Positions 1-64,000 of a stretch of DNA of 64,000 bases are shown here, one piece after another. Made by a program: the position numbers and the translations under genes. The notes beneath the pieces are model-generated. The model was not told the origin of the DNA and did not search any database. It was given only the letters and a program-made list of their open reading frames with translations. The stretch is from Minisyncoccia bacterium (GTDB lineage Bacteria; Patescibacteriota; Minisyncoccia; Phycocordibacterales; UBA9973). The number at the start of each line of letters is the position of its first letter. Positions within the stretch are counted from its first letter, which is position 1. The DNA lies in contig JBAQFO010000012.1 of the NCBI GenBank assembly GCA_049287305.1, forward strand, positions 7,113-71,112, written 5' to 3'.

Positions 1-776
1 CCAAGAGCTTCTCCCAGGGAGGTGGTGCTTTTTTCATATTGAGCTATGCCTCCCAGCGCAACGATGGGGTCTGCGTCGTAAAGCTGTATATCTTCCAAAT
101 TTTCCACCACTTTTTCTCCCATATTTAACACATCTAAATATAGAAGGGACAGATTCTGTGGGACTTCTATCTTTGACATCGCATTCATTCGTGCTCGAGT
201 TTCCTTTATTATTGGACCAAGTTGAGACAGGTTGCCGCTGTCGGAATCGTTTTCGTCAATTACAAATTTTTGCAATATATCCATCACGCTTCCCTGTATT
301 GGGTATTTAACGTAGATGCCGTTCAGTGTATCGTTGAATTTTTTCGTAGCAGTCACGCTGTTATCAGGCAACACCCTTATGTCAGAAAGTGTATATATTT
401 TTCTTTGAGTAGAATTTTTTATATGCTCGGCGAGGGAACTGCTTATCTGCTCAACTGTGGACTGATCCATAACCCCTGCTTCATTCAAGGCGGCTATTGT
501 AGAGAAAAGTTCTCGGGAGAACTTATCGGTTTCGGTTAGGGTTTCATTGCTATTCCCTAAGTTTCCTTCCTCACCCATACTTGCCTCCTGCTCTACTTTT
601 AGTTTGTTCACCGTTGTAATATCGGGCACCCCTGGAGTGGTTTCTCGGTTGTCGGGGTCTAGCCCCCACAAGACTTCTTCCCAGTCGGGCACACCATCTT
701 GGTCGGTGTCGTTATATACCAGTTCTGCCACAGTATAGTCTCCGTAAAGTAACACGTTTTCACGATTAACTTCCAA
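1..776 (-). CDS. Hypothetical protein, 3' end beyond window start (partial)
   Basis: Own reverse-complement translation of 1..776 gives a stop-free frame running off position 1 (>=258 codons): ...LEVNRENVLLYGDYTVAELVYNDTDQDGVPDWEEVLWGLDPDN.... It is absent from the ORF track because no stop falls inside the window. Start is uncertain: TTG at 776..774 follows AAGGAG with a 6-nt spacer, and alternative GTG/TTG codons lie up to 827. Confidence 0.5.
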   Translation of the reverse strand, partial: MEVNRENVLLYGDYTVAELVYNDTDQDGVPDWEEVLWGLDPDNRETTPGVPDITTVNKLKVEQEASMGEEGNLGNSNETLTETDKFSRELFSTIAALNEAGVMDQSTVEQISSSLAEHIKNSTQRKIYTLSDIRVLPDNSVTATKKFNDTLNGIYVKYPIQGSVMDILQKFVIDENDSDSGNLSQLGPIIKETRARMNAMSKIEVPQNLSLLYLDVLNMGEKVVENLEDIQLYDADPIVALGGIAQYEKSTTSLGEAL

Positions 777-927
777 GCCTCCCTCCTTGTTTTTAAGCGG
801 CAAGCCGTTTTTGATGAAAAAAAGCACAACGAGAAAAACAATTGCGCATACAATTAAAATTACCTTCTTATGTTTTGCCCAAAATAATTTAGTTATGTGC
901 TAATTATAGCATCTTTTTTAAAGTAAA

Positions 928-1752
928 CTAGCTTTTGGCCAACTTTATCCAGTCTAAAAAAGGCAAGTCCTCCGCCCGCGTATTTCCCAACCTCTCCACA
1001 TCATCCGAATGAGGATTTTTAGACAAATTTTTGAGATTTGAGGAGAGTTTTTTTCTTTTGTGGGCAAATCCGGATTTTACCACTTCCCAAAATCTGCTTT
1101 CATCCACCGAATTGCTGGTAAAAAATTGGCGGGATATGTTTTTTATGGAAATTACTGCCGAATCCACCTTTGGAGCGGGAGAAAAATAACGCGCTGGCAC
1201 CTTCATTATCATTTTTGGCTCCCCGTAAGCCTTGACTGAGATTGACAGGATGCTTTCTTTGCCATCTCGGGCTACAATTCTCTGCGCCACTTCCCTCTGG
1301 ACTAGGAGCACCATGCTCTCCGGCTGTTCTTCGGCGGTTAAGAATTTTTTAAGTATTGCACCCGTGATGTTGTAGGGGATGTTTGCGATTATTTTGTATG
1401 GAAGTGGCTCAAAATTTTTCTCATGGTCTGGGGATTTTTTCCGAGGACCTGAGAAAAATTTTGAAGCCACTTCCCCAAAAGTGAAATCTAATATATCTTC
1501 TTGTATTAAGATTAATTTTTTACTATTTATTTCTTTTGCAAATTTAATTTTCAAAAACTCAAAAAGTTCGCGGTCTTTTTCCACCGCAACAACCATCCCC
1601 GCGTGTTCCAGTAATTTTTCCGTGAGAGCTCCCTTCCCCGGCCCGATTTCCAAAACCACGTCATCAGTTTTTATTTCTCCCGTTTCAATAATTTTTCGTA
1701 GAGCCGGTTCCGATTTCAGAAAGTTCTGACCCAAAGATTTCTTGGCTTTCAT
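928..1752 (-). CDS. rsmA: 16S rRNA (adenine1518/1519-N6)-dimethyltransferase RsmA/KsgA
   Basis: SLGQNFL motif plus a SAM-binding region (VLEIGPGKGALT). Start taken at the internal MKAKKS codon, where TAATG overlaps the stop of the upstream gene. The ORF-track start at 1818 is probably an extension. Confidence 0.9.
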   Translation of the reverse strand: MKAKKSLGQNFLKSEPALRKIIETGEIKTDDVVLEIGPGKGALTEKLLEHAGMVVAVEKDRELFEFLKIKFAKEINSKKLILIQEDILDFTFGEVASKFFSGPRKKSPDHEKNFEPLPYKIIANIPYNITGAILKKFLTAEEQPESMVLLVQREVAQRIVARDGKESILSISVKAYGEPKMIMKVPARYFSPAPKVDSAVISIKNISRQFFTSNSVDESRFWEVVKSGFAHKRKKLSSNLKNLSKNPHSDDVERLGNTRAEDLPFLDWIKLAKS

Positions 1753-3347
1753 TAGGTTATAATCATTACTCCAATAATGAAAATAAGATATGCCATGTAG
1801 ACGAAAAATCCTTTCCACTCCTTATAATTTTTCTGGGTGATAAAATACCAAGACAGAAGGCTGGCCACGATAGATGGCATCCAAAGAAAACTCATTTCAA
1901 AATACCAAGGAATCAAAAGAAAGAAAAAACAAATAGTTCCCGCAATTAATTTTTGTGCTCTCCCTAGCCCCAAGAGAACAGGCAAAGTTTTTATGCCGTC
2001 GACCTTATCCCCCTCAAAATCTTTTATGTCGCGAATGTTTGTAACCGCAGTGAAGAAAATAACTATGGCAACAATCAGTCCGAGAGGAAAGGTCACAATG
2101 CTCTTGTCCGGGCTTATCATGAAAAACCCCAGCATTATAACGGATAAACAGGCAAGGCTGACCAAAAAAGAATTTACCAACACAAACCTTTTTAGTCGAA
2201 GGGGAGGATTGGAGTAAATGTAGTAAACGAACAAGAACATGCTGACAAAAAATATTGCGTAATGACTTGAGGCGTAAGCAAAAAGGAAAGTCAAAAGCAG
2301 AAATATTTTTGAGGCTGTCTCCATGTCGCTTCGAGAAAGCTCTTTCGCGATGATGGGCCGGCCGGCGTTGGAGATAGAATCAATCTTCTCGTCGTAGATG
2401 TCGTTTTGGCATACGCTATACATCCAGGCGCAAACTATAGAGAAAAAAGCGAACAAATAACTCGCGACATCTATCCAATTCGCAGGCCAAGCGGTGAAGA
2501 TAAGACTGCTACCGAACACATAAAGCAAAAAGAAATGAAATATTCTTTCCGGGCGGGTATTTTTCATCATCGCCTTAAATTTTTCTCTTGTCCCTACAAA
2601 GAACAAAAGCATTCCGGAGATTACGGCAACTACTAAATTAGCTCCAATCATGAGTTTGTTAAAGGCCAGGTCAACAAGCCCAATGTCGTTAGCGGTAAAG
2701 TTGGGGTGAATGTTGTTGGGCAGGATGTTTGAAGTCATTAATGATTCCATCACTGCAAAAGAAGCGTCAATATTTTGCGGCAGAGCCAAAGCCAAAAGAG
2801 AAGGCAGGGAAAATATAAAAAATATTAAACAGTAAAAAGCAAAACCTGCTCCGAGCGCTCTCCACACGCTTCTCTTTATGGTGTATACGTAAACCAAGCA
2901 AAAAATAATTCCCATAAAAGTTTCAACCTGTATGCCAAGAGTAATTCCCGAGGTTATATTCCAACCAAAAAAAGTAACGAAGCTCCAGAGGAGCTCTTGG
3001 CCAGACATAAAGAAATAACTTATTAATTGACCGCCGATTCCCGCGAAGATAACATCAATAATGGGCGCAATCAGTATGATTAATAATCCAAAAGTGCAAA
3101 CTACCGATACCTCGTGGAGATTGCGTCTGCCAAACAACATTAAAATCAGCATCAGGGAGATGTTTATAGCCAAATAAGATACACCGTAATGAACTATTGT
3201 GGGTGCGTCAATTAGAACAAAATGGCCGGGCTGAAAACTCGGAAACTGCTCAAAAAACGTTCGGATAACCACAACTCCCGCCAGGGAAATAAACCATGAT
3301 TCAAAAGTAATCGGGACAGATCTGGCATATAAGCGAAGTTTTTCCAT
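1752..3347 (-). CDS. Polytopic membrane protein with C-terminal UbiA-family prenyltransferase domain
   Basis: About 13 predicted TM segments. The C-terminal half carries both Asp-rich UbiA motifs (CQNDIYDEKID and DIKDFEGDKVDG). The N-terminal roughly 250 aa form an extra TM domain of unknown function. Confidence 0.75.
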   Translation of the reverse strand: MEKLRLYARSVPITFESWFISLAGVVVIRTFFEQFPSFQPGHFVLIDAPTIVHYGVSYLAINISLMLILMLFGRRNLHEVSVVCTFGLLIILIAPIIDVIFAGIGGQLISYFFMSGQELLWSFVTFFGWNITSGITLGIQVETFMGIIFCLVYVYTIKRSVWRALGAGFAFYCLIFFIFSLPSLLALALPQNIDASFAVMESLMTSNILPNNIHPNFTANDIGLVDLAFNKLMIGANLVVAVISGMLLFFVGTREKFKAMMKNTRPERIFHFFLLYVFGSSLIFTAWPANWIDVASYLFAFFSIVCAWMYSVCQNDIYDEKIDSISNAGRPIIAKELSRSDMETASKIFLLLTFLFAYASSHYAIFFVSMFLFVYYIYSNPPLRLKRFVLVNSFLVSLACLSVIMLGFFMISPDKSIVTFPLGLIVAIVIFFTAVTNIRDIKDFEGDKVDGIKTLPVLLGLGRAQKLIAGTICFFFLLIPWYFEMSFLWMPSIVASLLSWYFITQKNYKEWKGFFVYMAYLIFIIGVMIIT

Positions 3348-3392
3348 AGAAAAATAATAGCACGAAGCTAGATTTTTTGCTCTCTCGTTCTT

Positions 3393-5420
3393 TTATAGAT
3401 ATATTGTTTTTATCCCGCTGTCTTCACCTTCTTTTTCCAATAAATCAGCGGGGAGGTCGCTCAGAAACTCGGATGGAGCATTTATATTACGTGAACCGAA
3501 AATAGTGCGGAAGTTGGCAAACGATAAAAATAATTTTTCTTTGGCTCGGGTGAGAGCGACATAGAAAAGTCGGCGCTCCTCTTCCCTGTCTTCTCCACTT
3601 TGTCCCTCATTTTGTCTTTGGTGTGGGAAGAGTCCGTCTTCAAGTCCGGTAATAAAAACATGCTTGAACTCCAACCCCTTGGACGCGTGCACTGTCATCA
3701 ACTTTACCGCACTTACTTCTTTTTTCTTGTCATCGTTTATTATCAAGCTGTCTTGGTCCGAGGCGAGCGAGGCGTCTTCCAAAAGTTTTTCTATCCCTGT
3801 GCCGTCTTCTAGGGCATCGTATTTGAGTGCCAGGGTGGCAAGCTCCTTTATGTTTTCAAGTCTTTCTGTTTCTTCTTCGCTTCCGTTTGCGAGCTCTTGC
3901 TCAATGCCAGACTTTTTCACCACAAATTTTATTACTTCGCTTGTTTTGGAATTTTGTATTTTTTCTTTTATTTCTTCAAGGACTTGGAAGAAAGTGTCAA
4001 TTTTCACCCTTACTTTAATGGGGAGGGTTTCTTTTTGTCCGGCAAATAGCTTTGTCAGAGTCACCTTGCCTATTCCGCGAGTGGGGAAATTTATAATTCT
4101 TTTTATATCTGATAAGTTGTCAGGGTTTAAGGCCGCGCGCAGATAAGCAAGAGTGTCTTTTATTTCTTTTCTTTCAAAAAACTTAATACCCAAAACTTGA
4201 TAAGGGATGTTATAGCGAAGCATGGCTTCTTCGAGCGCGCGAGATTGGAAATTCGCTCGATACAGAACCGCCATCTCCGACAAAACCAGTCCGGCAGTGC
4301 TTTTGCTCAGGTCCTCGGTTCTCCGGGTCCCTATCCCGGCCAGACCATTCTCAAAAGCAGCGCCGGACTGGTCAAGCACCCCCAAAATTTTTGTCGCCAC
4401 AAAATCCGCTTCGTCGGTTTCGTCCAGCGCCTCGTAAAGTCCTATTTTTTCACCAACAGCGTTGTCGGTGAATAAATTTTTGTCGGGGCGATAAATATTT
4501 TTCTTTATTATTACATTAGCCGCTTCCAGAATGTTTTTTGTTGAACGGTAATTTTGTTCCAGCATTATTATCGTGGCATCGGGATAGTCTTTTTCAAAGC
4601 TTAGAATATTTTTCAAATTAGCTCCGCGCCACGAATATATATTTTGGTCGGCGTCCCCCACCACGCAGATGTTTTTATTGTTTTCGGACAAAAGTTTGGA
4701 CATCAAATACTGCACTTCGTTTGTGTCCTGGTATTCGTCCACGTGGATGTATTCCCATTTTTCCTGATATATTTTTCTAATTTCAGGCTTGTCTTGCAAT
4801 AGTTTTGTAGCCTTTAAAAGCAAATCGTCAAAATCAAGTGCATTTTCTTTCATCTTTCTTTTTTCATACAGATTCCAAACCTGAGACACAATTCTGCCCC
4901 AAGGACTTGCCCCTCCGGCTTCCCTTTCCGCGTAGTCCGCCAAGTGAATGAATTTTCCTTTCTCTCTTGAGATAATACTTTTTATTTTTTTAGGTTCGTA
5001 TTGCTTCGGGTCTACCCCTAATTCTTTCTGGATATCTTTAATGAGCCCGACAGCATCATTTTCGTCCAATATTGTAAAATATTTTGTTAGTCCCAAAATT
5101 CTGGCGTTCTCTTTTATAATAAACACCCCCAAGGAGTGGAAGGTAGATACAAACGGAATTTTATTTTGCCCTTTGGCGTTTTTTTCTATTTCCGCAATCA
5201 CCCGTTCCCGCATTTCTTTGGCGGCTTTATTGGTAAAAGTTACGGCCAGGATTTTTTCGGGAGAAACGCCTTCCTTGATAAGATTTACTATCCTATGAGT
5301 AATTGTTTTAGTCTTTCCGGCTCCCGCGCCCGCAACAATAAGAAGCGGCCCCTTCGTGTGAAGCGCCGCCTGCCGTTGTTCTTTATTTAAACCTCTTAGG
5401 TGTTCTGTGTCCTTGTCCAC
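3393..5420 (-). CDS. uvrD: ATP-dependent DNA helicase UvrD/PcrA family
   Basis: Walker A GAGAGKT close to the N-terminus, 675 aa with the typical UvrD helicase motif order. Confidence 0.9.
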   Translation of the reverse strand: MDKDTEHLRGLNKEQRQAALHTKGPLLIVAGAGAGKTKTITHRIVNLIKEGVSPEKILAVTFTNKAAKEMRERVIAEIEKNAKGQNKIPFVSTFHSLGVFIIKENARILGLTKYFTILDENDAVGLIKDIQKELGVDPKQYEPKKIKSIISREKGKFIHLADYAEREAGGASPWGRIVSQVWNLYEKRKMKENALDFDDLLLKATKLLQDKPEIRKIYQEKWEYIHVDEYQDTNEVQYLMSKLLSENNKNICVVGDADQNIYSWRGANLKNILSFEKDYPDATIIMLEQNYRSTKNILEAANVIIKKNIYRPDKNLFTDNAVGEKIGLYEALDETDEADFVATKILGVLDQSGAAFENGLAGIGTRRTEDLSKSTAGLVLSEMAVLYRANFQSRALEEAMLRYNIPYQVLGIKFFERKEIKDTLAYLRAALNPDNLSDIKRIINFPTRGIGKVTLTKLFAGQKETLPIKVRVKIDTFFQVLEEIKEKIQNSKTSEVIKFVVKKSGIEQELANGSEEETERLENIKELATLALKYDALEDGTGIEKLLEDASLASDQDSLIINDDKKKEVSAVKLMTVHASKGLEFKHVFITGLEDGLFPHQRQNEGQSGEDREEERRLFYVALTRAKEKLFLSFANFRTIFGSRNINAPSEFLSDLPADLLEKEGEDSGIKTIYL

Positions 5421-5445
5421 AACTCCAATATAACACGGATGTTTA

Positions 5446-5742
5446 CTACTGACTTAATTTAGCCCTTAAGTCCTCCACTTTTATTTTATCTTTTAGAACT
5501 TTTTGTGTTTTGTTTATTTTATCAATTGCGTTTAACCCCCTTTTCTGCATTTCGGCTATGCTGCGAACACCACCACCTTCAGCTCGCATTGCTTCCTCAA
5601 AAAACGCAAAAGTTAGCTTGTCTTGAATTTTTTGTGGAAATTTCTGCAGATTATCAAGCAGAAAATTTCTAGCACCCTCCTCATCTTCTTTGTCCACGTA
5701 AACTAGAAATTCTTTATAAAGGTCTGAGAATGTAGCATTCAT
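5446..5742 (-). CDS. Hypothetical protein
   Basis: 98-aa ORF 2 nt downstream of the 5745..6749 gene (operon-like spacing). No recognisable motif. Confidence 0.5.
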   Translation of the reverse strand: MNATFSDLYKEFLVYVDKEDEEGARNFLLDNLQKFPQKIQDKLTFAFFEEAMRAEGGGVRSIAEMQKRGLNAIDKINKTQKVLKDKIKVEDLRAKLSQ

Positions 5743-5744
5743 GG

Positions 5745-6749
5745 TTATTTTAATTGGTCTTTTTTATTGCTAATTTCCTCCTCAAACAAACTGGACAAAA
5801 CGTAATTCCAAAACCCCTTGCTTTCCTTGTTCTTTTCTCGGTATTCCTCCTGCTGGTCTTCAATAAACAAATCTTTTATGGCGTCCTGTCCCATATCATC
5901 TTCGGTAGCATATCCTGATTTAACCTTAAAATCTTCCCATGCTTTTTTAAAATCCTTTTCGTCAAAAGCAGCAGCTGTTTCTTTTTTAGCGTTGATAAAT
6001 CCAACCTTCGGTTCTTCTTCGGGGGCGCTTTCAGAAAGTAGTTCTCTAGCCAGGGACTCTCTCATGTCTTCGTTGCCCCTTACACTATAAAAAAGAGATT
6101 CCCCGATGGTATTTTGATGAGTGTTTAACTGCTCTACCGCTTCCGTCAAAGAAACTTCAGAAGCCTTTAATCCCTCTAGTCTGTCTGAGTAATCTCCATC
6201 AATCCAGTTTATTGCTGCCATAAACCTTCCATGTTGACCCTTCGCCAACTTCTTTAGAGCTTTTTTCTTCTCTTTCGGGTCTTCTATTTCAAGCACCTTT
6301 AAATATTCTTCCGGAGAGATGTCGTTGTCCTTGCAGAACTTTTCCACCTTCTCGTTGGTTTTCTTATACTCTCCGTTTCTGTAACTGTCTAATGCTTCTA
6401 TTGGTTCTGCAATCGCGGCAAACCTTGCCTCGTCGGTGATGCACATTTCTTTCAGCTGGCTTCGGACCACGGCGATGGCTTTCTTTGGACCAATAAGATT
6501 TATTAGCTTTGCAAAACTGGGATGATTGCGTGCAATTGCAACTACGCTGTCTTCTGTCAGCATAGCTTCTATTTTTGCTGATTGGGTTAGTTTTTCTGAA
6601 AATTTTAGTCTTACTTCTTCAAGTGCTTCTATGTCGTCTTCCTCCAGTTTTCCCGAAGCAAGTCTTTTAACTAATTCTTCGTGTCCGTCTTGCTCGAGCA
6701 TTTTTCCAAAAAGATGGCTGTCTTTTTTGTCTTTCAGCACTTCCGCCAA
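5745..6749 (-). CDS. Hypothetical acidic coiled-coil protein
   Basis: 334 aa, Glu/Lys-rich, AT-rich host-like codon usage. No recognisable domain. Confidence 0.55.
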   Translation of the reverse strand: MAEVLKDKKDSHLFGKMLEQDGHEELVKRLASGKLEEDDIEALEEVRLKFSEKLTQSAKIEAMLTEDSVVAIARNHPSFAKLINLIGPKKAIAVVRSQLKEMCITDEARFAAIAEPIEALDSYRNGEYKKTNEKVEKFCKDNDISPEEYLKVLEIEDPKEKKKALKKLAKGQHGRFMAAINWIDGDYSDRLEGLKASEVSLTEAVEQLNTHQNTIGESLFYSVRGNEDMRESLARELLSESAPEEEPKVGFINAKKETAAAFDEKDFKKAWEDFKVKSGYATEDDMGQDAIKDLFIEDQQEEYREKNKESKGFWNYVLSSLFEEEISNKKDQLK

Positions 6750-6950
6750 AGTATGACCTTTCGGTGGGGGGTTTGGTGCTCTACTTTCTTTCCTTCCTCT
6801 TCTTTCTTCTCTTTATTTTTTTTAAACTGGTCTAGGATTCCCATATGTTTATTTAGTATAAAACTTTTAATTTTGATAAGCTAATAAAATTATTTTTTCT
6901 ATTTCATATTTTATAATATTTTTAGAAATTTGTCAAGGTCGTTTAAAGTT

Positions 6951-7538
6951 TTACTTTCCTGCCATCCTCTCTCTTATCTCAGCCATCTTTTTCTCTTTTT
7001 TTATTAAGGGGTCGTTATCCTTGTTTTTTTCTGTGTCCGTAAACGCCGCTATCCTGGCCCTTATCTCGGCTATTTTCTTAACTCTTATTTCTTCCATCTC
7101 TGCTTTTTCGGCGGCGATAGCTTCTGTGTTAATAGGCTCTACTTCACTTTTTAATTCTCTTATTTTATATCCAAGCCGAGCCACTTCTCTTTCCTGTTCT
7201 CTTTTTGTGTGTTCGCCCTCATAGTGGGTATCTTTCAGCCTCTCTAGCAACATTTGGGCATTTTTTATATTAACCTCTGCAGTAGTATACAATCTTTCAT
7301 ATGTGTCGTCTTGTGCGTCGAAAATGGCTTTTTCAACATCACCCACCATGTTATGCAACTCTTCTATGCCGTCAAAATTGTTGACTGGTTTTGTTTCTAG
7401 AGCTCGCCTAGGAGATTTTTGTGAAATTTTAGGTCTCTGGGTAATCTTATTATTTTGTAGATTTATCTTCATTACACCGACTTTTTTTATCGGTTTGCCT
7501 TTAGGAGATTTAGGACTATCCCAAAAATTTAATTTCAT
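6951..7538 (-). CDS. Hypothetical Lys/Glu-rich protein
   Basis: 195-aa ORF with predicted coiled coil and no motif. Confidence 0.5.
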   Translation of the reverse strand: MKLNFWDSPKSPKGKPIKKVGVMKINLQNNKITQRPKISQKSPRRALETKPVNNFDGIEELHNMVGDVEKAIFDAQDDTYERLYTTAEVNIKNAQMLLERLKDTHYEGEHTKREQEREVARLGYKIRELKSEVEPINTEAIAAEKAEMEEIRVKKIAEIRARIAAFTDTEKNKDNDPLIKKEKKMAEIRERMAGK

Positions 7539-7639
7539 ATATATATATATTATATAAGGCTTTTGATTTTTAAGCTAATTCTTTATATACCATCATTAAT
7601 AATATGCCTTTTAAAAGATTTTGTAAAACAAGGGGTATA

Positions 7640-7692
7640 TAAAAAATAAAATAAAAAAGACCCCGCGATAAGCATAGCTTTTCTGCGAGGTC
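7640..7692 (-). terminator. Rho-independent terminator downstream of the GC-rich lytic transglycosylase gene
   Basis: On the minus strand, the hairpin gacctcgc...gcggggtc is followed by TTTTTTATTTTATTTTTT. Two more GC hairpins lie between it and the stop codon (7760-7786 ccgaggcggaga/tctccgcctcgg, and 7695-7710 gcggacc/ggtccgc). Confidence 0.55.
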
Positions 7693-7795
7693 TGGCGGAC
7701 CTCGGTCCGCACTTGATTTTTGATGTGATTTGATGTTCTTCTGCATGCTTCCTCCTTTGCCGAGGCGGAGAATGTCTCCGCCTCGGCTTCCTGTC

Positions 7796-9376
7796 TCACT
7801 TCTTGAAACGCGCCTTTGCTTCGGAGCGCGCGTCCTCGAACACCTGCGAGAAGAATTGACGTGACGACGGTGAAACCGTCACGTGGAACGTTCTGCTCCC
7901 CGTCACCTCCTCTATGAAGCTTAGGTATCCATAGTGCTCGAGGTCTTCCAGGATGAATGTCAGGCACCTCCGCTCTCCTTTCGGGAGGTAGAGATATGAA
8001 ACATCGAAGACTTGGCCACTCGTGTGCGTAGGAAATGCCGTCCGAGCGTTGACGATTTTTCCCTTCTTGAGTAGCTCCTGATACTCAAGGTGTCTGACGA
8101 GAGAAGTCACGTCCAACGGCACGAACTCCTCTTTCGGGTAGAGCTTCACGTGCAGGCGGCGGGTTTCAAACGCCACGGTCAGCAGCGCTCCATGGGCAGC
8201 CGGAGAGTTCTGGAGGTAAAGTTCTTGATTCTCCAGGTCCTTTTCGGCGATTGGCCCATTTCCCGAAGTCCGAAGCTTGAAGCCGAAGTAATCCGGCTCT
8301 TCGAACAAGGGCTCAAGCCCTTTTCCGCCACCGTCGCGCGGGTTTAGGTCACGAAGGTTTTTGTAAATCAAGTCCTTCTTGGTGAGCCAGAACCACATGC
8401 GGCTGGGAACCTCGCCCTTTACGTTGACGTTTTCCCTGTATCTCCGGGCCAGCTTTTTGAATTTAGCTGGTTCGGTCTGGTAAAGGTCGAAGAGCTCTGC
8501 GGCTGCGACGACGCGGAACCAATAAGTCGGAGACCAATCCCTTCCCATGTGATAGCGAATCTTGTGATAGATTTTGCTATTAAATGAGGGGTGGTTGAGG
8601 AAGAAAAGCCTCGGCATTGTAACTGGTTCGCCGAAGGCCTTCTTGCCAAGAGAGACCATCTCTTTGACGCACCCTCTTCCACAGTGGAAAGCAAACACCG
8701 CCAGGTCTTCCCCGCCGAGGTCCGCCTCCAACCGTTTCAGGTAATGCGCCGCCGCGAAGATCGACTTCTTGGCGTTGAGCCTGTCGTCTTTCACCACGAC
8801 GGTGTAAGAGACAGTTCTCCACCCGGTTGCCACCTTGCGCCGCTTCTTTCCCTTCCCTTTGTATTTCCATCCTTTGGGAACTTTTTTCTTGCGAACCTCC
8901 TTATTTACCAATCCCGCATCCACCCCTGTGCCTTCGGTGAACTGCATGACTCCGCGAGGACCGGTCGGGCTTTTCGCCCTTGGGTCTCCGCAGCTTTCAA
9001 TCCAAGCCATACCTTGCAGCATGGTCTGGGAGAAACCGCTCTCACGAGCAGCTTCTCTGAAAATCGGCTGAAGAGCATTAATACGTTCGGCGCATTGCAC
9101 AGCGACCGGGCTGCGCAATATTCCAAACTTCTGCTCTTCTACCACCCTCTCTGTTCGCTCAGAGAGAGCGGTTTCCGACATGTTTTCCCGTCCTACGCCA
9201 ACCGAAAGCTGGTGTTTGGGGACGAAAAACGACGGTTTTGTAAGCGCGTTTGTCGTTGCCGTGCCCAGCGTCCGCTGGAACATGACGAAAAGAGTGATGA
9301 GGCCGGTTACGAGAAGAACCTCGCACACTGCCAACACCACCCACCACATACGAGGAACCTCTCTGCAGCTTTTCAT
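7796..9376 (-). CDS. Membrane-anchored lytic transglycosylase (SLT domain) protein, GC-rich gene
   Basis: N-terminal TM segment, then SLT catalytic signature GMAWIESCGDPRAKSPTGPRGVMQFT. GC content is visibly higher than the flanking genes, and the gene has its own terminator. Confidence 0.8.
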   Translation of the reverse strand: MKSCREVPRMWWVVLAVCEVLLVTGLITLFVMFQRTLGTATTNALTKPSFFVPKHQLSVGVGRENMSETALSERTERVVEEQKFGILRSPVAVQCAERINALQPIFREAARESGFSQTMLQGMAWIESCGDPRAKSPTGPRGVMQFTEGTGVDAGLVNKEVRKKKVPKGWKYKGKGKKRRKVATGWRTVSYTVVVKDDRLNAKKSIFAAAHYLKRLEADLGGEDLAVFAFHCGRGCVKEMVSLGKKAFGEPVTMPRLFFLNHPSFNSKIYHKIRYHMGRDWSPTYWFRVVAAAELFDLYQTEPAKFKKLARRYRENVNVKGEVPSRMWFWLTKKDLIYKNLRDLNPRDGGGKGLEPLFEEPDYFGFKLRTSGNGPIAEKDLENQELYLQNSPAAHGALLTVAFETRRLHVKLYPKEEFVPLDVTSLVRHLEYQELLKKGKIVNARTAFPTHTSGQVFDVSYLYLPKGERRCLTFILEDLEHYGYLSFIEEVTGSRTFHVTVSPSSRQFFSQVFEDARSEAKARFKK

Positions 9377-9895
9377 TTCAGTCTTTCCTTATCTGTGTAT
9401 TTTTCCGTTAGCTGTAAGCCCAAAAGGCCATTTCTTGGGTTTACAGCTAACTTTATTTTCAAGGTAGATTCTTGCGCATTATACACCTTTTAGCCTTATT
9501 TGTCAATAAGCTGGTTTTATTAAAATTGAGTGTAAAATACCCCTTTTTTATCCAACTATAGGTAAGTTTCCGAAAAAGGTGTTAAGTTTTTATTAAAATA
9601 TACACTTTTCAGAAAAAATAGGTTTTCCACATATCTCCCCTTTTAGGTTGACTTGAGGCTTTTCATTGGCTACCCTATAGGTATAGTTCTGATTAGGGGT
9701 CCGGTGCTAGCTGTCCGAATGATAGAGTTGATAGTAATAATCGTGAGAACCTTTGTGAGCAGTGCTATAGGTCGTGCTGTAATTCTACCTTATATTAATT
9801 AACTTAATTGGTAGAATAAGGAAATCTCGCGGTAATTTGTTTAGTTTATTAAACCTCAATTTAAAATATTAAGATCTTCCATTGCCTTTTTCCTC

Positions 9896-10909
9896 TTGTT
9901 CGGGGTCCTTTTTTTCCCCCTCATGGTGGAAGCGGGATTCTTTTCTTATTTGGCTGGAGAAAGCGCCAACGCCCAGGTTGTTCCCGCGGTAGCGCAAAAT
10001 AACAGCAACTCTCAGGTAGCCTTTGCTCTTGAACCTATGGCTACATTTGGGTCAGAAAAGAACGACATGCCAGGCGAGGTTGTTATTTCTGACAATGCCC
10101 TTCATGCCCACATTGGCCCGCTCGGCTCCGGCTCGGCGGGCATTTCTAGTGGAGGAACAGGGTCCGGTGACTTCTCTTTTGATGAAATAAGCTTTTACGA
10201 AGTGAGAAAGGGAGACACCTTGGCGCAGGTAGCCGAACTCTTTGATGTTTCCGAAGACACCATTCTTTCCGCCAACGACATGAAGAAGGGCGACAAGCTA
10301 AAGGTGGGTGAAGTCCTTCTTATTCTTCCTTTCTCGGGAGTGGAATACACCGTGGTTAAAGGAGATACTCCGCAAGGTATAGCCAACAAGCACAAGGTGA
10401 GCTTGAATGACATTTTAATACACAATGACATAGACTTGGATTCTCCGCTTTCTATCGGAGACAAGCTTATGATACCGGGAGCAAGTTTGCCGAGCGAGAC
10501 TAAACCAAAAAACGGGGCGGGCAACGTGGCCAAAGGAAAAGGGTCTTCATCAATGCCAAGCATTGTCGGCTTCTTTAAGAATCCTATTTCCGGAGGTAGA
10601 AAATCAAGAGGCGTAACCTCTACCCATAAAGGGGTTGATATCGCGGCTCCAATAGGCACACCTATTTATGCTTCAGCCGGAGGAAAAGTTTTGACCGCGA
10701 AAATGGGGTGGAACGGAGCTTTCGGAAACATGGTAATCTTGCAACACGAAAACGGTACTAAAACTCTTTACGCCCACATGTCAAAACTTGGCACTACAAC
10801 CGGCTCCCAAATAAACCAAGGAGATGTGATCGGATACGTGGGAAACAGCGGACGTTCAACGGGCCCCCATTTGCACTTCGAAGTTTTAGGAGCTAAAAAT
10901 CCTTTCTAG
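9896..10909 (+). CDS. LysM-domain M23 family metallopeptidase (cell-wall hydrolase)
   Basis: Two LysM repeats (VRKGDTLAQVA..., VVKGDTPQGIA...) and the M23 motifs HKGVDIAAP and GPHLHFEV. A signal-peptide-like N-terminus means the true start may be a non-ATG codon slightly upstream. Confidence 0.85.
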   Translation: MFGVLFFPLMVEAGFFSYLAGESANAQVVPAVAQNNSNSQVAFALEPMATFGSEKNDMPGEVVISDNALHAHIGPLGSGSAGISSGGTGSGDFSFDEISFYEVRKGDTLAQVAELFDVSEDTILSANDMKKGDKLKVGEVLLILPFSGVEYTVVKGDTPQGIANKHKVSLNDILIHNDIDLDSPLSIGDKLMIPGASLPSETKPKNGAGNVAKGKGSSSMPSIVGFFKNPISGGRKSRGVTSTHKGVDIAAPIGTPIYASAGGKVLTAKMGWNGAFGNMVILQHENGTKTLYAHMSKLGTTTGSQINQGDVIGYVGNSGRSTGPHLHFEVLGAKNPF

Positions 10910-10939
10910 TTTTAAATATTTATTTTTCAAACGTTGTAT

Positions 10940-11689
10940 TTACTCCAAGTAAGTTAAAGCTACCATGGCGAAAACTCCTGCCACCACGGCGGCTATTTGT
11001 AGCACTGAGTATGTTACTTTTTTTGTTTTATGAAGTTCCGGGATAAGGTCAGCAACGGCGACGTAAATAAATCCGCCGGCGGCAATCGGCAAAATCCACA
11101 AAGAAAAATTTTCTCCGACGTTACCCAACATTAACGCCACGAAAACACCCAAAAAAGAACAAATAGCTGAAAGAAAATTTAGCCACAGAGCTCGGGTTTT
11201 GGTGTATCCTGAGTGAAGTAAGACGGCAAAGTCCCCTATTTCTTGAGGGATTTCGTGGAGAATAACCGCCACCGTGGTGGCAACCCCCACCGCCGGACTT
11301 ACCAGGAAACTCACGCCGATGATGATACCGTCTATAAAATTGTGCACTCCGTCAGAGAAGAGAATTAATCTTCCTGCCGGATGAATATTGGGCTCGGAAT
11401 GGTCTTCGCCATGATGGTGCCAGTGTAGGAATTTTTCCACTATGAAAAATATTACTACCCCCAGAATTATAAGAATACTTACAGATGCGGAGTTCATCGA
11501 ACTTTCAAAAGCTTCCGGTATCAGATGAATGAATGCATCTCCCAACAAGGCGCCTACGGCCAAAGAAATAAAAATAAAAATATATTTACGCAGAAGTTCT
11601 TCTTTAATGGACAGAGTAAAAACTCCCACAAAAGATACTAAGCTTACTATTGTTACGCTAACCAGGGCGTAGGCGTATGTTATTATCAT
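10940..11689 (-). CDS. zupT: ZIP-family divalent metal (zinc) transporter ZupT-like
   Basis: HWHHHGEDH His-rich loop, HNFIDG and HEIPQEIGDF motifs, 8 TM segments. Confidence 0.85.
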   Translation of the reverse strand: MIITYAYALVSVTIVSLVSFVGVFTLSIKEELLRKYIFIFISLAVGALLGDAFIHLIPEAFESSMNSASVSILIILGVVIFFIVEKFLHWHHHGEDHSEPNIHPAGRLILFSDGVHNFIDGIIIGVSFLVSPAVGVATTVAVILHEIPQEIGDFAVLLHSGYTKTRALWLNFLSAICSFLGVFVALMLGNVGENFSLWILPIAAGGFIYVAVADLIPELHKTKKVTYSVLQIAAVVAGVFAMVALTYLE

Positions 11690-11786
11690 TTGATAATCGT
11701 ATACTAAATAAAACTATTTGCAAAACTTATAAAAAAGCGATGGGCGGGGGTCAGAACGATGATGCCGTTCCGACTACCCCGCCCCT

Positions 11787-11909
11787 TCAGCTGATCCACC
11801 ACAATGCTACCGCGAGGAAGACTATCATGATGGTTGCGAACTGCACGTTGTTGGGAGGGCCTGGTCTTTCCTCCCGCAACTCTGCCCAGTAACGCTCTAG
11901 CAGATTCAT
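11787..11909 (-). CDS. Small single-TM protein (40 aa), GC-rich
   Basis: Own translation: MNLLERYWAELREERPGPPNNVQFATIMIVFLAVALWWIS. SD AAGGAG lies 9 nt upstream, and a GC hairpin (ggcgggg/ccccgcc) plus T-run follows the stop. Not in the ORF track (under 60 aa). Overlapping track ORFs in other frames lack such signals. Confidence 0.35.
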   Translation of the reverse strand: MNLLERYWAELREERPGPPNNVQFATIMIVFLAVALWWIS

Positions 11910-12054
11910 ACGATGGGTCTCCTTCTGCCCCGAATTCTACATATAAAAATTTTTTAGTCAACCAACAGGTTTGGATTAAGTCCGTATAAAAAAACAAGGC
12001 GGGGACGAGGCGATGTTCTGCCTCTTACTCCCCGCCTTGCGGCGATCGTGCGTG

Positions 12055-12204
12055 TTACGAGATCAATGCGATGACGGCGGTCAGGAGCAGTGTTGCTCCG
12101 GTGACCCACCGCAACCAGATTGCCACGTACCACCACGGCTTTTTTTCGGTCTGTTTGACGTCGTCGCCCCAGACCGAAGTGCCTGCCGGTGTCAGAATGG
12201 CCAT
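12055..12204 (-). CDS. Small single-TM protein (49 aa), GC-rich
   Basis: Own translation: MAILTPAGTSVWGDDVKQTEKKPWWYVAIWLRWVTGATLLLTAVIALIS. SD GGAGG lies 6 nt upstream. A perfect 11-bp-stem hairpin (caaggcgggga/tccccgccttg, 11995-12038) followed by TTTTTTT on the minus strand is a classic intrinsic terminator. Confidence 0.4.
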   Translation of the reverse strand: MAILTPAGTSVWGDDVKQTEKKPWWYVAIWLRWVTGATLLLTAVIALIS

Positions 12205-12313
12205 TCGGCACCTCCTTCGTTTTTGATACTACAACTATCTTATAATTAGTCAAATTTATAACTTCAGAGGCTAGAATATTTATCTTCTTTGTGTTAAGAT
12301 AATCCAGTTGAAG

Positions 12314-12384
12314 CGGGCCGTAGTATACCGGTAGTACAAGTGCTTTGGGAGCATTTAGACTGGGTTCAATTCCCAGCGGCCCGA
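12314..12384 (+). tRNA. tRNA-Pro (anticodon TGG)
   Basis: Cloverleaf by hand: acceptor cgggccg/cggcccg, anticodon loop tttggga, T-arm ctggg-ttcaatt-cccag. No encoded CCA. Confidence 0.8.
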
Positions 12385-12388
12385 CATT

Positions 12389-12459
12389 GCGGGATTAGTT
12401 TAATGGTAAAATAACAGTTTTCCAAACTGTGGTTGGGAGTTCGATTCTCCCATCCCGCA
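12389..12459 (+). tRNA. tRNA-Gly (anticodon TCC)
   Basis: Acceptor gcgggat/atcccgc, anticodon stem acagt/actgt with loop tttccaa, T-arm gggag-ttcgatt-ctccc. Sits 4 nt after tRNA-Pro. Confidence 0.85.
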
Positions 12460-12473
12460 CAGAGTAAGGGACA

Positions 12474-12496
12474 AAAAGCAAATTTATTTGCTTTTG
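12474..12496 (+). terminator. Intrinsic terminator after the tRNA-Pro/tRNA-Gly pair
   Basis: aagcaaat-tt-atttgctt hairpin followed by TTTTG. Confidence 0.5.
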
Positions 12497-12568
12497 AGGA
12501 GATTCGAAAGATTTTTTGCTGTAGTGAGCTTGTCGAATCTACCAAAAAATACCTGGCTATGTAATAGC

Positions 12569-12588
12569 CGATTCTCCCATCCCGCACA
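12569..12588 (+). repeat. 20-nt direct repeat of the tRNA-Gly(TCC) 3' end (att-like remnant)
   Basis: cgattctcccatcccgcaca occurs at 12442-12461 (inside the tRNA) and again at 12569-12588, preceded by the small hairpin ggctatgtaatagcc. Confidence 0.6.
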
Positions 12589-12592
12589 ACAT

Positions 12593-13714
12593 TTAAGCAG
12601 CAGCTTTTTTAACTTCTTCAATCGAGTCGCCTTCAGCGACTACTTCCAAATTCTTATTTAATCTTCTAAATTTCCCTCCTTCTTTGCGAGGTTTGAGGAT
12701 GATGTCGTCTGAAACTTTTCCCCCTGTGCTCCAGCTTGAGTGTATACCCCAAGAAACAGATTCTTCAACATAAAAACCCGTTTCATCTTCAAACATAAGT
12801 GTTCCATCTTCTAACAAAATATTGTAGCCGAAGCCTGCTCTTACGACAGCTCGAGTCTTTGTATCATTCGGTACATATTCACCTATTTTGTGTAAAATTA
12901 TTGCATTTTTGTCTAGAATATAAATGTTATTGTCATGTTTTACCATCCATAAATTTCCCACGCTTGGTATTATTGGGTTATCGTATTCCTTAGATAGTTT
13001 CCCTGTTTCTGCGGAGAAAAGTCTATATTTAATGTCACCGAAAAAACCTCCATAAGTCACAATAACCGCGCTATCTTTCCGGACGCTACCTATTGCAGGA
13101 ATTTCTTGTTTAACGACTTCATGCCCCTGCTGATCGACAACAAAGTAACCATCTTGTTTGTTACCGACTATGCTAAAGCGGCCTACCGATTCAAACTTTG
13201 CTCTCATGGCCTCACCTCCCCTATTCTCGTAAATTTCTTTTTGCACAGCTTCTTTAAACTTTTCTTTATCCAAAAATTCTAAATTCGGAAATGTATTATC
13301 TATCTCATAAACTTTTTTACATAAATCAGAAATTGTATTTATGTCGTGCTCCAACAATTCAACGAACTCCTCCTGTGCAATATTAGCTAAAAAAAGCTCA
13401 ACAGCCTGTCGTATTTGGGTTACAAGATCATCGTATTCTTTAAATTTAACTAATTTTTCTGAGCTGTTCTCCTCGTTCTCATGCTTCGCCTGGTAGTTTA
13501 CGACACACTCATCAACTTGAGATAAAAATTGAGGCGCGAGTTCGGCTAACTGTTCTATCTTTTTCCTATTCTGTAATTCTTTTTTTTCTTGTTCTGCTAA
13601 AAAATCAGATCTCGTTACGGGGCCAAAATCAGTCGCACCGCGGATTATCGCTTCCTCTACCTCTTTTATATTCTGGTTACTATTTTCAGTATTCAAAAAG
13701 TTTTCTAAAGGCAT
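12593..13714 (-). CDS. Hypothetical protein
   Basis: 373-aa ORF with an acidic helical N-terminus and a Gly/Trp-containing beta-rich C-terminal half. No recognised motif. Confidence 0.55.
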   Translation of the reverse strand: MPLENFLNTENSNQNIKEVEEAIIRGATDFGPVTRSDFLAEQEKKELQNRKKIEQLAELAPQFLSQVDECVVNYQAKHENEENSSEKLVKFKEYDDLVTQIRQAVELFLANIAQEEFVELLEHDINTISDLCKKVYEIDNTFPNLEFLDKEKFKEAVQKEIYENRGGEAMRAKFESVGRFSIVGNKQDGYFVVDQQGHEVVKQEIPAIGSVRKDSAVIVTYGGFFGDIKYRLFSAETGKLSKEYDNPIIPSVGNLWMVKHDNNIYILDKNAIILHKIGEYVPNDTKTRAVVRAGFGYNILLEDGTLMFEDETGFYVEESVSWGIHSSWSTGGKVSDDIILKPRKEGGKFRRLNKNLEVVAEGDSIEEVKKAAA

Positions 13715-13744
13715 ATCAAGATCATATCACATCTTAAGTCTAAG

Positions 13745-14185
13745 TTACAAAATAACGTCACTGACTACTTTTATCTTTGCTTTTTTGTCTTTTAGGCTCA
13801 AAAATACAACCAATAAATCTACCTGCCACTCTTTTTCGTTAGGCACTTTTTTAGATAAAAGATATGTTTGAATTGTCCGGGACAGCCTCTTTTGTTTCCA
13901 GGGATGCATATTGTCTTCTGGATGATATTGGTCCAGGGTTTCATGCCCGCCTAGACTCGAGTTAGTCGAGGCTGGTGTAACCATTTCCAGGCTTTGTTTT
14001 GAAACTGATTTTACTTCCACAAAATGTATTTTATTGTCTTTCTCAGCAATTACGTCTATTTCACCCCATTTTTCAGTGAAGTTTCTTTCTAAAATTAAAA
14101 AATTATGTTTCATGAGAAACTTTACCGCCACGTTTTCCCCAATCTCTCCCACTTTTTGACTTTCGGAAGTAAATTTTTTAGGCAT
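13745..14185 (-). CDS. yraN: YraN/UPF0102 family putative endonuclease
   Basis: GEIGENVAVKFL...ILERNF...GEIDVIAEKDNKIHFVEVKS matches the UPF0102 core, with a roughly 40-aa insertion. Confidence 0.7.
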   Translation of the reverse strand: MPKKFTSESQKVGEIGENVAVKFLMKHNFLILERNFTEKWGEIDVIAEKDNKIHFVEVKSVSKQSLEMVTPASTNSSLGGHETLDQYHPEDNMHPWKQKRLSRTIQTYLLSKKVPNEKEWQVDLLVVFLSLKDKKAKIKVVSDVIL

Positions 14186-14421
14186 TTGAGTTATATTTCA
14201 CAAAACATCCCCAGTTTCACATGGAACATGTTTCACGTGAAACACTTAACTATATTTTAATGTCTTTTATCAAAATATCCTTATTTTACAATGCGTTTCT
14301 ATAAAAACAGGGGTCTTTTACAGGTTTTCAAAAGTGTCCTTTATAAACATTACCAACAGAGTTATCCACAGTTGTGCATAAAATCCTTATAAAGCTGGAT
14401 TTTTCTAAAGGACATCACTAA

Positions 14422-14495
14422 TGGTGCGGCCAGGGAGAATCGAACTCCCGTCTCATCCTTGGCAAGGACGTGTTCTACCACTAAACCATGACCGC
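14422..14495 (-). tRNA. tRNA-Gly (anticodon GCC), CCA encoded
   Basis: Reverse complement folds into a cloverleaf: gcggtca...tggccgc-acca, anticodon loop ttgccaa, T-arm gggag-ttcgatt-ctccc. Confidence 0.85.
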
Positions 14496-14626
14496 TAAAA
14501 AATAACCTTTTCATTATAGTATGTCTGTATGACTAATGCAATTAGCAAACAAGCTTGTAAAATAAGCCTTATTTGCCAATTTTATTATAATAGTGTAATA
14601 TATACGTATTAGTAAGTGATTAATTA

Positions 14627-14698
14627 GCACCCGTAGTGAAATGGATATCACAACAGTCTTCGGAACTGTCGTTGGGGGTTCGAATCCCTCCGGGTGCA
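14627..14698 (+). tRNA. tRNA-Arg (anticodon TCG)
   Basis: Acceptor gcacccg/cgggtgc, anticodon stem acagt/actgt with loop cttcgga, T-loop ttcgaat. Confidence 0.8.
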
Positions 14699-14708
14699 CA
14701 AAAGTAAA

Positions 14709-16262
14709 ATGGACTCTTCGAAAAACTTAATAGAAAAAATCCCCAAACAAGTTTCACATGTAACCACAACCTTAGAAAAGGCTGGTTTTGAGGCGTTCCT
14801 GGTGGGCGGATGCGTTAGGGACCTAATCATGGACAGGGAACCAAAGGACTGGGATATCACCACCAATGCAAAGCCAGAACAAATAATGGCATTGTTTGAG
14901 AAAACCGTATATGAGAATACTTTTGGGACCGTGGGGGTCTGCGTTCCGCGTGAAACGGAAAAAAGTGTTTCACATGTAACGCGAAAAGAGGAGGTTACTC
15001 ATGAAACATTCGAATATGATATTATTGAGGTGACTCCCTATAGAATTGAGACAAAATATAGCGATTTTAGACATCCGGACGAAGTCCGATTTAGCGATAA
15101 GCTTGAAGATGACCTTAAAAGACGTGACTTCACAGTCAATGCCTTAGCATTAAGAATTAGCGATAATTCTAAAGGACATGTAGTGGACCTATTTGGAGGC
15201 ATAAAGGACATAAAGGACAAAACATTAAAAGCCGTGGGGGAGGCGGATGATAGATTTTCGGAGGATGCGCTCCGAATGTTGCGAGCAGTGCGCTTCGCTT
15301 GCCAACTTGATTTTTCTGTGTCGTATGAAGTAACCCAAAGTATTGTAAAAAATTCGGAATTAATAAAAAAAATATCGGCTGAAAGAATTCGTGACGAGCT
15401 TGTAAAAATAATTATGTCAAAAAATTCCGCGAGTGGAATTACTATGCTCTCTAAATTCGGATTGTTAAAAAATATTATTCCGGAGCTTGAAGAGGGGATA
15501 GGGTGTGACCAATCCGGAGAACATATTTATGATGTGTGGACGCACTTACTTATGGCTATGCAGCATGCCGGGGACAAGAATTGGCCTTTAGAAATAAGGC
15601 TCTCCGCGCTGTTTCACGATATAGGCAAACCCCGAACGAGAAGGCTTGCTGAAGATAAAACCAAAAAAATGTATACGTTTTACGGACACGAAGTGGTGGG
15701 CGCCAGGATGACGAAAAAAATAATGGAGCGATTAAAGTTTCCGAAAAAAGAAATTGATTTCGTGGAAAAAATGGTGCGTAGCCACATGTTCTTTTCCGAT
15801 ACGGAACTCATTACTCTTTCCGCTGTGCGAAGAATTATTGCTAAAGTTGGAAAAGAAAATATCTGGCTCTTGATGAATGTGCGGGAGTGCGACCGAGTTG
15901 GCATGAAGAAAAAAGAAGCGCCGTATCGTCTGCGCAAGTATTTTGCGATGATAGAAGAGGCGCTCCGTGATCCGATATCGGTCAACCAGCTTAAAGTTGA
16001 CGGAGAGTTTATGATAAAAGAGCTTGAAATCAAACCTGGTCCCCGCATGGGCTGGATTTTGCACGCACTTTTAGAAGAAGTGCTGGATGCGCCGGAGAAA
16101 AACACAGTGGAGCATCTGTCCGACCTGGTAAAATCCCTGAACATGCTCGGCGATGCTGAACTAAAAGCCCTAGGGGAACGAGGGAAAGAGAAGAAAGAAG
16201 AATTAGAAGAGAAAGAGGTAGAAAAATTGCATTCCAAGCACGGAGTGAGGAAAAATTCGTAA
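14709..16262 (+). CDS. cca: CCA-adding enzyme / tRNA nucleotidyltransferase with HD domain
   Basis: GGCVRDLIMDREPKDWDITT Pol-beta nucleotidyltransferase head plus HD region (HDIGKP). Start taken at the ATG right after tRNA-Arg; the track's upstream GTG overlaps the tRNA. Contains insertions encoding a VSHVT repeat. Confidence 0.85.
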   Translation: MDSSKNLIEKIPKQVSHVTTTLEKAGFEAFLVGGCVRDLIMDREPKDWDITTNAKPEQIMALFEKTVYENTFGTVGVCVPRETEKSVSHVTRKEEVTHETFEYDIIEVTPYRIETKYSDFRHPDEVRFSDKLEDDLKRRDFTVNALALRISDNSKGHVVDLFGGIKDIKDKTLKAVGEADDRFSEDALRMLRAVRFACQLDFSVSYEVTQSIVKNSELIKKISAERIRDELVKIIMSKNSASGITMLSKFGLLKNIIPELEEGIGCDQSGEHIYDVWTHLLMAMQHAGDKNWPLEIRLSALFHDIGKPRTRRLAEDKTKKMYTFYGHEVVGARMTKKIMERLKFPKKEIDFVEKMVRSHMFFSDTELITLSAVRRIIAKVGKENIWLLMNVRECDRVGMKKKEAPYRLRKYFAMIEEALRDPISVNQLKVDGEFMIKELEIKPGPRMGWILHALLEEVLDAPEKNTVEHLSDLVKSLNMLGDAELKALGERGKEKKEELEEKEVEKLHSKHGVRKNS

Positions 16263-16387
16263 TTATCTTTCCCCTATAAATTGAAAAGCACCAGAGAAGC
16301 TGTGCTTTCCTAGTGCTGATATCTCAGGACATTTTCCCTTTTCGGGCGGAGTCCCCTGAGGTGGACCCCGCCCGCGCCCTCGGTTGT

Positions 16388-16549
16388 TCACTTCGTCGCC
16401 GTTGCCGTTGAGGGCGAAGAGGGTGAAACTTCGTGAGCAGTCAAGTTCGAACAGACCTTGACTACCAACAACATGACCACGATAATCCCCATAATGGTGA
16501 GACGCCTGGCACGCACAATTAGGTCTTCCACACTCTCTCCTTTCAACAT
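16388..16549 (-). CDS. Possible small single-TM protein (53 aa) in a GC-rich intergenic patch
   Basis: Own translation: MLKGESVEDLIVRARRLTIMGIIVVMLLVVKVCSNLTAHEVSPSSPSTATATK. GC-rich hairpins downstream. Speculative; the patch could instead be a structured RNA. Confidence 0.25.
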   Translation of the reverse strand: MLKGESVEDLIVRARRLTIMGIIVVMLLVVKVCSNLTAHEVSPSSPSTATATK

Positions 16550-16654
16550 CTATGTAGATTATAGTATATTATATAGAAAATGTCAATATATTTAGTCATA
16601 ATTTTAATCATTATAGTCAACAATTATATAATATATTTAGAAAATGGCTTATTT

Positions 16655-16694
16655 TTGTCAAAAAATATTGACACAGAATATTTTACGAGTATAA
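16655..16694 (+). promoter_or_regulatory. Sigma70-like promoter with palindromic operator upstream of the TrmB-family regulator gene
   Basis: TTGACA (16667-72), 16 nt, TATAAT (16689-94). The -35 element is the right arm of the palindrome TGTCAA-aaaata-TTGACA (16655-16672). Confidence 0.45.
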
Positions 16695-16701
16695 TAAGGG
16701 A

Positions 16702-17490
16702 GTGAACGAACCCATAAATGAATTAAAAGTTTTGCTTTTAGAAATGGATTTTTCTGCGAAGGAGGCGGATGTGTATTTAGCAATTTTATCTCTGGGTCGA
16801 GGCACAGCATCGAAAATAGCTCGCGAGGCGCATATTCTTCGAACAACTGTCTATGAAATTTTAAGTTCTTTGTTTTCTAAAGGGTTGGTTACACTCTCAG
16901 GAAAAGAACCAAAACAAGAGTATGTTGCCGAGTCTCCGGACAATTTAAAAATTTATATTTCTAAACAGTTAGAGAAGAAACAAACAGATTTGAAACAAGC
17001 AGAGTCAATTTTAATTCCTCAGCTGAAGGCTAGGCACAATTTAGGCAACAGGCCGAAGGTGATGTTCTATGAAGGACGAGAAGGATTAGAAAAAGTTTAC
17101 GAAGATACACTTACCTCAAAAGAAACCATCAGAGTTTACGCGAACTTAGAACCGATGAATGCAGGGTTACCGGGATATTTCCCGGAATATTTCAAAAGAC
17201 GCACCAGACTTGGCATCGGCGTCCGAGCCATAGGGCCCAGAACAGAAGCTAATATTGAATTAGTTAAGAGAGATGCCGAAGAAAAACGTGAGACGGCTTT
17301 AGTGCCGAAAGATAAATATGACTTTTCTCCGGAAATAAATATTTATGACAACAAAGTAATGATAGCGTCATGGAAAGAAAAGCTCGGAATTATAATTGAG
17401 AGCCATGAAATAACTGATGCAATGAAAAAAGTTTTTGAACTGGCGTGGGCAGAGGCGAAAAGGTTGGATAAAGAAATAGAAAGTAATTAA
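16702..17490 (+). CDS. TrmB-family transcriptional regulator
   Basis: N-terminal wHTH ADVYLAILSLGRGTASKIAREAHILRTTVYEILSSLFSKGLV typical of TrmB-like regulators. Its stop overlaps the convergent Cys-rich gene. Confidence 0.75.
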   Translation: MNEPINELKVLLLEMDFSAKEADVYLAILSLGRGTASKIAREAHILRTTVYEILSSLFSKGLVTLSGKEPKQEYVAESPDNLKIYISKQLEKKQTDLKQAESILIPQLKARHNLGNRPKVMFYEGREGLEKVYEDTLTSKETIRVYANLEPMNAGLPGYFPEYFKRRTRLGIGVRAIGPRTEANIELVKRDAEEKRETALVPKDKYDFSPEINIYDNKVMIASWKEKLGIIIESHEITDAMKKVFELAWAEAKRLDKEIESN

Positions 17491-19178
17491 TAAACTTCCT
17501 GCTGATAGCAAGTTTCACAGTAAACTGTCTCCGGTCGGTCAGGGGAGCAAGAGGACATTATTTCTTTTTTACATTTAACGCAACTTCTTTGCCAAAGTTT
17601 CATAGGATTTCGCCTACTCAAACGTTCAAAATGTCGACAGTTCGGACATAAAATCGGCAGAGGAATTTTCATTTTTCTATAAAACTGTAATTCATTTGGA
17701 ATTATCTTAAAAGCCTGTGTACACTGATGGGTGCATTTTTGCTCATGATCGCAAGCTATAACTTCTTCGGTTATTGAATCTTTTACCATGGTTATGTTGT
17801 CGGGAACATCTTTGGTCTGAATAGTAACGTTGTAGGATCGAGCCTCATCATCTCCCCAAAAAAAGCCCATTTTTAAGGATTCCTCTTTGGTAATAGGGAA
17901 GTATTCCTGTGCCGTGCTCTCATTGTAAGGAATAGATGAAAGTTCACTAGGAAAAAATTCTCCGTATCCGTAAGAAAGCCCTCGCTGGTCTTTATATGGA
18001 TTTTTCAACATTCCATCTTTAATAATTTTCACGAGTTCATGAAATTTTTCCTTAGAGTATTTTTTATTGAGTATGCAATATTCTTTTGAGCGTAAACCTA
18101 CACATCCAAACAAAAATCCAGATGATTGGCAAAAAAGCCCGTATTCTATATCGTGCGAAGAATCGGTGTGAATTAAGAATTTACAATTATTTACCTCTTC
18201 TGGGCTTACGCCCTCATATACAAGTTCGCTGCCACCCATTCCAAAAACATCAGAAATATCCTTACTTGAAAAAACCCAAGAGCTATATCTTGCTTTCTCA
18301 AGATTGAATCCATCAAAAACATAGTAGCAATCTTTAGCATTTTCCAAATGATCCCCGACACAATTTACGCAATTTACTTGCTTGGTATTTCTTACTATTG
18401 AATTCTTTTTGATATTTTCGAATTTATCTAACAGATCGTTGCGAGTTTTTCTAGAGCCTAGGTCAAGCTCACCAATTTTTTCTTTATAACTTTCTGGAGA
18501 AAGTTTTTTACCAAAAAAATAATTACTTACAGAACGCAAATTGACTCCTCCGATAGAGTTCGTTATATTTCTGCTCGAAGCAAGGTAATGGCTGTCTACT
18601 ACAGCTTCTCCTTCCTCAATAAATGTACTTCCGTAGGACTTATCTACGTTTAAACATTCATAAAGATTTTCAGAATAATGCGAATAGGTTGAGTCGTAAG
18701 TGTTTTTTAAAGCTACAGCACGAGCTACATATGCCGAATCCTCACTATCTCTAAAACCATACGATAAGTAAGTATTTTTATTTGCGTAAGAAATATTTGT
18801 GTAATCAGAGTTAGTGCATTGCACTATCCATATGCCAAGTCTAGGAACTTTAACCAATAAATCTTTTATTTGCGCAAAGAAAGTTTTAGACTTGTCATAA
18901 TCTATGCCGTAAGCCATAGGGTCCCAAGCATCACTTGTATAGCAGGTATGGCAATATACAGGGAACGATACGTCACTTCGGTATACGGATATAAAATCTT
19001 TTTTACACAAATCACACTGACGTTTGTGCAGACTACGCTCGTTACGCCAGGAAAATCTTCTTTGTGCTCTACAGTCGGGGCAAAAAGTAGGGAATGGCAC
19101 GCTTATTTTCTTGTAGAAATTTAAGTCTTCACTCTTTAGCGTGAAGTCCTTTTTGCAGTTTTGGCAATTCTTTTCCAT
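17487..19178 (-). CDS. Cys-rich protein with N- and C-terminal double zinc-ribbon modules (paralog B)
   Basis: 563 aa with CxxC pairs at both ends (CQNCKKDF...FCPDCRAQRR...CDLCKKDF...YCHTCY and ...LCPNCRHFERL...CVKCKK...VYCETCYQQEVY). Paralogous to 20277..22049. Confidence 0.7.
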   Translation of the reverse strand: MEKNCQNCKKDFTLKSEDLNFYKKISVPFPTFCPDCRAQRRFSWRNERSLHKRQCDLCKKDFISVYRSDVSFPVYCHTCYTSDAWDPMAYGIDYDKSKTFFAQIKDLLVKVPRLGIWIVQCTNSDYTNISYANKNTYLSYGFRDSEDSAYVARAVALKNTYDSTYSHYSENLYECLNVDKSYGSTFIEEGEAVVDSHYLASSRNITNSIGGVNLRSVSNYFFGKKLSPESYKEKIGELDLGSRKTRNDLLDKFENIKKNSIVRNTKQVNCVNCVGDHLENAKDCYYVFDGFNLEKARYSSWVFSSKDISDVFGMGGSELVYEGVSPEEVNNCKFLIHTDSSHDIEYGLFCQSSGFLFGCVGLRSKEYCILNKKYSKEKFHELVKIIKDGMLKNPYKDQRGLSYGYGEFFPSELSSIPYNESTAQEYFPITKEESLKMGFFWGDDEARSYNVTIQTKDVPDNITMVKDSITEEVIACDHEQKCTHQCTQAFKIIPNELQFYRKMKIPLPILCPNCRHFERLSRRNPMKLWQRSCVKCKKEIMSSCSPDRPETVYCETCYQQEVY

Positions 19179-19182
19179 GTCT

Positions 19183-20310
19183 TTATTTATTACTGACTTT
19201 TTTCTCTTTGAAAAATTCTCGAGGGGACAGTTTATACACTTGTTCGTACTTTGTCCTACCAGTGTTTACGATAAGTATCTTTGCGTCTTTTGGGATTTCT
19301 TTTTTCATCTGTAAAAGTATTGCTAACCCCGCTATCCCAGAATATTCGCAGTCAATATTTTCGGACTTGGCTAGATTGTATGCTTGGTCTAAGTATTTTT
19401 CTTCTAAAAGGTAGACTCCTGATTTACTCCCACAAAAACCTGCGTAGCGATAAAACTGAATCCACTGTTCGTCAAAATGCACAAAAGGCAAATGAGGAGA
19501 GTAAAGCTTGTCAGCTTTAGAGCGAGGGTTGTTCGTAGTTGCTCCTATAAAGTTGCAATTTCTAAGTTTCTCAATATTTCCCTGGAAGCGGGGGTCTTGG
19601 ATAGCCGTGGAAACTTCTTTTTTATTAACGTTCAATATGTTTTCGTAAAGATTCCCGGTTCCGAAAGGAATGAAGCAGTAATCAGGAGAGTTGTTAATCG
19701 TTTCGTAGCTTAGCCAATCATAAAAGCGAGTAGCCGGATCTAGCGCTTCATTAGAAGTTATGTCAAAGCCAGAAGGATTGTTAGTTAGCGCTAGGATATC
19801 TCTGAACTGCAGTGGAGCTTTGCTTAAATTTGTCTCGTAAATTTCACAGCCAATAATTCTAATAGCTGTTAAAATATTTTGATCAATATTTGTATCTACA
19901 AGAACTTTTAAGTTAGGTAATCCGTATTTTTTAAGTTGTGTCTGGATAGCAAAGGCTGCAGAACCGGAAGAAATTATAGACATAGCAGGCAGCGGCCCTT
20001 TAATTTGTCCACGTTCTTTTGCCAACAAAAAATCGCGATAGGTAACGATTATTTCCCACGCCATTCTATCTTTATGAGTACCGGTAGGATTTTCACTTTC
20101 ATCTTTTAACCAGACGTTTGAAAATTCGGGAACTCTTATTTTAATAGTAGGAGTAGCTGGAAATTTTGGGTTGTCAGCAGGAAATTCAGGTTTTGCGGGG
20201 TTATTTTCCGAAGCTATGTGTATAGATTCCAATATTTTCTTCTCTTCTTTAGTTAAATATGCCATATACCCATATTCTAATAGACTTCTTGTTGATAGCA
20301 AGTTTCGCAA
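19183..20310 (-). CDS. PLP-dependent fold-type-II enzyme (threonine synthase/cysteine synthase-like)
   Basis: ENPTGTHKDRMAWE equals the xNPTGSFKDR PLP-lysine motif. 375 aa, with Gly-rich loops GTGNL and SGSAAFA. Confidence 0.7.
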   Translation of the reverse strand: MRNLLSTRSLLEYGYMAYLTKEEKKILESIHIASENNPAKPEFPADNPKFPATPTIKIRVPEFSNVWLKDESENPTGTHKDRMAWEIIVTYRDFLLAKERGQIKGPLPAMSIISSGSAAFAIQTQLKKYGLPNLKVLVDTNIDQNILTAIRIIGCEIYETNLSKAPLQFRDILALTNNPSGFDITSNEALDPATRFYDWLSYETINNSPDYCFIPFGTGNLYENILNVNKKEVSTAIQDPRFQGNIEKLRNCNFIGATTNNPRSKADKLYSPHLPFVHFDEQWIQFYRYAGFCGSKSGVYLLEEKYLDQAYNLAKSENIDCEYSGIAGLAILLQMKKEIPKDAKILIVNTGRTKYEQVYKLSPREFFKEKKVSNK

Positions 20311-22049
20311 TAAACAATCTCTTTGCGGTCGGGAGAGTAAGGGGTTTGAAACTCATTTTCGCATGCGGAATATTTATGAGGATGCTCCCTCGTGTTTTTA
20401 TAAATTTTATTTGAGGAATTTGCGCCATCGCATTGGCATTTTCGGCTATATAGTTTTGGTAAATTTCTTTTCTGAATTCTTTCGTAATATCGGCAGTTGT
20501 AGCACAAGCGAGGCAGGGGAATGTTCATTTTTTTGTAAAAATCGAGTTCATTTTGCGTTATTTTATATGCTTTGGTGCATTGATGAGTGCATTGGCCTTT
20601 ATGGCTACAGCCAATTATTTTTTCAGTGATAGAGATGTCTATTTCGCGGAGTGAGTCCGGTAAGTCACCGGAATTTATATCACTTTTATGGTCTTTGTAT
20701 ATTTTTTCCCGCCAAAAGTAACCCTTGGCGGTTGCTTCTTCTTGGGTAAGCGGGAAAAGTTCTTGGGAAACTGTTTCGTTATAGCCAAAAGGGGAAAGGT
20801 CGGTCGGGAAATAATCCCCATATTCATACACCCTTCCATTCTTGTCTTTATAGGGTAAGTCATCCATGAATTTTATCAATTTAGGCACAAGCTCCGCGTA
20901 TTCTTCTTTGGAATATTGCTTATTTAAAATGCAGTAATTTTTATCTCGAAGCCCCACACATCCGAAGAGGTTGGAGCAACCATGGCAATTATATGAATAA
21001 TAAATATCGTGGGAGTTAAATATGAATCTAGAGAAAAAGACCTTATTGCCAGGGTAAACCGTAGAAGTATTGTAGCAGTCTTCGGAATTGGTTCCGCAAT
21101 GGTCACAGTCGTAGGAATTATTGATTTCCGAATAAGCGAGCCAGATATTGCCATAATCTTTTGCGCCGCCGAAAATGCCAAAACAATTACTACAGTTTTT
21201 TGCATTTTCCATGTTGTCACCAGTGGAATTTGTTGATTTTATAATCCGCGCAAACTTGTGAGGGTAGTTTAAAATGAACTCCTCAAATTTCTTTTTGAAT
21301 TTTTCAACTTGAGAAAAAGAAGACAGGTCTAACCCTTTCAGTTTTTCCTCGTAGGTTTCTTTGTCTAGTTGTTCGTTGAAAAAACAGTACGAAGCATTCC
21401 GCAGGTTTACACATCCGAAGCAATTGCTGCAGTTTTTGCAGTTAAAAAGGAAAGCCGAATCCAGGCACGAGTCGCACTCCCTGCTGTATGTAAGGCGAGA
21501 GCAGGAAATACAGTCAGAGCTCTCATAGCTCAAGTCGCTTTTAGAAACCCAATGTAAGTCTACGCTATCTTTGGTGTTGAAAGTGAAAGCCGAATACATT
21601 ACGTTCTCGTTAAAATCTCCACCCACTACGAGGTAACAATTCTTGTTTCCTTCTGTAATGCTGCAGAAATCGCTATTTACCGGATTTATGTTCATGAGAG
21701 CCACATCCGGGACCTTCCTCCATAGCGTTTTCAGCTGTTCAAATAAGGGTTTACCGAAGTCTATGTCTTGTCCGTATTCCATTACGTCCCAAGAGTCTCC
21801 CCACCAAGTTTTGTGGTCATAAACTTTTTGATCCGAGTCGGGAGAAAATATAGAAAATATCTCTTTTTCCTGCCCCGGTGCGTCGGACTTTCGTTTGTAA
21901 AGAGTTCTTTCGTTCCGAAAGAGCATTCTTTCTTGCAGGCGACAATCAAAACACAATTTTGGGGTCGGAACTTTTATTTTTTCATAAAAAACAAGCTCTT
22001 CCTTTTCTACTTCAAAATTATTTTTACAATTTTGACAAACTTTCCGCAT
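20277..22049 (-). CDS. Cys-rich protein with N- and C-terminal double zinc-ribbon modules (paralog A)
   Basis: 590 aa with the same terminal modules as paralog B and an identical C-terminal VYCETCYQQEVY. Central heptad-like Cys/Ser/Asn repeats and the block FGCVGLRDKNYCILNKQYSKEEY. Confidence 0.7.
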   Translation of the reverse strand: MRKVCQNCKNNFEVEKEELVFYEKIKVPTPKLCFDCRLQERMLFRNERTLYKRKSDAPGQEKEIFSIFSPDSDQKVYDHKTWWGDSWDVMEYGQDIDFGKPLFEQLKTLWRKVPDVALMNINPVNSDFCSITEGNKNCYLVVGGDFNENVMYSAFTFNTKDSVDLHWVSKSDLSYESSDCISCSRLTYSRECDSCLDSAFLFNCKNCSNCFGCVNLRNASYCFFNEQLDKETYEEKLKGLDLSSFSQVEKFKKKFEEFILNYPHKFARIIKSTNSTGDNMENAKNCSNCFGIFGGAKDYGNIWLAYSEINNSYDCDHCGTNSEDCYNTSTVYPGNKVFFSRFIFNSHDIYYSYNCHGCSNLFGCVGLRDKNYCILNKQYSKEEYAELVPKLIKFMDDLPYKDKNGRVYEYGDYFPTDLSPFGYNETVSQELFPLTQEEATAKGYFWREKIYKDHKSDINSGDLPDSLREIDISITEKIIGCSHKGQCTHQCTKAYKITQNELDFYKKMNIPLPRLCYNCRYYERIQKRNLPKLYSRKCQCDGANSSNKIYKNTREHPHKYSACENEFQTPYSPDRKEIVYCETCYQQEVY

Positions 22050-22063
22050 GGATTTTTATGAGA

Positions 22064-22723
22064 TTAAAACTTCTTGAAAAATTTGTTGATGATATGCATG
22101 CTCATGTGAGAGAAATTGAAAAGCACGGCGGCGGTGAAAAGCCCCAAGGACAGATTTTTGTTTATAAAAGACAGGAGAATTGCCAGGAAGGCAAAAAATG
22201 CCGGAACAAAAATACGAATTGTGCCACGGTGGATTTCTTGACGGCTCACCTCAATATTTTTAATGTGTTCGGATTTGAAGATGTATCCTCTAATCCAGAA
22301 AAGGCAGAGACCAATGATTATGGTGTGGATGCCGAAAATAATTATTGCGAGCTGGTTGTTGTTGTATCTGCCCAGGAGGGAAGTAGAAAATGGAATGAGG
22401 GTGATGAAGAGAAAGAAAATAGCATTGATGTTCGTCAAATTTCTATCAATATTTTTTGCATAAACTGAAACAAAGAAATGATGCGCCCGCCAATAAGTGA
22501 AGAGGAGAGAAAAAGAAAGCAGATAGGACATGAAAGCAGGAAGCATGTATTTTATTGTGAAGTAAAGTTCGCGAGTGTTGTTGGGGCTTACCAGGTCCGG
22601 TGCTTTGATATCAAAAACAAGGATAGTCATGACGATGGCGAATATGCCGTCTGCGAGCTGTTCTAGTCTTGCTGGTTTCATGCTTAAAATATACCATATA
22701 TTTAAGTATGTTAAAATAAGCAA
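22064..22723 (-). CDS. DUF1211/TMEM175-like putative potassium channel membrane protein
   Basis: RLEQLADGIFAIVMTILVFDI matches the TMEM175-family signature helix. 6 TM segments. Confidence 0.7.
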   Translation of the reverse strand: MLILTYLNIWYILSMKPARLEQLADGIFAIVMTILVFDIKAPDLVSPNNTRELYFTIKYMLPAFMSYLLSFSLLFTYWRAHHFFVSVYAKNIDRNLTNINAIFFLFITLIPFSTSLLGRYNNNQLAIIIFGIHTIIIGLCLFWIRGYIFKSEHIKNIEVSRQEIHRGTIRIFVPAFFAFLAILLSFINKNLSLGLFTAAVLFNFSHMSMHIINKFFKKF

Positions 22724-23497
22724 ATGAAAATCGGGATTTTTGATTCGGGCTTAGGCGGACTTATTGTGGCGAAAGCCATCCGAAAATCTCTGCCGAAATA
22801 CGACTATGTATACTTAGGAGATACCAAGCGGGTGCCCTATGGCAATCGTTCACACGACACCGTGCTTCAATTTACCAGGGAATGTGTGAATTACCTATTT
22901 GAAAAAGAGGCTTGCGGAATTGTCATCCTGGCCTGCAATACGGCCTCGGCTCGAGCCTTAAGGGAACTACAAAAAGAGTTCAAAAACAGAAAAATTTTGG
23001 GAGTTTTAATTCCGGCGGCAGAAAAAGCGGCGCAATTCAATAACATCGGAATTTTGGCTACAGCAGGCACAGTTGCCTCCGGTTCTTTTCCGCGAGAAAT
23101 AAAAAAATTGAACAAGAAAGCAAAAGTTATTCAAGTTGCCGCGCCAATGCTAGTGCCGCTGGCGGAAGCGGGGGAGAGCAAAAATGCAGTTCCTTTTTTA
23201 AAGAAGTATTTAGCTCCGTTTAAAAATAAAAAATTTGAAACACTAGTGCTGGGCTGCACTCACTATCCTTTGTATAAAAAAGAAATCAAAAAACTTTTAC
23301 CCAGGGTAAAAATAATTTCTCAGGATGAAATAGTTCCGGTAAAGTTAAAAAATTATTTGGCTAGGCACGAAGAGATATCAAAAAAGCTCTCCACGAACAA
23401 AACAGCAAAAATTCTAGTCACGGACGAAACCCAAACGGTAGATGTCCTTGCTCGCAAATGGTTTAGGGGTGTGAAAACACGCTTAATTAAGTTGTAA
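22724..23497 (+). CDS. murI: Glutamate racemase
   Basis: IGIFDSGLGGL, ACNTASA and GCTHYP motifs. Confidence 0.9.
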   Translation: MKIGIFDSGLGGLIVAKAIRKSLPKYDYVYLGDTKRVPYGNRSHDTVLQFTRECVNYLFEKEACGIVILACNTASARALRELQKEFKNRKILGVLIPAAEKAAQFNNIGILATAGTVASGSFPREIKKLNKKAKVIQVAAPMLVPLAEAGESKNAVPFLKKYLAPFKNKKFETLVLGCTHYPLYKKEIKKLLPRVKIISQDEIVPVKLKNYLARHEEISKKLSTNKTAKILVTDETQTVDVLARKWFRGVKTRLIKL

Positions 23498-23653
23498 ATT
23501 GTCATTCTTGACTTGTTTTTATTAAAATGTTTATAATAGAAACATGGAAAGGAAGGCGCAAAATATGTATATGGCCAACACAAACCCAATAGTTCGGGGT
23601 TGGTTATTGCGTTGCATTTCTTAACTATCTTTAAAAAAATGAAACTCAAAAAA

Positions 23654-23680
23654 ACAGCCCTGAACAGGGCTGTTTTTCGT
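23654..23680 (+). terminator. Intrinsic terminator at the left border of a GC-rich island
   Basis: acagccct-gaac-agggctgt followed by TTTTT. Confidence 0.6.
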
Positions 23681-23729
23681 TCATTGACAACTGAAGAGAG
23701 AGTCTACCCCAAAAAGAAAGGACCTTACC

Positions 23730-24173
23730 ATGAGCAAAATTACCCTTCTGGAGAAGAAGGAAATTATTGCAGTCACGCCGCATGTTCGCTTCGTGGCTTC
23801 CGATTTCTTTCGTGGTTGGCAAGTTGGTTTGAATTTTGAGAATCTGTTCCTTGGTGTTGTTGAAGAAACAGGTGGACAGTCAGTCGAGATTGAATTGCAC
23901 GACCTTTCCGAGTGGTTGGTAAACGGTCCAATCATTGAGGAGTTGGGTGGGGCGTCAAAGACGGGTATCTCTCTGGCGACCTTCGCCGCAATCGCTGCGA
24001 CCGGATGCTCCTTCGTTGCCCACGTTCTTGACGAGGACAGCAAACCCTGGGCAGTTTTCTATCGCCAAGAAGGGGCGCAGCATGTCGCCGGAGCGGATTC
24101 CACCGACTACAAATATTGGTGGTATGGCGGCGGGCGGTTTGCTTCTCCGCATCTCACCCCGTGTATTCTCTGA
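23730..24173 (+). CDS. Hypothetical protein (GC-rich island gene 1)
   Basis: 147-aa ORF with a GC-rich codon profile and an upstream AAGAAAGGA ribosome-binding site. Confidence 0.5.
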   Translation: MSKITLLEKKEIIAVTPHVRFVASDFFRGWQVGLNFENLFLGVVEETGGQSVEIELHDLSEWLVNGPIIEELGGASKTGISLATFAAIAATGCSFVAHVLDEDSKPWAVFYRQEGAQHVAGADSTDYKYWWYGGGRFASPHLTPCIL

Positions 24174-24287
24174 CAATTGGTTTACTAAATAGAAACACAT
24201 GCGTGTAGTTTGTGTGTTCACCTGACTGAGTGTGGGTTTCCTGCACTTTCCATTAACTCCGGTAACGCCAAAAAAGGAGGTGAAAAC

Positions 24288-24497
24288 ATGAACCGCAACA
24301 ACGAAGAGACGTTCGAACTGGAGTGCCGACATCTCGTCCAATTGCTCCGGCAAGAAGAGGGGTTGTCTCTGCAAGATCTGCAGGATCAGGACAACCCTGT
24401 CGCGCTCGAGCTGGTGGAAGACTTCTGTGAAGAGGCTGGAATCTCTCGAGAGTGGTTCGAGGGGTTCGTGGGTCGGATGATTCTAGCGCTCAATTGA
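24288..24497 (+). CDS. Small acidic protein (GC-rich island gene 2), paralog of gene 3
   Basis: Start at the internal ATG, 5 nt after AAGGAGGTG. Product MNRNNEETFELECRHLVQLLRQ...DNPVALELVEDFCEEAGISREWFEGFV. Confidence 0.5.
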   Translation: MNRNNEETFELECRHLVQLLRQEEGLSLQDLQDQDNPVALELVEDFCEEAGISREWFEGFVGRMILALN

Positions 24498-24698
24498 GCG
24501 TACGGGAGAAGCACCGCTTCCGCCGACAACAATCGCACGCCCGCAGACGCGTAGTTTGCTGGGCATTGCAATTGGATATTGGTTTAACCAATATCTTCCA
24601 TCAACCTGGGTTCTGGCTCAGTTCAAACTGAGCTGCAGTGCGAGTCGCTCTAACAAAGCGACTCGCACTGCCCCAAAACTGCGTGAAAGGAGAAGCAG

Positions 24699-25106
24699 AT
24701 GCACAGCAATTCCACCCTCAACATCCTCAACGAGGAAGCCGCCGAGCGAGAGCTCCGAGGGCGACGGACCAGCAAGCAGTGCGAGTCGCTTGAGTGGCAA
24801 TGCCGGCTACTCGCCAACGTGCTCGCCGCCTGCTGCCTGACCATCAGCGAACTCGAGGATGACCCGACCTCAACCGACCGTGTCGCAGAAATTTTCTGCC
24901 ACGACACTGGTCTCGAGCGGGGAGACTTCGATCGTCTCGTTCAGGACGTGCGCGCCACGCTTGCCTCGGCGAGCCGGAAGCTGAGAGATACGTCTCTCAG
25001 GTTCCGCGGGAGTGGAGGTCGGCACCGAAACCTCGACGAGGTTGAGCGTCAGCCCGACCCCCTGGGACGTACTCGGGCTCAGTATGGCTGGTGGCCGAAA
25101 GACTGA
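24699..25106 (+). CDS. Hypothetical protein (GC-rich island gene 3), paralog of gene 2
   Basis: AAAGGAGAAG ribosome-binding site. The segment ...LEWQCRLLANVL...DDPTSTDRVAEIFCHDTGLERGDFDRLV aligns with gene 2. Confidence 0.5.
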   Translation: MHSNSTLNILNEEAAERELRGRRTSKQCESLEWQCRLLANVLAACCLTISELEDDPTSTDRVAEIFCHDTGLERGDFDRLVQDVRATLASASRKLRDTSLRFRGSGGRHRNLDEVERQPDPLGRTRAQYGWWPKD

Positions 25107-25181
25107 GCTGCAGCACGGGTCGTTGGATGACCAGCGATCCGTGCTGCCCCACTACCACTTCAAATGTAAGGGGCACAAGAC

Positions 25182-25448
25182 ATGACACGCAAAGTAGAAA
25201 ACGACAGCGATGCAGAAAGTCTCCACAAGAGGCTCCAGCAGATCAATGGGGTGCGTAAGCAGCACGGAGAAAACGACAAAACCATCGCTGCGCTGACAGA
25301 ATCTCTCTCGCATGACGGTTTCTCGGACGAGGGAGAAGCTTGGAATACACTGGTAGAGTACTATCAAACTCACCGTCGCGTTGAAAAGATTTACGTGGCA
25401 GATCGACCTCTGTTTCCAGACGGCAGAAAGTCGTGGTATCCGCTGTAG
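25182..25448 (+). CDS. Hypothetical protein (GC-rich island gene 4)
   Basis: 88-aa ORF with an upstream AAGGGG ribosome-binding site. Confidence 0.45.
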   Translation: MTRKVENDSDAESLHKRLQQINGVRKQHGENDKTIAALTESLSHDGFSDEGEAWNTLVEYYQTHRRVEKIYVADRPLFPDGRKSWYPL

Positions 25449-25470
25449 AACTACTCAACAATCATCGAAA

Positions 25471-25519
25471 TGACCGTGCGCAAGGTGTACACACCTACGC
25501 ACGGTCATTCTCTTTTTTG
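25471..25519. terminator. Intrinsic terminator at the right border of the GC-rich island (possibly bidirectional with xth)
   Basis: 10-bp stem tgaccgtgcg/cgcacggtca followed by TTCTCTTTTTTG. Confidence 0.65.
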
Positions 25520-25524
25520 TGAAA

Positions 25525-26313
25525 CTATATCTCTATTGAAACAGGACAGTGGTCGGAACCCATGACTTCGGGCAGAATTTTTGCAGACTTAATTTTTTTT
25601 GCGAGTTTTCCGGAAACAAAAATATAATCAATTCTCCAGCCTACGTTTCGCACGCGAGCATTGGCGAAATGGCTCCACCAGGAATAATGTCCGTTGCCTT
25701 CTGTGAAAATCCGGAAAGTGTCTACAAATCCTGCTTCTATTATTTTATCTATTCCTTCACGCTCTTCGTCGGTGAAGCCTTTGTTGCCGATATTTTCCTT
25801 AGGACGCGCCAAGTCGTCCTCTGTGTGTGCCACATTCAAATCCCCACAGAAAATTACGGGCTTTTTTTTCTCCAAACTAGTAACAAATTCCAAGAATGCC
25901 GGGTCCCATTGTTTGTGCCGGAGCGGGATGCGGGAGAGGTCGTCTTTGGCGTTCGGGGTGTAGACAGTGACCACATAAAAATCTTTAAATTCTGCCGCGA
26001 TTACTCGCCCTTCGGTGTTTGGGTCGCCGTAAGAATCTTCCAACTTGTATTTTTTTTCAATATTTTCGGGAAAGCCTAAAATTACGGATAAAGGCTTTGT
26101 TTTTGTGAATATAGCAGTGCCGCTGTAGCCTTTTCGGGTCGCCGAATTCCAGAACTCTTCGTATTCAGGCAAATCCACAACACTCTGATGTTGTTCAGCT
26201 TTCGTTTCCTGCAGGCACAAAATATCAGGGTTGTGTTTTTTAATGAAGGGCACAAAAAATCCCTTCTTGTGCACCGCCCGTATTCCGTTTACATTCCAGG
26301 AAATTATTTTCAT
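25525..26313 (-). CDS. xth: Exodeoxyribonuclease III (AP endonuclease)
   Basis: MKIISWNVNGIRA...CLQETK plus the C-terminal SDHCPV motif. Confidence 0.9.
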   Translation of the reverse strand: MKIISWNVNGIRAVHKKGFFVPFIKKHNPDILCLQETKAEQHQSVVDLPEYEEFWNSATRKGYSGTAIFTKTKPLSVILGFPENIEKKYKLEDSYGDPNTEGRVIAAEFKDFYVVTVYTPNAKDDLSRIPLRHKQWDPAFLEFVTSLEKKKPVIFCGDLNVAHTEDDLARPKENIGNKGFTDEEREGIDKIIEAGFVDTFRIFTEGNGHYSWWSHFANARVRNVGWRIDYIFVSGKLAKKIKSAKILPEVMGSDHCPVSIEI

Positions 26314-26351
26314 TAACTAATTTTAGCACATGAGGTCTTCTGATTGTAAAT

Positions 26352-27224
26352 ATGGTATTTTCGTGTTTTACTTTAGTAGTGATAACTTTAAATAACAAGA
26401 AAACTTTTCAGGCACTTATTCTAATTTTAATTTTCTCCTTCGCGGGGTTCCTGGTGTGGTATTTTGCCGTGAGTCCCGTAATCGAGGCTTCTTGGCAACA
26501 GCAGTTTGCCGTTCCTTCCGAGGCAATTTTCAATGGCAACATGGTTACTATTAAAAATGTGCGCAATTTTCGCTACTCTCCAACAGAGAAGGACCAGCAC
26601 CCGAATTATTACGATAAAACTTATGATTTAAGCACCGTAAAGGCCGTGTGGTATATATCCGAACCTTTTAACGAAAACAAACTGGCGGCACACACTTTTC
26701 TGTCTTTTGAATTTGAGAATGGGGATTTCTTGGCAATAACTATTGAGGCAAAAAAGAAAATTGGGCAAGAATACAGCACCTGGAAGGGAATCATGCGAAA
26801 TTATCCGCTTATGTATATAGCGACGGATGAACGGGATTCGGTGATGCTCCGAGCGAACGTTCGGCAGGATAAAGTTTACGTATATCCTGTAAAGCTTTCA
26901 AAGCCGGAAAACGCGGAGGCTCTGCTTACCGATATGCTGGTAAAAATGAATAAGCTAAACGAAGAACCTGAGTGGTATAACACTATTTGGCATAATTGCA
27001 CTTCGGAAATTGCCTATCACGTGAATCGCATAAGCGGGGACAGAATTTCATCTTATAGCTGGGAATATTTTATAACAAGCGAAGCGGATAAGTTTGCTTT
27101 AGAGAATGGCTTGCTTGACACCAAACTTACAATAGAGGATGCTCGAGAAAAATATTTAATTACCGAGAAGTCGCTCACTATAGGCGATGTTCTAGAATAT
27201 TCTAAATTAATAAGAGAAGAGTAG
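26352..27224 (+). CDS. Membrane-anchored protein, DUF4105-like
   Basis: N-terminal TM segment. A conserved WHNCTSEIAYHV-like segment is reminiscent of the Lnb N-terminal/DUF4105 family (from memory, moderate confidence). Confidence 0.5.
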   Translation: MVFSCFTLVVITLNNKKTFQALILILIFSFAGFLVWYFAVSPVIEASWQQQFAVPSEAIFNGNMVTIKNVRNFRYSPTEKDQHPNYYDKTYDLSTVKAVWYISEPFNENKLAAHTFLSFEFENGDFLAITIEAKKKIGQEYSTWKGIMRNYPLMYIATDERDSVMLRANVRQDKVYVYPVKLSKPENAEALLTDMLVKMNKLNEEPEWYNTIWHNCTSEIAYHVNRISGDRISSYSWEYFITSEADKFALENGLLDTKLTIEDAREKYLITEKSLTIGDVLEYSKLIREE

Positions 27225-27233
27225 AGAAAAAAT

Positions 27234-28142
27234 TTAAGGTTTGTTGTGAAATTTTTTATGAATGTCCCGTAGGTGCTTATCGGTGACGTGAGTATAAATT
27301 TGCGTGGTGCCAATATTGGCATGTCCAAGTATTGCTTGGACCGAACGCAGGTCAGCGCCGTTGCCGAGCAGGTCGGTGGCAAACATGTGTCTCATGACGT
27401 GCGGAGTAACCTTTTTGGAAATGCCTGCTTTGATTGCATGTTGTTTTACTATACGTTCAACCGATCTTTTGGTCAGAGGACTTGCTTCTCCTTTTTCTTT
27501 ACCCATTTGCACAAAGAGCGCCTCGCTCATATCTTTGCGAGCTCCAAGATATTTTTTTACAGCATCTTTCGCGTCTTCCGATATAAAAACTACCCGCACT
27601 TTTCCTCCCTTCCCGCGTATAGACAGCTCATCTGAATGTAGGTCTATATCCGAGGTTAGGGAACACAATTCGGAGACACGGAGACCAGTAGAAAACAAAA
27701 GTTCAAGAATTGCTTTGTCCCGCAGGTCTTTTAAGTCAGACCCGCTTGGAGACTTTAAAAGTCGGGACAACTCTAAATGAGTAATTAAATCCAGAGACCT
27801 TTCTCCCACTTTAGCGAGCTCTATTCTATCAGGAGACATGGAGCTTATATTTTCTCGCGCCAAGTATTTTAAAAATGCCCTAATAGCGATAAGGTAGTAA
27901 TTTTGAGTTTTTTTAGAAAGCGTATCTCCGGTAGCTTTGTTGTTGCCAGTTGACTGTCGGTTGAGCCATAGGCGGAATTCTCGAACTACGGTGTCGTTTA
28001 TTTTACCGGGGTCATCTAATTTTATATATTGTAGAAATACAGAAAGGTAGTGGTCATAATTTTCTACAGTCTTCAGGGCTCGTCCTTTTTCTATTTCTGT
28101 ATATTCCAAAAATTGGGTTTTTAGTTGCTTTAAGGATGCCAT
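27234..28142 (-). CDS. xerD: Tyrosine site-specific recombinase XerC/XerD
   Basis: Catalytic-domain signature RHMFATDLLGNGADLRSVQAILGHANIGTTQIYTHV. Confidence 0.85.
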   Translation of the reverse strand: MASLKQLKTQFLEYTEIEKGRALKTVENYDHYLSVFLQYIKLDDPGKINDTVVREFRLWLNRQSTGNNKATGDTLSKKTQNYYLIAIRAFLKYLARENISSMSPDRIELAKVGERSLDLITHLELSRLLKSPSGSDLKDLRDKAILELLFSTGLRVSELCSLTSDIDLHSDELSIRGKGGKVRVVFISEDAKDAVKKYLGARKDMSEALFVQMGKEKGEASPLTKRSVERIVKQHAIKAGISKKVTPHVMRHMFATDLLGNGADLRSVQAILGHANIGTTQIYTHVTDKHLRDIHKKFHNKP

Positions 28143-28219
28143 GTGATTATTTTAACACAAATATTGTGCGACACGCCCTCAACTTGCATTTTTAGCTATA
28201 TTATGCTAATATACGAAAC

Positions 28220-28483
28220 ATGTTAGCTACAAAGAAAAAACAAACAGTTATTAAGAAACATCAAATACACGACAAGGACACAGGGTCTCCCGAAGTTCAG
28301 GTGGCCGTTTTGTCTACCCAGATTGATGCTCTCGCGAAACATTTAAAGAAACACAAGAAAGATAACCATTCTCGCCGAGGTCTCATCAAGATGGTGGCCG
28401 ACCGACGCACTCATTTGAAATATTTAGAGCGAAAAGATAAGACTCGTTACAGCGCATTGGTGAAGAAAATGGATCTAGTGTAA
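28220..28483 (+). CDS. rpsO: 30S ribosomal protein S15
   Basis: GSPEVQVAVLSTQI...HKKDNHSRRGL...RRTHLKYL. Confidence 0.9.
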   Translation: MLATKKKQTVIKKHQIHDKDTGSPEVQVAVLSTQIDALAKHLKKHKKDNHSRRGLIKMVADRRTHLKYLERKDKTRYSALVKKMDLV

Positions 28484-28493
28484 TTAACTTATA

Positions 28494-28603
28494 GAAAGGT
28501 TGCGTGATTTTAGAGTACAGATTTTTTGAAGCTTAAAAAATCCTGAAGTTCTCGGCTCGTCAGCCTCGAAACCCTCTAGAATCACGCAACCTTTCTTTTT
28601 TAG
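28494..28603 (+). repeat. Roughly 60-nt conserved core enclosed by a 22-bp inverted repeat (terminator-like), copy 1
   Basis: gaaaggttgcgtgattttagag ... ctctagaatcacgcaacctttc encloses the core tacaGATTTTTTGAAGcTTAAAAAATCCTGAAgTT..CGGCTCG..AAACCC, and a T-run follows. A second copy of the core lies at 40721-40820. Confidence 0.5.
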
Positions 28604-28669
28604 TGCTATAATTTAGAAGGTTGAAACTTTTAATATTTTTATAACTTTTTAGTTTGAATTTTTTTATAT

Positions 28670-29179
28670 ATGACAGTCATAAAACATAAGGAGCAAAGGG
28701 TAGGAGTTTTCATAGATACTCAAAATGTTTATCACTCAGCTCGTAACCTGTATCAGGCACGGGTAAATTTCGGCGCGGTTTTGAAAGAGGCTGTGGCAGG
28801 CAGGAAGCTTGTGCGGGCGGTGGCATATGTTATCACCACGGAAGCAGGGGACGAAAAGAATTTCTTTGAAGCATTATCCAAGCTTGGGATTGAAACCAAA
28901 ACCAAAGATTTGCAAATATTCGCGGGAGGGGCGAAGAAGGCCGACTGGGATGTGGGGCTTGCCGTGGATGCCATTAAAATGTCTCCGCGCTTGGATTCCG
29001 TCGTCATCGTTTCCGGAGACGGGGATTTTATTCCGCTCGTGGAATATCTGCAGACTATCGGCGTGCAGGTTGAAGTCGTTTCCTTTGGCAAATCAACTTC
29101 CGGCAAACTCCGCGAAGCCGTGGATGATTTCGTGGATCTTTCCCTGGATCCGAAAAAATACTTAATGGGCACAAAATAA
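28670..29179 (+). CDS. NYN-domain / LabA-like (DUF88) protein
   Basis: VFIDTQN...DWDVGLAVDAI...VVIVSGDGDFIPLVEYL. Confidence 0.75.
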   Translation: MTVIKHKEQRVGVFIDTQNVYHSARNLYQARVNFGAVLKEAVAGRKLVRAVAYVITTEAGDEKNFFEALSKLGIETKTKDLQIFAGGAKKADWDVGLAVDAIKMSPRLDSVVIVSGDGDFIPLVEYLQTIGVQVEVVSFGKSTSGKLREAVDDFVDLSLDPKKYLMGTK

Positions 29180-29363
29180 TTCTGAAATAATTTCTTGCTT
29201 TTTGAAGGCAAAGTGCTAATCTAGAAAGGTACCTGCCTCGACAGCAAGGCGGGATTACCAGTTAATCAGTTCGCGTTCGGACATATAGTAGTGTTCTCAT
29301 TTTGAGGAACAATACTGCAGTTCGAACACGAACTCTACCCCAGGGGTTCCCTCGGGATAAAAT

Positions 29364-31475
29364 ATGCAAAAGAAAGAATATAGCGTGGAGATAGGAGGCA
29401 AGACAATGACCGCCCTTTTTACCGATTTGGCGGACCAGGCTCACGGTTCGGTGATATTAAAATATGGCGAGACTATAGTTCTGGCTACTGCTTGCATGTC
29501 TAAAGATAGTCAGGCGGGGCTGGGATTTTTTAACCTGACAGTTGATTACGCTGAGAAGTTTTACGCGGCGGGGAAGATTTTAGGCTCTCGTTTCGTTAGG
29601 CGCGAAGGCAAGCCCTCAGAAGAAGCTATTCTTGCCTGCCGAGTTATAGACCGAACTCTTCGCCCGCTTTTTGACCAGTCTATTCGTCACGCAGTGCAAG
29701 TGATTGTGACTGTTTTGTCTGTAGATGACAACGACCCTACTATTCTTGCGGTGAATGCCGCGTCGCTAGCGCTATCTGTTTCTAATATCCCATGGGCGGG
29801 TCCTGTCGGCTGCGTGCGTATCGGAAAATATGACGATGACACATTTAAGATAAATCCTCCGCAGTCTTTGCGCCTGGATGACACTCTTTATAAGTTTGAC
29901 CTGACTGTTTGCGGTAAGAACGGAAACATAAACATGATTGAAGCTTCCGCTCACCAGAGCAATGAGAACGAACTTGAAGAAGCGCTCAAGGTGGCAAGCG
30001 CGGAGATATCAAAAATAGAAGAATTCCAAAAGAAAATCGTTGCGGAAATTGGGAAGGCTAAGAGAGAGATTGAGAAAGAAACAGTCTCCGCCGAGTCGGT
30101 CGCGTTATTTAATGGAAACATTTTACCTAAAATGGAAGACGCTATTTTTGCGGGCGCAGGAAAAGAAAAAATTGATGCCTTACATACCGAATGGAATAAT
30201 CTCGTAAGAGAAAAGTTTCCGGAACAAAAAAGCTTTTCGGAAGAGGATGCTCTTTTTGACGATACTGAAAACGATATTCTTCACCAAAAAGCTGTCAAAG
30301 AAAATAAGCGTGCCGACGGAAGGAAAATGGACGAGGTGCGAGACCTGTATGCGCAAGCTGGCGGACTCTCTAGCCAGTTGCACGGCTCCGGAATATTTTA
30401 TCGCGGAGGAACGCACGTGCTTTCGGTCTTAACACTCGGAGGACCCGAAGACAGAAATCTCGTAGATGGTCTTCAGTTAAAAGTTGAAAAAAGATTTATG
30501 CATCATTACAACTTTCCTCCTTACTCAGCGGGAGAAGTTGGCAGGTCCGGATTTACCAATCGTCGCGAAGTAGGACACGGAGCATTGGCGGAAAAAGCTC
30601 TTTCAATGGTGCTCCCTCCTGTTTCGGAATTCCCTTATACGATGCGCTTGGTTTCCGAATCCATGGCGTCCAACGGCTCAACTTCTCAAGCTTCAATCTG
30701 CGCTTCGTCGCTGGCGCTAATGGACGGCGGGGTGCCAATACTCGCGCCGGTAGCGGGAATTGCAATGGGCCTTATGTATGAAAGCGATAACAAGTATAAA
30801 ATTTTGACAGACATCCAGGGACCAGAAGACCACCATGGGGATATGGATTTTAAAATCGCGGGAACACGAAATGGGGTAACGGCGATTCAGCTAGACGTAA
30901 AAGTTGAGGGCGTGCCGATAAAAATATTAGGAGAAGCGATGAAGCAAGCCAAGACCGCCCGTGCAACTATCCTGGACCGCATAGAAAAAGAAATTCCAAA
31001 ACCGCGCGCAGCAATTTCTCAAAACGCGCCGACAATACTTATTATAAAAATTAATCCAGATAAAATAGGTATGGTTATTGGGGGCGGAGGAAAAACTATC
31101 AAAGAAATCAAGGAAAAAACCGGGGCGGAAATAACAATTGACGACGATGGAACCGTATACCTCACGGGGAAAAATGGCGCGGCGGAAAAGGCTAAGGAAA
31201 TAGTGGAGTCAATGACCCACGAATTTAAAGTAGGCGAAGTGTTGAAAGGTGAAGTCGTGAAGATTGCGGACTTCGGAGCTTTCGTGGCGCTTAATCCATT
31301 TACCGACGGGATGGTTCACATATCTGAGCTTGCCCCGTTTCGTGTAGAGCGAGTTTCAGATATAATAAAGGAAGGAATGATTGTGCCGGTGAAAGTCATA
31401 AGTGTTGACTCGGAAAGAGGAAAGATAGGTTTGTCCATAAAGGAAGCCAATCCGGAATTTTTCAAGAAGGCATAA
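29364..31475 (+). CDS. pnp: Polynucleotide phosphorylase
   Basis: 703 aa with duplicated RNase PH domains and C-terminal KH plus S1 domains. Confidence 0.95.
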   Translation: MQKKEYSVEIGGKTMTALFTDLADQAHGSVILKYGETIVLATACMSKDSQAGLGFFNLTVDYAEKFYAAGKILGSRFVRREGKPSEEAILACRVIDRTLRPLFDQSIRHAVQVIVTVLSVDDNDPTILAVNAASLALSVSNIPWAGPVGCVRIGKYDDDTFKINPPQSLRLDDTLYKFDLTVCGKNGNINMIEASAHQSNENELEEALKVASAEISKIEEFQKKIVAEIGKAKREIEKETVSAESVALFNGNILPKMEDAIFAGAGKEKIDALHTEWNNLVREKFPEQKSFSEEDALFDDTENDILHQKAVKENKRADGRKMDEVRDLYAQAGGLSSQLHGSGIFYRGGTHVLSVLTLGGPEDRNLVDGLQLKVEKRFMHHYNFPPYSAGEVGRSGFTNRREVGHGALAEKALSMVLPPVSEFPYTMRLVSESMASNGSTSQASICASSLALMDGGVPILAPVAGIAMGLMYESDNKYKILTDIQGPEDHHGDMDFKIAGTRNGVTAIQLDVKVEGVPIKILGEAMKQAKTARATILDRIEKEIPKPRAAISQNAPTILIIKINPDKIGMVIGGGGKTIKEIKEKTGAEITIDDDGTVYLTGKNGAAEKAKEIVESMTHEFKVGEVLKGEVVKIADFGAFVALNPFTDGMVHISELAPFRVERVSDIIKEGMIVPVKVISVDSERGKIGLSIKEANPEFFKKA

Positions 31476-31494
31476 AACCAAGCTTTAAACTCAA

Positions 31495-32367
31495 ATGGAA
31501 CCAGATAAAAAATTACCCAAGATGGTTGTAGAAACTTACGCTGAAGACATGGCGGAAGTTCTTGAGAATGACAGAGAGGGGCTGGTGAAAAAAATAATTC
31601 ACGGACAAGAGGAAGAGGAGGCCCGAAAGAAAAATCTGTCTCCAGAATCAAGGCAAAACAAGCTTTTCATGGAGGTCAGCATATTCTTACTTATCCTTGG
31701 GGTAGCAACCTTGGTATATTTTATGTTGAATAGCGGGCCAAAAACCGTTCCGGTAGAAAAGCAGTTCACGCCGATTATCTTCAACGACAAAACTTCATTC
31801 ATTGAAGTTTCTGAATTAAAAAAAGAAGCCCTGGAACAAACGGTTTTAAATCAAATAAATAAAACCTCGGTAAAAACCCGCGGGGTAGAAGGAGTTTATC
31901 TTACTTTTGGCAGTCAAAGGGTTGGGTTGAGGCAATTTTTAACCCTAATAAAAAGCAGCCTGGTCTTGCCAAAGCAGGAAGAACTAGTGAGCGATGATTT
32001 CTTGATGGGTGTTGTGAATGTTGGAGCGGAAGAGGGGAGCACTAATCGCGATGGCTTCTTTATTCTTATAAAAGTTCGCAATGTCATTGACATATTCGAT
32101 TCCATGCGGGCTTGGGAGCCAAAAATGTTTCTGGACCTATACGGATTCCTTGGATACCAATTAAATCCGGATACTTCCTACCTCCTGACAAAAGATTTCG
32201 AAGAGGGAATAGTGGAAAACAAAAACGCTCGGCTTCTCTACGATAAAGACAAAAACTTGGTGCTTATGTATGTATTTGGTGACGACAACTCTGTCATTGT
32301 CACCAACTCCGAAGATGCCGTAAAAGAAATTGTCCTCCGTATAGCTTCAAAGAAAACTAAAGAATAA
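31495..32367 (+). CDS. Hypothetical single-TM protein
   Basis: 290-aa ORF with one TM segment (IFLLILGVATLVYFML) and no motif. Confidence 0.55.
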   Translation: MEPDKKLPKMVVETYAEDMAEVLENDREGLVKKIIHGQEEEEARKKNLSPESRQNKLFMEVSIFLLILGVATLVYFMLNSGPKTVPVEKQFTPIIFNDKTSFIEVSELKKEALEQTVLNQINKTSVKTRGVEGVYLTFGSQRVGLRQFLTLIKSSLVLPKQEELVSDDFLMGVVNVGAEEGSTNRDGFFILIKVRNVIDIFDSMRAWEPKMFLDLYGFLGYQLNPDTSYLLTKDFEEGIVENKNARLLYDKDKNLVLMYVFGDDNSVIVTNSEDAVKEIVLRIASKKTKE

Positions 32368-32379
32368 GAATATAAGAGA

Positions 32380-33996
32380 CTAAACAATAGGTAATTCCAC
32401 GTAGAATTGTGACCCTTTTCCTGCGCCTTCGGACTCGGCCCACACTTTGCCTTTATGGGCTTCTACCACCATTTTCACTGTAAATAGCCCGTATCCCGTA
32501 GAATCCACATTTACTTTTATAGATTCTTTTCCGCGTCCTCCCTCGGTGAAAAGGTTATGCTTGTCTTCCTCTGTTATTCCGAGACCGGTATCTTTCACAG
32601 ACAGCAGAATTTTCCCTCCATCTGACAATGCCACAGAAATTGTTCCTTCCTTGGTGTATTTAATAGAATTTTCAATTAAATTACTAACCACTTCTTTTAG
32701 CCAAAAAGCATCTCCGACAACTTTGTAGGTATCTTTTTCAATATGTAATTCCAGTTTCAAGCCTTTTGCTTCCACCCCAAGCCTTTTTTCATCTACTGTT
32801 TTAAGGACAACTTCTTTGAAATCCAGTTCCCTCATTTCGTATTTTATAAGGCCATTTTGCAAGTTGGCTACGTTCAGCACCAAGTCTACTGTTTGTATTC
32901 CGCCATCGTCAAATTCCAACCCCTGCTCGGCCACTTTTCTAACATCCGGATTTATGTCCCCGAAAGTCCCATCCAAAAGTCCGGCAAAAATAAATTTGGT
33001 GCGGGTGAACGAGCCCTTAACCTTGTGGGTGATGAGGTGAACCAAAGACTCTCTTTGCTTGATTAATATTTGTAAGTTCTCGTTTAGTCTGGCAAGCTCT
33101 TCCTTCTGCCTTACTTCTTTGATTACGGATTTTATCAACAAATCTCCGGAAATAGTCACCAAGATTAAAGTAAGAGCGGTAACTATGCGGACGTTTTCAA
33201 TGTTTCTTATAAAAAGAATACCCAGAACTATTATCCAAATGCTGGCCATCAGCACTTGAGTGGCTATAAGTTTCATTTTGAAAGTTTTAAAGCGGACAAT
33301 CATGTAAGCAATGAAGGCAACAAAAATAGGCATACCGACAAGCCCAGCTTGGGCAATAGTCCAATTTTCGGTGAAGCTTCCAATGATGTTTCCCGAGGAA
33401 AAAGCGATTAAAAATAACACTACACCAATCCCGAAAATAGTTATTTCCGATTTCCGATTTCCGGCCTTTTTATATTGCATAGCCACAAATATTACTATTC
33501 CGAGGATAGAAACAGCTTCAAAAATATAGGTATAGTATTGAGCGATAAATCCTTCTATTGCTGTGCAGTAGCTCAAATCAACCCCTATTAAGTTAAAAGG
33601 AGAGGCCAAAAAAAGTGCGATCGGGGAATATGCCAATAGACCTAACAACTTTGCTTTTAATCCCAAGTCCTGATTCTTAACAAATAAATATGTTATATAG
33701 AAACCAAGCAGATAAATGAGTGGTTCTATCAAAATTTGTAGCGACCAGAAAAACATTACCACATCCGGTCTGTTTGTTGCCCAAAGAATAAGGTCAAATA
33801 TAGCCCAAACAGAGAAAAGCAGGTTTATAATCAGGATTGTTGTGCCGACTCTGGATTTACCGCTTTTAAAAAATACCAACAATCCAACAAAGAGTGCAAC
33901 AATGACGGCGGGGATGTGAGAATAGAAAAAAAGAGTCGGGATGTTGGAGGAATATATAAAATATTGAGGCGCATCCCAGGGGCACAAAAGTTCCAT
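32380..33996 (-). CDS. Sensor histidine kinase with polytopic N-terminal membrane domain
   Basis: HisKA His-box HLITHKVKGSF and a HATPase_c domain with N, G1 and G2 boxes (NLIENSIKYT, DTGLGI, GYGLF). No response regulator gene in the window. Confidence 0.8.
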   Translation of the reverse strand: MELLCPWDAPQYFIYSSNIPTLFFYSHIPAVIVALFVGLLVFFKSGKSRVGTTILIINLLFSVWAIFDLILWATNRPDVVMFFWSLQILIEPLIYLLGFYITYLFVKNQDLGLKAKLLGLLAYSPIALFLASPFNLIGVDLSYCTAIEGFIAQYYTYIFEAVSILGIVIFVAMQYKKAGNRKSEITIFGIGVVLFLIAFSSGNIIGSFTENWTIAQAGLVGMPIFVAFIAYMIVRFKTFKMKLIATQVLMASIWIIVLGILFIRNIENVRIVTALTLILVTISGDLLIKSVIKEVRQKEELARLNENLQILIKQRESLVHLITHKVKGSFTRTKFIFAGLLDGTFGDINPDVRKVAEQGLEFDDGGIQTVDLVLNVANLQNGLIKYEMRELDFKEVVLKTVDEKRLGVEAKGLKLELHIEKDTYKVVGDAFWLKEVVSNLIENSIKYTKEGTISVALSDGGKILLSVKDTGLGITEEDKHNLFTEGGRGKESIKVNVDSTGYGLFTVKMVVEAHKGKVWAESEGAGKGSQFYVELPIV

Positions 33997-34018
33997 GTTT
34001 ATATTCTACACGTAAAGG

Positions 34019-34951
34019 TTAATAATTGGAAGCCGAATACAAGAAATAGCTACCTATGACTATAATCAAGATTGAAACCAGTTTGTGGACCAGATGTTTT
34101 CGCGATATTTTTTCTATTGATATATTCGGAAGGAATACAGTGAGAAATATTCCAATAATAAAGACAAAAAGAGGTTGGTAGCTGCTAACAACCAAAACCA
34201 CAGCCACTGGAGCCAAAAGAGTCGCAAAATTATTAGCCAAATTGCCTATTATGTATAAAACTTCTCCGGCAACATTTAAAGAAAAAATTTTTATTCCTGA
34301 ATGGGAAAACATTTCCGTAAAATCGTTCCTGAATTTTTTAACAAAAATAAATATGAATACTCCCACAATACAAAGACTCACATATTGCCAAAAAACAGCT
34401 ATCCAAAAACTCTCTACCAAGGCCACTTTTTTAAAGAGCGTGTCGTGGAGGGCAAAGAGGAAAGAGGAAATGGTTATGAGAACTAGCACTTTTGTTTTTA
34501 GGCTGACATTATTGTCGGCGTCAATTTCTATGGTTAAGGCGATAATGCCGAACATTATAAGGAGGGAAGCGAAAAGTTGAGAAGTGTTTAACGACTCTCC
34601 CAGAATGAAATAACTCAGGAAGTAGCCAAACACAGGCACCAGCTGAAATAGGGGCACTACGATAGAAGCCTCTTCTTCGTTCATTCCTTCTAGATAAAAA
34701 TACAAAGCTCCGGCACTTAAAAACCCGACAAAAAGCAGGGTCCACAAATCAAGGCTGCTTATATCGAATAGAGTAGAATGGTAAAAATAAACAAGAAAAG
34801 GCAAAACAAGGACAGATGAAAGGGCAGAGAATATAAACAAGGCGCCGACACCTCTGCTTTTTAAGTATTTTGAGAGTAAATATTTATCAAGGTGATTGAC
34901 TATGCTCCAGAGTAGGGGGGCTATTAAGGCAATAAGGAACCAGTTTGACAT
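34019..34951 (-). CDS. EamA/DMT-family transporter
   Basis: 10 TM segments in two EamA-like repeats. Confidence 0.75.
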   Translation of the reverse strand: MSNWFLIALIAPLLWSIVNHLDKYLLSKYLKSRGVGALFIFSALSSVLVLPFLVYFYHSTLFDISSLDLWTLLFVGFLSAGALYFYLEGMNEEEASIVVPLFQLVPVFGYFLSYFILGESLNTSQLFASLLIMFGIIALTIEIDADNNVSLKTKVLVLITISSFLFALHDTLFKKVALVESFWIAVFWQYVSLCIVGVFIFIFVKKFRNDFTEMFSHSGIKIFSLNVAGEVLYIIGNLANNFATLLAPVAVVLVVSSYQPLFVFIIGIFLTVFLPNISIEKISRKHLVHKLVSILIIVIGSYFLYSASNY

Positions 34952-34954
34952 AAA

Positions 34955-35143
34955 TTATTCAGGAAGCTCTTCGGTTATTTCGTCTCCACCAACCGCCTCA
35001 TCTTCTGGAACTTCTTCGGTAATTGTGAAATTTCCGTCTATAAAAGATCTTTTGTAAGTAAAAAAAACAGAGACCAGCACTATTAGTATGAAAATGGCAA
35101 TCAAAGTCTTTGATTTATTGTCCATTTCGTTATTATACCACAA
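34955..35143 (-). CDS. Small membrane protein with acidic C-terminal tail
   Basis: 62 aa with one TM segment; lies 3 nt upstream of the EamA gene. Confidence 0.4.
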   Translation of the reverse strand: MWYNNEMDNKSKTLIAIFILIVLVSVFFTYKRSFIDGNFTITEEVPEDEAVGGDEITEELPE

Positions 35144-35169
35144 AAATTAAAACGTGATATCATGAAGCC

Positions 35170-35730
35170 ATGAATATTGAGGTGGAAATAAAGGTAAAGG
35201 TAGACAACTTAGCCGAAATTAAAGAAAAAGTTTCTAAAATAGGTCATCTTGTAAAAGCGATAAAGCAAATAGATGATTATTATATTCCCATACACAGGAA
35301 TTTTTTTACAAACAAGCCTCATCCTGTAGAATACCTAAGAGTAAGGACCAATCCCGATAAGGTTGTTTTGGAATATACTAAAGCAATAAACAAAAGAGAA
35401 GACGGAGATTATGATTATGCGGAAGAATACGAAACGGAGATTTTAGATAAGGGAGAGCTGGAGAAGATTCTTGGATTTATGGATTTCAAAATGGTTGTGA
35501 CGGTAGAAAAAGACCGGGAATACTGGATGTGCGATAAAGTTGAGATGGCTCTGGATAGTGTTAAAAACTTAGGCACATACATTGAAGCGGAAGCAAAAGG
35601 GGATTTTAGCAACGAGAAAGAAGCTAGGGCAGAGTGTATAAGATTTTTGGAAAATCTTGGAATAAAGGATGCGGAGAATACTCAGGTCAAAAAAGGATAT
35701 CCGGAGTTGCTTTTTGAAAAGCTGGATTAA
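35170..35730 (+). CDS. CYTH-domain protein (CyaB-like class IV adenylate cyclase / triphosphatase fold)
   Basis: N-terminal EVEIKVKV and the alternating acidic/basic beta-strand pattern of CYTH domains. Confidence 0.65.
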   Translation: MNIEVEIKVKVDNLAEIKEKVSKIGHLVKAIKQIDDYYIPIHRNFFTNKPHPVEYLRVRTNPDKVVLEYTKAINKREDGDYDYAEEYETEILDKGELEKILGFMDFKMVVTVEKDREYWMCDKVEMALDSVKNLGTYIEAEAKGDFSNEKEARAECIRFLENLGIKDAENTQVKKGYPELLFEKLD

Positions 35731-36809
35731 TTTATCTTTTCAATTTTTTCCCAAGGCAGATTTTCTTTTCCGAAGTGTCCGTATGTGGCAGTCTGCGTGA
35801 AGATTGGGGCACGGAGATTTAATTTTTTTATTATTTCGCGCGGGCGGAAATCAAAATTCTTTTTAACAATTTCAGACAAATCCTCACCTTTCTCATTTAT
35901 CGCTTCTATCATGAGCGGTTCCGCCATGCCTATGGCATAAGCCACAGACACTAAAACATCTTTTCCATAACCGGCAGCGACTAAATTTTTCGCCACGAAT
36001 CTGGCCATGTATGCGCCGGAGCGGTCCACCTTGGTTGAATCTTTTCCGGAAAAACATCCTCCGCCGTGGGGAATTATGCCTCCGTAAGTATCCACCATTA
36101 TTTTTCTTCCTGTGAGTCCCGTGTCAGCTTCAAATCCGCCCTGGATGAATTGCCCAGTAGGATTTACTAATATTTTCACTGAGCTCTTTTCCTCCTCTGA
36201 CAAAAGAGGGTAGATAATTTTTTCGGTAATTTCTTTTTTTATTTCTTCCTGGCTAACCTCCGAAGAATGCTGAGTGCTGACAAGCACGGTGTTTAATTTC
36301 CCGTTGGTATAGGTAACTTGTGTTTTGCCGTCGGGGTGAAGCCACTCTACTTCTCCCGCCTTTCTGGCTTCTTCCAAGCGCTTAGATAGTTTGTGGGCAA
36401 GCACGACACCTTTAGGCAAGAATTCGGCTGTTTCATCTGTGGCAAATCCATACATTATTCCTTGGTCACCCGCCCCTCCCGTATCTACTCCCATAGCAAT
36501 CTCGGGAGATTGGGCTACTATGTGCGCTGACACCTCTAGTTTATCTGTATAGCCTATGTTTTTATACACATCTTTTGCAATTTGCACATAGTCTACATTT
36601 GCCCTTGAGGTAACTTCACCCCCTATTACAAGTCTACCGTGCCCCCCAAATGTCTCCACCGCCACCCGGGATTCCGGGTCAAGAGCAAGATAGGCGTCTA
36701 GGATGGCGTCCGATATCTGGTCGCAGACTTTGTCCGGGTGTCCGGAAGTAACACTTTCCACGGTATAGTTGTCGTTATGTTTGTAAAACATTAGATATGA
36801 GTATAGCAT
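35727..36809 (-). CDS. metK: S-adenosylmethionine synthetase
   Basis: TVESVTSGHPDKVCDQISDAILDA. The true start is possibly the internal Met (about 36791). Confidence 0.9.
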   Translation of the reverse strand: MLYSYLMFYKHNDNYTVESVTSGHPDKVCDQISDAILDAYLALDPESRVAVETFGGHGRLVIGGEVTSRANVDYVQIAKDVYKNIGYTDKLEVSAHIVAQSPEIAMGVDTGGAGDQGIMYGFATDETAEFLPKGVVLAHKLSKRLEEARKAGEVEWLHPDGKTQVTYTNGKLNTVLVSTQHSSEVSQEEIKKEITEKIIYPLLSEEEKSSVKILVNPTGQFIQGGFEADTGLTGRKIMVDTYGGIIPHGGGCFSGKDSTKVDRSGAYMARFVAKNLVAAGYGKDVLVSVAYAIGMAEPLMIEAINEKGEDLSEIVKKNFDFRPREIIKKLNLRAPIFTQTATYGHFGKENLPWEKIEKIN

Positions 36810-36865
36810 ATTTGTCCTACCAACCCAGGGCTTGCTATGAGAAATGGAAATGGTATTATTGGTGC

Positions 36866-37222
36866 ATGTTGGATAAGAAAAAAATTAAAGAACAATTGGA
36901 AAAAGAGCGGGATATCCTTCTTGAAGAGATGAAAAACATGGGCAAGTTCAACGAAGAAACGGGGGACTGGGAGACAACACCGGAAGAACAGACTTTCCCT
37001 GAAGCTGACCAGAATGACATGGCCGACAGATTTGAAGACTTTGAAGCCAGGAGCTCAATGATGAAAACTTTGGAGCCGAGGCTTCGCAATATTCTCAAAG
37101 CCCTTAAAAATATCAACCGAGAATCATTCGGCAAATGCGAAGTTTGCAAAAAAGATATTGAAATGGCGCGCCTTGAAGCAAACCCTGCAGCCCGAACCTG
37201 CAAGAAACATTTAGAAGAGTAA
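36866..37222 (+). CDS. DksA/TraR-family C4 zinc-finger protein
   Basis: C-terminal CEVCKKDIEMARLEANPAARTCKKH. Start taken at the internal MLDKKK codon, since the track ORF otherwise overlaps the divergent metK start. Confidence 0.7.
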   Translation: MLDKKKIKEQLEKERDILLEEMKNMGKFNEETGDWETTPEEQTFPEADQNDMADRFEDFEARSSMMKTLEPRLRNILKALKNINRESFGKCEVCKKDIEMARLEANPAARTCKKHLEE

Positions 37223-37242
37223 TCTAACTTAAAACAAGCCTG

Positions 37243-38832
37243 ATGTCCTTTGCAAAAGTATATTCAGCGCAAGTAAATCTTCTCTCGGGGAAAATCGTTA
37301 CTATTGAAGTGGACCTTTCCAAGGGTCTGCACACTTTTAGCCTTGTGGGATTGCCGGATAAGGCCGTGGATGAATCTAAAGACAGAGTAAGCGGAGCGAT
37401 AAAAAATTCCGGATACAAATCTCCGAAAGCCAAGAATCAGAAAATCATAGTTTCTCTTTCTCCCGCGGATTTGAAAAAAGAAGGGCCGTTTTTTGACCTC
37501 GGCATCGCAATTTCTTATTTGAAAGCAGCCGGGGACATAAAATTTGAGGCAGAGAAAAAAATATTCCTCGGAGAGCTGGGGCTGGACGGAACATTGCGGC
37601 GAATCCGCGGAGCGCTGCCGCTGGCGCAGGAGGCCAAGAAAGAAGGCTTTGAAGAAATATATTTACCGAAGGAAAATGCGGAAGAAGCGGCACTGGTGGA
37701 AGGGATAAAAATTTTTGGAGCCGAAAGTTTGGCGGAAGTCGTGGAGCATATAGACGAAACTCCTGCCCGCAATGCTTCTAGCATAGCTAGTGCAGGCGGG
37801 AAAAAACCCGAACAAAAAGAAACAAAGAAAATACACACCCAGCCAAAAACGGAGATTGGATATAAGAAAGAAATAAGCGGGGCCGACTTTTCGGACATTC
37901 GCGGACAAGAAGGCGCCAAAAGGGGCCTTGAAATAGCCGCTGCGGGAGGACACAACATAGCCATGTTCGGACCGCCAGGCACCGGCAAGACCATGCTTGC
38001 CCGAGCATTTTCACAACTACTTCCGGATTTGGCTGTTAATGAAGTGCTGGAACTTACAGGAATTCATTCGGTGGCGGGAAGCACTCAAGGCAATCTGGTG
38101 TGCTTCCCGCCGTTCCGTGCTCCGCATCACACTTCGTCTTATGTTTCTATTATCGGGGGAGGAGCGTATCCGAAACCCGGAGAAGTAACTTTGGCGCATA
38201 GAGGGGTTTTGTTTTTGGACGAATTTCCTGAATTTGAAAAAAGAGTAATTGAATCTTTAAGGCAGCCACTTGAGGATAATATTGTTTCCATATCTCGTGC
38301 TCGGGGGACGGCGGTCTTTCCTTCCAATTTTATACTTGTAGCAGCGATGAACCCCTGTCCTTGTGGGAATGCTGGCAATAAGCAAAAAGCCTGCATTTGC
38401 AAACCTTCTGATTTAGATAGATACAAAAGAAAACTCTCGGGTCCGATTGTGGACCGAATTGACCTCTGGGTTTCAGTAGGCAACGTTGACTACAAGAAGC
38501 TCGGAGAAAAGGGGAACGGAGAGCATAGTGAAAAAATAAAAGAAAGAATAGATAAAGCTCGACAGGTCCAAAGTGAGCGATTTAAAAGATTCGGGAAAAA
38601 AATTACAACTAACAGCGAAATGAGTGTTAAGGATTTGGAAAACATGGTGAAGCTGGATTCAAAAGTTAGAGACCTTTTGGACCAAAGCGCCGAGAGCCTA
38701 AGCTTGTCTGCTCGCGCGTATCATAGAGTTATAAAAATCGCCCGCACCATCGCCGACCTGGAAGGAGCGGAAAACGTGGGCGCCAATCATATATTAGAGG
38801 CTATTCAATACAGGCCGAAAGTGAATTCATAG
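37243..38832 (+). CDS. comM: ComM/YifB-family Mg-chelatase-like ATPase
   Basis: N-terminal Lon-protease-like domain, Walker A GPPGTGKT, and a C-terminal ChlI-like region. Confidence 0.85.
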   Translation: MSFAKVYSAQVNLLSGKIVTIEVDLSKGLHTFSLVGLPDKAVDESKDRVSGAIKNSGYKSPKAKNQKIIVSLSPADLKKEGPFFDLGIAISYLKAAGDIKFEAEKKIFLGELGLDGTLRRIRGALPLAQEAKKEGFEEIYLPKENAEEAALVEGIKIFGAESLAEVVEHIDETPARNASSIASAGGKKPEQKETKKIHTQPKTEIGYKKEISGADFSDIRGQEGAKRGLEIAAAGGHNIAMFGPPGTGKTMLARAFSQLLPDLAVNEVLELTGIHSVAGSTQGNLVCFPPFRAPHHTSSYVSIIGGGAYPKPGEVTLAHRGVLFLDEFPEFEKRVIESLRQPLEDNIVSISRARGTAVFPSNFILVAAMNPCPCGNAGNKQKACICKPSDLDRYKRKLSGPIVDRIDLWVSVGNVDYKKLGEKGNGEHSEKIKERIDKARQVQSERFKRFGKKITTNSEMSVKDLENMVKLDSKVRDLLDQSAESLSLSARAYHRVIKIARTIADLEGAENVGANHILEAIQYRPKVNS

Positions 38833-38851
38833 TTATCCACAGGCAAGTTGT

Positions 38852-38881
38852 TGACAAGTGAACGCTCGTTCACTTATACTA
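38852..38881 (+). promoter_or_regulatory. Sigma70-like promoter with embedded perfect LexA (Cheo-type) box
   Basis: TTGACA-[aGTGAACGCTCGTTCACt]-TATACT. The 18-nt spacer is a perfect palindrome containing GAAC-N4-GTTC. Confidence 0.6.
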
Positions 38882-38929
38882 TTTACATGACCAAGTCGCG
38901 GGTCAAATTAGTAAATTAAAGACAAAGTT

Positions 38930-39130
38930 ATGAGCCAATCACAATATTTAAAGATGCTGGAGAGGGAGATACAGAAGATCAATAAGAAAATTGATTTGAA
39001 GATACTCCAAGGAGAGAATTATCTAAAAGAGGCGAGGGAACACAAGCTTCTCTTAAAGAAGGTTCGCTACCACACGAAGGGGAGCTTGCTTAGCAAATTT
39101 TTTCCTACTTTTACAAAATTTTCTTTCTAA
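38930..39130 (+). CDS. Small Lys-rich helical protein co-transcribed with lexA
   Basis: 66-aa ORF ending 1 nt before the lexA start. Lies downstream of the LexA-box promoter. Confidence 0.5.
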   Translation: MSQSQYLKMLEREIQKINKKIDLKILQGENYLKEAREHKLLLKKVRYHTKGSLLSKFFPTFTKFSF

Positions 39131-39697
39131 ATGAAGAATCTTCACCAGATAAAAATAGAATCTTTCTACGGCGAGAATAAGAGGATGCCGACGTATTCCG
39201 AGATGATGAAGCTCTTCGGCTTCAAGTCCAAGAATGCGGTTTTTAAAGTTGTAGAAAAGCTCCTGGATGCTGGACTAGTAGCTAAGGACCACTTGGGCAG
39301 ACTCGTGCCATCCGAAACATTCGGCGAAGTGCCTATGCTTGGGTTCGTGACTGCTGGGTTCCCAGCAACAGTGGAGGAAGAAATGGCAGATACGGTCAAC
39401 CTGGACGATATGCTTATAAAAAACAAACCGCTTACTTATATGCTGGAGGTTGACGGCGACTCAATGATAGAGGCGCACATAGAAAAAGGGGATATGGTTC
39501 TCGTTGAGAAATGCAACAATGCCAAAGATGGGGATATTGTGATTGCGGAAGTTGACGGAGAATTTACGATGAAATATTTTAAAAAAAGGGGCGACAAAGC
39601 ATGGCTTGAACCAGCGAATAAAAATTATAAGCCTATATATCCGGAGCACTCTTTAAATATAAATGCGGTAGTAAAAGCGGTGATTAGGAAATACTGA
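39131..39697 (+). CDS. lexA: LexA repressor
   Basis: N-terminal wHTH plus the S24 peptidase domain VDGDSMIEAHIEKGDMVLV with catalytic Ser/Lys (TMKYF). Confidence 0.85.
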   Translation: MKNLHQIKIESFYGENKRMPTYSEMMKLFGFKSKNAVFKVVEKLLDAGLVAKDHLGRLVPSETFGEVPMLGFVTAGFPATVEEEMADTVNLDDMLIKNKPLTYMLEVDGDSMIEAHIEKGDMVLVEKCNNAKDGDIVIAEVDGEFTMKYFKKRGDKAWLEPANKNYKPIYPEHSLNINAVVKAVIRKY

Positions 39698-40229
39698 GAG
39701 AATCAAAATTGCCAAACATAAAGTCCAAAATACAGCATATAATATAAAACCCTCCTCCAGCAATAACAGTCCACATCAAAGGTCCAGTTAATTTTCCTGT
39801 AATTAAATTCCAGGCACATATGGTGCTCGTTGTAACTCCGGCAAAAAAATATATAAAATGAATAGCACCTATCCAGCTAATCCTACCCGTAGAGGGGAAA
39901 CCCATGTCTGGTTTATGTTTTACTCGAAGACATATTTTTGCAAAAAGCAGGGTACTTACAGCTCCGATGACGAGTGAATAAATCCACTGATATGCACTTA
40001 CATATCCGCTGACTGTTAAATGAGCAAAACCTATGGCTATGGAGGAAATTCCCAAGATGTCTCCGTAAGTCAGGGTGTAAAAATCCTGCATATAAAGAAA
40101 CTTCTGGCGAGTGTTGGTGATAATAGAACGACGCGGTGGTAAGTTTCTGTCTAATCTCTGAGATATGTACATAGTTCCTATATAAAACAAATTTATTGCT
40201 ACCGCGAAAAACTCCCAAAAAAATTTCAT
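39684..40229 (-). CDS. Hypothetical polytopic membrane protein
   Basis: 181 aa with 5 to 6 TM segments. Confidence 0.5.
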   Translation of the reverse strand: MKFFWEFFAVAINLFYIGTMYISQRLDRNLPPRRSIITNTRQKFLYMQDFYTLTYGDILGISSIAIGFAHLTVSGYVSAYQWIYSLVIGAVSTLLFAKICLRVKHKPDMGFPSTGRISWIGAIHFIYFFAGVTTSTICAWNLITGKLTGPLMWTVIAGGGFYIICCILDFMFGNFDSLSIS

Positions 40230-40269
40230 GGCTAGATTATAGCATTTAAGGCTATTTCTGTAATTAAAT

Positions 40270-40296
40270 AAAAAAGTCCCCAGAAGGGACTTTTTT
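40270..40296. terminator. Bidirectional intrinsic terminator
   Basis: agtccc-cagaa-gggact flanked by an A-run upstream and a T-run downstream. Lies between hup and the convergent membrane-protein gene. Confidence 0.6.
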
Positions 40297-40316
40297 ATTT
40301 AATCTCGAGATTAATA

Positions 40317-40589
40317 TTACGCAACCATATCTTTCAAACCTTTTGCAGGTCGGAATTTTGGCACTTTCTTCGCGGCTACTTTAACTTGCTCTCCAGTCTT
40401 TGGATTGCGAGCCATTCTTGCTGCGCGAGCTTTTACTGAGAAGATTCCGAAGCCAGCTATTGATACTTCCTGTCCTTTCTTTAAGGTTCCAATGATAGCA
40501 TCAAACATTCCGTCTACGAGTTCTTCAGCTTGAACCTTCGTTCCTCCTAATTTTCCGTGGACCCATTCAGCTAATGCTTGTTTATTCAT
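40317..40589 (-). CDS. hup: DNA-binding protein HU
   Basis: 90 aa with the characteristic GFGIFSVKARAARMARNPKTGE arm. Confidence 0.9.
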   Translation of the reverse strand: MNKQALAEWVHGKLGGTKVQAEELVDGMFDAIIGTLKKGQEVSIAGFGIFSVKARAARMARNPKTGEQVKVAAKKVPKFRPAKGLKDMVA

Positions 40590-40720
40590 ATTGTTTTAAA
40601 TTATTTTTATAATTCTTTCGACCGGACCCCCTAAACGGGAGCTGTTTTAACCTTATAATTACTCTCTATACATTATATATCAAGGGTTTTTTTAGGCAAG
40701 GGAACGATAAATTTTGTAAA

Positions 40721-40820
40721 ATACCTACTTTTTTCGGGTACGGATTTTTTGAAGATTAAAAAATCCTGAAATTTGCTCGCCGTCGCTCGCAAAACCCCCT
40801 TCAAAAGTAGTATTTTAAGA
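40721..40820 (+). repeat. IR-enclosed conserved core element, copy 2
   Basis: aaaatacctactttt ... aaaagtagtatttt encloses the core tacgGATTTTTTGAAGaTTAAAAAATCCTGAAaTT..GCTCGCCGTCGCTCGCAAAACCCCC, which is about 80% identical to the core at 28517-28573. Confidence 0.45.
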
Positions 40821-40822
40821 AT

Positions 40823-42349
40823 TTATCTAGCGTATTCCACGATTCGGGTCTCACGGATCATGGTCACCTTGATTTCTCCGGGATACTTTAGTTCTTGTTC
40901 AATTTTTATAGCGATATCGCGGGCCATAAGCTTGGCTTCGGCGTCGGAAATTTTCTCCGGAGTAACGAATATTCTGATTTCGCGTCCTGCTTGGAGGGCG
41001 TATGATTTCTCCACAGCAGGGAAGGTGTTTACTAAAGCTTCAAGCTCTTGCAGTCTCTTTAAGTAATTTTCCACCGAGTCTCGTCGGGCGCCCGGACGGC
41101 CTCCCGAAATAGCGTCGGCAGTCTGAACTATTATGGATTCAATTGTTTCGTAAGGATAATCTTCGTGATGGGATTTCATGGCGGTAACAATGCGTTCGTC
41201 TGCTCCGAATTTCTGAAGGATTCTCATACCTATTTCTACGTGGGTGCCCTGAACTTCATGGTCTAGAGCCTTTCCTATGTCGTGAACCAGAGCTCCGGCC
41301 TTGGCGATAGCCACATCCGCGCCCAGTTCTTCGGCAATCATTCCGGCGATGTGAGCCATTTCAATTGAGTGCTGTAGAACATTTTGCCCGTAACTTGTTC
41401 GGAAATATAATCGTCCGATAATAGCTATGATACGAGGGTCAAAATTGAAGATTCCGCATTCGTATACGGCTTGTTCTCCTTTTTCTTTTATTATTTTATT
41501 TATTTCTTCCTTGGCTTTCTCCACCAACTCTTCAATCTTTGCGGGTTGAATGCGTCCGTCCAATATCAGGTTTTCAAGCGCCAAGCGAGCAACTTGTCTC
41601 CTTATCGGGTCAAAGGAGGAAATAACTATTGAGCCAGGAGTATCATCCACAATGAGCTCAACTCCGGCGGCTCTTTCAAAGGCGCGAATGTTTCGTCCCT
41701 CTTTTCCGATAATTTTGCCTTTGATTTCGTTGTTCGGGATGGATACGACGGTGGTCATAAGTTCGGAGGCAGTAGAGGCGGCCAAGCGCTGAATGGATGT
41801 GGCCAAAATGTCTTTTGCTCTCCGGTCCAGTTTTTCTTCGTTGGAATTTTCCAATTTCTGAATTCGGACCATTATGTCTTCTTCGTATTTTTTCTCAACA
41901 TCCCGTAGGAGCTCTTCTTTTGCCTCGTCTTGAGTCAATCTTGCTACTCGCTCAAGTTCCGTCCTTTTCTCATCTTCAATTCTTAATACTTTTTCCTGTA
42001 TCTTCTTTACCTCTTCAATGCGGAGCTTTATCTCTTCCGCTTCCTTGTTTACTTCCACCTGACGCGCGTCCAAAAACTCATCTTTCTTTATGAGTCTTTT
42101 TTCCGTATCTCTCCATTCTTGCTCTTTCTTCTTCTCCTCTGTTTTTAAGTTTCCAAGCAATTCGTCCGACTTTTTCTTCGCTTCGTCCGTGATCCTTTGC
42201 GCCTCTTCCTTGGCGCCAACTATCATCTGCTTGATGTCTATCTCAATAGACCTTTTCTTTCCGAGTGCAACCAATAGGCGCAGATAGTATCCGACTATCA
42301 TACCTAAAAGGAGCACTCCGACTCCGACTAGAATTATTATTATGCTCAT
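40823..42349 (-). CDS. rny: Ribonuclease Y
   Basis: N-terminal TM segment, long coiled coil, KH domain and HD domain (HDIGK). Confidence 0.9.
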   Translation of the reverse strand: MSIIIILVGVGVLLLGMIVGYYLRLLVALGKKRSIEIDIKQMIVGAKEEAQRITDEAKKKSDELLGNLKTEEKKKEQEWRDTEKRLIKKDEFLDARQVEVNKEAEEIKLRIEEVKKIQEKVLRIEDEKRTELERVARLTQDEAKEELLRDVEKKYEEDIMVRIQKLENSNEEKLDRRAKDILATSIQRLAASTASELMTTVVSIPNNEIKGKIIGKEGRNIRAFERAAGVELIVDDTPGSIVISSFDPIRRQVARLALENLILDGRIQPAKIEELVEKAKEEINKIIKEKGEQAVYECGIFNFDPRIIAIIGRLYFRTSYGQNVLQHSIEMAHIAGMIAEELGADVAIAKAGALVHDIGKALDHEVQGTHVEIGMRILQKFGADERIVTAMKSHHEDYPYETIESIIVQTADAISGGRPGARRDSVENYLKRLQELEALVNTFPAVEKSYALQAGREIRIFVTPEKISDAEAKLMARDIAIKIEQELKYPGEIKVTMIRETRIVEYAR

Positions 42350-42539
42350 AAGCTTTGCTTCAGCTTACAAGAACAAGCCACTATATTTGCGGTTTTTCCT
42401 TCGCAACGTTCAAGATTTGAGATTCTCCTGTTATCTTTTCTTTTGAAAACTTCATAATATATGGGATATTCCTGTGAACCAAATGAAATAAATTTTTAAA
42501 ATTCAACAGGATTAGTATACCAAATTAAAAGACTTATGT

Positions 42540-43145
42540 CTAGTTTGGGATTTTTGGAGAGGGAGTTTTGGACTTAGTCACTATTTCATCCACGATTCCG
42601 TATTTTTTCGCTTCTTCCGCGTCCATGAAAAAGTCTCTTTCCACGTCTTTTTCAATCTGGGCGAGAGTCTTGCCCGTATTTTTAGCCAAAAGCTTGTTTA
42701 AGTTATCGCGAGTCTTCAAAATATGCTTGGCGGTGATGGCAATGTCTGTTGCCTGGCCTTCCACGCCTCCGAGAGGCTGATGAATCATTATTTCGGCGTT
42801 CGGTAAAATGAAACGTTTGCCCTTCTTTCCTGAAGACATTATTATCGCGGCGCCTGAAGCAGCGAGGCCGACACAAAAGGTAGAAATGTCCGGACGAACG
42901 TGGTTCATGGTGTCCACTATAGCCATAGTGGAAGTAACGGAACCCCCCGGGGAATTGATGTAAAGGTAAATGTCCTTCTTGGCGTCTTCGGATTCAAGGA
43001 AAAGAAGCTGGGCTATAACTATATTGGCGGTGTGGTCATCTATTGGACCTGCCAAAAATACTATTCGCTCCCGCAAAAGGCGGGAATAAATATCATAAGC
43101 GCGTTCTCCGAATTGAGACTTTTCTATAACTGTTGGGATTAACAT
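42540..43145 (-). CDS. clpP: ATP-dependent Clp protease proteolytic subunit
   Basis: Ser-His-Asp triad context [10 protein letters not shown] and MIHQPLGG. Confidence 0.9.
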
Positions 43146-43396
43146 CCTTCTATAATATACCCATTTGGGGATTTTTCAAGTTTGAGAAAATTCGGTGTTT
43201 TTCCCCAGCTTGCATATACTTTTTAAAGTGATAACATTCTACACAATGCCATTTATGCAAAAAAAGCCGAGCGCCAAACACACCCCGCTAGATTGTATTT
43301 TCACTTTTTATATTTCTATTAACAAAGCCCCTGTCGGGGTTATTTTTTTGCCCGCCTGCAACGTTATGCGTAGCATTTCGGGCAGGCCAAAATTAT

Positions 43397-44626
43397 ATGT
43401 TTAGTATTGAAGGTATTGTCGCGAATACGGGGGAAAGAAGCCGGGTTGAAATAACCAATGGCTTGATTGAAAAAGTTTGCCAACCGACAGGGATGGCGGA
43501 CGTGGTTCTAAAAGATGAATTAATTTTCCCAGGCTTCGTAGACCTGCATGTGCATGCGAGAGAAGACACTACTCATCGGGACGATTACAAAGAAGATTTT
43601 ATTACCGCAGGGGAAGCAGCCGTAAATGGCGGAGTGGTGGCTTTTGCCGAGATGCCAAACAATCCGATGCCTCCGGTGGACGACGCAAGCTACGAAGTAA
43701 AAAAAGAGTTAACGCAAAAATGCATAGTAACCGTTTTGCCGTATGCGCTTATAGAAGAGGGAACAAAGGCTCTTTCAAAAAAAGTTCCATACAAAGCGGT
43801 GTTGGGCACAGGATTTGCTAACCATAGATTTTTTTCCGCTTACGAAGACCTTGATGCCGGTCTTGCGTATTACAGGGGAGAGTTTGTGAGTTTTCATTGT
43901 GAAGACCCGAAAATTTTAACGGAATACGCACATCATCACATGCATGAAGACCAGCGACCGCATGTCTCAGAGACTACGGCGGTAGATGTGGTTTTGCCGT
44001 TAATAAAGAAACACGGACTCCATGGAAAAATTTGTCACTGCTCCACCATGCGTGGAGTGGAAATGGTTTTGGGCGCCAAGCAAGAGGGAGTTGATGTCAC
44101 AATAGAAGTTTCTCCGCACCATCTCTACTTTGATACAAGTATGCTCACCGAAGAAACACGAAAGATGATGCAAGTTAACCCACCCATTCGTCACACCAAG
44201 GAGAATCGCCTCGCTCTTATTGATGCCCTTCGTCGTGGAGATATTGATTACCTCGCCACAGACCATGCGCCACACTCTGTTGAGGATAAGGAAAAAGGAA
44301 TTTCTGGAATGCCCGAGCTTGATACCTATGGACCCTTTGTAACTTGGTTAATTAAAGAACACAACTTTAGCTCGCAACAAGTCATACGAGTGTGCTCATA
44401 TAATCCAGGCAGATTCATGGGAGAATTTTTAGATGAAAAATATGGAGAAATAGAAGGGGGGTATGTGGGTTCGTTTACGATAATAGATATGAATAGGCCG
44501 ACAAAAATTACAAAAAATATTTTGAAAACAAAATGCGGCTGGTCGCCTTTTGAAGGAGTAACTTTTCCGGGGAGCGTGGTGATGACGATTGTAAAAGGTA
44601 AAATTTTAAAAAATGAAATCCAATAA
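43397..44626 (+). CDS. pyrC: Dihydroorotase (amidohydrolase family)
   Basis: GFVDLHVHAREDT metal-binding motif. Sits in a pyr-gene cluster. Confidence 0.8.
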   Translation: MFSIEGIVANTGERSRVEITNGLIEKVCQPTGMADVVLKDELIFPGFVDLHVHAREDTTHRDDYKEDFITAGEAAVNGGVVAFAEMPNNPMPPVDDASYEVKKELTQKCIVTVLPYALIEEGTKALSKKVPYKAVLGTGFANHRFFSAYEDLDAGLAYYRGEFVSFHCEDPKILTEYAHHHMHEDQRPHVSETTAVDVVLPLIKKHGLHGKICHCSTMRGVEMVLGAKQEGVDVTIEVSPHHLYFDTSMLTEETRKMMQVNPPIRHTKENRLALIDALRRGDIDYLATDHAPHSVEDKEKGISGMPELDTYGPFVTWLIKEHNFSSQQVIRVCSYNPGRFMGEFLDEKYGEIEGGYVGSFTIIDMNRPTKITKNILKTKCGWSPFEGVTFPGSVVMTIVKGKILKNEIQ

Positions 44627-45665
44627 TCCAAAATTAATTTTTAAAGACGGGACTATTTTTGAAGGTAAAAGCTTCGGAGCTCCGCAGTCAGTCGCGGGAG
44701 AAGTTGTTTTTGCCACCGGGATGGTGGGATATCCGGAAGCGCTAACCGATCCCTCTTTCCGCGGGCAGATACTAGTAATGACATATCCCTTAATTGGGAA
44801 CTACGGTGTGCCGAAAAAAGAATTATTAGAGTCGGGGGAAATTCAAGTTGCGGGACTGATAGTTTGCAATTATGTAAATACTCCATCGCACCACGCAAAT
44901 GAAATTACTCTGGCGGAATGGTTTAAGCAAGAAGACGTTCCGTTAATTGAAATTAAAGATACCCGGGCGCTCACGGAAAAATTGCGAGATGAAGGCGCAT
45001 CCTTGGGGAAAATAATCATCGGTGGAAAGAACGTAGCCTTTGAAGACCCAAATAAAAGAAATCTGGCGGGAGAGGTGAGCGTCAAAGAAGTTGTTTCTTT
45101 TGGCAAAGGTAAAGAAACCATCGTTCTCATAGATTGTGGAGCGAAGAGAAACATTGTCCGGAGTCTGGTGGCACGCGGGCTTCATGTTGTCGTTGTTCCA
45201 TGGAACACCGATGTTACGAAACTAGACTTTTCTTTTAGCGGAGTTGTTATTTCCAATGGTCCTGGAGACCCGAAAAAAGTTGAAGCTACTATCAAGAATG
45301 TGAAAAAAATTATAAATAAAAAAATTCCGACACTGGGAATTTGTTTGGGAAACCAAATTTTGACTCTTGCGCTGGGTGGAACAACTTACAAAATGAAATT
45401 CGGGCATAGGAGCCAGAATCAGCCGGTGGTGGAAGCGGGGACGAATAAGTGTTATTTAACAACACAAAATCATGGTTTTGCAGTTAAACAGACCCCGAAA
45501 GATTTTGTGGAATGGTTCCACAATGCCAATGACAATACGAATGAAGGGATTATCCACAAGTCACTTCCTTTCATGTCGGTGCAGTTTCATCCCGAGAGTT
45601 CCCCGGGGCCGCTGGATACGGATTGGATTTTTGATTACTTCCTAAAGAAAACAAAAATAAAATGA
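44613..45665 (+). CDS. carA: Carbamoyl-phosphate synthase small subunit
   Basis: Glutamine amidotransferase motifs GICLGNQIL and HPES. Confidence 0.9.
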   Translation: MKSNNPKLIFKDGTIFEGKSFGAPQSVAGEVVFATGMVGYPEALTDPSFRGQILVMTYPLIGNYGVPKKELLESGEIQVAGLIVCNYVNTPSHHANEITLAEWFKQEDVPLIEIKDTRALTEKLRDEGASLGKIIIGGKNVAFEDPNKRNLAGEVSVKEVVSFGKGKETIVLIDCGAKRNIVRSLVARGLHVVVVPWNTDVTKLDFSFSGVVISNGPGDPKKVEATIKNVKKIINKKIPTLGICLGNQILTLALGGTTYKMKFGHRSQNQPVVEAGTNKCYLTTQNHGFAVKQTPKDFVEWFHNANDNTNEGIIHKSLPFMSVQFHPESSPGPLDTDWIFDYFLKKTKIK

Positions 45666-48600
45666 AAAATAGTAAATTAAAAAAAATATTGGTCCTTGGT
45701 TCTGGGGCGCTCAAGATCGGCGAAGCGGGAGAATTTGACTACTCCGGGTCCCAGGCGATAAAAGCTTTAAAGGAAGAAAAAGTAAAAGTGATTTTGGTTA
45801 ATCCGAATATCGCCACATATCAGACATCCAAAACTTTTGCGGATGAAGTTTATTTCTTGCCGATAGACGAATATTTTGTGGAAAAAGTCATACAAAAAGA
45901 AAAGCCGGACGGGATATGCCTGTCGTTTGGTGGGCAGACGGCGCTCAACTGCGGACTTAGGCTTGCCGAAAAAGGAGTATTCAAAAAATACAAGGTAGAA
46001 ATTCTTGGGAGTCCTATTTCTTCCATAGAGCTTACGGAAGACAGAGAAAAATTTGCGGAACATTTAAGGGGAATAAATGTTCCAGTGCCTCCTTCCGGAA
46101 GCGCCACAACTTTCAAAGAAGCAAAAGTGATTGCGGAGAGGGTAGGGTTTCCTCTTATGGTGCGGGCGGCGTTTGCTCTCGGAGGACAGAAGTCGGGAGT
46201 CGCGAACAGCATGAAAGAATTGGAAGAAATAGTGGGAGGGGCGCTATCCATATCACCGCAAGTTTTGATTGAAAAATATCTGCATCACTTTAAAGAAATT
46301 GAATACGAAGTTGTCAGAGATAAATTCGGGAACTGTGTAACTGTTTGTAATATGGAGAACCTGGACCCTCTGGGGATTCATACCGGAGACTCTATTGTGA
46401 TTGCTCCTAGCCAGACCTTGAACAATGAAGAATACCATCGACTACGCGAAGCCAGCATTAAGATTGTGGAGAGTTTAAAAATTGTTGGAGAGTGTAATGT
46501 GCAATATGCCCTTAACCCTTCTTCCAAAAATGGAGAAGTGGATTATTTTGTGATAGAAGTTAATGCGCGTTTGTCCCGCTCAAGTGCTCTAGCGTCCAAA
46601 GCTACCGGATACCCTCTGGCTTACGTGGCGGCTAAGCTTGCGCTTGGTAAAAGTCTTCTTGAGATAGAAAATAAAATAACTAAAGTTACTCAAAGTTTCT
46701 TTGAGCCGGCGATGGATTACGTGGTGGTAAAAATGCCAAGATGGGATTTGTCCAAGTTCGTGGGAGCAGTAGAACACATAGGCAGCGCCATGAAGTCGGT
46801 GGGCGAAGTGATGGCAATAGGGCGGAGTTTTGAGGAAGCCTTCTCCAAGGCTGTCCGGATGGTGAAAGGAGAAGAAGAGGGAATTACCGATAATGTTTTT
46901 AACGGCAGCGCGGAGGTAAATAAATTCTTAAGTGTTCCGACGCCAAAGAGGATTTTTGCGGTTGCCGAAAGTATAAAAAGGGGGGTAAGTTTGGGAAAAA
47001 TTAACAAAATCACGGGGATTGATTTATGGTTTTTATACAGGATACAAAACATTGTAAATTTGGAAAAAGAGTTTTACAAAAACAAATCACTCACCCGGGA
47101 AAATATTTTAGAATTAAAACAAGCAGGCTTTTCAGATAAAAAACTCGGGAGTCTTTGTGGAAAAACCGAGCTTGCGATGCGTAGCTTGAGAAAAAAGCTG
47201 GGCATTGTTCCCTCGGTTTTCGCGATTGATACCCTGGCGGGGGAGTTTCCGGCCAAAACAAATTATTTGTATCTCACTTATCACGGGGCGCATCACGACG
47301 TTAGTCCTTTAGGCAAACAGGCAATTATGGTATTGGGCAGTGGTCCATATCACATCGGGTCGTCCGTAGAATTTGACTGGTCTTCAGTTTATACCGCCCT
47401 TGCCTTAAATAAATATGGCAAACAGTCAATAATAGTAAACTGCAATCCCGAAACGGTTTCCACAGATTATGATATTTCCAACCGGCTTTATTTTGAAAAC
47501 TTATCCTTTGAGACCGTGGCTGATATTTTTGAATTTGAAAACGCTGAAGGTTTGATTATTTCAGTTGGTGGGCAAAGACCCAACAACTTGGCAAATAAGC
47601 TGGGCGAAGCGAAGTTTAAAATTTTAGGCACTACTCCCGAAAATATTGACCGAGCCGAAGACAGGAACGCCTTTTCCGCTCTTTTGGATAAGCTTCATAT
47701 CCTTCAGCCCAAATGGCAGAGCTTTACGTCAAAGAAAGATGCGGAAAAATTTACGGAAATTGAAGGGTTCCCCATTTTGGTGCGGCCTTCGTATGTGCTG
47801 TCGGGCGCGGCGATGAGAGTTTGTTACAACAAAGAACAGCTGCATGACTTTATCGGGAAAGCGGCGATTCTTTCTCCGCTTCATCCTGTTACTATTTCCA
47901 AATATATTGAAAACGCGAAAGAGCTTGAATTTGACGCTGTGGCGCAAAAAGGAGAAATAATGATTTATGGGATTTCCGAACACGTGGAAAATGCGGGAGT
48001 TCATTCGGGAGACGCTACGATAGTTTATCCGACCCAGCGAGTTTACGCTTCCACGGAATTTCAACTGCGGGAAATTTCCAAGAAAATAGCAAAAGAACTT
48101 TCAATAACGGGACCTTTTAATATCCAGTTTTTAGTCAAAGACAATAGACCGTTCGTCATTGAAGTCAATGTAAGGGCGAGCCGAACTTTCCCGCTTTTGT
48201 CCAAGGCTATGGACATAAACTTTCCTGAAATAGCGGTAGACAGCTTTATGGGCAAGGCTAAGGTGCAGAAGGTTCCATACCCGAAGAGTGTGGTGGTGAA
48301 ATCTCCTCAGTTTTCTTTTTCAAGGCTTTTGGGAGCGGACCCCATTTTGCGGGTGGAAATGTCTTCTACCGGAGAGGCGGCGTGCTTTGGAAAGGATTAC
48401 GATGAAGCTCTTTTAAAATCAATTTTATCCACCAACAAATTTGATTTTAAAAATAAAAACGTCCTGCTTTCCCTCGGCGGGGATTTAAACAAAGCTAAAT
48501 TTTTGGAAACTGCCCGAACTCTTCAGGCGCTTGGCTATGTTATTTTTGCCACCGACACGACCGCCAACTTCTTAAAAGACAAAGATGTAAAATGTGTGAT

Positions 48601-48883
48601 GGTGCGAAAAGCCTTTGAGCGGGCGCCCAACGTGCTTGATATAATTTTGGGCAAAAAAGTTTCCTTCGTGGTAAATTTAAGCAAGACGGAGACTTTGACT
48701 GGCGAGAAAAAAGGAGAAGCCAAGCATGTTACTACCGACGGTTTTCGCATCAGGCGCGCCACGGTGGATGGACAGATTCCGCTTTTCACGGACCTGCATC
48801 TGGCGCGAGCCTTCATTAAAGCCTTGTCCAGATATAAGGTTGAGGACTTGGAAATTAAATCTTACAAAGAATATTTAAATTAA
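45662..48883 (+). CDS. carB: Carbamoyl-phosphate synthase large subunit
   Basis: 1073 aa with duplicated ATP-grasp halves and an MGS-like C-terminus. Confidence 0.95.
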   Translation: MKNSKLKKILVLGSGALKIGEAGEFDYSGSQAIKALKEEKVKVILVNPNIATYQTSKTFADEVYFLPIDEYFVEKVIQKEKPDGICLSFGGQTALNCGLRLAEKGVFKKYKVEILGSPISSIELTEDREKFAEHLRGINVPVPPSGSATTFKEAKVIAERVGFPLMVRAAFALGGQKSGVANSMKELEEIVGGALSISPQVLIEKYLHHFKEIEYEVVRDKFGNCVTVCNMENLDPLGIHTGDSIVIAPSQTLNNEEYHRLREASIKIVESLKIVGECNVQYALNPSSKNGEVDYFVIEVNARLSRSSALASKATGYPLAYVAAKLALGKSLLEIENKITKVTQSFFEPAMDYVVVKMPRWDLSKFVGAVEHIGSAMKSVGEVMAIGRSFEEAFSKAVRMVKGEEEGITDNVFNGSAEVNKFLSVPTPKRIFAVAESIKRGVSLGKINKITGIDLWFLYRIQNIVNLEKEFYKNKSLTRENILELKQAGFSDKKLGSLCGKTELAMRSLRKKLGIVPSVFAIDTLAGEFPAKTNYLYLTYHGAHHDVSPLGKQAIMVLGSGPYHIGSSVEFDWSSVYTALALNKYGKQSIIVNCNPETVSTDYDISNRLYFENLSFETVADIFEFENAEGLIISVGGQRPNNLANKLGEAKFKILGTTPENIDRAEDRNAFSALLDKLHILQPKWQSFTSKKDAEKFTEIEGFPILVRPSYVLSGAAMRVCYNKEQLHDFIGKAAILSPLHPVTISKYIENAKELEFDAVAQKGEIMIYGISEHVENAGVHSGDATIVYPTQRVYASTEFQLREISKKIAKELSITGPFNIQFLVKDNRPFVIEVNVRASRTFPLLSKAMDINFPEIAVDSFMGKAKVQKVPYPKSVVVKSPQFSFSRLLGADPILRVEMSSTGEAACFGKDYDEALLKSILSTNKFDFKNKNVLLSLGGDLNKAKFLETARTLQALGYVIFATDTTANFLKDKDVKCVMVRKAFERAPNVLDIILGKKVSFVVNLSKTETLTGEKKGEAKHVTTDGFRIRRATVDGQIPLFTDLHLARAFIKALSRYKVEDLEIKSYKEYLN

Positions 48884-48889
48884 AAATCT

Positions 48890-49807
48890 ATGAAAAATAT
48901 AATTAGTTCCGACCAACTTACAAAAAACGACCTGGAAAACATTTTATCCACGGCAAGCTTGATGGAAGAAAGCTGCAAAGAAGACAAAGTGAAAAAAGTT
49001 TTGGAAGATAAAATTGTGGCCTGTATTTTTTATGAGCCTTCTACCAGGACTCGGTTGTCTTTTGAAACCGCCGCTCTTAAATTGGGGGCAAAAGTAATTT
49101 CTGCCGAAAATGCCATGGAAAATTCTTCTGCTCACAAAGGAGAAAGCATAGAAGATACGACCAAAATACTTTGTTCATACGCGGACGTAATAGTTATTCG
49201 CCATCCCGAGGCGGGGATAATGAATAGGGCCGTAAAAGTCACCACCAAGTCGCTCATAAACGCGGGAGACGGCACTAACCAGCATCCTTCGCAGGGATTG
49301 CTTGATATGTATACGATTAAAAAAGAACATGGCAGGCTAAAAAATTTAAAAATAGGGTTTGGGGGAGACTTATTAAATAGCCGAACCCTGCGCTCGCTTT
49401 TACCATTGCTTCGGCTCTACGAAGGTAATAAATTTTATTTCATTTCTCCGAAAGAATTAGAGCTTTCGCGAGAATTCATAAAAGAATTAAAAGAAAGCGG
49501 TGCGGAATTTGAAGAATTTAGAAGCTTGGAAGAAGCCTTGCCACACTTAGATGTGCTTTATATGACCCGGGTGCAGAAAGAGCGTTTCCGAGATGTCGGA
49601 GAATATGAAAAAGTTAAAGATTTGTTTATTTTAAAAACAGAACACTTAAAAATATTAAAACCTGACGCTATAATAATGCACGCCCTTCCCAAGATAAACG
49701 AGATTGAAGAAGGGGTGGACCAAGACCCTCGCGCCGCCTACTTCCGCCAAGCCGAAAACGGGCTTTATGCCCGGATGGCGTTACTAATTTACGTTTTAGG
49801 GTTATAA
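48890..49807 (+). CDS. pyrB: Aspartate carbamoyltransferase catalytic subunit
   Basis: STRTR and HPSQGLLD motifs. Confidence 0.9.
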   Translation: MKNIISSDQLTKNDLENILSTASLMEESCKEDKVKKVLEDKIVACIFYEPSTRTRLSFETAALKLGAKVISAENAMENSSAHKGESIEDTTKILCSYADVIVIRHPEAGIMNRAVKVTTKSLINAGDGTNQHPSQGLLDMYTIKKEHGRLKNLKIGFGGDLLNSRTLRSLLPLLRLYEGNKFYFISPKELELSREFIKELKESGAEFEEFRSLEEALPHLDVLYMTRVQKERFRDVGEYEKVKDLFILKTEHLKILKPDAIIMHALPKINEIEEGVDQDPRAAYFRQAENGLYARMALLIYVLGL

Positions 49808-49814
49808 TAAAAAT

Positions 49815-50264
49815 ATGGATATGGAACAAGCAGGAAAAGAAATGGCCGGCGCGAACCCAAGAGAGTCATTTCGGCATGCTCTGGAGATACTTGCCGAAGA
49901 AGCCTATGAGGACGTAGCGTATAAATACGGAAACGAGTTTTCAAAAAACCCAAAAGAAATCTATTGGCAGGATGCTTGCCTGCAGTTTTCCGAAAGTTTG
50001 AAAGACATTCTCCAAAGAAAAAACATAAAAAGTAAGTTCAGATATCTCGATATTAAAAGCTTAAAGCCTCGCGCGCCCAAACACGTTATTTTAGAAACGG
50101 CGGATTACCTTATAGATGGGACATGGCAGCAGTTTGAAGACGGGTCTCCTCATCCTGACCACCGTTGCCTTATACTAAGAAAAAATGCCCTGGAAGAAGA
50201 TCTGGAAAAAGCCAGAGTGCCTCGGAGGTTATGGTTCTTGTATTTGGGAGCTAGTCCTAAATAA
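49815..50264 (+). CDS. Hypothetical protein
   Basis: 149-aa ORF starting 8 nt after pyrB. No motif. Confidence 0.5.
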   Translation: MDMEQAGKEMAGANPRESFRHALEILAEEAYEDVAYKYGNEFSKNPKEIYWQDACLQFSESLKDILQRKNIKSKFRYLDIKSLKPRAPKHVILETADYLIDGTWQQFEDGSPHPDHRCLILRKNALEEDLEKARVPRRLWFLYLGASPK

Positions 50265-50273
50265 AATTAACCC

Positions 50274-51347
50274 CTATTGAGACTCTAAAAATCTAAAGAT
50301 TTTTTCATTAGTTAGAACATTTTCGGCATGCATGCGGGCTCGGTCCGGGTCGGCGTCTTTGTAGTGTTCCAGAATTGCGGAGACTTCTTTTGCCACACCT
50401 TCTTCGTCGGGGACTATCTTTTCAACTTTGGCTATTTCGTTTAAGACCAGAGCGAGCTTGGCTTTTTTGTCAGCATCAGTTCGGAAATCTTTTCTTAAAT
50501 CCTCAACTGTTTTGTTCAGGTGTTTGAGATAATCTTCAAACTTCAGTCCCATTTGGGTGATGTCGGACTCCATTCTATATAAAATCTTATCCAACTCAAC
50601 TTCAATTAAAATATCGGGAACTTCAAGGGTACTGTCTTCTATTATTTTTTCAATAATTTGAAGTCTGGTTTTTTCTTTTTGCAAATTTTCTTTTTCAAGC
50701 TTTATGTTTTCCTTGAGTTTGGCCTTAAAGTCCTCTACGTCTTTGAATGGTCCGATAGCTTGCACAAATTCGTCGTTAAATTCAGGCAACTCAACCTTCT
50801 CTGTTTCCTCGTGTTCTTTGGCGTGCGCTTCGGTGTCATCATGCGCGTGTTCGGCCATATGCTTCTTCGGCGCGCGAGATTTCCTTATGTCCATGATGGT
50901 ATTTTCCATGTCTTCATCAGTTACCACGAGATTTTTTTCGGCGTCGGTAATTTTAGAAATTATTTTCTTGGCTAGGACTTTATAGTCCGGAAGTTTTATT
51001 TCAGGCAACACCGCGGTTTTTATTTTAAATCCCAGCGGATTTTTTCGCGCCAGCTTGGTAATAGCTATGTCTGGTCGGCTGATAGCATCTATTTTGTGTT
51101 CTTCCATGATTTTGGGATAGTGTTCTCCCAAGGCCATCTCGGCCATTTCTCCTAGAATTTGCGCTTCGGGGATGTTTGATAACAGGACGTTTTCCGGAGC
51201 TTTACCTTTTCTGAATCCCGGCAGTTCCAACTTGTCTCCGAGTTTTTTTATTGCTTTATTCCAGTATCCTTCAAAAATATCAGCGTCAATTTCTCCCTCT
51301 ATTTCTACTTCGCTTTTTGGTAGTTTCTTTATGTTTATTTTTGGCAT
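50274..51347 (-). CDS. tig: Trigger factor (short form)
   Basis: N-terminal ribosome-binding motif GFRKGKAP. 357 aa, apparently lacking a full PPIase domain. Confidence 0.75.
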   Translation of the reverse strand: MPKINIKKLPKSEVEIEGEIDADIFEGYWNKAIKKLGDKLELPGFRKGKAPENVLLSNIPEAQILGEMAEMALGEHYPKIMEEHKIDAISRPDIAITKLARKNPLGFKIKTAVLPEIKLPDYKVLAKKIISKITDAEKNLVVTDEDMENTIMDIRKSRAPKKHMAEHAHDDTEAHAKEHEETEKVELPEFNDEFVQAIGPFKDVEDFKAKLKENIKLEKENLQKEKTRLQIIEKIIEDSTLEVPDILIEVELDKILYRMESDITQMGLKFEDYLKHLNKTVEDLRKDFRTDADKKAKLALVLNEIAKVEKIVPDEEGVAKEVSAILEHYKDADPDRARMHAENVLTNEKIFRFLESQ

Positions 51348-51437
51348 ACGCTCATACTATATTTATCGTCGTCTTTTGTCAAAAAAACCGCTCTGCCAGA
51401 AGCCAAAGCGGTTTTTCCTTTATATTTTTGAGAGTAA

Positions 51438-51671
51438 TTACTCTACGCTGTTTATTACGTTTGCCTCTATGCTTGTGTCGGCGCTATTTAAATCTTGGTC
51501 CAATGAGTCCAACTCCTGTTCGTCGGAAGGGGACACAACTGTTCCCTCTATTGTTCCTTCGGGAATGGTGTTGTCTTTAGATTGCCAAACATATATTCCG
51601 CCGGCGATGAGTATTATTATTATAATAATTGACCCAATAAGCGCGCCGTTTGATTTTTTTTCTGGTTCCAT
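51438..51671 (-). CDS. Small membrane-anchored acidic protein
   Basis: 77 aa with one TM segment (IIIIIILIAGGIYVW). Confidence 0.4.
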   Translation of the reverse strand: MEPEKKSNGALIGSIIIIIILIAGGIYVWQSKDNTIPEGTIEGTVVSPSDEQELDSLDQDLNSADTSIEANVINSVE

Positions 51672-51711
51672 ATTATTTTTATGAGGTTAAATTTATAATT
51701 TAAAAACAATT

Positions 51712-52389
51712 TTAATCTTTCTCTACCTCTGTTTCATTTTCAGAAGAAACCTTGTCCGCTTTTGCGGCTTCCTTTTTCGCTTTTATCCCTTCTTTTAACG
51801 CTTTCACGGCACTATTTAAAGATGCGCGGGCTTCTTTTAAAAGGGCTTGAGTTTCTTGAGCTAGGGTGCGGAGAGTCGTTTTGTTTTCCGCTGTCAATTC
51901 AGTGATAGAAGTTCCGAGAAGGTTAGTGGCTTCTACTATTTTCGCCTTAGCTGCATCTAATTTTTCTTCAGCTGTGGCAATAAATCCTTCGGCGGCCGTA
52001 GTGTCTACTCCTTTGGCTTTCAGTTTGGTAACTTGTTCCGAGACTCTATCTTTTAAAGCGCTCATTCTTAGAACGGCAACATCAAATCGCTCTAAAGCTT
52101 TCTCCCTTCCGGTAATTCTGGCTTCTTTGGCTTTTGCTTTGACGGCATCCCTCTCCGCTTTCAAGCTTTCCCTCAACGCCTCCATTTTTGCCTTGGCTGC
52201 CTCTCTTTTTGCTTCCAAGTCTTTTTTAAAAGCTTCTCTTTTACTTTCCAATTCTTTCCGCATCTCTTCTCTTTGTTGTTTGTAGCTGTCTCTTGCTGTG
52301 CTATCCGCGCTGTCTTCGGCGCGAACAAAAGAAATGTTCGCAGAAAACACGATTGCTAAAACCACAAACAATCCCAAATATTTTTTCAT
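51712..52389 (-). CDS. Secreted coiled-coil protein
   Basis: Signal peptide MKKYLGLFVVLAIVFSANISFVRA followed by Lys/Glu/Ala-rich helical repeats. Confidence 0.55.
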   Translation of the reverse strand: MKKYLGLFVVLAIVFSANISFVRAEDSADSTARDSYKQQREEMRKELESKREAFKKDLEAKREAAKAKMEALRESLKAERDAVKAKAKEARITGREKALERFDVAVLRMSALKDRVSEQVTKLKAKGVDTTAAEGFIATAEEKLDAAKAKIVEATNLLGTSITELTAENKTTLRTLAQETQALLKEARASLNSAVKALKEGIKAKKEAAKADKVSSENETEVEKD

Positions 52390-52467
52390 AATTTTTTATC
52401 TTAAAACTTATAATAGCGACACTACATCATAAGTATACACCTTTGTCCGATAATTGGCGCAAGCGAG

Positions 52468-53052
52468 TTATTCGAATTTCTTCAGATAGATGCTTTGGTA
52501 TCTGTCTTGGCACTCTTTTATTACCTGTAAGGCTTCTTTTTCGTCAAAAAATCCTTTTGTTATACCAGTGCCCGGTTTTTTTAGATATTTTATGTGTTCC
52601 CAGAAATATATAGTTTCTTTCTGGAATTGTTCACCAAGGTCCTTAATTGATTTTATGTGGTCGCTTCGCCTGTCATCACTTAGCACAGCTATGATTTTAT
52701 CGTCAACTTCTCCAGCATCTTCAAACTTCATTACTCCTATGACTCTTGCCTCTACTAGGCACCCTGGAACCAAAGGTTCAACCATGTTTACTATTACTAT
52801 GTCTAAGGGGTCATTGTCGTAATCCCAGGTTTGGGGTATGGCGCCATAGGCAAATGGGTAAGCAAGCGAAGAGTAACCCACGCGGTCAAGTTTAAGTTGT
52901 CCGGATTCGGTGATTAGTTCGTATTTACTAATGGTTCCCTGATTTATTTCCAGGATTGTGTTAACTATATTTTCTTTTTCTTCTACGAAAGGTGGAAGAA
53001 CATGCAACAGGTTGAGCATGTATTTTGACGGTTTGTGATTTATGTTTGCCAT
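52468..53052 (-). CDS. ppa: Inorganic pyrophosphatase (family I)
   Basis: DNDPLDIVIV and EDAGEVDDKIIAV motifs. Confidence 0.85.
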   Translation of the reverse strand: MANINHKPSKYMLNLLHVLPPFVEEKENIVNTILEINQGTISKYELITESGQLKLDRVGYSSLAYPFAYGAIPQTWDYDNDPLDIVIVNMVEPLVPGCLVEARVIGVMKFEDAGEVDDKIIAVLSDDRRSDHIKSIKDLGEQFQKETIYFWEHIKYLKKPGTGITKGFFDEKEALQVIKECQDRYQSIYLKKFE

Positions 53053-53070
53053 ATATCAACTAGTATAGTT

Positions 53071-54282
53071 CTATTCTTTCTTTTTTTCAACAACTTCGTC
53101 TGGAGTTTCGTCCGAAGTGACTGTTTTGCCGTCGCCCTTGATATCAATTCTCCAGCCCGTAAGCTTGGCTGCCAAGCGCACATTTTGCCCCCCCTTGCCT
53201 ATCGCAAGCGACAGTTGGTCATCGGAAACTTCTACGACAGCTTTGTGCTCAACTTCGTCAACTTCAATGGAAATAACCTTCGCTGGAGAAAGAGCATTGG
53301 AGACAAATTGTTTTGGGTCGGTGGACCAAGGAATAATATCAATTTTTTCACCGGAAAGTTCTCCCGTGATTGTGTTTACCCGAGTTCCTTTTTGTCCAAC
53401 ACAGGAACCAACGGCGTCTATGTGTTCATCGTTTGAGTGAACCGCTATCTTTGTGCGGGCTCCGGCTTCACGCGCTACTGATTTTATTTCCACAACTCCG
53501 TTTTCTATTTCCGGTGCTTCCATGGCAAATAGCTTCTCCACAAATTTAGGATGAGTTCGGGAAAGGCGCAAATTTATTCCTCTTGGCGTGTCTTCAACAC
53601 TGTAAAGGTATGCTCGGACTCTTCGTCCTCGTTCCCAGAATTCTCCCGGAATTTGCTCTTCGGCTGGCAAGATTCCTGTGGCTCTGTTGAAGTCAACATA
53701 TACATTTCCTCTTTCCACTTTTTGCACAATTCCCGAAATTATTTCTCCTTCCTTTGTTCCGTATTCGTCTATGATGGAAGTGCGTTCTGCTTCGCGGATT
53801 TTCTGCACGATTACTTGCTTGGCTGTCTGAGCTGCGATGCGTCCGTAGTCATCCTTGGCTTCCAAGGGAAATATTATTTCATCGTTTACCTCCACTCCCT
53901 TTTTTATTTTTCGCGCGTCTTCAAGAAGCATGTGGTGCTCGGAATTGAAGTGAACGCGCTCATCGCCGTCTTCCTTGATGGAGTATTCGCCTTCATGTTT
54001 GCCTTTGCCGGCTTCTTCTCCGTCCAAAATAGCAATGCTTTCATCCACGACGATTTTTACTTGGAAAAAATCCGTTTTTCCTGTTTCCATGTCGAATTTG
54101 GCGCGGATTATTTGCCCCTTTTTGCCGTAATCTTTCTTGTAGGCCGCCGCCATCGCTTGTTCTATGGCTTCCAGAATTTTTGCTTTGGGAATTTTTCTTT
54201 CTTCTTCGAGCTGTTCTAAGGCTGACCTGAATGTTTTTATGTCTAACATTGATTTTGCGAAATCACGTCGCGCAACCGTCAT
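53071..54282 (-). CDS. nusA: Transcription termination/antitermination factor NusA
   Basis: N-terminal domain, S1 domain and two KH domains in the canonical order. Confidence 0.9.
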   Translation of the reverse strand: MTVARRDFAKSMLDIKTFRSALEQLEEERKIPKAKILEAIEQAMAAAYKKDYGKKGQIIRAKFDMETGKTDFFQVKIVVDESIAILDGEEAGKGKHEGEYSIKEDGDERVHFNSEHHMLLEDARKIKKGVEVNDEIIFPLEAKDDYGRIAAQTAKQVIVQKIREAERTSIIDEYGTKEGEIISGIVQKVERGNVYVDFNRATGILPAEEQIPGEFWERGRRVRAYLYSVEDTPRGINLRLSRTHPKFVEKLFAMEAPEIENGVVEIKSVAREAGARTKIAVHSNDEHIDAVGSCVGQKGTRVNTITGELSGEKIDIIPWSTDPKQFVSNALSPAKVISIEVDEVEHKAVVEVSDDQLSLAIGKGGQNVRLAAKLTGWRIDIKGDGKTVTSDETPDEVVEKKKE

Positions 54283-54445
54283 ATTGGCGCGACGCTCTTT
54301 TATTAAGTTTTTAAAAATAAAAGCCCTGTTCTGGCAGGACTTATACGAGAAAAGTATATCACATTACTACTTTAGAGGCAAGGCTTGAAAAGTTCCTCCA
54401 TTTATCCACAGGCCTAATGATTGTTTTTACTATTGTGTTATAATT

Positions 54446-57400
54446 ATGTGCATGAGTAAAAAATCTATTGTGCGATTTTATTTGCGTCCTGTTTTTTATG
54501 TGTTTTTGGTTACGGTAGCGTTAGTCCTTACTTTTACTATGTTCGTGCCCGCTTCCGCGTCTGCAGCAACGCTTAGCATCCAGCTTAGCGATAGCGCTTG
54601 CGGAGGCACCCGCGCCGGTTCTGCTGCGACTGCCTCTGCCAGCGGGACTGCGAGCGACTGGTCGGGTTATGCCATAGATTCCAATGGCTACGATGCAGAC
54701 TGCGCCAAAGTAGACATGGCGGGAATTACTGAAAGTATGGATTTCCGCGTAGGTATCCAGCTTACTGATGGGGACGCTGGTTGTAGTAGCTCCGAAGCCG
54801 GAACTTCAAGATTGTCTCCTTGGGCTAGCACCGGAGGAGGTTATACAGCTTGGGCTTCGGATTCAAATTCCTATGACCCGGACTGCGCTCAGGTTTATCT
54901 TGAAACCCGGCCCGCTCCTGACGGCGCAGCCATAAAAAACGCAAGCGTACAACTACAGGCCTCCGACAATGCCTGTAGTTCTCAGCTGGGTTCTTCTGTA
55001 GCGGGGGCATGGGTAACAGATTCCAACGGCTACGATTTTGACTGCCTCCGGTTAAAAGTGGTGGCAGACGTTGTTCCGCTCGGCACAGTCACGGTCCAGA
55101 CGCAGGCCTTCGACAAGGATGGCAATCTTATAACCAGCAAACCAGCAGTCAGTTGGACAATAAGTGGACCTCCTGGCGCGCCCAACTGTAACGGTACCAA
55201 TCTTACTGAAAAAACCTGCGAACGCATGCCCTACGGTTCTTACGCTTTTAATCCGGATGGTGTTGATGAAACGATAGGAACAAAAACTTATGAATTTATC
55301 GGTGTGGTTACTCCCCAAACGTTAGGCACGACATCTCCTCCGGCAGGGGCTTGTCCTTCCGGTCAGGCCAATCCTCACCTTGAGTATAACTCAAGCGGTT
55401 CCTGCGGATCTGTAAACAGCTGTGGCGCATCTGAATGCTCCGTTGGCGGCGGTGGCGGCAATGGTGGAGGGATGGACCAACAACTCAATTTTCTGCCGAG
55501 ATCTTCCATATTCTCTGTAATTAAATCTTTTTTCGTAACCAAGAAAGCTTCGGCTCTCCTCGCGGAAGGCGGGTACTGTCAAATTCCTACTGGCAGTGAG
55601 GGGGGTAGTTGTGGAAGTTCCCAGGCTACGTGTTTTAGTCCGTGTACTTGGTATGAACCTGGGGACGGCGGAGGTGATCCTTTGCCGACTCCGCCACCGC
55701 CAAACGACCCGCCACCGACACCCGTCCAGATCTTTTTTACTATCCAATATAAAGAAAAGGCGGTCGTTACCCCTACAGCTTCTTGCACCGTGTCTCCAGC
55801 TTCACCGATGGCAAATGGAACTAACCCAACAATTACTTTTACCACAAATTCGTCTTCAAATTACTGTTATGTTCGTAACGACAATCTCCCAAGCACTGGA
55901 AATCCTGCCCTTCCTGGGTCAAATTTCCCATCAGTAGCAGCACAACCACTTCAATTATCTGGAGGAAGCGATATATACAGCCCCGGAGCTCTATCAGCAG
56001 GGATTCATAATGGTACTATATATTGCCAAACCACATCTGGAACAACGATTACTGAGCCTAATAGCGGGTGGCAGTCTTGTCAATATACTGTTAGCGCTTC
56101 AGCAACTTACGATGTTCTTGGTACCCATAATAGCGGGGGAACAATAACTTCCACCAATCCTAGAACGAATATTGCCGCGGGGGCCTCTACAACTTTTACT
56201 CTTTCTCCAACCGGAACAAACGTAGTAGACAAAACAGATGTTTCCAGCACATCGACTTCATGTGTCTTAAACACAAGTGGATGGTCGGGCAACACCTACA
56301 CCACGGGCGCAATTAATGCCGACTGTACCTACTCTTTTAGTTTTAAATCAGGAGTCGTTTCACCGGTTCCTTACGTTGACCTTACGGCTTCAACTCCAAC
56401 CCCTACTACGGCCGCGATTGGAACACCCGTGACCTTCTCTTCAGCAATTTCCAATGATGGCACAGCTTCTACCGGAGCTTCTTTCTACAACCTGTTCCAA
56501 GTAGCAACGGCAACAAATGGTGGTGGCACAATTACGAGCCTTACTCCGGCTCTTTCCACCACTACTTTGAACGCAGGGACAACTAGGTCTGTTAATTCTC
56601 CTTCATATACATTTACCGGTTCAGCTGGAACGCGTTCAGTTCGCGCTTGCGCTGACAAGAATTCTGTCGCAGGCACGGGAACAATTTCCGAAGCATCTCC
56701 GGGGAGTGAAAACAACAACTGTAGCGCGTGGAGAAACGTGTTAGTAGGCAGTTCTTACGTTGACCTTACGGCTTCAACTCCAACCCCTACTACGGCGACA
56801 GTAGGAGTAGCGCAGACGTTCACTTCTACTATTACAAACAGCGGAACTGTCTCTACTGGAGCAGGTTTTGCAAATCTATTTCAAACATCCACCTTAGCTA
56901 ATGGTGGGGGAATAGTGACCGACTATCTAGTTAGTCCTAATATGAGTTCCTTGTTGGCGGGCACAAATGCTCCAGCTACGAAATCAATTACGTTTTCTTC
57001 AGCGGGAACTATATATATGCGTGCCTGTGCAGATAAAAATTCCGCTACCGGAACCGGAACAATTTCAGAAGTATCTCCGGGGAGTGAAAACAACAACTGT
57101 AGCGCGTGGGTAGCGATAACATTGATTCCTCAGGGAACAATAGCGGGAACGCACGATCAATATAGTGGCACAGTAGCTTCCTCGTCTCAATGTCATGCTG
57201 ATGGGTGGGCTGCTTACTCTACGGATAAAGCTCTTGACCTTAATGTCAGAATTTTAAGTGACGGAGTTTCGGTAGCGACCGGGGTGGCTGGAACTTATAG
57301 GGCAGACTTGCAAGCAGCAGGAGTTTGCACAGGGGGGACGTGTGGCTTTTATATAAATTTGGCTGGGGTGATAACTCCAGGAGTTAATCATGTAATCACA

Positions 57401-58246
57401 GCTCAGGCGCAAAATCCCGCTACTCTTGCTTGGACCTCTCTTGCCTCCACTCCCAAAACACTTAACTGTCCTTCTTCCATAGACTTAACGGCCTCCGCTC
57501 CCACTCAAAATACAGCGACAATAGGCTCAGCTAAAACATTCACTTCCAACATTTCCAACGCTGGCACAAACTCAACAGGAGTTTCTTTCTACAACTCTTT
57601 GCAAGTAGCAACGGCTGCCGGTGGTGTGGGCGCAGTAAATCCTCTTATTGCGTCAACACCTTCTCCTATGACAGCTCTTACTGCCGGGACATCATCCACC
57701 GCGAGTGCTTCTTACACATTTACCGGTTCTGCGGGAACCCGTTCGGTAAGATTCTGCGCAGATAATAATACATCCATGTCGGGAACAATAACAGAGACTC
57801 CTGCTGCCAACGAAAACAACAATTGTAGCTCTTGGACAAATGTTATCGTTAGCGCCGCTTGCTCCGCCAACCAAGGCAACGCTTGCTCTTCTTCTCCTAA
57901 CTCTTGCGGGCAAGTAAGCTCAGGTGTAATTCAATGTAGTGGTAACTGCTCAGCTTCAACCCCTTCGGAAAGTAGTTGTACCGGGGGAGTGTGCACGAAT
58001 GGCTCAACAAATTATCCTACTTGTAATAATGTGTGTGCCAACGGAGCAACTAATCCACCTACCTGCGACATCAATCCTGGCGCTAATGGGGTATGTTCTC
58101 CAAATCACTACAGCTGTTCTTCTCCTACTGCAAGCACAAGCAACGTAAACGCCCCCGACAGGTGGACATGGATATGTCCCGGGATAAGCGGGACAAACGC
58201 TTCGTGTTCCGAACTCAAAAAGAAGCCCATCTTTATTGAAGATTAA
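54446..58246 (+). CDS. Giant secreted Thr/Ser/Gly-rich surface protein with CARDB-like repeats and Cys-rich C-terminus
   Basis: Signal peptide. Three roughly 55-aa Cys-pair repeats (DSNGYDxDC), then three roughly 120-aa CARDB-like repeats (YVDLTASTPTPTTA...ENNNCSAW) that are nearly identical at the DNA level. C-terminal region with about 20 Cys. Confidence 0.8.
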   Translation: MCMSKKSIVRFYLRPVFYVFLVTVALVLTFTMFVPASASAATLSIQLSDSACGGTRAGSAATASASGTASDWSGYAIDSNGYDADCAKVDMAGITESMDFRVGIQLTDGDAGCSSSEAGTSRLSPWASTGGGYTAWASDSNSYDPDCAQVYLETRPAPDGAAIKNASVQLQASDNACSSQLGSSVAGAWVTDSNGYDFDCLRLKVVADVVPLGTVTVQTQAFDKDGNLITSKPAVSWTISGPPGAPNCNGTNLTEKTCERMPYGSYAFNPDGVDETIGTKTYEFIGVVTPQTLGTTSPPAGACPSGQANPHLEYNSSGSCGSVNSCGASECSVGGGGGNGGGMDQQLNFLPRSSIFSVIKSFFVTKKASALLAEGGYCQIPTGSEGGSCGSSQATCFSPCTWYEPGDGGGDPLPTPPPPNDPPPTPVQIFFTIQYKEKAVVTPTASCTVSPASPMANGTNPTITFTTNSSSNYCYVRNDNLPSTGNPALPGSNFPSVAAQPLQLSGGSDIYSPGALSAGIHNGTIYCQTTSGTTITEPNSGWQSCQYTVSASATYDVLGTHNSGGTITSTNPRTNIAAGASTTFTLSPTGTNVVDKTDVSSTSTSCVLNTSGWSGNTYTTGAINADCTYSFSFKSGVVSPVPYVDLTASTPTPTTAAIGTPVTFSSAISNDGTASTGASFYNLFQVATATNGGGTITSLTPALSTTTLNAGTTRSVNSPSYTFTGSAGTRSVRACADKNSVAGTGTISEASPGSENNNCSAWRNVLVGSSYVDLTASTPTPTTATVGVAQTFTSTITNSGTVSTGAGFANLFQTSTLANGGGIVTDYLVSPNMSSLLAGTNAPATKSITFSSAGTIYMRACADKNSATGTGTISEVSPGSENNNCSAWVAITLIPQGTIAGTHDQYSGTVASSSQCHADGWAAYSTDKALDLNVRILSDGVSVATGVAGTYRADLQAAGVCTGGTCGFYINLAGVITPGVNHVITAQAQNPATLAWTSLASTPKTLNCPSSIDLTASAPTQNTATIGSAKTFTSNISNAGTNSTGVSFYNSLQVATAAGGVGAVNPLIASTPSPMTALTAGTSSTASASYTFTGSAGTRSVRFCADNNTSMSGTITETPAANENNNCSSWTNVIVSAACSANQGNACSSSPNSCGQVSSGVIQCSGNCSASTPSESSCTGGVCTNGSTNYPTCNNVCANGATNPPTCDINPGANGVCSPNHYSCSSPTASTSNVNAPDRWTWICPGISGTNASCSELKKKPIFIED

Positions 58247-58470
58247 AAGGATATTAAAGTTATCCACAGCAAAAAACTCGCAATTGCCTTTGCGGGTTTT
58301 TTGTGGTATACTACTAAAGACTATCATAGTTCGCGTTCGCTGTTCCTTGATTTGACTTCTGTCGCATAGTTTTTTGTGCGATGACTATTTACGTGTCGGC
58401 ATAGCTCTCTGTTCGCAAATTCACCTAACTACCCACTTCTTCGAAAGAGTGGTTTGAGGAGGAGGCTGTC

Positions 58471-59229
58471 ATGCGTCGCTTCGTTTTGCTGTTTGTGTTG
58501 TTCTCACTGCTGTCCTCCTCGGTGGAGGCAGCGAGCCGTCGACGGGCCGTGCGGTTTCCGTCTCCGGAACCTGTTGTTCCTCCAGCTCCTGCAGTCACCA
58601 CTGTTCTCACTGTGATCTACGAAGATCCGGATGGGAACGGAGTGACTAATGCATGGGTTGGAGCGCAGACACTTGGTCCGGCTCATAAAGGGGCCAAGTT
58701 TGTCCGGTCGGTCAAGAAACCGGGGGACAACGCGTTCTCTCTGCTCGGCAACACGGTCGTGGAGGCACACCAGGACGGGATGTATCGGACGTTCTGGCTC
58801 TTCTATGGCGAGGAGTTTTACGATCAACTGCCGGATGGCACCAAGCTGCCGTGGCGGCCTGGTATCGCCATCTACAAGGTGGAAGAGACTTCGCCGGAAG
58901 GATTGGTCACGGAGTCCTACACTCAGGTGCAGGTGCCGCTTCGTGCGGAACCGGTTGCCGGGTTTGGGCCGCTTCTCAAAGCTGTTCCCACAGCTGACGG
59001 AAAGCGCATCACTCTGTATGGAGTATTTGCCACCCCGCCAGTGGCCATGCTCTATCACAGAGAGGGTCCGGGGCTCTACCGGAGCCAGGAGGTGAAGGTC
59101 ATCAACAACGAGGTTCAGGTTCCGGAAGGGATGGCGGGGCAGGATTCCCCTCTGGTCGTGTGTGCGGGTTATTCCGCGGCGGATTGCAACACCGTCGAAG
59201 TGGACATCCCGAACCCTCCGAAGTTCTAA
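58471..59229 (+). CDS. Secreted protein encoded in a GC-rich insert
   Basis: GAGGAGGAGG ribosome-binding site, signal peptide MRRFVLLFVLFSLLSSSVEA. Very GC-rich by eye. Confidence 0.6.
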   Translation: MRRFVLLFVLFSLLSSSVEAASRRRAVRFPSPEPVVPPAPAVTTVLTVIYEDPDGNGVTNAWVGAQTLGPAHKGAKFVRSVKKPGDNAFSLLGNTVVEAHQDGMYRTFWLFYGEEFYDQLPDGTKLPWRPGIAIYKVEETSPEGLVTESYTQVQVPLRAEPVAGFGPLLKAVPTADGKRITLYGVFATPPVAMLYHREGPGLYRSQEVKVINNEVQVPEGMAGQDSPLVVCAGYSAADCNTVEVDIPNPPKF

Positions 59230-59322
59230 CGCACAACAATCACAACTTCACTCTGGTTGTTTTCTTGCTGGAGTGACAAGAAGTCAAACAATCATCAACC
59301 GAGTCGCAAGGCTCAATCCCCA

Positions 59323-59370
59323 GTCCTCCTGTCTCGCTTCGGCGCAGACAGGAGGACATAAGGTTTTTTA
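59323..59370 (+). terminator. Intrinsic terminator after the GC-rich secreted-protein gene
   Basis: 12-bp stem gtcctcctgtct/agacaggaggac followed by GGTTTTTT. Confidence 0.65.
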
Positions 59371-59424
59371 ATAAAGCGTTTTAATAACATCCCAAGCGGG
59401 ATTTTTTTTGTTATACTATATAAG

Positions 59425-61185
59425 ATGCAAATAAATGAAGAGCAGGTAAAAAAATTTATTTTGGATTCCGGAATTGTTTCCAAGAAAGATTTAGCGGAAG
59501 CTGTCCTTAAGGCTGAAAAACAGAAACAAAAAATCGGAAACGTTCTCCTTTCCGACGGCAAAATATCGGAAACAGACATGAGGAGGATGGAAGCTTTTGC
59601 CTTAGGTATTCCGTTTATAAATTTAAGCGACCAAAAAATAGATTTTTCGGTGCTATCTCTTATCCCGGAGCCAATTGCCCGCAATTACAATATCGTTGCC
59701 TATAAAAAAACTGAAGAAAAGTTGGAGGTGGCAATGCTAGACGTAGAAGATTTATCAGTTATTGATTTCATAAAAAAACGTTCCGGGCTGAAAATTTTAC
59801 CCCGTTTGACCGACGAAGCCTCTATCAAGGCTGTTCTCGTGCAATACCGCCAAAGCTTGAAGGCAGAGTTTCAAAACATAATACAGAAAGAGGCGAATAC
59901 GCTCAATGCTTCGGCAAAAGAAGACGGAGAAAAGCCCGCGGAAAAATCCGAATCCGAATTGAAAAAAATGGCAGAAGATTTACCAGTGGTGAAAATCGTG
60001 GACTCTCTCATATTCCACGCGATTTTACAAAACGCTTCCGACATCCACATAGAGCCGGGAGAAAAGGAGTTGACGGTGCGATACAGAATTGATGGCATTC
60101 TTCATGACGCTATGGCGCTCGATAAAGCCGCTGGGGCGGGAATAACGGCGCGTATTAAAGTTTTGTCCAACCTGAAGCTGGATGAAAAGCGTCTTCCTCA
60201 GGACGGCAGATTTAAAATAGAACAAAACGGGGAAAAAATTTCTTTTCGTGTTTCAACTCTGCCTACTTTCTTCGGAGAGAAAACGGTTATCAGAATCCTG
60301 AAAGAAACTTCTCACGGGTTTTCTCTGGAAACCCTTGGCTTTCACGGCGAGGGGCTGGAGAGAATTCATAATTCTTTAAAACAAAAAACGGGAATGGTGC
60401 TGGCCACAGGGCCAACCGGTAGCGGGAAAACAACAACGCTTTATACCATGCTTGATATTTTAAACAGGCCGGAAGTTAATATTTCCACCGTTGAAGACCC
60501 TATAGAATACCAAATGCCGCGGGTAAACCAGACCCAAGTTAAGCCTGAAATAGGGCTAACCTTCGCCAACGGCCTCCGGTCGCTTCTCCGACAAGACCCG
60601 GACATAGTCATGGTAGGAGAAATACGCGACGGCGAAACAGCTGGGCTTGCTATTAATGCCTCCCTTACTGGGCATCTGGTGCTTTCTACTATCCACACCA
60701 ACTCAGCAGCGGGTGCAATTCCCAGGATGCGGGATATGGGAGTGGAGCCATTTCTTATAACAGCTACGGTCAAGACAATAATAGCTCAAAGATTGGTGAG
60801 AAGGCTTACCCCGACTAAAGAAAAGTATTTTTTGTCGCCTGCTGAGTTGGCTAATTTGAAAAAAATAGTGGACATGGACCGGGTTCTTGGATTTTTGAAA
60901 GATGAAAAAATAGTGGGAGCCGATGACGGCTGGGATAAAATTCCTTTTTATAAGCCTGTGCCTTCCAGCGAATTTGAGGAAGGATATTCCAGCCGAACGG
61001 GTATGCACGAAGTTCTTAAAGTTACTTCCACTATCAAAGATATGATAATCAAAGGAAGCTCTCAAGACGAAATTGAAGCTCAGGCGAAAAAAGAAGGAAT
61101 GATGACCATGATAGAAGACGGCGTTTACCAATCCGTGCTCGGGGTCACTACCTTGGAAGAAGTGTTTAGGGTTGTTTCCGAATAA
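59425..61185 (+). CDS. pilB: Type IV pilus assembly ATPase PilB (GspE family)
   Basis: Walker A GPTGSGKTTT plus the GspE N-terminal domain. Confidence 0.9.
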   Translation: MQINEEQVKKFILDSGIVSKKDLAEAVLKAEKQKQKIGNVLLSDGKISETDMRRMEAFALGIPFINLSDQKIDFSVLSLIPEPIARNYNIVAYKKTEEKLEVAMLDVEDLSVIDFIKKRSGLKILPRLTDEASIKAVLVQYRQSLKAEFQNIIQKEANTLNASAKEDGEKPAEKSESELKKMAEDLPVVKIVDSLIFHAILQNASDIHIEPGEKELTVRYRIDGILHDAMALDKAAGAGITARIKVLSNLKLDEKRLPQDGRFKIEQNGEKISFRVSTLPTFFGEKTVIRILKETSHGFSLETLGFHGEGLERIHNSLKQKTGMVLATGPTGSGKTTTLYTMLDILNRPEVNISTVEDPIEYQMPRVNQTQVKPEIGLTFANGLRSLLRQDPDIVMVGEIRDGETAGLAINASLTGHLVLSTIHTNSAAGAIPRMRDMGVEPFLITATVKTIIAQRLVRRLTPTKEKYFLSPAELANLKKIVDMDRVLGFLKDEKIVGADDGWDKIPFYKPVPSSEFEEGYSSRTGMHEVLKVTSTIKDMIIKGSSQDEIEAQAKKEGMMTMIEDGVYQSVLGVTTLEEVFRVVSE

Positions 61186-61207
61186 TTTGGCTTTGTTTTT
61201 TATAAAA

Positions 61208-62425
61208 ATGATTTTTTCTTACAGCGCAAAATCAAAAACAGGAGAGATGTTGGAGGGGGTCGTGGATTTTCCGGACCGTTTTTCGGCGATGCGGGATTTG
61301 CGTTCCAAGGGGTATACCCCCATTTCGGTTACCGAGAAGGGGGGAGGCTTGGAGGACAAATTTGCTTTCATGCAGGATATTTTTTCCAAAGTAAGCGTTA
61401 GCGAGCAAATTATTATGACGAAAAACTTAAGCGGAATGATAAAAGCGGGGCTTTCTCTGTCGCGGGCTCTTTCCGTATTAAAAAAACAGACAAAAAATCC
61501 GAAACTTAGTGAAATTTTAGTTTCTGTTTCCAATGATATTAATTCCGGAGAAACTTTTTCTTCAGCTCTTGCGAAGTTTCCAAAAGTTTTTTCAAAACTA
61601 TTTACTTCCATGGTTCGGGCGGGGGAAGAGTCGGGAAATTTGTCTGGCGCGCTTTCGGATATCGGAATAAACTTGGAGAAGTCACACTCTTTAACGAAAA
61701 AAGTCAGAGGCGCCCTTATTTATCCGGGGGTGATAATGTCGGCGATGGTGGTTGTGGGAGTGCTTATGTTCGCTTTCGTTGTCCCAACCCTGGCCGGCAC
61801 ATTTAAAGAGCTTGGTGTTGTCCTGCCTATGTCTACCCGGCTTATAATATTCGTTGGGAACTTTTTCTCCAATAATCTTATTTTGACTTTTGTTATTTTA
61901 ATTGCCGCCGCCTCTTCTCTGTTCTTTTTATTTCGGGCGAAATTTATGGCAAGATACATAGATTTTGTCGTTATGAGAATCCCGGTGATTGGCCGCTTGG
62001 CTCAGGAAATTAACACCGCCCGAACGGCTCGAACTATTTCTTCTCTTTTGTCGTCAGGGGTTTCTATAGTTCGGGCGGTGGAAATTACGGAAGAAGTTGT
62101 CCAAAATGTTTTTTATAAAAAAGTTTTGAGAGACGCCAGGGAGGGGATTGAAAAAGGAGCCCCCTTTTCCAAGGTCTTTGAAGAAAACACCAAGCTCTAC
62201 CCCGTGATGATGGCGGAAATGGTCGCGGTGGGAGAGGAGACGGGAAAGCTCTCAGATATGCTTTTGCAAATTGCTCTTTTTTACGAGGAAGAAATTGAAA
62301 ACAAAACAAAAAATCTTTCTACAATCATTGAGCCAATATTGATGATTTTTATCGGTGCTGGGGTCGGATTCTTCGCCATATCAATGATATCTCCTCTTTA
62401 TTCTATCTTGGGGAATATTAATTAA
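61208..62425 (+). CDS. pilC: Type IV pilus platform protein PilC (GspF family)
   Basis: Two GspF repeats. Start taken at the internal MIFSYSAKSKTGE codon, which matches the usual PilC N-terminus; the track start at 61172 overlaps pilB. Confidence 0.85.
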   Translation: MIFSYSAKSKTGEMLEGVVDFPDRFSAMRDLRSKGYTPISVTEKGGGLEDKFAFMQDIFSKVSVSEQIIMTKNLSGMIKAGLSLSRALSVLKKQTKNPKLSEILVSVSNDINSGETFSSALAKFPKVFSKLFTSMVRAGEESGNLSGALSDIGINLEKSHSLTKKVRGALIYPGVIMSAMVVVGVLMFAFVVPTLAGTFKELGVVLPMSTRLIIFVGNFFSNNLILTFVILIAAASSLFFLFRAKFMARYIDFVVMRIPVIGRLAQEINTARTARTISSLLSSGVSIVRAVEITEEVVQNVFYKKVLRDAREGIEKGAPFSKVFEENTKLYPVMMAEMVAVGEETGKLSDMLLQIALFYEEEIENKTKNLSTIIEPILMIFIGAGVGFFAISMISPLYSILGNIN

Positions 62426-62480
62426 TACTTATCCCCATATCTTATTTTGATGGTTAACCTTAAGTTGTATAATTAAGTTA

Positions 62481-64000
62481 ATGCTTATAACTAAACAATC
62501 CGTCTTCTTTTTTATTATATTTATTTTTGTATCAAGTATTTTTTTACCAACATTTGTTCGTGCAGAAACTTACATAGGTGACATTAGTATAAATAGTACG
62601 GGAGGAGGTAACTGTGCTCTTGTTGGTGTTTGGGATGATTTAGACAAAACCTGCACGCTAACTAAAGATCTTTCAGGACCATTAAATATTGGCTCCACTG
62701 GCATTACTCTTGATGGTGCTGGACATACTGTTTCAAGAAATGTTCAGGCTCCTTTCTTCCAAAGATTGGGAATAACCGTAAGCGGATCTAATGCAGTTAT
62801 CAAAAATATAAACGTTGAAAGTTTTTCCAGCTGTCTAGTTTTTAATGGCGGTACAACAAATAGTCGAGTTGAAAACTCTGCTTTTTCTTATTGTGGTAGT
62901 CACGGAATCTATCTTTTCAGCTCTTCGGGAGGGCACACGTTTTTAAATAATAATTTTACTAAAAATTTTCTTGGAATTTTTGTAAACTCACCGAACAACA
63001 CAATTGAAGGGAATGCATTTTCTGCAAACAATACTTATGGGGTAAGAACATATTTTGTTTCAAATAATACTATTAAAAACAATATTTTCTCTGACAATGG
63101 GTTTGGTTTGCGGATGGAATATGGTATTGGAAATAAAGTTACTGATAACACAATACAAAACAGTCGCTCAAACGGAGTGTACGCATTTTCTTCTACTCAA
63201 AATCAAAATTACATTGTAAATAATAATTTTATTAATAATGGAGATGGGCAAGTTAGCTGGAATGATTTAAATCAGTATTATGATGCGATGCCCGTGGGGG
63301 GTAATTATTGGAGTGATTATGATGCGCCGAGCGAGGGGTGTGCAGATTTAAATTCTGACAGTATTTGTGATGGACCAAGATATTTCAACATTTATAACCA
63401 TACATACGGAGATTTTAATCCATGGGTCAGGCGCGATGGATGGAAAACTTCCCCTCCTACTTGTTTTGATGGAATACAAAACCAAGATGAAACCGACGTT
63501 GATGTGGGCGGAGTATGTAAAATTCTCAGCTCAGAAAAATCAGTCATTTCATTTAGTTTTGAAAGCTTAACACCAAGTGTTGCCGGTGTTGTTAATGAAA
63601 CTGATCACACTATTTCTGCGACTGTTCCATTTGGTACCGATGTCACAGCCCTTATTCCAAGTATAGTTATTTCTACGGGAGCATCTATTGGCCCCAGTGA
63701 TAATTTAGCTCAAGATTTTAGCAGTCCTGTTGCTTATACAGTTACGGCAGAGGATAAATCAACTCAAGCATATACAGTTACAGTAACTCCTTCCTGTGTC
63801 GTGGACTGTTTTTCAAGCGTGCTTTTCTTGCCAGGACTTGAGGCAAGCAGATTATATACACCGAGAACAGATGGAAGCGAAGACCAGCTTTGGGAGCCCA
63901 ATGGCAATAGCGACGTGGAAGACTTATATTTAAATACCGACGGGGGGAGTAGGAATTCCAATATTTATACCCGCGATATTATAAAAGAGACCAATACGCC
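62481..64000 (+). CDS. Secreted right-handed parallel beta-helix repeat protein, 3' end beyond window (partial)
   Basis: Own translation from ATG 62481 is stop-free to the window end (506 codons): MLITKQSVFFFIIFIFVSSIFLPTFVRA signal peptide, then PbH1-type repeats (NNNFTKNFLGIFVNSPNNTIEGNAFSANNTYGVRTYFVSNNTIKNNIFSDNGFGL...). An extended -10 element TGTATAAT lies upstream. Not in the ORF track because there is no stop in the window. Confidence 0.7.
   Translation, partial: MLITKQSVFFFIIFIFVSSIFLPTFVRAETYIGDISINSTGGGNCALVGVWDDLDKTCTLTKDLSGPLNIGSTGITLDGAGHTVSRNVQAPFFQRLGITVSGSNAVIKNINVESFSSCLVFNGGTTNSRVENSAFSYCGSHGIYLFSSSGGHTFLNNNFTKNFLGIFVNSPNNTIEGNAFSANNTYGVRTYFVSNNTIKNNIFSDNGFGLRMEYGIGNKVTDNTIQNSRSNGVYAFSSTQNQNYIVNNNFINNGDGQVSWNDLNQYYDAMPVGGNYWSDYDAPSEGCADLNSDSICDGPRYFNIYNHTYGDFNPWVRRDGWKTSPPTCFDGIQNQDETDVDVGGVCKILSSEKSVISFSFESLTPSVAGVVNETDHTISATVPFGTDVTALIPSIVISTGASIGPSDNLAQDFSSPVAYTVTAEDKSTQAYTVTVTPSCVVDCFSSVLFLPGLEASRLYTPRTDGSEDQLWEPNGNSDVEDLYLNTDGGSRNSNIYTRDIIKETNT

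Follow-up and report, generated by a model that had tools for sequence, protein, structure and literature searches.

A probably imported gene for a predicted membrane-anchored, two-domain peptidoglycan hydrolase in a hypervariable interval of a Minisyncoccia genome

Family-1 lytic transglycosylases (LTs; Slt70, MltC/D/E/F; PF01464, GH23) together with the LT domain of T7 gp16, and the LAS (clan MD) zinc peptidases VanY/LdcB (M15B), VanX (M15D), MepA (M74), and Hedgehog-N, are the closest described counterparts of the two domains of the protein reported here; the former are kin of its LT domain, and the latter appear from structural modeling to have a fold in common with its C-terminal DUF5715 domain. 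Bifunctional peptidoglycan hydrolases are also known among the Acinetobacter T6SS effectors, namely, Tae17 (LT and CHAP amidase) and Tse4 (LT and endopeptidase) (PMC11796386). By analogy with them, the present protein would combine an LT and a peptide-cleaving domain in one chain for an attack on both glycan and peptide. With regard to gene arrangement, phage morons are likewise single ORFs of sharply deviant GC content that run from a strong sigma-70 promoter to an intrinsic terminator between genes adjacent in relatives, and integron cassettes are likewise unrelated genes at one position and in one orientation, each followed by a conserved hairpin-forming sequence (attC). The gene compared here with these systems lies in a 64,000-nucleotide stretch of the Minisyncoccia contig JBAQFO010000012.1 (referred to below as the window). 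In our likely overall account, it is an imported gene for a two-domain, anchored peptidoglycan hydrolase, which is served by transcription signals belonging to the slot and is located in the hypervariable interval that separates uvrD from an M23 peptidase gene.

The SLT gene, GC-rich and foreign in composition, occupies positions 7796..9376 of the (−) strand and encodes a 526-aa product containing GMAWIESCGDPRAKSPTGPRGVMQFT; with the start assigned by NCBI (M10 at 9349), the product has 517 aa. The protein is matched exactly on a 156-kb contig of a Minisyncoccia MAG, and an independent second assembly (Logan, SRR28062879) matches the sequence with 100% identity across 4,481 bp that include both GC junctions. 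The ORF is a genuine gene in a Minisyncoccia (CPR/Patescibacteria) chromosome. On the opposite strand, the 300-aa ORF (8591..9493, (+) strand) is a composition artefact and not a gene, as had been supposed from its GC richness; its stop-free run of 263 codons is within the expectation from synonymous-codon shuffles of the SLT gene (196 ± 50 codons), 10.6% of which match or exceed it, and the ORF has no PHROG match. The N-terminal part of the SLT protein contains a signal-anchor or transmembrane helix (residues ~10–33; 9278..9349, (−) strand), with a Kyte–Doolittle peak of 2.66 at residues 13–31 and a helix spanning residues 10–42 in the AF2 model (overall pLDDT, 88.3). In the alignment, homologues elsewhere have a short signal peptide or a lipobox where the window protein has its membrane anchor. 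Thus, the protein is presumably an extracytoplasmic hydrolase held in the membrane by its N-terminal signal-anchor.

The family-1 (SLT/GH23) LT domain covers residues ~60–315 (8432..9199, (−) strand). It was matched by Pfam SLT (PF01464) with 45 bits against a cut-off of 21.3 bits, as were all 25 aligned family members, and profile matches in the PDB were T7 gp16, MltF, and MltE. This match and the N-terminal hydrophobic helix bear out the sequence-only reading, an earlier interpretation of the same DNA, in its claim of a gene for a membrane-anchored SLT-type lytic transglycosylase. The domain is predicted to have a goose-lysozyme-like alpha fold and carries the catalytic E127-S128, G142-x-M-Q145, and H231-x-G233, the last replacing AYNxG. 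Across the window protein and 135 relatives, 136 full-length sequences in all, E127 is conserved in 135, S128 in 133, G142 in all 136, and Q145 in 131. A Lys/Arg-rich beta-hairpin is inserted within the domain (residues ~158–197; 8786..8905, (−) strand); the insertion is conserved family-wide and is modeled by AF2 as strands at residues 158–197 with pLDDT of ~71–78. Judging from these motifs, the protein would act as a transglycosylase, predicted to cleave the glycan backbone between MurNAc and GlcNAc, E127 being the catalytic acid, and to leave 1,6-anhydro-MurNAc ends.

The C-terminal domain, which went unmentioned in the sequence-only reading, comprises residues ~390–526 (7799..8209, (−) strand) and is predicted to adopt a Hedgehog/DD-peptidase (LAS) fold. 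DUF5715 (PF18979) scores 17.8–22.4 bits against the window protein, below its gathering cut-off of 26.8 bits; the same family matches seven of seven subgroup members (best E = 6.3e-12) and is the precomputed annotation on homologues of the window protein. The motifs of the domain are S425-x2-R428...Q433, H451-x2-G-x3-D458, E490, and H498. In the 136 sequences, the residues of the H-x6-D...H triad are kept in 129 (H451), 129 (D458), and 122 (H498), and E490, located 8 residues before H498 in a placement like that of Hedgehog E177, is conserved in 109, with Asp instead in another 11. A VanY-like motif, S-x2-R...Q, occurs in the window protein and ~60% of the sequences. The predicted model of the domain shows the Hedgehog/DD-peptidase fold, with the Hedgehog N-domain as the closest structural match. 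Sequence comparison gave no comparable support: the Peptidase_M15, VanY, and M74 profiles did not match the C-terminal domain at E ≤ 10, a PDB sequence search with its profile returned no match, and an hhalign comparison with Shh-N, which placed H451-D458 onto H141-D148 in register, was non-significant (E = 0.28). From the model, the domain is probably of LAS fold with a His-Asp-His triad that is probably zinc-dependent.

Whether such a domain would act as a peptidase is uncertain because the canonical ExxH glutamate, expected 3 residues before H498, is absent; the position is R495 in the window protein and is gapped or variable across the family. An alternative reading is that the domain is non-enzymatic and serves as a zinc-stabilised binder of peptidoglycan or peptide stems that targets the transglycosylase. 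Besides the unconserved VanX/VanY glutamate, the lack of sequence similarity to the M15 families and the Hedgehog N-domain as top structural match speak for it, since the peptidase activity of the Hedgehog N-domain is itself debated. The retention of the triad and of an acidic residue at position 490 in most of the family, and of S-x2-R...Q in the window protein and many others, is in favor of an enzyme, and we consider the non-enzymatic reading possible though on balance unlikely. As a VanY/LdcB-like LAS domain, the DUF5715 domain would bind peptide stems, which it would probably also trim or cleave. A full-text literature search found no paper mentioning DUF5715, and the present analysis offers a first structural reading of this family: a domain of LAS fold that probably depends on zinc and is joined to a lytic transglycosylase.

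The SLT gene stands out from its host in composition. Its GC content is 0.54 with sharp edges, its GC3 is 0.653 against a window median of 0.431, and its RSCU correlates with that of host genes at 0.06, compared with 0.57–0.73 for long host genes against the host set. The gene is located in a hypervariable multi-gene interval from uvrD to a LysM-M23 endopeptidase gene, and its neighbours are uvrD, three ORFans without a recognised family, the LysM-M23 peptidase gene, and a ZIP transporter gene. Eight related CPR loci (L088–L090 and L170–L174) share the order RrnaAD-UvrD-(variable)-M23-ZIP-UPF0102-CCA; none of them contains an SLT homologue (best tblastn E = 0.31), and at four of them (L090 and L172–L174) the site is empty, with uvrD abutting the M23 gene. 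Rfam has no family for the upstream element of the M23 gene or for the region at 11.7–12.3 kb. Collectively, horizontal acquisition of the SLT gene is well supported and very probable. In this respect, the sequence-only reading proved correct: the DNA is GC-rich relative to both neighbours, its codon usage is foreign, and the same insert, whose presence at the syntenic position in relatives would have spoken for an ancestral gene, is found in 0 of 8 uvrD-M23-ZIP loci. The picture of a single-gene insert into otherwise conserved DNA did not hold, the interval being multi-gene and hypervariable.

The SLT gene might instead be an ancestral CPR gene of unusual composition, or the product of an assembly chimera, and in line with this, other low-GC, CPR-like contigs contain divergent members of the family; one of these contigs is labelled Patescibacteria, and in two (L085 and L087) the GC3 of the family member is host-like. 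This reading is largely refuted and appears extremely improbable, given that the gene is missing from all eight syntenic intervals, that its codon usage is uncorrelated with that of the host, that the CPR-like members are just 32–44% identical to the window protein, and that two assemblies agree base for base over both junctions. The imported gene would have been taken up from an unsampled, GC-richer source. Its un-ameliorated GC3 points to a fairly recent import, yet no sampled protein is >46% identical; the direction and recency of the transfer are inferred. In two of the four nearest contigs (L083 and L085–L087), the homologue likewise exceeds its neighbours in GC content, so that a GC bias intrinsic to the gene is possible as well. 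The GC-rich islands may or may not have a common origin: their codon usage correlates only moderately (r = 0.34–0.59), as expected from shared GC bias. No homologue of the island-3 protein was found, and searching viral contigs with the island-2 ORFs and the cargo gene of L088, the closest relative, gave nothing convincing.

Across 5.8 billion proteins, 185,579 species genomes, and an exhaustive HMMER scan, the top identity to the window protein was 44–46%. A single-protein scan of the species genomes returned no relatives; an alignment-based scan did find them, and 80 of the 262 GTDB species-genome relatives found were kept. All 80 belong to Acidobacteriota, with an average GC content of 0.60 at their loci, and the named matches of the protein search are from Acidobacteria or Bryobacteraceae. 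The family amounts to ~226 clusters at 50% identity and is common in soil Acidobacteriota. These observations raise the idea that the gene came directly and recently from a donor in Acidobacteriota (Bryobacterales), where the family is commonest and GC-rich. Against this, identity to the window protein is just 38–46%, and in an unrooted neighbour-joining tree, the window protein falls outside the Acidobacteriota clade with 100% bootstrap and clusters with proteins encoded on low-GC contigs (P0002, P0004, P0042-46, and P0048). For the nearest contigs, L083 and L085–L087, taxonomy was inferred from low GC and one 'Patescibacteria' label (P0048). Moreover, the window protein retains the S-x2-R...Q motif, lost in the Bryobacterales clade (Glu at position 428), and has a membrane anchor, not a periplasmic signal peptide. 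The acidobacterial-donor idea was rejected on the tree and the motif differences, and we regard such a donor as very unlikely. The acidobacterial homologues are stand-alone chromosomal genes without conserved context; their most frequent neighbour cluster is seen at 16 of the 80 loci, at varying positions.

The sequence-only reading had taken the gene as typical cargo of a phage, a conjugative element, or a secretion/pilus system, for instance, an endolysin, a virion lysin, or a VirB1-like protein. Indeed, T7 gp16 is the best solved relative of the LT domain, PHROG matches to virion and tail lysins cover residues 89–161, and the gene is moron-like as a single ORF of deviant GC running from promoter to terminator. 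However, the likeness to T7-gp16-type virion proteins is limited to the LT domain (residues ~67–235; ~30% identity); none of the phage or viral records (0) covers ≥80% of the protein, the matches ending at residue 235–277, and TMq in BFVD is ≤0.25. There is no plasmid match, the neighbours include no integrase, capsid, T4SS, or pilus gene, and the acidobacterial homologues, as stated above, stand alone in chromosomes. Homology searching, by which that reading was to be checked, finds the family abundant in Acidobacteriota and no sampled protein above 46% identity, and an origin as phage, conjugation, or secretion cargo seems highly improbable.

Upstream of the SLT gene is a sigma-70-type promoter, TTGACA-17-TATAAT, agreeing with the consensus at 12 of 12 positions (9478..9506, (−) strand); in the alignment, the context of its −35 box, ATTGACAAAT, is common to the window and L088. 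A leader hairpin (9407..9451, (−) strand) with an 18-bp stem, one mismatch, and a 7-nt loop begins ~20 nt past the predicted transcription start and leaves the RBS uncovered. An 11-bp inverted repeat had been reported there; it is present but longer than stated, with arms of 17 nt that are 94% complementary. The RNA fold of the hairpin has an energy of −24.7 kcal/mol (z = −6.0); the hairpin is unique within the window, is not conserved in L088, and is a candidate mRNA stabiliser or operator. Transcription from the consensus promoter would produce a leader of ~95 nt with this stable hairpin and proceed to a three-hairpin 3' module and terminator; the use of both promoter and terminator is predicted from their form. 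Rfam has no family for the leader hairpin or the 3' module.

The 3' module begins 9 nt past the stop codon with hairpin 1 (13 bp; 7759..7787, (−) strand), the fold of which is retained in L088 through 3–4 compensatory pair changes. It is followed by an SD-like motif, AAAGGAGG (7751..7758, (−) strand), also conserved in L088. A 58-codon ORF behind this motif (from 7746) was considered and rejected, as its start, SD spacing, and C-terminus are unconserved in L088. Hairpin 2 (GCGGACC-GA-GGTCCGC; 7694..7712, (−) strand) lies within a 30-nt block with 96.7% identity to L088, and hairpin 3 with its T-run forms an intrinsic terminator (7636..7693, (−) strand; hairpin itself, 7658–7693), showing one compensatory pair change (A-U to G-C) relative to L088. 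The MFE of the module is −59.3 kcal/mol (z = −6.2), which was equalled by 0 of 200 shuffles. Three hairpins and a T-run had been placed at 7640–7692; all are real, but this range covers the last hairpin and the T-run only.

In L088, the same slot contains an unrelated GC-rich gene, followed by the same three-hairpin module. What the window and L088 have in common is confined to the M23-proximal region, the −35 box, the 30-nt block, and the compensatorily kept hairpins; the ORFs and all other DNA out to uvrD are unrelated. Since the −35 region and the 3' module flank an unrelated gene in L088, they are features of the slot and not the SLT gene's own, as the hairpins and terminator had been thought to be. 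The arrangement could be taken as a cassette-exchange slot, in which a fixed promoter and the three-hairpin module bracket swapped, unrelated GC-rich genes with SLT as the current cargo, by site-specific recombination at the hairpins or homologous recombination via the conserved flanks. The restricted likeness between the two loci, the GC3 outlier status of both cargo genes (0.65 for the SLT gene and 0.61 for the L088 gene), and the empty sites in other relatives are consistent with such exchange. On the other hand, the module is present in two genomes only and absent from six other related loci, allowing ≤5 edits; no recombinase gene is adjacent, the nearest tyrosine recombinase being 18 kb from the SLT gene and conserved in relatives; and integron attC core sites (RYYYAAC / GTTRRRY) are absent from 7600–7830 and 9370–9520 on both strands. 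Scans for hairpin 2 in JGI metagenomes (21-mer, four matches) and IMG/VR (19-mer, two matches) likewise gave chance matches only, all in DNA of 65–71% GC. A simpler reading is that an ancestral terminator was retained while the upstream ORF was replaced once, and we hold cassette exchange to be unlikely. More speculative, and rather doubtful, is the extension that the M23-adjacent interval is a dedicated expression slot of this CPR lineage, in which a fixed strong promoter and the conserved 3' module surround interchangeable GC-rich genes from an unsampled pool, possibly that of the host or of host mobile elements, with the hairpins as the capture or recombination site; the present cargo, as a surface-anchored enzyme acting on both glycan and peptide, could then be directed at the wall of the host to which the epibiont is attached.

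The import of the SLT gene is solid and fairly ordinary gene transfer, the exception being the unrelated gene of L088 in the same slot. If the ordinary reading alone holds, the locus provides a well-characterised horizontal transfer of a cell-wall hydrolase, of kinds already known. The import into this Minisyncoccia genome is clean and looks recent, and its source is missing from 5.8 billion public proteins. The genomes of CPR bacteria are tiny, and their life is thought to be spent attached to other cells; therefore, any surface enzyme that they acquire offers a hint of how they remodel their own wall or breach that of a host. That two sister genomes have unrelated GC-rich genes in one slot, with a common structured 3' module behind them, is a hint of gene capture at this site.

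Compared with the known systems, the window LT domain differs from family-1 LTs and T7 gp16 in its ~40-residue basic beta-hairpin insertion, in A(F/Y)HCG in place of AYNxG in its family, in its fusion to a LAS-fold domain, and in its anchoring by a transmembrane helix, the organism being one thought to have no outer membrane. Unlike the LAS peptidases, the DUF5715 domain has no detectable sequence homology to them and no ExxH glutamate, its sole Pfam match being the sub-cut-off DUF5715. The window protein is unrelated in sequence to Tae17 and Tse4; its second domain is predicted to be of LAS fold, not CHAP, it has no T6SS or delivery domain and no evident immunity gene, and it is membrane-anchored, not injected. 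Integron cassettes differ from the slot in having R''/R' core sites and intI, whereas the SLT gene has its promoter and leader, and the slot holds one cassette per genome in the two genomes known. In contrast to the morons of prophages, the SLT locus is chromosomal, and its promoter and terminator appear to be owned by the locus, where they accompany a different gene in the relative.

We consider it quite probable, for all parts jointly, that the SLT gene was acquired horizontally, that it would code for a membrane-anchored, two-domain peptidoglycan hydrolase, and that it would be expressed from signals resident in its slot, the position between uvrD and M23, within a hypervariable uvrD–M23 interval. 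The sequence-only reading had described a 526-aa SLT-domain protein encoded by DNA richer in GC than both neighbours. Indeed, the ORF was found on the minus strand at 7796–9376 (526 aa) and contains the peptide quoted there, and the GC-rich block begins and ends abruptly, at ~7690 and ~9370, between flanks of GC 0.18–0.38 (60-nt windows). The codon usage of the gene shows no correlation with that of the host's genes (r = 0.06); for long genes of the host, the correlation with the host set is 0.57–0.73. A second assembly, from a public run, matches at 100% across 4,481 bp, both GC junctions included, and the identical protein is encoded on a 156-kb contig of the Minisyncoccia (CPR/Patescibacteria) MAG GCA_049303715.1. 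The antisense 300-aa ORF, suspected of being an artefact, has a length expected from base composition: its stop-free run is 263 codons vs 196 ± 50 in synonymous shuffles of the SLT gene, 10.6% of which attain the observed length.

The adjacent gene for a LysM-M23 endopeptidase (9896–10909) has thousands of CPR homologues, the nearest 69% and 60% identical, and the contigs of the closest ones keep the order RrnaAD-UvrD-[variable]-M23-ZIP-UPF0102-CCA, with UvrD proteins 74–85% identical to that of the window. SLT-family similarity was present in none of the eight related CPR loci compared by synteny (best tblastn E-value, 0.31). In L090 and L172–L174, uvrD adjoins the M23 upstream region directly, forming an empty site, and L088 and L089 carry other genes at this position, unrelated to one another. 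The lack of a homologue in the eight loci, the empty sites, and the foreign codon usage show that the gene is an insert and not an ancestral syntenic gene; the horizontal insertion claimed from the sequence thus withstood the synteny comparison proposed along with it. The stretch from uvrD to the SLT gene contains three low-GC ORFans rich in Lys and Glu (98, 334, and 195 aa; 5446–7538, minus strand); no relative has a homologue of them in its syntenic interval, and L088 and L089 have other large proteins without a recognised family in their place. Therefore, the whole uvrD–M23 interval is hypervariable, not the SLT gene alone.

A word-indexed search returned 46 relatives of the SLT protein, with the top non-self match 44% identical, and 262 were returned when 185,579 species genomes were scanned with an alignment. 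The 80 of these that were kept are all from Acidobacteriota, mostly Bryobacterales, at 38–46% identity, and their loci have a mean GC of 0.60. HMMER, run exhaustively over 1.84 billion cluster representatives, gave 226 clusters at E ≤ 1e-30; the SLT protein is its own cluster representative, with nothing nearer than 44%. Neighbour-joining bootstrap analysis grouped the SLT protein in 100/100 replicates with homologues P0002, P0004, P0042–46, and P0048, apart from the acidobacterial clade, and the source contigs of these homologues have flank GC of 0.40–0.50; one cluster member carries a Patescibacteria label. A recent gift from sampled Acidobacteriota is therefore very improbable. Of the four low-GC contigs, two have the homologue at a host-like GC3 and the other two at a mildly raised one; the window copy is the most extreme.

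The closest relative, L088 (JGI 3300045986, Ga0496761_000005), whose UvrD and ZIP are 85% and 84% identical to those of the window, holds in its slot (8556–9458, minus strand) a single GC-rich gene, which adjoins M23 in the same orientation as the SLT gene and encodes a 245-aa membrane protein, with a GC3 of 0.61 vs 0.29–0.42 for its neighbours. Between this protein and the SLT protein there is no similarity. The three GC hairpins described in the SLT 3' UTR exist at 7759–7787, 7694–7712, and 7658–7693, with a U-run after the last, and the folded 3' UTR has an MFE of −59.3 kcal/mol (z = −6.2). The same three-hairpin architecture follows the L088 gene, in the order of hairpin 1, AAGGAGG, an A/T-rich spacer, hairpin 2, and the terminator hairpin: between window and L088, the structure of hairpin 1 is maintained by 3–4 compensatory pair changes, hairpin 2 lies within a block of 30 nt with 96.7% identity, and the terminator hairpin shows one compensatory change. 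Because the same 3' module flanks an unrelated gene, the hairpins and terminator belong to the slot and not, as had been supposed, to the SLT gene. Upstream, a perfect sigma-70 consensus (TTGACA-17-TATAAT) is present at 9506–9478; the −35 context ATTGACAAAT is common to window and L088, the leaders differ, and the remainder of the uvrD–M23 interval is unrelated. The inverted repeat noticed in the 5' leader is real, with arms of 17 nt and not the 11 bp reported, and forms as RNA an 18-bp stem (−24.7 kcal/mol, z = −6.0). Neither the leader nor the 3' hairpin sequence has a second copy elsewhere within the window. A 58-codon ORF (7570–7746, minus strand) starts 6 nt past a strong AAAGGAGG in the SLT 3' UTR and crosses the terminator; this SD-like motif is kept in L088 but the ORF behind it is not, and it is therefore probably non-coding.

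The simplest reading of the shared slot is replacement of the ORF alone, with an ancestral promoter and terminator left in place on either side; a site of gene capture or exchange also fits. Against an integron-like system stand the absence of attC core motifs and of an adjacent recombinase, the occurrence of the module in two genomes only, and hairpin 2 scans of metagenome and viral collections, which gave only chance matches in high-GC DNA.

A Pfam search of the protein gave SLT (45 bits) and a weak match to DUF5715 (PF18979) over residues 418–501. In a 25-sequence alignment, E127-S128, G142, Q145, H231, and G233 are invariant in the N-terminal half, and H451, G454, D458, and H498 in the C-terminal half. 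The AlphaFold2 model predicted from this alignment (mean pLDDT, 88.3) consists of an N-terminal helix (10–42), a helical lysozyme-like domain that bears a beta-hairpin insertion (158–197), and an alpha/beta C-terminal domain, and its matches to the LAS (Hedgehog/DD-peptidase) fold were Sonic hedgehog (9.6), MepA (7.5), VanX (7.3), LdcB (7.0), VanXY (6.7), and Ply500 (6.2). In sequence searches with the C-terminal domain, DUF5715 was the sole match, in 7/7 subgroup members (best E = 6e-12), and no solved chain was matched; a search of the accessible literature found no mention of DUF5715. In an alignment of the window protein with 135 relatives from the word-indexed and HMMER searches (136 sequences, all full-length), E127 is kept in 135, H451 and D458 in 129 each, H498 in 122, E490 in 109 (Asp in 11 more), R428 in 81, and Q433 in 72. 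The protein thus has VanY-like S-x2-R...Q, H-x2-G-x3-D, a Glu like that of Hedgehog, and a distal His; it does not have the ExxH glutamate found in VanX and VanY. We take these motifs to define VanY, VanX, and Hedgehog. Its sole strongly hydrophobic segment is residues 13–31 (Kyte–Doolittle, 2.66); short signal peptides are found in the homologues from Acidobacteriota, and a lipobox in P0002. By every testable criterion, the SLT protein belongs to the family-1 lytic transglycosylases (LTs). We read it as a type-II anchored ectoenzyme with a predicted glycan-cutting domain and a second domain, probably zinc-dependent, predicted to be directed at the peptide stem.

Besides the SLT gene, the window contains two further GC3 outliers. 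A 2-kb island at 23500–25500 (outlier, 23.6–25.4 kb; GC ~0.56, GC3 up to 0.72) has only small ORFs without a recognised family (147, 95, 135, and 88 aa), with a promoter of 11/12 consensus at its left edge (23508–23537). It is inserted between the genes for Asp/Glu racemase and exonuclease III; in L088, these two genes overlap. The other (58471–59229, plus strand; GC3 0.66) encodes a 252-aa ORFan with a signal peptide, which matched only itself among 5.8 billion proteins and nothing in Pfam, NCBIfam, or PHROG; the gene comes with a weak promoter of its own and a terminator (59389–59402). The genome therefore acquires small GC-rich transcription units again and again, from a pool of which little has been sampled. 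The GC bump at 54.5–55.5 kb is explained without foreign origin by the high GC2 (0.61, well above the GC3 of 0.40) of the gene at 54446–58246 (plus strand) for a 1,266-aa CARDB-domain protein, whose composition is consistent with a Gly/Ala/Thr/Pro-rich surface protein. A GC-rich stretch at 11700–12313 (plus strand; GC ~0.53), located between ZIP and the genes for tRNA-Pro and tRNA-Gly and without a convincing ORF, folds unusually well (z = −5.1) into several long GC hairpins, with no Rfam match and no tmRNA; this stretch, both tRNAs, and the next gene (373 aa) are extra relative to L088, where the ZIP–UPF0102 gap is ~370 nt. Upstream of LysM-M23, a ~250-nt intergenic element (9648–9895, plus strand) is kept in six CPR genomes (window, L088, L089, L090, L170, and L172) with an invariant TTGACT box. 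RNAalifold gave a 13-bp long-range helix around a hairpin, with 86.9% of pair cells paired vs 43–53% with partners slid, and weak covariation; the element, which has no Rfam match, may be a structured M23 leader, like LysM-associated RNA motifs.

The suggestion that the gene is cargo of phages or conjugative elements was not borne out. IMG/VR and GenBank phages match the LT domain only (residues ~67–277, ~30% identity), through T7-gp16-type virion proteins; no record in either covers at least 80% of the SLT protein, its BFVD fold matches have TMq ≤ 0.25, and PLSDB plasmids gave no match. The gene is neighboured by uvrD, the three ORFans, the LysM-M23 peptidase, and the ZIP transporter, and the acidobacterial homologues are stand-alone genes with no conserved neighbourhood. 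With its single ORF, promoter, terminator, and deviant GC, the SLT gene resembles a phage moron, but lies outside any prophage. The C-terminal domain resembles LAS/clan-MD peptidases in its predicted working and predicted fold, but fails sequence-level membership and has no canonical general base; we therefore class it as a LAS-fold DUF5715 domain and not among the M15 peptidases. Tae17 and Tse4, T6SS effectors that are bifunctional wall hydrolases (PMC11796386), are like the SLT protein in its predicted function, but unrelated to it.

Follow-up and report, generated by a model that had tools for sequence, protein, structure and literature searches.

Putative small membrane protein genes in a variable slot between tRNA genes and a ZIP transporter gene of a Minisyncoccia bacterium

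Two tandem units between a tRNA pair and a ZIP transporter gene

The window, the whole 64,000-nucleotide stretch of DNA analysed here, lies on a contig from the genome of an uncultured member of the Patescibacteria (Minisyncoccia), with source sample SRR28062879. Its minus strand holds, at positions 11690-12260, two tandem units, each composed of a near-consensus promoter, a strong ribosome-binding site (RBS), a short ORF ending in a transmembrane (TM) segment, and a strong hairpin followed by a T-run. The slot that contains them is bordered on one side by a ZIP family metal transporter gene (10940..11689, minus strand; Pfam PF02535 on the identical product), which serves as its anchor, and on the other by tRNA-Pro(TGG) and tRNA-Gly(TCC) genes (12314..12460, plus strand). 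The same tRNA-Pro/tRNA-Gly pair flanks ZIP in relatives. The GC-richness reported by the first-pass annotation is real, the two patches having 58-59% GC, compared with 42.5% for the whole window. We refer to the upstream unit, with a 49-aa ORF, as unit 2 and to the downstream unit on the ZIP side, with a 40-aa ORF, as unit 1.

The promoter of unit 2 (12226..12253) was located by a promoter scan and comprises TTGACT (12253-12248), a 16-nt spacer, and TAGTAT (12231-12226), with TG immediately 5' of the -10 element. It is homologous to slot-unit promoters in the related loci L090, L086, L153/L165, L163, L003, L083, and L004. The RBS, AGGAGG (12211..12216), lies 6 nt 5' of the ATG, and the leader CAAAAACGAAGGAGG is kept in L090, L086, and L153. 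The 49-aa ORF (12055..12204; MAILTPAGTSVWGDDVKQTEKKPWWYVAIWLRWVTGATLLLTAVIALIS), annotated by NCBI as hypothetical protein WAV15_02465, is followed by an intrinsic terminator (11988..12039) whose hairpin (12039-11995) has a perfect 11-bp outer stem (CAAGGCGGGGA/TCCCCGCCTTG) and runs into T7 (11994-11988). The terminator folds at -33.2 kcal/mol (z -4.6), and none of 200 shuffles folds equally well.

Unit 1 has the same layout. Its promoter (11934..11961), found in the same scan with 10/12 matches, consists of TTGACT (11961-11956), a 16-nt spacer, and TAGAAT (11939-11934), and shares 88% identity with the L004 slot promoter across 26 nt. The RBS, AAGGAG (11919..11924), stands 9 nt 5' of the ATG of a 40-aa ORF (11787..11909; MNLLERYWAELREERPGPPNNVQFATIMIVFLAVALWWIS) that carries no annotation. 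The terminator (11731..11792) has a hairpin core at 11784-11742 (GGGGCGGGG...CCCCCGCCC) with a short outer extension and ends in T6 (11736-11731); it folds at -36.1 kcal/mol (z -5.2, 0/200 shuffles equally good), and its 3' arm and tail, CCCGCCCATCGCTTTTT, are common to L090. Both short frames, with their RBS spacing, hairpins, and T-runs, are as first described. Both promoters, which that description did not include, are sigma-70-like and were the sole sites returned by a promoter scan of 11500-12700 on both strands, leaving 5' leaders of ~15-20 nt. Separate from the units is a promoter-like site for ZIP itself (11696..11724, minus strand; TTTGCA-17-TACGAT) with a short leader. This ZIP promoter is likewise homologous among related Patescibacteria, and its sequence TTTTGCAAAnnGTTTTTATTTAnTATACGAT is kept in L003, L086, L153, L083, L090, and L005.

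Longer ORFs of 97 and 99 aa, listed by an ORF track for this region, are present, but they begin at TTG codons inside the terminator or promoter of the upstream unit and have no RBS, no TM segment, and no third-position GC excess. They are artefacts of GC-rich DNA, as is the annotated 71-aa ORF on the opposite strand. This exposes a gap in annotation, where the 40-aa gene was missed and the spurious 71-aa opposite-strand ORF was called in its place.

Predicted products

The 49-mer is predicted from its sequence to have a hydrophilic N-terminal half and a C-terminal TM helix, and the 40-mer to have a charged N-terminal half and a TM helix at its extreme C-terminus. The single C-terminal TM segments proposed in the first-pass annotation hold up against nucleotide shuffles of both coding sequences: maximum 17-aa hydropathy is 2.30 in the 40-mer, a value reached by 0/5000 shuffles, and 1.99 in the 49-mer (4/5000). 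The C-termini are aromatic in the 40-mer (LWWIS) and hydrophobic in the 49-mer (VIALIS); other distinctive stretches are MAILTPAGTSVWGDDVK in the 49-mer and YWAELR and the N-terminal MNLLER in the 40-mer. GC content at codon positions 1, 2, and 3 is 0.50/0.50/0.74 in the 49-aa ORF and 0.51/0.41/0.68 in the 40-aa ORF. The third-position excess is confined to the proposed frames, and GC3 of 0.68-0.74 in these coding bodies compares with 0.33-0.50 in core genes. Both products would be small single-pass membrane proteins with a hydrophilic, charged N-terminal half of ~23 residues and a helix extending to the C-terminus, an arrangement that is tail-anchor-like. In the 49-mer, a cytoplasmic position of the N-terminus is suggested by two lysines that flank the helix N-terminally.

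A search of the peptides against protein databases, proposed at the outset, gave no family assignment. A word-indexed search of 5.8 billion proteins returned only the self-match for the 49-mer and no homologue of the 40-mer; full HMMER with the 49-mer against 1.84 billion representatives recovered only itself and a spurious Trp-rich repeat protein. Neither peptide has a significant match in Pfam, NCBIfam, PHROGs, or PADLOC, and by these searches both are orphans. Comparison of the region and the peptides with 82 ZIP-anchored loci by blastn and tblastn gave short promoter-level matches only. In the literature on small membrane peptides in Patescibacteria/CPR we found nothing specific.

The same slot in related genomes

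Units in relatives were located by reading the slot, not by similarity. They were identified by composition and TM criteria and by the promoter motif. Demanding a promoter, an RBS, and a terminator together proved too strict, and a finder that masked long ORFs was misled by the spurious long ORFs of GC-rich DNA. The loci compared are drawn from metagenome contigs and MAGs, and for ZIP a simple NJ tree was used.

In eight related genomes, homologous promoter, RBS, and terminator sequences occur in the same slot between tRNA-Pro/Gly and ZIP, where they enclose 1-3 GC-rich small ORFs per genome that are comparable TM-peptide ORFs and mostly unrelated in sequence. Homology stops right after the leader and restarts at the terminator tail. 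Adjacency of the unit to ZIP is kept in nine genomes; it is the sole hint of a larger membrane protein that the peptides might bind and modulate, and it may be inherited synteny. The genome L084, inside the clade, and more distant relatives have no unit, and there tRNA-Gly abuts the ZIP ATG. The distance from stop codon to hairpin ranges across genomes from 2 to ~50 nt. In 1.44 Mb (the window plus the fetched loci), there are 12 occurrences of the motif TTGACx-N13-16-TGTAGnnT-N3-25-RGGAG, each of them a slot unit with a small ORF after it; the unit of L012 alone is without it.

An in-frame 17-aa window with mean hydropathy of at least 1.8 is present in 11 of the 13 RBS-led small ORFs (10 units, 8 genomes), and the other five frames of the same ORFs yield 0, 0, 0, 2, and 0. 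GC3 is the highest of the codon positions in 12/13. What is conserved of the reading frames, whose conservation had been suggested as a check, is not their sequence; it is that a TM-encoding frame led by an RBS is present. This comparative frame evidence backs the original proposal of two short minus-strand genes for single-TM peptides.

Divergence of slot contents was compared with that of ZIP. In the orthologous peptides of L003 and L163, helix and tail have dN 0.089 and dS 0.34 (ratio 0.26, 40 codons), figures that show purifying selection on this part of the peptide; the N-terminal parts are divergent (dN 0.95). For ZIP, this pair gives dN 0.036 and dS 0.80; the peptides are 69% identical, and pS is 0.28 for the peptide versus 0.49 for ZIP. 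Between L163 and L165, with ZIP dS 0.51, the number of ORFs differs (1 vs 3, the three of L165 sharing one hairpin) and the last ORFs are 21% identical. L165b and L086a are related (p = 0.0005), the former resembling a truncated copy of the latter. In these alignments, peptide sequence and ORF number are seen to change faster than ZIP synonymous sites. The closest ZIP relatives of the window genome are 80% identical with saturated synonymous sites, so dN/dS is not obtainable for the window's own ORFs, and the evidence of selection comes from an analogous peptide in other genomes rather than from the window's two frames.

Accessory small membrane proteins as the preferred explanation

Taking signals, predicted products, and comparative frames together, we consider it highly probable that the locus encodes two real, translated small membrane proteins. 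The explanation we favor as a whole, with fair but not strong confidence, is that these are fast-turnover accessory small membrane proteins in a lineage-specific variable slot. For their class, "regulatory membrane peptides", one of the options in the first-pass annotation, is the most reasonable; an accessory or regulatory role rather than a toxin is assigned by exclusion and is an even call. A specific functional link of the peptides to the ZIP transporter appears improbable.

We propose that the two tandem mini-genes would each be transcribed independently from a strong sigma-70-type promoter, giving a transcript with a ~15-20-nt leader, a near-perfect RBS, the ORF, and an intrinsic terminator. 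The peptides would be made at high level and inserted post-translationally into the cytoplasmic membrane, where they may act as dispensable accessory or modulatory envelope peptides. Selection would then act on membrane anchoring and a short flanking segment and not on a specific fold. The terminator may shield ZIP, which has its own promoter, from the strong promoter upstream. The window genome carries two promoter-to-terminator copies, and therefore the unit has probably been duplicated.

Accessory and regulatory small single-pass proteins of bacteria include MgrB, MgtS, AcrZ, KdpF, and CydX, and small orphan membrane proteins are common. Proteins of this class resemble those predicted here in having 30-60 aa, one TM helix, no cleavable signal, and a strong RBS, and in being often stand-alone, missed by annotation, lineage-restricted, and fast evolving. 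In contrast to the five named examples, the window peptides have no homology, and their coding bodies are far GC-richer than the genome; unlike known accessory membrane proteins, the slot ORFs are replaced between close relatives while promoter and terminator are kept. Small single-pass membrane proteins of bacteria are reviewed in PMC10730256 and PMC10723866.

The first-pass annotation had raised the possibility that the patches are foreign DNA fragments. This stands in part, as the coding bodies do look foreign in GC3, but they are not inert, lying inside conserved expression signals. Their high GC and GC3 would fit recently imported DNA too, and rapid turnover would be equally expected of near-neutral, barely functional ORFs.

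Current ideas are not overturned by the accessory-protein explanation. The contrast between conserved expression signals and hypervariable GC-rich coding bodies, in a peptide whose synonymous divergence appears lower than that of the neighbouring gene, would be notable if general. Although searching with the peptides is futile, the conserved promoter-RBS motif offers a handle for finding such genes. The genomes of Patescibacteria are tiny and their cell biology is probably symbiotic, and a quick-turnover peptide locus with strong predicted expression could be a cheap entry point into their envelope biology.

Alternative explanations

The ORFs might instead be barely functional or non-functional, with GC-rich DNA, imported or arisen de novo, turning over near-neutrally between a resident promoter and terminator, and with any importance of the unit limited to that of a transcribed spacer or insulator in front of ZIP. 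The orphan status of both window peptides is consistent with this, as are the change of ORF number and sequence ahead of neighbouring synonymous sites, the lack of any unit in L084, the resemblance of L165b to a truncated L086a, and an atypical composition, similar to that of further GC-rich orphans among the genes of the window. However, neutrality would not keep an RBS-led TM frame in 11/13 ORFs with next to none in the other five frames, and random translation of GC-rich DNA seldom yields such helices. The dN/dS of 0.26 on helix and tail in L003/L163, and the lower pS of the peptide than of ZIP, also argue against it, and a GC3 of 0.7-0.8 should not persist in neutral sequence when the genome has 42% GC. 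We regard this explanation as unlikely.

A type I toxin-antitoxin-like function, with membrane-damaging toxins whose translation is restrained by an antisense or overlapping small RNA, would account for the tandem arrangement by duplication, which is typical of such loci. The criteria for searching type I toxins in Fozo et al. 2010 (PMC2887945) fit in several respects, as the peptides are <70 aa with one TM helix each, are encoded in tandem within a single intergenic region, have been overlooked or wrongly called in annotation, are poorly conserved, and in the 40-mer have an aromatic C-terminus (WWIS). Size, single TM helix, tandem intergenic position, poor sequence conservation, and, in one of the two peptides, the aromatic C-terminus are likewise shared with Hok, Ldr, Fst, TisB, Ibs, ZorO, and BsrG. 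In unit 2, moreover, the minimum-free-energy fold pairs the RBS with codons 8-10. The RBS is nonetheless accessible, with an unpaired probability of 0.49-0.60 in the window units that equals that of codon-shuffled controls and shows no trend in 10 units. The leaders here are very short, ~15-20 nt, whereas known type I toxin mRNAs have long, structured ones, and the two tandem peptides show no similarity beyond composition (p = 0.64), though their promoters are homologous. Among toxin families, no match was found in Pfam, NCBIfam, or PADLOC at E up to 1-10. A search for antisense sRNA promoters, by sequence prediction only, found no opposite-strand promoter with at least 9/12 matches in 11500-12700; a relaxed scan added 8/12 sites only, at the ZIP start or belonging to the tRNA pair itself. 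With no antisense promoter and no RBS occlusion, the type I reading is unsupported, and the "small membrane toxins" of the first-pass annotation are, in our estimate, quite unlikely.

Under a third alternative, the conserved promoter/terminator slot would receive exchangeable cassettes, that is, unrelated small membrane or surface peptide genes swapped by recombination under diversifying selection. Such exchange might be driven by conflict, either with phages or with the cells that host these episymbionts, for example through exclusion, immunity, or contact peptides. Slot content incongruent with ZIP divergence, the breaks in homology after the leader and its return at the terminator tail, the foreign-like composition, and the N-terminal segment being the fastest evolving all point in this direction. 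In addition, a small insert at the bordering tRNA genes is flanked by a repeat of the tRNA 3' end, which marks site-specific integration in the vicinity. The units themselves, however, have neither a recombinase nor a pair of repeats at their flanks, and at a ZIP dS of 0.5-0.8 the pattern could be accounted for in large part by ordinary fast divergence together with gain and loss. Matches in phage, viral, and defence collections are also lacking: 50,697 phage records gave no DNA match, viral contigs contained neither a relative of the 49-mer nor the conserved promoter-leader motif, and PADLOC defence families did not match the peptides.

The closest parallel to such exchange is found in integron arrays, where a resident promoter drives exchangeable ORFs that are each followed by a hairpin-forming attC site. 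The slot resembles these arrays in its conserved resident promoter, variable small ORFs of foreign composition, GC-rich hairpin, and varying ORF number. It differs in that its hairpin is a canonical T-run terminator found once per transcription unit and not per ORF, as in L165, and in that each window unit has its own promoter; no integron integrase was present among the called genes within 10 kb on either side. Cassette exchange is, on balance, very unlikely. The broader idea that the tRNA-ZIP slot might be a dedicated expression site and diversification hotspot for peptides exchanged by recombination in phage or host-cell conflict or contact, with two loaded copies in the window, we hold as a doubtful speculation.

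Finally, the units could be structured non-coding RNAs, or a leader-peptide attenuator controlling read-through into ZIP. They are GC-rich, and in an AT-rich genome a GC-rich island is often the sign of a structured RNA. Their full-length transcripts are more stably folded than shuffled versions (z -3.2 and -5.2), the unit 1 hairpin starts 2 nt past the stop codon, and, as in attenuators, ZIP is directly preceded on its own strand by a promoter, a short ORF, and a terminator hairpin. But the fold excess comes mostly from the terminators, the RNA sequence varies between relatives while the RBS-ORF-TM layout is kept, and the stop codon lies at no fixed distance from the hairpin. ZIP is served by a conserved promoter of its own beyond the terminator, a similar unit without a downstream gene stands alone elsewhere in the window, and no alternative antiterminator pairing was found. 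We consider this explanation extremely improbable. Nor did a known structured RNA emerge, as first considered: Rfam at gathering score returned four tRNAs only for the window, and at E up to 10 the sole match in 11600-12320 was a chance mir-335.

A third, stand-alone unit

The similar unit elsewhere in the window lies on the minus strand at 16344..16586, with TTGACA (16586-16581), a 17-nt spacer, TATAAT (16563-16558), and AGGAG (16541-16537). The latter is 5 nt upstream of a GTG-started ORF of 47 aa (16531-16388; MEDLIVRARRLTIMGIIVVMLLVVKVCSNLTAHEVSPSSPSTATATK), and a GC hairpin follows (16373-16344). The first-pass annotation had placed a third candidate gene at 16388..16549; a similar unit does exist, but its start is more likely the GTG at 16531 than the ATG at 16549, and its hairpin is without a T-run. 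The unit is not next to ZIP, and downstream of the CCA-adding enzyme gene no counterpart occurred in 11 relatives. Its layout resembles the TM-then-Pro/Thr-tail peptides of L003, L163, and L086. The "TM plus Pro/Thr tail" alignment is weak, and we therefore do not claim homology to the peptides of L003, L086, and L165; a profile search recovered two useful proteins, P0002 and P0003.

Two probable small-peptide genes between a tRNA pair and a ZIP gene

The 624-nt gap between a ZIP metal-transporter gene (10940–11689, minus strand) and a tRNA-Pro(TGG)/tRNA-Gly(TCC) pair (12314–12460, plus strand) houses two units which, read on the minus strand, share one design. The organism carries the NCBI label "Minisyncoccia bacterium", a class within the phylum Minisyncoccota (Patescibacteria/CPR), and assembly GCA_049303715.1 encodes a fully identical ZIP protein on contig JBAQNI010000003.1. 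Unit 2 comprises a promoter (TTGACT-16-TAGTAT, 12253–12226), a ribosome-binding site (AGGAGG, 6 nt before ATG), a 49-aa ORF (12204–12055), and a terminator hairpin with a perfect 11-bp outer stem followed by T7. Unit 1 comprises TTGACT-16-TAGAAT (11961–11934), AAGGAG 9 nt before ATG, a 40-aa ORF (11909–11787), and the hairpin GGGGCGGGG...CCCCCGCCC followed by T6. These two promoters were the only sites reported by a scan of both strands from 11500 to 12700, and the hairpins fold at −33.2 kcal/mol (z −4.6) in unit 2 and −36.1 kcal/mol (z −5.2) in unit 1. In both peptides the N-terminal half is charged and hydrophilic, and a hydrophobic helix extends to the C-terminus; the observed hydropathy was reached by 4 of 5000 nucleotide shuffles of the coding sequence for the 49-mer and by 0 of 5000 for the 40-mer. 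The first-pass annotation, which had proposed two short minus-strand genes here, gave the right gene models.

Judged from sequence, the likeliest reading is a pair of genes, each strongly expressed and with its own terminator, that encode small tail-anchor-like membrane peptides and sit in a fast-turnover accessory slot specific to a Patescibacteria clade. The class, orphan small membrane proteins, is already known; only the combination of conserved signals with variable cargo might merit closer study.

Four competing ORFs (97 and 99 aa, minus strand; 71 and 78 aa, plus strand) showed no ribosome-binding site, hydrophobic segment, or third-position GC excess, and two of them begin at TTG within the terminator or promoter of the adjacent unit. 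In public annotation the 49-aa gene is present as a hypothetical protein. At unit 1 that annotation has, instead of the 40-aa gene, the opposite-strand 71-aa ORF (11677–11892, plus strand; 9798–10013 in the ZIP-anchored locus L001), which overlaps the ZIP start, lacks a TM helix, and is probably a false call.

Searches of Pfam, NCBIfam, PHROGs, and PADLOC returned no significant match for the peptides. The 49-mer retrieved only itself, both from 5.8 billion clustered proteins and from 1.84 billion representatives searched in full with HMMER, and the 40-mer retrieved nothing from the 5.8 billion. The region matched no known structured RNA in Rfam, where only the four tRNAs were found at gathering score and a single chance miRNA at E up to 10 (11600–12320).

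Conserved signals in relatives

The comparison used loci anchored on ZIP, taken from metagenomes and from genomes sampled once per species. BLAST of the region and of the peptides against these loci found no counterparts; they were found by reading the DNA upstream of ZIP. Like-designed units directly precede ZIP, in its orientation and beside the same tRNAs, in L003, L004, L012, L083, L086, L089/L090, L153/L165, and L163/L164 (ZIP 66–80% identical to that of the window). The promoter (TTGACa/t-N16-TGTAGTAT), the leader with ribosome-binding site (AAAAAyGAAAGGAGG), the terminator (GGGGCGGG...CCCGCCCC-TTTT), and a separate ZIP promoter after the terminator (TTTTGCAAA...TATACGAT) are clearly homologous across relatives. 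The combined promoter and ribosome-binding-site motif occurs 12 times in 1.44 Mb (window and loci); all 12 occurrences are slot units with a small ORF after each, and the L012 unit is the only slot unit that does not match. The L090 terminator matches unit 1 and its promoter and leader match unit 2, a resemblance which, with the slot promoter carried by both window units, makes the window arrangement look like a duplicated unit.

In L003 a transposase-like gene pair (217–1174; integrase-core type, with an N-run in the assembly) lies directly upstream of the slot promoter, at the tRNA position. Three genomes (L083 ~430–460; L163 6185–6200; L165 6205–6225) keep a Shine-Dalgarno-like AGGAGGTGAT/AGGAGGTG past the last small ORF and ahead of the terminator hairpin, with no convincing ORF behind it; it could be a lost-ORF remnant or a regulatory element.

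Coding potential and selection

The coding test covered 10 units from 8 genomes, with 13 small ORFs of 21–62 aa led by a ribosome-binding site. In the frame so defined, 11 of the 13 contained a 17-aa window with mean hydropathy of at least 1.8, against 0, 0, 0, 2, and 0 in the other five frames of the same DNA, and GC was highest at the third codon position (GC3) in 12/13, at 0.55–0.81. Otherwise the slot peptides are mostly unrelated, with global identity typically 10–25%. Segment-wise shuffling revealed no significant similarity of the two window peptides to each other, or of either to those of L090 or L012; the 49-mer was marginally similar to L004 (p = 0.04), and L086a and L165b (first and second ORFs of their loci) were significantly similar (p = 0.0005).

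P0003, retrieved by a profile search, comes from a different genome (L163) and is orthologous to the L003 peptide. Over helix and tail (40 codons) this pair has dN 0.089, dS 0.34, and dN/dS 0.26, so purifying selection acts on the membrane segment of such peptides; dN in the N-terminus (14 codons) is 0.95. The corresponding ZIP values (247 codons) are dN 0.036, dS 0.80, and dN/dS 0.045, indicating for peptides of this type a rate of evolution several-fold above that of a core membrane protein. Synonymous sites of the peptide seem constrained as well (pS 0.28 vs 0.49 in ZIP, small numbers).

Variation of slot content

Slot content is out of step with ZIP divergence. The closest pair, L163 and L165 (ZIP dS 0.51, 92.8% aa), carry one and three ORFs, with 21% identity between the ORFs nearest ZIP. 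L003 and L163 are farther apart (ZIP dS 0.80), yet have a 69%-identical peptide in common. Of the two ORFs in L086 (ZIP dS 0.75 and 94.7% aa vs L003), the first has a truncated relative in L165, where it is the second ORF. On the ZIP NJ tree, units fill a clade of the window, L003, L004, L083, L086, L163, and L165 and are absent from L084 inside it; L090 and L012 carry units but sit elsewhere. In loci without units, tRNA-Gly directly abuts the ZIP start codon. On this evidence the units are dispensable and lineage-restricted. They undergo gain, loss, and duplication, and slot content has probably been replaced, although at dS 0.5–0.8 cassette replacement and very fast divergence with indels look alike.

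The ZIP start codon lies 0–2 nt past the tRNA-Gly 3′ end in the unit-less relatives L084 (4999–5003), L087, L095, L096, L103, L006, L014, and L016. This arrangement suggests that tRNA and ZIP are co-transcribed and that maturation of the tRNA would set free a leaderless ZIP mRNA.

Composition and a third unit

GC content is 42.5% across the window and GC3 is 0.33–0.50 in core genes. The small-peptide coding bodies have GC3 of 0.62–0.74, similar to other orphan genes in the window; sequences alike in composition are four genes at 23730–25448 and the stretch 58471–59229, all without a Pfam match, and a GC-rich SLT-domain gene at 7796–9376. The earlier suggestion of foreign DNA fragments holds in part: composition fits a foreign or accessory gene pool, but AT-rich, conserved, native-looking signals enclose the GC-rich bodies, which are still GC-rich in diverged relatives and therefore not recent inert debris. 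Their high GC may stem from codon or mRNA selection or from import on several occasions.

A third candidate from the first-pass annotation (minus strand, ~16.4–16.6 kb) is real but differs from units 1 and 2. It has the promoter TTGACA-17-TATAAT and a 47-aa ORF, probably starting at GTG. The encoded peptide has its helix in the middle with a Ser/Pro/Thr-rich tail behind it, and no T-run follows the hairpin of this unit.

The four genes at 23730–25448 form a GC-rich island (23650–25500, plus strand; 0.51–0.63 GC) of small orphans (147, 69, 135, and 88 aa) with composition like the small-peptide ORFs; a repeated motif, ACTGAGCTGCAG-hairpin-CTGCCCCA, precedes two of them. A mini-unit at 23507–23680 (plus strand) consists of TTGACT-17-TATAAT, AAGGAAGG, an 18-aa ORF (MYMANTNPIVRGWLLRCIS), and a hairpin plus T-run. 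It is not GC-rich, lacks a TM helix, and could be a small RNA or leader peptide.

Alternative functions

Fozo et al. 2010 (PMC2887945) characterize type I toxins by a length <70 aa, one TM region, a polar/aromatic C-terminus, an antisense small RNA, and intergenic tandem copies. The units resemble these in size, TM helix, and tandem position, and the 40-mer alone in its C-terminus, but the defining RNA partner of the small membrane toxins suggested at first is missing. The promoter scan gave no opposite-strand site of at least 9/12, and with relaxed settings nothing better than 8/12 appeared, these sites lying at the ZIP start or belonging to the tRNA pair. Leaders are ~15–20 nt. One minimum-free-energy fold pairs the unit 2 ribosome-binding site with early codons, but the ensemble unpaired probability of that site was not below codon-shuffled controls, in the window units or across all 10. 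A toxin role is therefore possible but unsupported.

A leader-peptide attenuator of ZIP is difficult to reconcile with the separate conserved ZIP promoter after the terminator and with stop-to-hairpin distances of 2 to ~50 nt among genomes. Were the units non-coding RNAs, it would be odd that ORF design is conserved and RNA sequence is not, and the whole-transcript fold z-scores (−3.2, −5.2, −1.8) are largely due to terminators. The third unit has no downstream gene and no counterpart in relatives. Upstream of ZIP in a Nomurabacteria MAG (L007, 3150–3500) lies non-coding DNA, rich in GC and dense in hairpins, that does not resemble the small-ORF units and may be a structured RNA. A phage derivation was rejected, with no match in phage records or viral contigs.

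Other elements near the tRNAs and ZIP

The unit 2 −35 box (12253–12248, minus strand) overlaps, back-to-back, a plus-strand GTCAAA-17-TAGAAT (12248–12277), a candidate promoter of the tRNA pair; these would be divergent promoters with common bases. In more distant relatives (L008, L009, L011, and L093, ~500 nt upstream of ZIP) a Fur/Zur-like regulator gene lies directly upstream of ZIP, with the palindrome AACGCAAC-N4-GTTGCATT in its promoter; the window lacks a regulator gene of this kind near ZIP. A conserved insert of ~110 nt after tRNA-Gly (12461–12590, plus strand) terminates with 18 nt (GATTCTCCCATCCCGCAC) that repeat the tRNA 3′ end; the window contains a single copy, and Rfam gives no match at gathering score. 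In L083 (122–250) this insert (core CCTGGCTATGTAATAGCC) also follows tRNA-Gly; in L084/L085 (~4757–4887) it follows tRNA-Pro and repeats the 3′ end of tRNA-Pro instead. It resembles a miniature element integrating at tRNA 3′ ends.

Follow-up and report, generated by a model that had tools for sequence, protein, structure and literature searches.

Genomic islands and prophages reportedly enter tRNA and tmRNA genes by means of tyrosine integrases, and, as Williams is said to have set out in 2002, the resulting attL and attR repeats begin in the T-loop and run on as far as the gene's 3' end. The module described here, which lies directly 3' of a tRNA gene in a member of the Patescibacteria, resembles such islands in its tRNA and tmRNA hosts, the duplicated extent, the existence of filled and empty alleles, and its tandem arrays. 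Unlike these islands, it carries neither integrase nor cargo and is found at 24 isoacceptors, its arms fitting the tRNA in question each time. Its left boundary is also unfixed, and the DNA between its repeats is a covarying structure.

tRNA-like RNAs freed by tRNA-processing enzymes, such as the MALAT1 mascRNA, the Y-RNA-like YrlA of bacteria, viral 3' tRNA-like structures and the tRNA-like domain of tmRNA, form another group for comparison. Like them, the module has an acceptor-like 3' strand with a discriminator and a compact conserved fold, and it is placed where tRNA 3' and 5' processing would free it. It differs from them in copying the 3' end of the upstream tRNA instead of a generic tRNA, in having its T-loop half paired and no elbow, and in matching none of the Rfam models.

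In vibriophage CTX, an attP folded as a single strand mimics the duplex of the host dif site for XerCD. One strand of the module likewise holds both halves of a target-like duplex, and folding recreates the host site; unlike CTX, the module comes without a phage genome or replication gene, a single-stranded form of it is hypothetical, and it is found at many tRNAs, not at one dif. Guide RNAs are represented by the omega-RNA of TnpB (IS200/IS605) and by the tRNA-directed homing crRNA of type V-K CRISPR-associated transposons. The module shares with them a scaffold and a hairpin followed by a 3' match of about 17-20 nt at the 3' end of a tRNA gene, but there is no effector nearby, the "guide" is paired internally, and a true duplication is present. 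REP/REPIN sequences and MITEs, finally, are gene-less bacterial repeat elements, which the module recalls in being short, hairpin-rich, intergenic, variable between relatives and present several times per contig. Unlike these, it has no terminal inverted repeats, its duplication of 17-24 bp is anchored at C56 instead of being short and fixed, and it is tied strictly to tRNA 3' ends, partly rewritten per site and conserved over very distant genomes.

The Patescibacteria (CPR) are ultra-small, comprise a large share of bacterial diversity and have tiny genomes and a poorly understood RNA biology. In this group, a structure of about 125 nt with an invariant 18-mer recurs at many tRNA genes and is missing from Rfam. 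No description of such a module was found in a literature search that covered subscription papers in part, and a tRNA-end-copying module is apparently undescribed so far.

The duplicated tRNA-Gly end and its surroundings

The window, that is, the whole stretch of 64,000 nt analysed here, belongs to a Minisyncoccia bacterium (Patescibacteriota; CPR) and corresponds to positions 7,113-71,112 of the forward strand of contig JBAQFO010000012.1 (assembly GCA_049287305.1). As the preliminary description had it, the 20-mer CGATTCTCCCATCCCGCACA is duplicated, with two exact copies on the + strand at 12442-12461 and 12569-12588 and a spacer of 107 bases between them. No third copy exists in the 64-kb window, even with three mismatches allowed, and none of 100 dinucleotide-preserving shuffles matched the repeat. 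The features around it are as follows.

12314-12385, + strand: tRNA-Pro(TGG) (ARAGORN; Rfam tRNA, 58.4 bits)
12389-12460, + strand: tRNA-Gly(TCC), the gene whose 3' end is duplicated (ARAGORN; Rfam tRNA, 70.6 bits)
12442-12461, + strand: repeat copy 1, composed of C56, T-stem 3' strand, acceptor 3' strand, discriminator A and then CA (exact 20-mer)
12569-12588, + strand: repeat copy 2, which forms the module's 3' arm and terminus and equals the tRNA-Gly end (exact 20-mer)
12593-13714, - strand: convergent gene of 373 aa, function unassigned; its stop codon lies 4 bases past copy 2

Copy 1 was correctly recognised as the 3' end of tRNA-Gly(TCC); it runs from C56 of the T-loop to 2 bases past the discriminator, and the gene has no encoded CCA. 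tRNA-Pro(TGG), which ends 3 bases upstream of tRNA-Gly(TCC), is the first gene of a conserved Pro-Gly tRNA pair and has no module at its 3' side in the window. The claim that copy 2 is preceded by a mimic of the T-stem holds in so far as a hairpin directly precedes it, but this hairpin is no T-stem mimic and is the same whatever the tRNA; the true T-stem complement lies about 70 bases upstream, at 12497-12506. A GC-rich patch is indeed present beyond the tRNA pair, mainly as a 49-codon ORF for a hydrophobic peptide (12055-12204, minus strand), but no link to the repeat was found.

Homologues of the 373-aa protein, obtained through a protein database, mark the orthologous locus in other genomes; none was found in the species-representative genomes. 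At this site, related genomes are empty, filled or doubly filled. Locus L014 represents the empty state, in which the tRNA-Gly end is followed by 8 bases and then by the stop of the neighbouring gene. Module occupancy of the Pro-Gly pair also varies between genomes, and at 10 other loci a module lies between tRNA-Pro and tRNA-Gly. In a distant relative, whose neighbouring protein is 42% identical, the architecture is the same, the spacer is about 90% identical, and both repeat copies carry the tRNA allele of that genome, CTCCT.

Architecture and covariation of the module family

An intact member of a family of folded modules occupies positions 12462-12588. Its parts in the window are listed from 5' to 3'; the 3' arm, copy 2, has been given above.

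12464-12586, + strand: whole module, from its match to covariance model R1 of the family (102 bits, E 1.6e-22)
12462-12473, + strand: 5' flank, a weak complement of the acceptor 3' strand (GGGA 12468-12471 versus UCCC 12580-12583)
12474-12495, + strand: hairpin P1, 9 bp (12474-12482 with 12487-12495), loop TTTA
12497-12506, + strand: anti-T segment AGGAGATTCG, complementary to copy 2 from C56 to C65
12506-12510, + strand: GAAAG junction strand of the three-way junction; AAAG is invariant in 45/45 aligned sequences
12511-12550, + strand: hairpin P3, base helix 12511-12518 with 12543-12550, variable tip
12551-12554, + strand: ACCT junction strand, invariant in alignment A1
12555-12569, + strand: hairpin P4, GGCTAT-GTA-ATAGCC, whose last C is tRNA position C56

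The match to model R1 is the only convincing one in the 64 kb, the next-best having an E value of 0.12. The anti-T segment pairs with 12569-12578 to form the closing helix T*, in which the window copy has an A.C and a U.U mismatch, and the 5' flank of this copy pairs with the acceptor at 4 of 7 positions. The "direct repeat" is a structural arm of the module and not a scar, because its terminal copy pairs with the internal segment and thereby closes the three-way junction. A single-sequence fold of the window copy partly differs, with a local pairing of AGATTCGA and TCGAATCT; it was treated as a lineage-specific alternative, and the comparative structure was relied on instead.

Members of the family measure about 105-135 nt, that of the window about 125, and occur in Patescibacteria (CPR, Minisyncoccota). 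Among species-representative genomes, 8 contain the invariant hairpin region; it was also found in more than 120 metagenome contigs, which have the 18-mer CCTGGCTATGTAATAGCC to which P4 belongs. A co-oriented tRNA or tmRNA lies at most 80 nt 5' of 95 of the 119 model matches, and the tRNA hosts comprise 24 isoacceptors for 14 amino acids. Several copies may occur per contig, up to four in L031, and tandem copies are seen in L049, L042, L060 and L082. L024, L127, L059 and L141 represent a larger variant of the module. Module orientation follows the tRNA in all loci, and the downstream genes differ.

All modules share one plan, which reads from 5' to 3' as a short flank, P1, the anti-T segment, GAAAG, P3, ACCU, P4 and the tRNA-end copy. 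P1 and the subsequent three-way junction of GAAAG, P3, ACCU and P4 constitute a generic core, to which two neighbour-specific parts are added. One is the internal complement of the T-stem 3' strand and the 3' half of the T-loop, often extended so as to complement part of the acceptor 3' strand as well; the second is the terminal tRNA copy of 17-20 bases, from C56/R57 to the discriminator. The anti-T segment changes in step with the tRNA type and so keeps its match. Copy 2 begins at one fixed tRNA position throughout, and in 68 of 107 tRNA-linked instances the 14-24 bases after P4 are exactly those of the upstream tRNA from position 57. In L073 and L125, whose tRNA genes encode CCA, copy 2 includes CCA as well. 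Family-wide, the flank pairs better with its own acceptor than with others (4.95 versus 4.12 pairs, p 1e-6). When the modules were tested as acceptor mimics, the 3' strand was identical to that of the tRNA, and the 5' complement was full in long and standalone forms, reaching 7-10 bp in the longer ones, and weak or absent in many short forms. Cores do not group by tRNA type, and two modules of one genome (L084) have cores that are 96% identical and different arms. The right junction, P4 followed by R57, is invariant, whereas the left junction varies from discriminator +0 to +6, or lies after a terminator, or belongs to a standalone module; the functional unit is therefore made up of arms, core and copy 2 and is no insert with fixed ends.

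Covariation was assessed on two alignments, A1 made with MAFFT and A2 fitted to the covariance model. In A1, 94.3% of the pairs are formed and compensatory changes affect 22 of 34 pairs; none of 500 shuffles scored as high, and slid controls gave 39-53%. In A2, 33 of the 34 pairs show compensatory changes. They were found in P1 at 7/9 pairs (A1) or 9/9 pairs (A2), with more than 98% of cells paired, and include an A-T to G-C change between the window and L015. P3 covaries at 5/8 (A1) or 7/8 base pairs (A2), and P4, in members without the exact 18-mer, keeps its helix through compensatory changes, with 5/5 pairs covarying (A2). All 9 pairs of T* covary in A2, T-loop position 59 included, though this helix is looser than P1 and P3 (10.7% unpaired versus 0.6-1.9%). 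Perfect repeats that mismatch the anti-T segment were seen in 14 cases, the window included, and 10 of the 17 mismatches are A.C. On the tRNA-sense strand, 40 G.U pairs stand against 22 A.C pairs, an excess in keeping with an RNA, though a modest one. The tip of P3 presents, in most members, two adjacent G.A / A.G oppositions between covarying pairs, as read directly from A1. Together with the invariant junction strands, these oppositions suggest a folded RNA.

With Rfam 15 at the gathering threshold, the tRNAs alone match. Raising the E value to 10 yielded no credible match to the module in the window segment 12300-12650, and none of the models for tRNA, mascRNA, YrlA, tmRNA, IS605-orfB and HEARO match it. 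Over 13 related loci, Rfam returned tRNA, rRNA, tmRNA and one LOOT RNA, and nothing else; this LOOT RNA, in L050, is unrelated to the module by sequence and structure. A self-cleaving ribozyme was also rejected, as the hammerhead and HDV architectures do not appear to fit and no Rfam ribozyme model matched. Likewise, an intron in the T-loop or a split or permuted tRNA is out, the upstream tRNA being complete and of normal score.

Integrases, cargo and phage partners

In the preliminary description, the repeat pair was taken for an att-like scar of a tyrosine-integrase element, either a remnant of an island later almost wholly deleted or a site awaiting integration. The geometry of the duplication bears this out in part. 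The DNA between the repeats behaves like an insertion, because the duplication extends from the T-loop to the 3' end, tmRNA genes are hosts as well, and the L014 site is empty. A tyrosine recombinase gene is also present in the window (27234-28142), but it encodes a 302-aa protein of the Xer type, lies 15 kb from the module and is the only one there. The spacer is no leftover of a lost element: at 102 bits against the family model, it is a complete, conserved and covarying structure. Nor was an occupied, integrase-bearing allele found among the more than 120 related loci, none of which has an integrase, transposase or cargo between the repeats. By the refuting conditions that the preliminary description itself named, the island explanation fails: in related genomes the duplication sits in a conserved element, and no integrase-bearing occupied allele is found. 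Moreover, a single integrase with its att site cannot explain a module that has identical architecture at 24 isoacceptors and arms fitted to every one of them. An island remnant or primed att target is thus very improbable. Annotators and island finders that equate a duplicated tRNA 3' end with an integrated element will mislabel module loci.

The surroundings of the modules are equally devoid of mobility genes. No integrase, transposase, reverse transcriptase or TnpB was found near modules, and the window contains no TnpB, IscB, Cas, reverse transcriptase or transposase gene, its sole recombinase being the Xer-like one. Clustering of neighbouring ORFs over about 120 loci revealed nothing but housekeeping synteny (YraN, CCA enzyme, ZIP, RbfA, IF-2, cysteine desulfurase, M23 peptidase). 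YraN is the commonest neighbour, which is due to the Pro-Gly tRNA locus. Tandem arrays aside, neither the window nor the loci contain a third, distal tRNA end with which a larger island could be bounded, and no kilobase-scale occupied allele was found at the tRNA sites of these loci.

A phage partner with a matching attP was sought as well. Viral contigs did not contain the exact 18-mer, and GenBank phages yielded no match to the window module. For the 17-mer GATTCTCCCATCCCGCA, 7 matches in viral contigs are phage tRNA genes and 3 are chance matches in GC-rich coding DNA; these matches were accordingly rejected as a sign of a phage partner.

Explanations for the module

The explanation we prefer, with moderate confidence, is a structured RNA module that rides on tRNA transcripts and is gained and lost via its flanking repeats. 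From structure and strand alone, we infer a probable function at the RNA level. The module would act as an RNA, be made as a 3' extension of the tRNA transcript and be cut free at the tRNA discriminator; its own 3' end is exactly the sequence of the tRNA 3' end. Recombination with the neighbouring tRNA gene, rather than any requirement of the fold, may keep copy 2 the same as the tRNA, because copy 2 follows tRNA alleles even where a pair breaks. Recombination or slippage between the repeats could delete or duplicate the module and thus give rise to the empty, filled and tandem states. Should the module function as an RNA, it would indicate a so far unrecognised step of tRNA metabolism, or else a tRNA-linked regulatory or decoy role, in hosts with minimal RNA processing.

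Several features speak against a module acting as RNA. Long forms have an apparently good intrinsic terminator between tRNA and module and no room for a promoter, and the module would therefore depend on read-through. The T-loop half of copy 2 (positions 56-60) is base-paired with the anti-T segment in covarying pairs and forms no T-loop; a faithful mimic of the tRNA elbow is thus lacking, which makes recognition by RNase P, RNase Z and the CCA enzyme, whose gene neighbours the module at 14694-16262, uncertain. Repeats of 17-20 nt are also short for RecA-type gene conversion, and the arrival of correctly matched arms at new tRNA types is left unexplained. In L087, tmRNA-type modules border kilobase segments of accessory genes and so have an island-like look, a further point against an RNA; tmRNA-linked arrays with cargo are represented by L063, L064 and L094 as well.

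The borders in L087 speak for the main rival, selfish DNA. With appreciably lower probability, the module may be a mobile element that has no genes and is not autonomous, or a DNA site of the att type, and its points of entry would be tRNA and tmRNA genes, the classical targets of integration. Once DNA has been taken up, homologous recombination wholly within the tRNA gene could insert it, copy 2 serving as a short right arm; PilB and PilC of the type IV pilus and a ComM-like protein, all encoded in the window, would fit such uptake. Alternatively, a recombinase encoded elsewhere could recognise the module folded as a single strand, in which the anti-T and acceptor segments and copy 2 rebuild the duplex of the tRNA gene 3' end; phage CTX restores dif in a similar way through its folded attP. 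Alleles that are cleanly filled or empty, with the repeat as their boundary, every occupancy state at the Pro-Gly pair, the four copies of L031 and the tandem arrays all agree with mobility, as do cores that are ungrouped by tRNA type and near-identical at two tRNAs of one genome, and a repeat spanning the T-loop to the 3' end of tRNA and tmRNA hosts. Pairing into T-loop positions 56-60 is likewise expected of a copy of the target duplex and not of a tRNA mimic. However, no recombinase or transposase is linked to the module at about 120 loci, the left end is neither conserved nor fixed in position, terminal inverted repeats are lacking, and conservative recombination cannot redirect a module to a tRNA that calls for different arms. 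Decaying selfish DNA would not usually keep an 18-mer invariant or show compensatory changes over very distant genomes, and the absence of kilobase-scale occupied alleles from the tRNA sites, of the 18-mer from viral contigs and of the window module from GenBank phages also counts against this explanation. If the module is nevertheless selfish, it would be a gene-less mobile entity whose site-specific parts are rewritten per tRNA, and it would bear on the origin of nucleic-acid-guided mobility.

A gene for a guide-like RNA is quite improbable. P1 and P3 would be its scaffold, P4 its hairpin and the 17-20 nt corresponding to tRNA positions 56/57-73 its 3' guide; with its help, an unlinked nuclease of the TnpB/Cas12 type or a recombinase would home to tRNA genes or bring about retention there, the universal G53-T54-T55 serving as a PAM/TAM-like flank. 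Layout and length fit, since 17-24 nt after the hairpin are identical to adjacent DNA, and the left junction at discriminator +0 to +6 is where a PAM-distal cut would fall. The flank of the module's own copy is unlike that of the T-loop, and this copy would be protected because it is preceded by GCC. GTT is present in every tRNA, though, and is therefore uninformative as a flank. The 3' stretch of 17-24 nt matches the tRNA gene just past G53-T54-T55, yet within the module it is sequestered by a covarying internal complement. TnpB, IscB and Cas genes neither occur in the window nor recur among the neighbours, and Rfam similarity is lacking at E up to 10, also to IS605-orfB and HEARO. Hardly conceivable is a by-product in which the convergent 373-aa gene has its terminator in P4 and a T-run on the minus strand, and chance or slippage produced the repeat. 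The minus-strand sequence GGCTATTACATAGCC, with AGGTATTTTT after it, is indeed flagged as terminator-like by a simple scan, but orientation is set by the tRNA and not by the downstream gene, the T-run is in most copies CTTTTCC inside helix P3, the 20-mer repeat is far beyond chance, and conservation over the whole family contradicts such a by-product.

A further proposal, which we consider unlikely, is that the module is a device without protein genes that carries both strands of the tRNA 3' end and, through this match, directs where in the set of tRNA and tmRNA genes it is placed, retained or copied. Such a device could be a guide for an unlinked nuclease or recombinase that reads the GTT flank, or a target mimic folded from a single strand. 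If this proposal is true, the near-identical cores of L084 with their rewritten, site-matched arms would be the footprint of an undescribed retargeting mechanism.

The repeat and the folded module it closes

The repeat of the tRNA-Gly 3' end reported in the preliminary description is real. The exact 20-mer CGATTCTCCCATCCCGCACA is present at 12442-12461 (copy 1) and 12569-12588 (copy 2), has no other site in the window even with three mismatches allowed, and found zero matches in dinucleotide-preserving shuffles. It extends from C56 of the T-loop through the 3' strands of the T-stem and acceptor to the discriminator, plus CA; CCA is not encoded. The hairpin GGCTATGTAATAGCC lies directly 5' of copy 2, and the stop codon of a convergent gene is found 4 bases past it. 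The 373-aa product of this gene is identical to a protein of the Minisyncoccia MAG GCA_049303715.1, so that the window can be assigned to a genome of the Patescibacteria (CPR). The window is ordinary chromosome, with a single Xer-type tyrosine recombinase gene and with genes for a ZIP transporter, an M23 peptidase, YraN, the CCA-adding enzyme, PNPase, RNase Y, NusA, trigger factor, CarAB and PilB/PilC.

The tRNA genes and the parts of the module, given 5' to 3' on the tRNA-sense strand in window coordinates
12314-12385 (+): tRNA-Pro(TGG), 3 bases before tRNA-Gly(TCC)
12389-12460 (+): tRNA-Gly(TCC), its 3' end being copy 1
12462-12473: short 5' flank
12474-12495: hairpin P1, 9 bp, loop TTTA or CTGC across the family
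12497-12506: anti-T, complement of T-stem 3' strand 61-65 and usually also of T-loop 56-60
12506-12510: GAAAG
12511-12550: hairpin P3; base helix (U-run/A-run) invariant, tip variable
12551-12554: ACCU
12555-12569: hairpin P4
12569-12588: tRNA copy (copy 2)

Copy 2 pairs with anti-T in a helix termed T*, so that a three-way junction is closed. In an alignment free of structure fitting (MAFFT), 94.3% of the cells are paired and 22 of the 34 pairs show compensatory changes, values that no shuffle reached, the slid controls giving 39-53%. In the model-fitted alignment of 110 distinct sequences, compensatory changes occur in 33 of the 34 pairs, including all five of P4. The repeat is one arm of a complete, conserved and covarying module. 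The tRNA-sense strand has 40 G.U against 22 A.C pairs. A minus-strand terminator-like call was rejected, as it arises in this window alone and runs counter to the orientation seen throughout the family. Many copies have a 5' flank that is also complementary to the acceptor 3' strand, over 4-10 pairs, with 4.95 pairs to the module's own acceptor versus 4.12 to other acceptors (p ~1e-6); in the window this complement is weak, being GGGA against UCCC and nothing more.

The hairpin preceding copy 2 had been taken for a mimic of the T-stem. It is P4, which is the same whichever tRNA it follows and therefore mimics none in particular; anti-T is the tRNA-specific complement. In most members, the P3 tip (MAFFT columns 64-68 and 85-89, window ~12523-12542) has two non-canonical oppositions side by side, G.A and A.G, flanked by covarying Watson-Crick pairs and lying beside a 1-2 nt bulge, a candidate motif for protein binding or tertiary contact. 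The window copy also has an inverted repeat of its own, AGATTCGA (12500-12507) and TCGAATCT (12534-12541). When the copy is folded as a single sequence, these two arms offer a pairing other than helix T*; the second arm is absent from the related locus L015.

A family at tRNA and tmRNA 3' ends

Species-representative genomes with the 23-mer GGCTATGTAATAGCCGATTCTCC number 8 and bear the labels Patescibacteria, Nomurabacteria, Paceibacterota and 'Saccharibacteria'; the 18-mer CCTGGCTATGTAATAGCC was found in at least 120 metagenome contigs. Among the matches listed, which comprise 133 instances of the 18-mer and include a handful of chance matches in coding DNA, 107 have a co-oriented upstream tRNA, and in 68 of these 107 the hairpin is directly followed by 14-24 bases that repeat that tRNA exactly. 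Such copies start at position 57 and end at the discriminator or a few bases past it; in two loci (L073, L125) the tRNA gene encodes CCA, and the terminal copy has CCA as well. Searched with a covariance model trained on 45 instances, the window yields a single copy (12464-12586, 102 bits, E 1.6e-22). The model detects 119 copies across 98 loci; some of these copies lack the exact 18-mer, and some are the second, third or fourth on their contig. Ninety-five of the 119 lie at most 80 nt 3' of a tmRNA gene or of a tRNA gene (24 isoacceptors, 14 amino acids). Members of the family are widespread among Patescibacteria and are tied to the 3' ends of tRNA and tmRNA genes.

Rfam has no match to the module, whether the gathering thresholds are applied or hits with E as high as 10 are allowed, and the accessible literature was found to contain no description of such a module. 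The LOOT RNA of contig L050 (RF03000, 81.6 bits, 10386-10503, plus strand) was considered as a relative and rejected as unrelated; a tRNA-Ser gene with a module of its own (10092-10226) lies ~340 nt upstream of it.

Module sites are gained and lost. At the conserved Pro(TGG)-Gly(TCC) pair, the module follows only Pro in 10 loci, only Gly in 4 (the window included) and both in 1; locus L049 has two tandem modules after Pro and one after Gly, and tandems also occur in L042, L060 and L082. Some modules stand alone, with no tRNA within several hundred bases. The right junction, from P4 to R57, does not vary, while the left one lies 0 to 6 bases past the discriminator, or 30-45 bases further, past a terminator-like hairpin. 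The window's tRNA-Gly(GCC) (14422-14495, minus strand) and tRNA-Arg(TCG) (14627-14699, plus strand) lack a module, which the same isoacceptors carry in other genomes (e.g. L016, L073).

For three distant homologues of the 373-aa protein (42-47% identity), the contigs were identified and the loci aligned with the window. In L015, tRNA-Gly is followed by a spacer ~90% identical to that of the window and by a second copy of the tRNA end, the T-stem allele being AGGAG/CTCCT, with CTCCT in both copies. In L014, whose source sample also yielded a contig identical to the window, the site is empty, the stop of the gene lying 8 bases past the tRNA-Gly end. With one relative filled and the other empty, the inter-repeat DNA therefore behaves as an insertion or deletion. 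The conservation of its sequence is far above that of the neighbouring protein. In the third locus, L013 (3815-4010), which is uninformative, the tRNA pair is inverted relative to the 370-aa gene, so the surroundings of these tRNAs do undergo local rearrangement.

Modules following tmRNA often form tandem pairs (L063 6373-6626; L064 4283-4402; L094 5769-5974). Their arms fit the tmRNA T-arm and acceptor. In some variants P4 is altered (…CAGCGACCGTAGGGC…), and in others it is separated from the copied end by an additional hairpin, GATAAGCGTACTCGCG. Modules of a second type, larger but of the same logic (L024, ~175-420, minus strand; L127, ~4430-4690; L059; L141), have no Rfam match. Anti-T and AATCGAAAG are followed by a ~90-nt domain (...GGCGAGCCGAGTCGGGGTCGCGAG...GTGACCGAAC), a hairpin containing ATGTAAT and the tRNA 3' end. 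This type is often in tandem with the standard module, giving three successive copies of one tRNA end.

Generic core and site-specific arms

Part of each module is matched to the neighbouring tRNA or tmRNA: anti-T, the acceptor complement and copy 2 depend on the tRNA, and P1, P3, P4 and the junction strands are independent of it. The cores are not grouped by tRNA type, as the isoacceptor is shared with the nearest non-identical neighbour in 15 of 95 cases (chance, 8%). In L084, the cores of the tRNA-Leu(TAA) and tRNA-Leu(TAG) modules are 96% identical, and their arms and terminal copies differ, each fitting its own tRNA; L016 repeats this pattern for Gly(GCC) and Gly(TCC). This may reflect homogenisation of cores inside a genome or, alternatively, the making of new copies whose arms are rewritten to suit their new site.

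Helix T* is maintained far more loosely than P1 or P3, unpaired cells amounting to 10.7% and 17.4%, versus 0.6% and 1.9%. Fourteen modules, the window's included, have T* mismatches, mostly A.C, despite a perfect repeat; the window anti-T, AGGAG, matches the L015 allele CTCCT and not the window's own CTCCC. Copy 2 therefore tracks the tRNA gene and not the fold, a sequence pattern that points to its recombining with, or being re-created from, the adjacent tRNA.

RNA or mobile element

The best explanation, which we give an even chance of being right, is that the module works as an RNA, with its flanking repeats driving loss, duplication and homogenisation. It would be co-transcribed with the tRNA and released at the tRNA discriminator, its own 3' end being of tRNA type. 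Against this stands the terminator between tRNA and module in some copies; the T-loop half is paired, so the module is not a faithful tRNA mimic; and an RNA function offers no mechanism for matched arms at new tRNAs. The main rival, unlikely but to be taken seriously, is a gene-less mobile or att-type DNA element. Its spread would rely on recombination within the tRNA gene, or on a recombinase whose substrate is a folded strand, the target duplex being rebuilt by the fold. Some support comes from the 8.6-kb contig L087 (1-8611), in which three tmRNA-type modules (84-253, 4595-4714, 7362-7600), each with a terminator and a degenerate tmRNA-like end (...TCTCCACA) upstream of it, bound segments of accessory-looking genes: amidohydrolase, RNHCP and two radical-SAM proteins in the first, HTH_17, an RNase H-like protein and DUF6602 in the second, and DUF3800 in the third. 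The contig has no integrase and looks like an island array without one.

The layout, a hairpin followed by 17-20 nt matching the tRNA gene after GTT, would also fit a guide RNA, but the guide is base-paired and no effector was found, making this very improbable. The scar of a tyrosine-integrase island, as originally proposed, can hardly be the explanation and fails the refutation conditions named with that proposal: the repeat is an arm of a conserved module; the module loci have no linked gene for an integrase, transposase, reverse transcriptase, TnpB or Cas protein, their recurrent neighbours being the housekeeping genes of tRNA loci; and repeat pairs enclose tandem modules at most. A set of 2.9 million viral contigs does not contain the exact 18-mer, and the window module matches no GenBank phage; the tRNA-end 17-mer is present in viral contigs solely inside phage tRNA genes or by chance. 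Single features recur in known systems, among them tRNA-targeting islands, tRNA-like RNAs, the folded attP of CTX, omega-RNA and homing crRNAs, and REPIN/MITE repeats; none of these joins a generic folded core to arms and a terminal copy that are rewritten per tRNA. Cautiously, it may be called a tRNA-linked structured RNA or element; that it is categorically new, its placement programmed by nucleic acid without a linked protein gene, is improbable, though the chance is a real one.

The sole recombinase in the window is the Xer-type gene (27234-28142, minus strand; 302 aa, N-terminal SAM-like domain), 15 kb from the repeat and with no adjoining tRNA. A ComM-like Mg-chelatase-family ATPase (37243-38832, plus strand), PilB (59425-61185, plus strand) and PilC (61172-62425, plus strand) are consistent with DNA uptake, which, if true, would matter for recombination-borne spread of the module. 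The GC-rich patch noted beside the tRNA pair is present and corresponds to a 49-codon ORF just upstream of tRNA-Pro (12055-12204, minus strand; ~58% GC), a called gene in the source assembly, encoding a hydrophobic peptide with no Pfam match. The region 24000-26400 has 50-56% GC, versus ~41% for the genome, and holds an Exo_endo_phos nuclease gene (25525-26313, minus strand) and several overlapping ORFs without a family match. The covariance model's weak second match in the window (E 0.12) is a GC-rich hairpin at 24604-24676, which is probably unrelated to the module. Further GC-rich stretches lie at 8000-9000, within an SLT-domain gene, and at 54-59 kb, in the gene for a 1266-aa CARDB protein.
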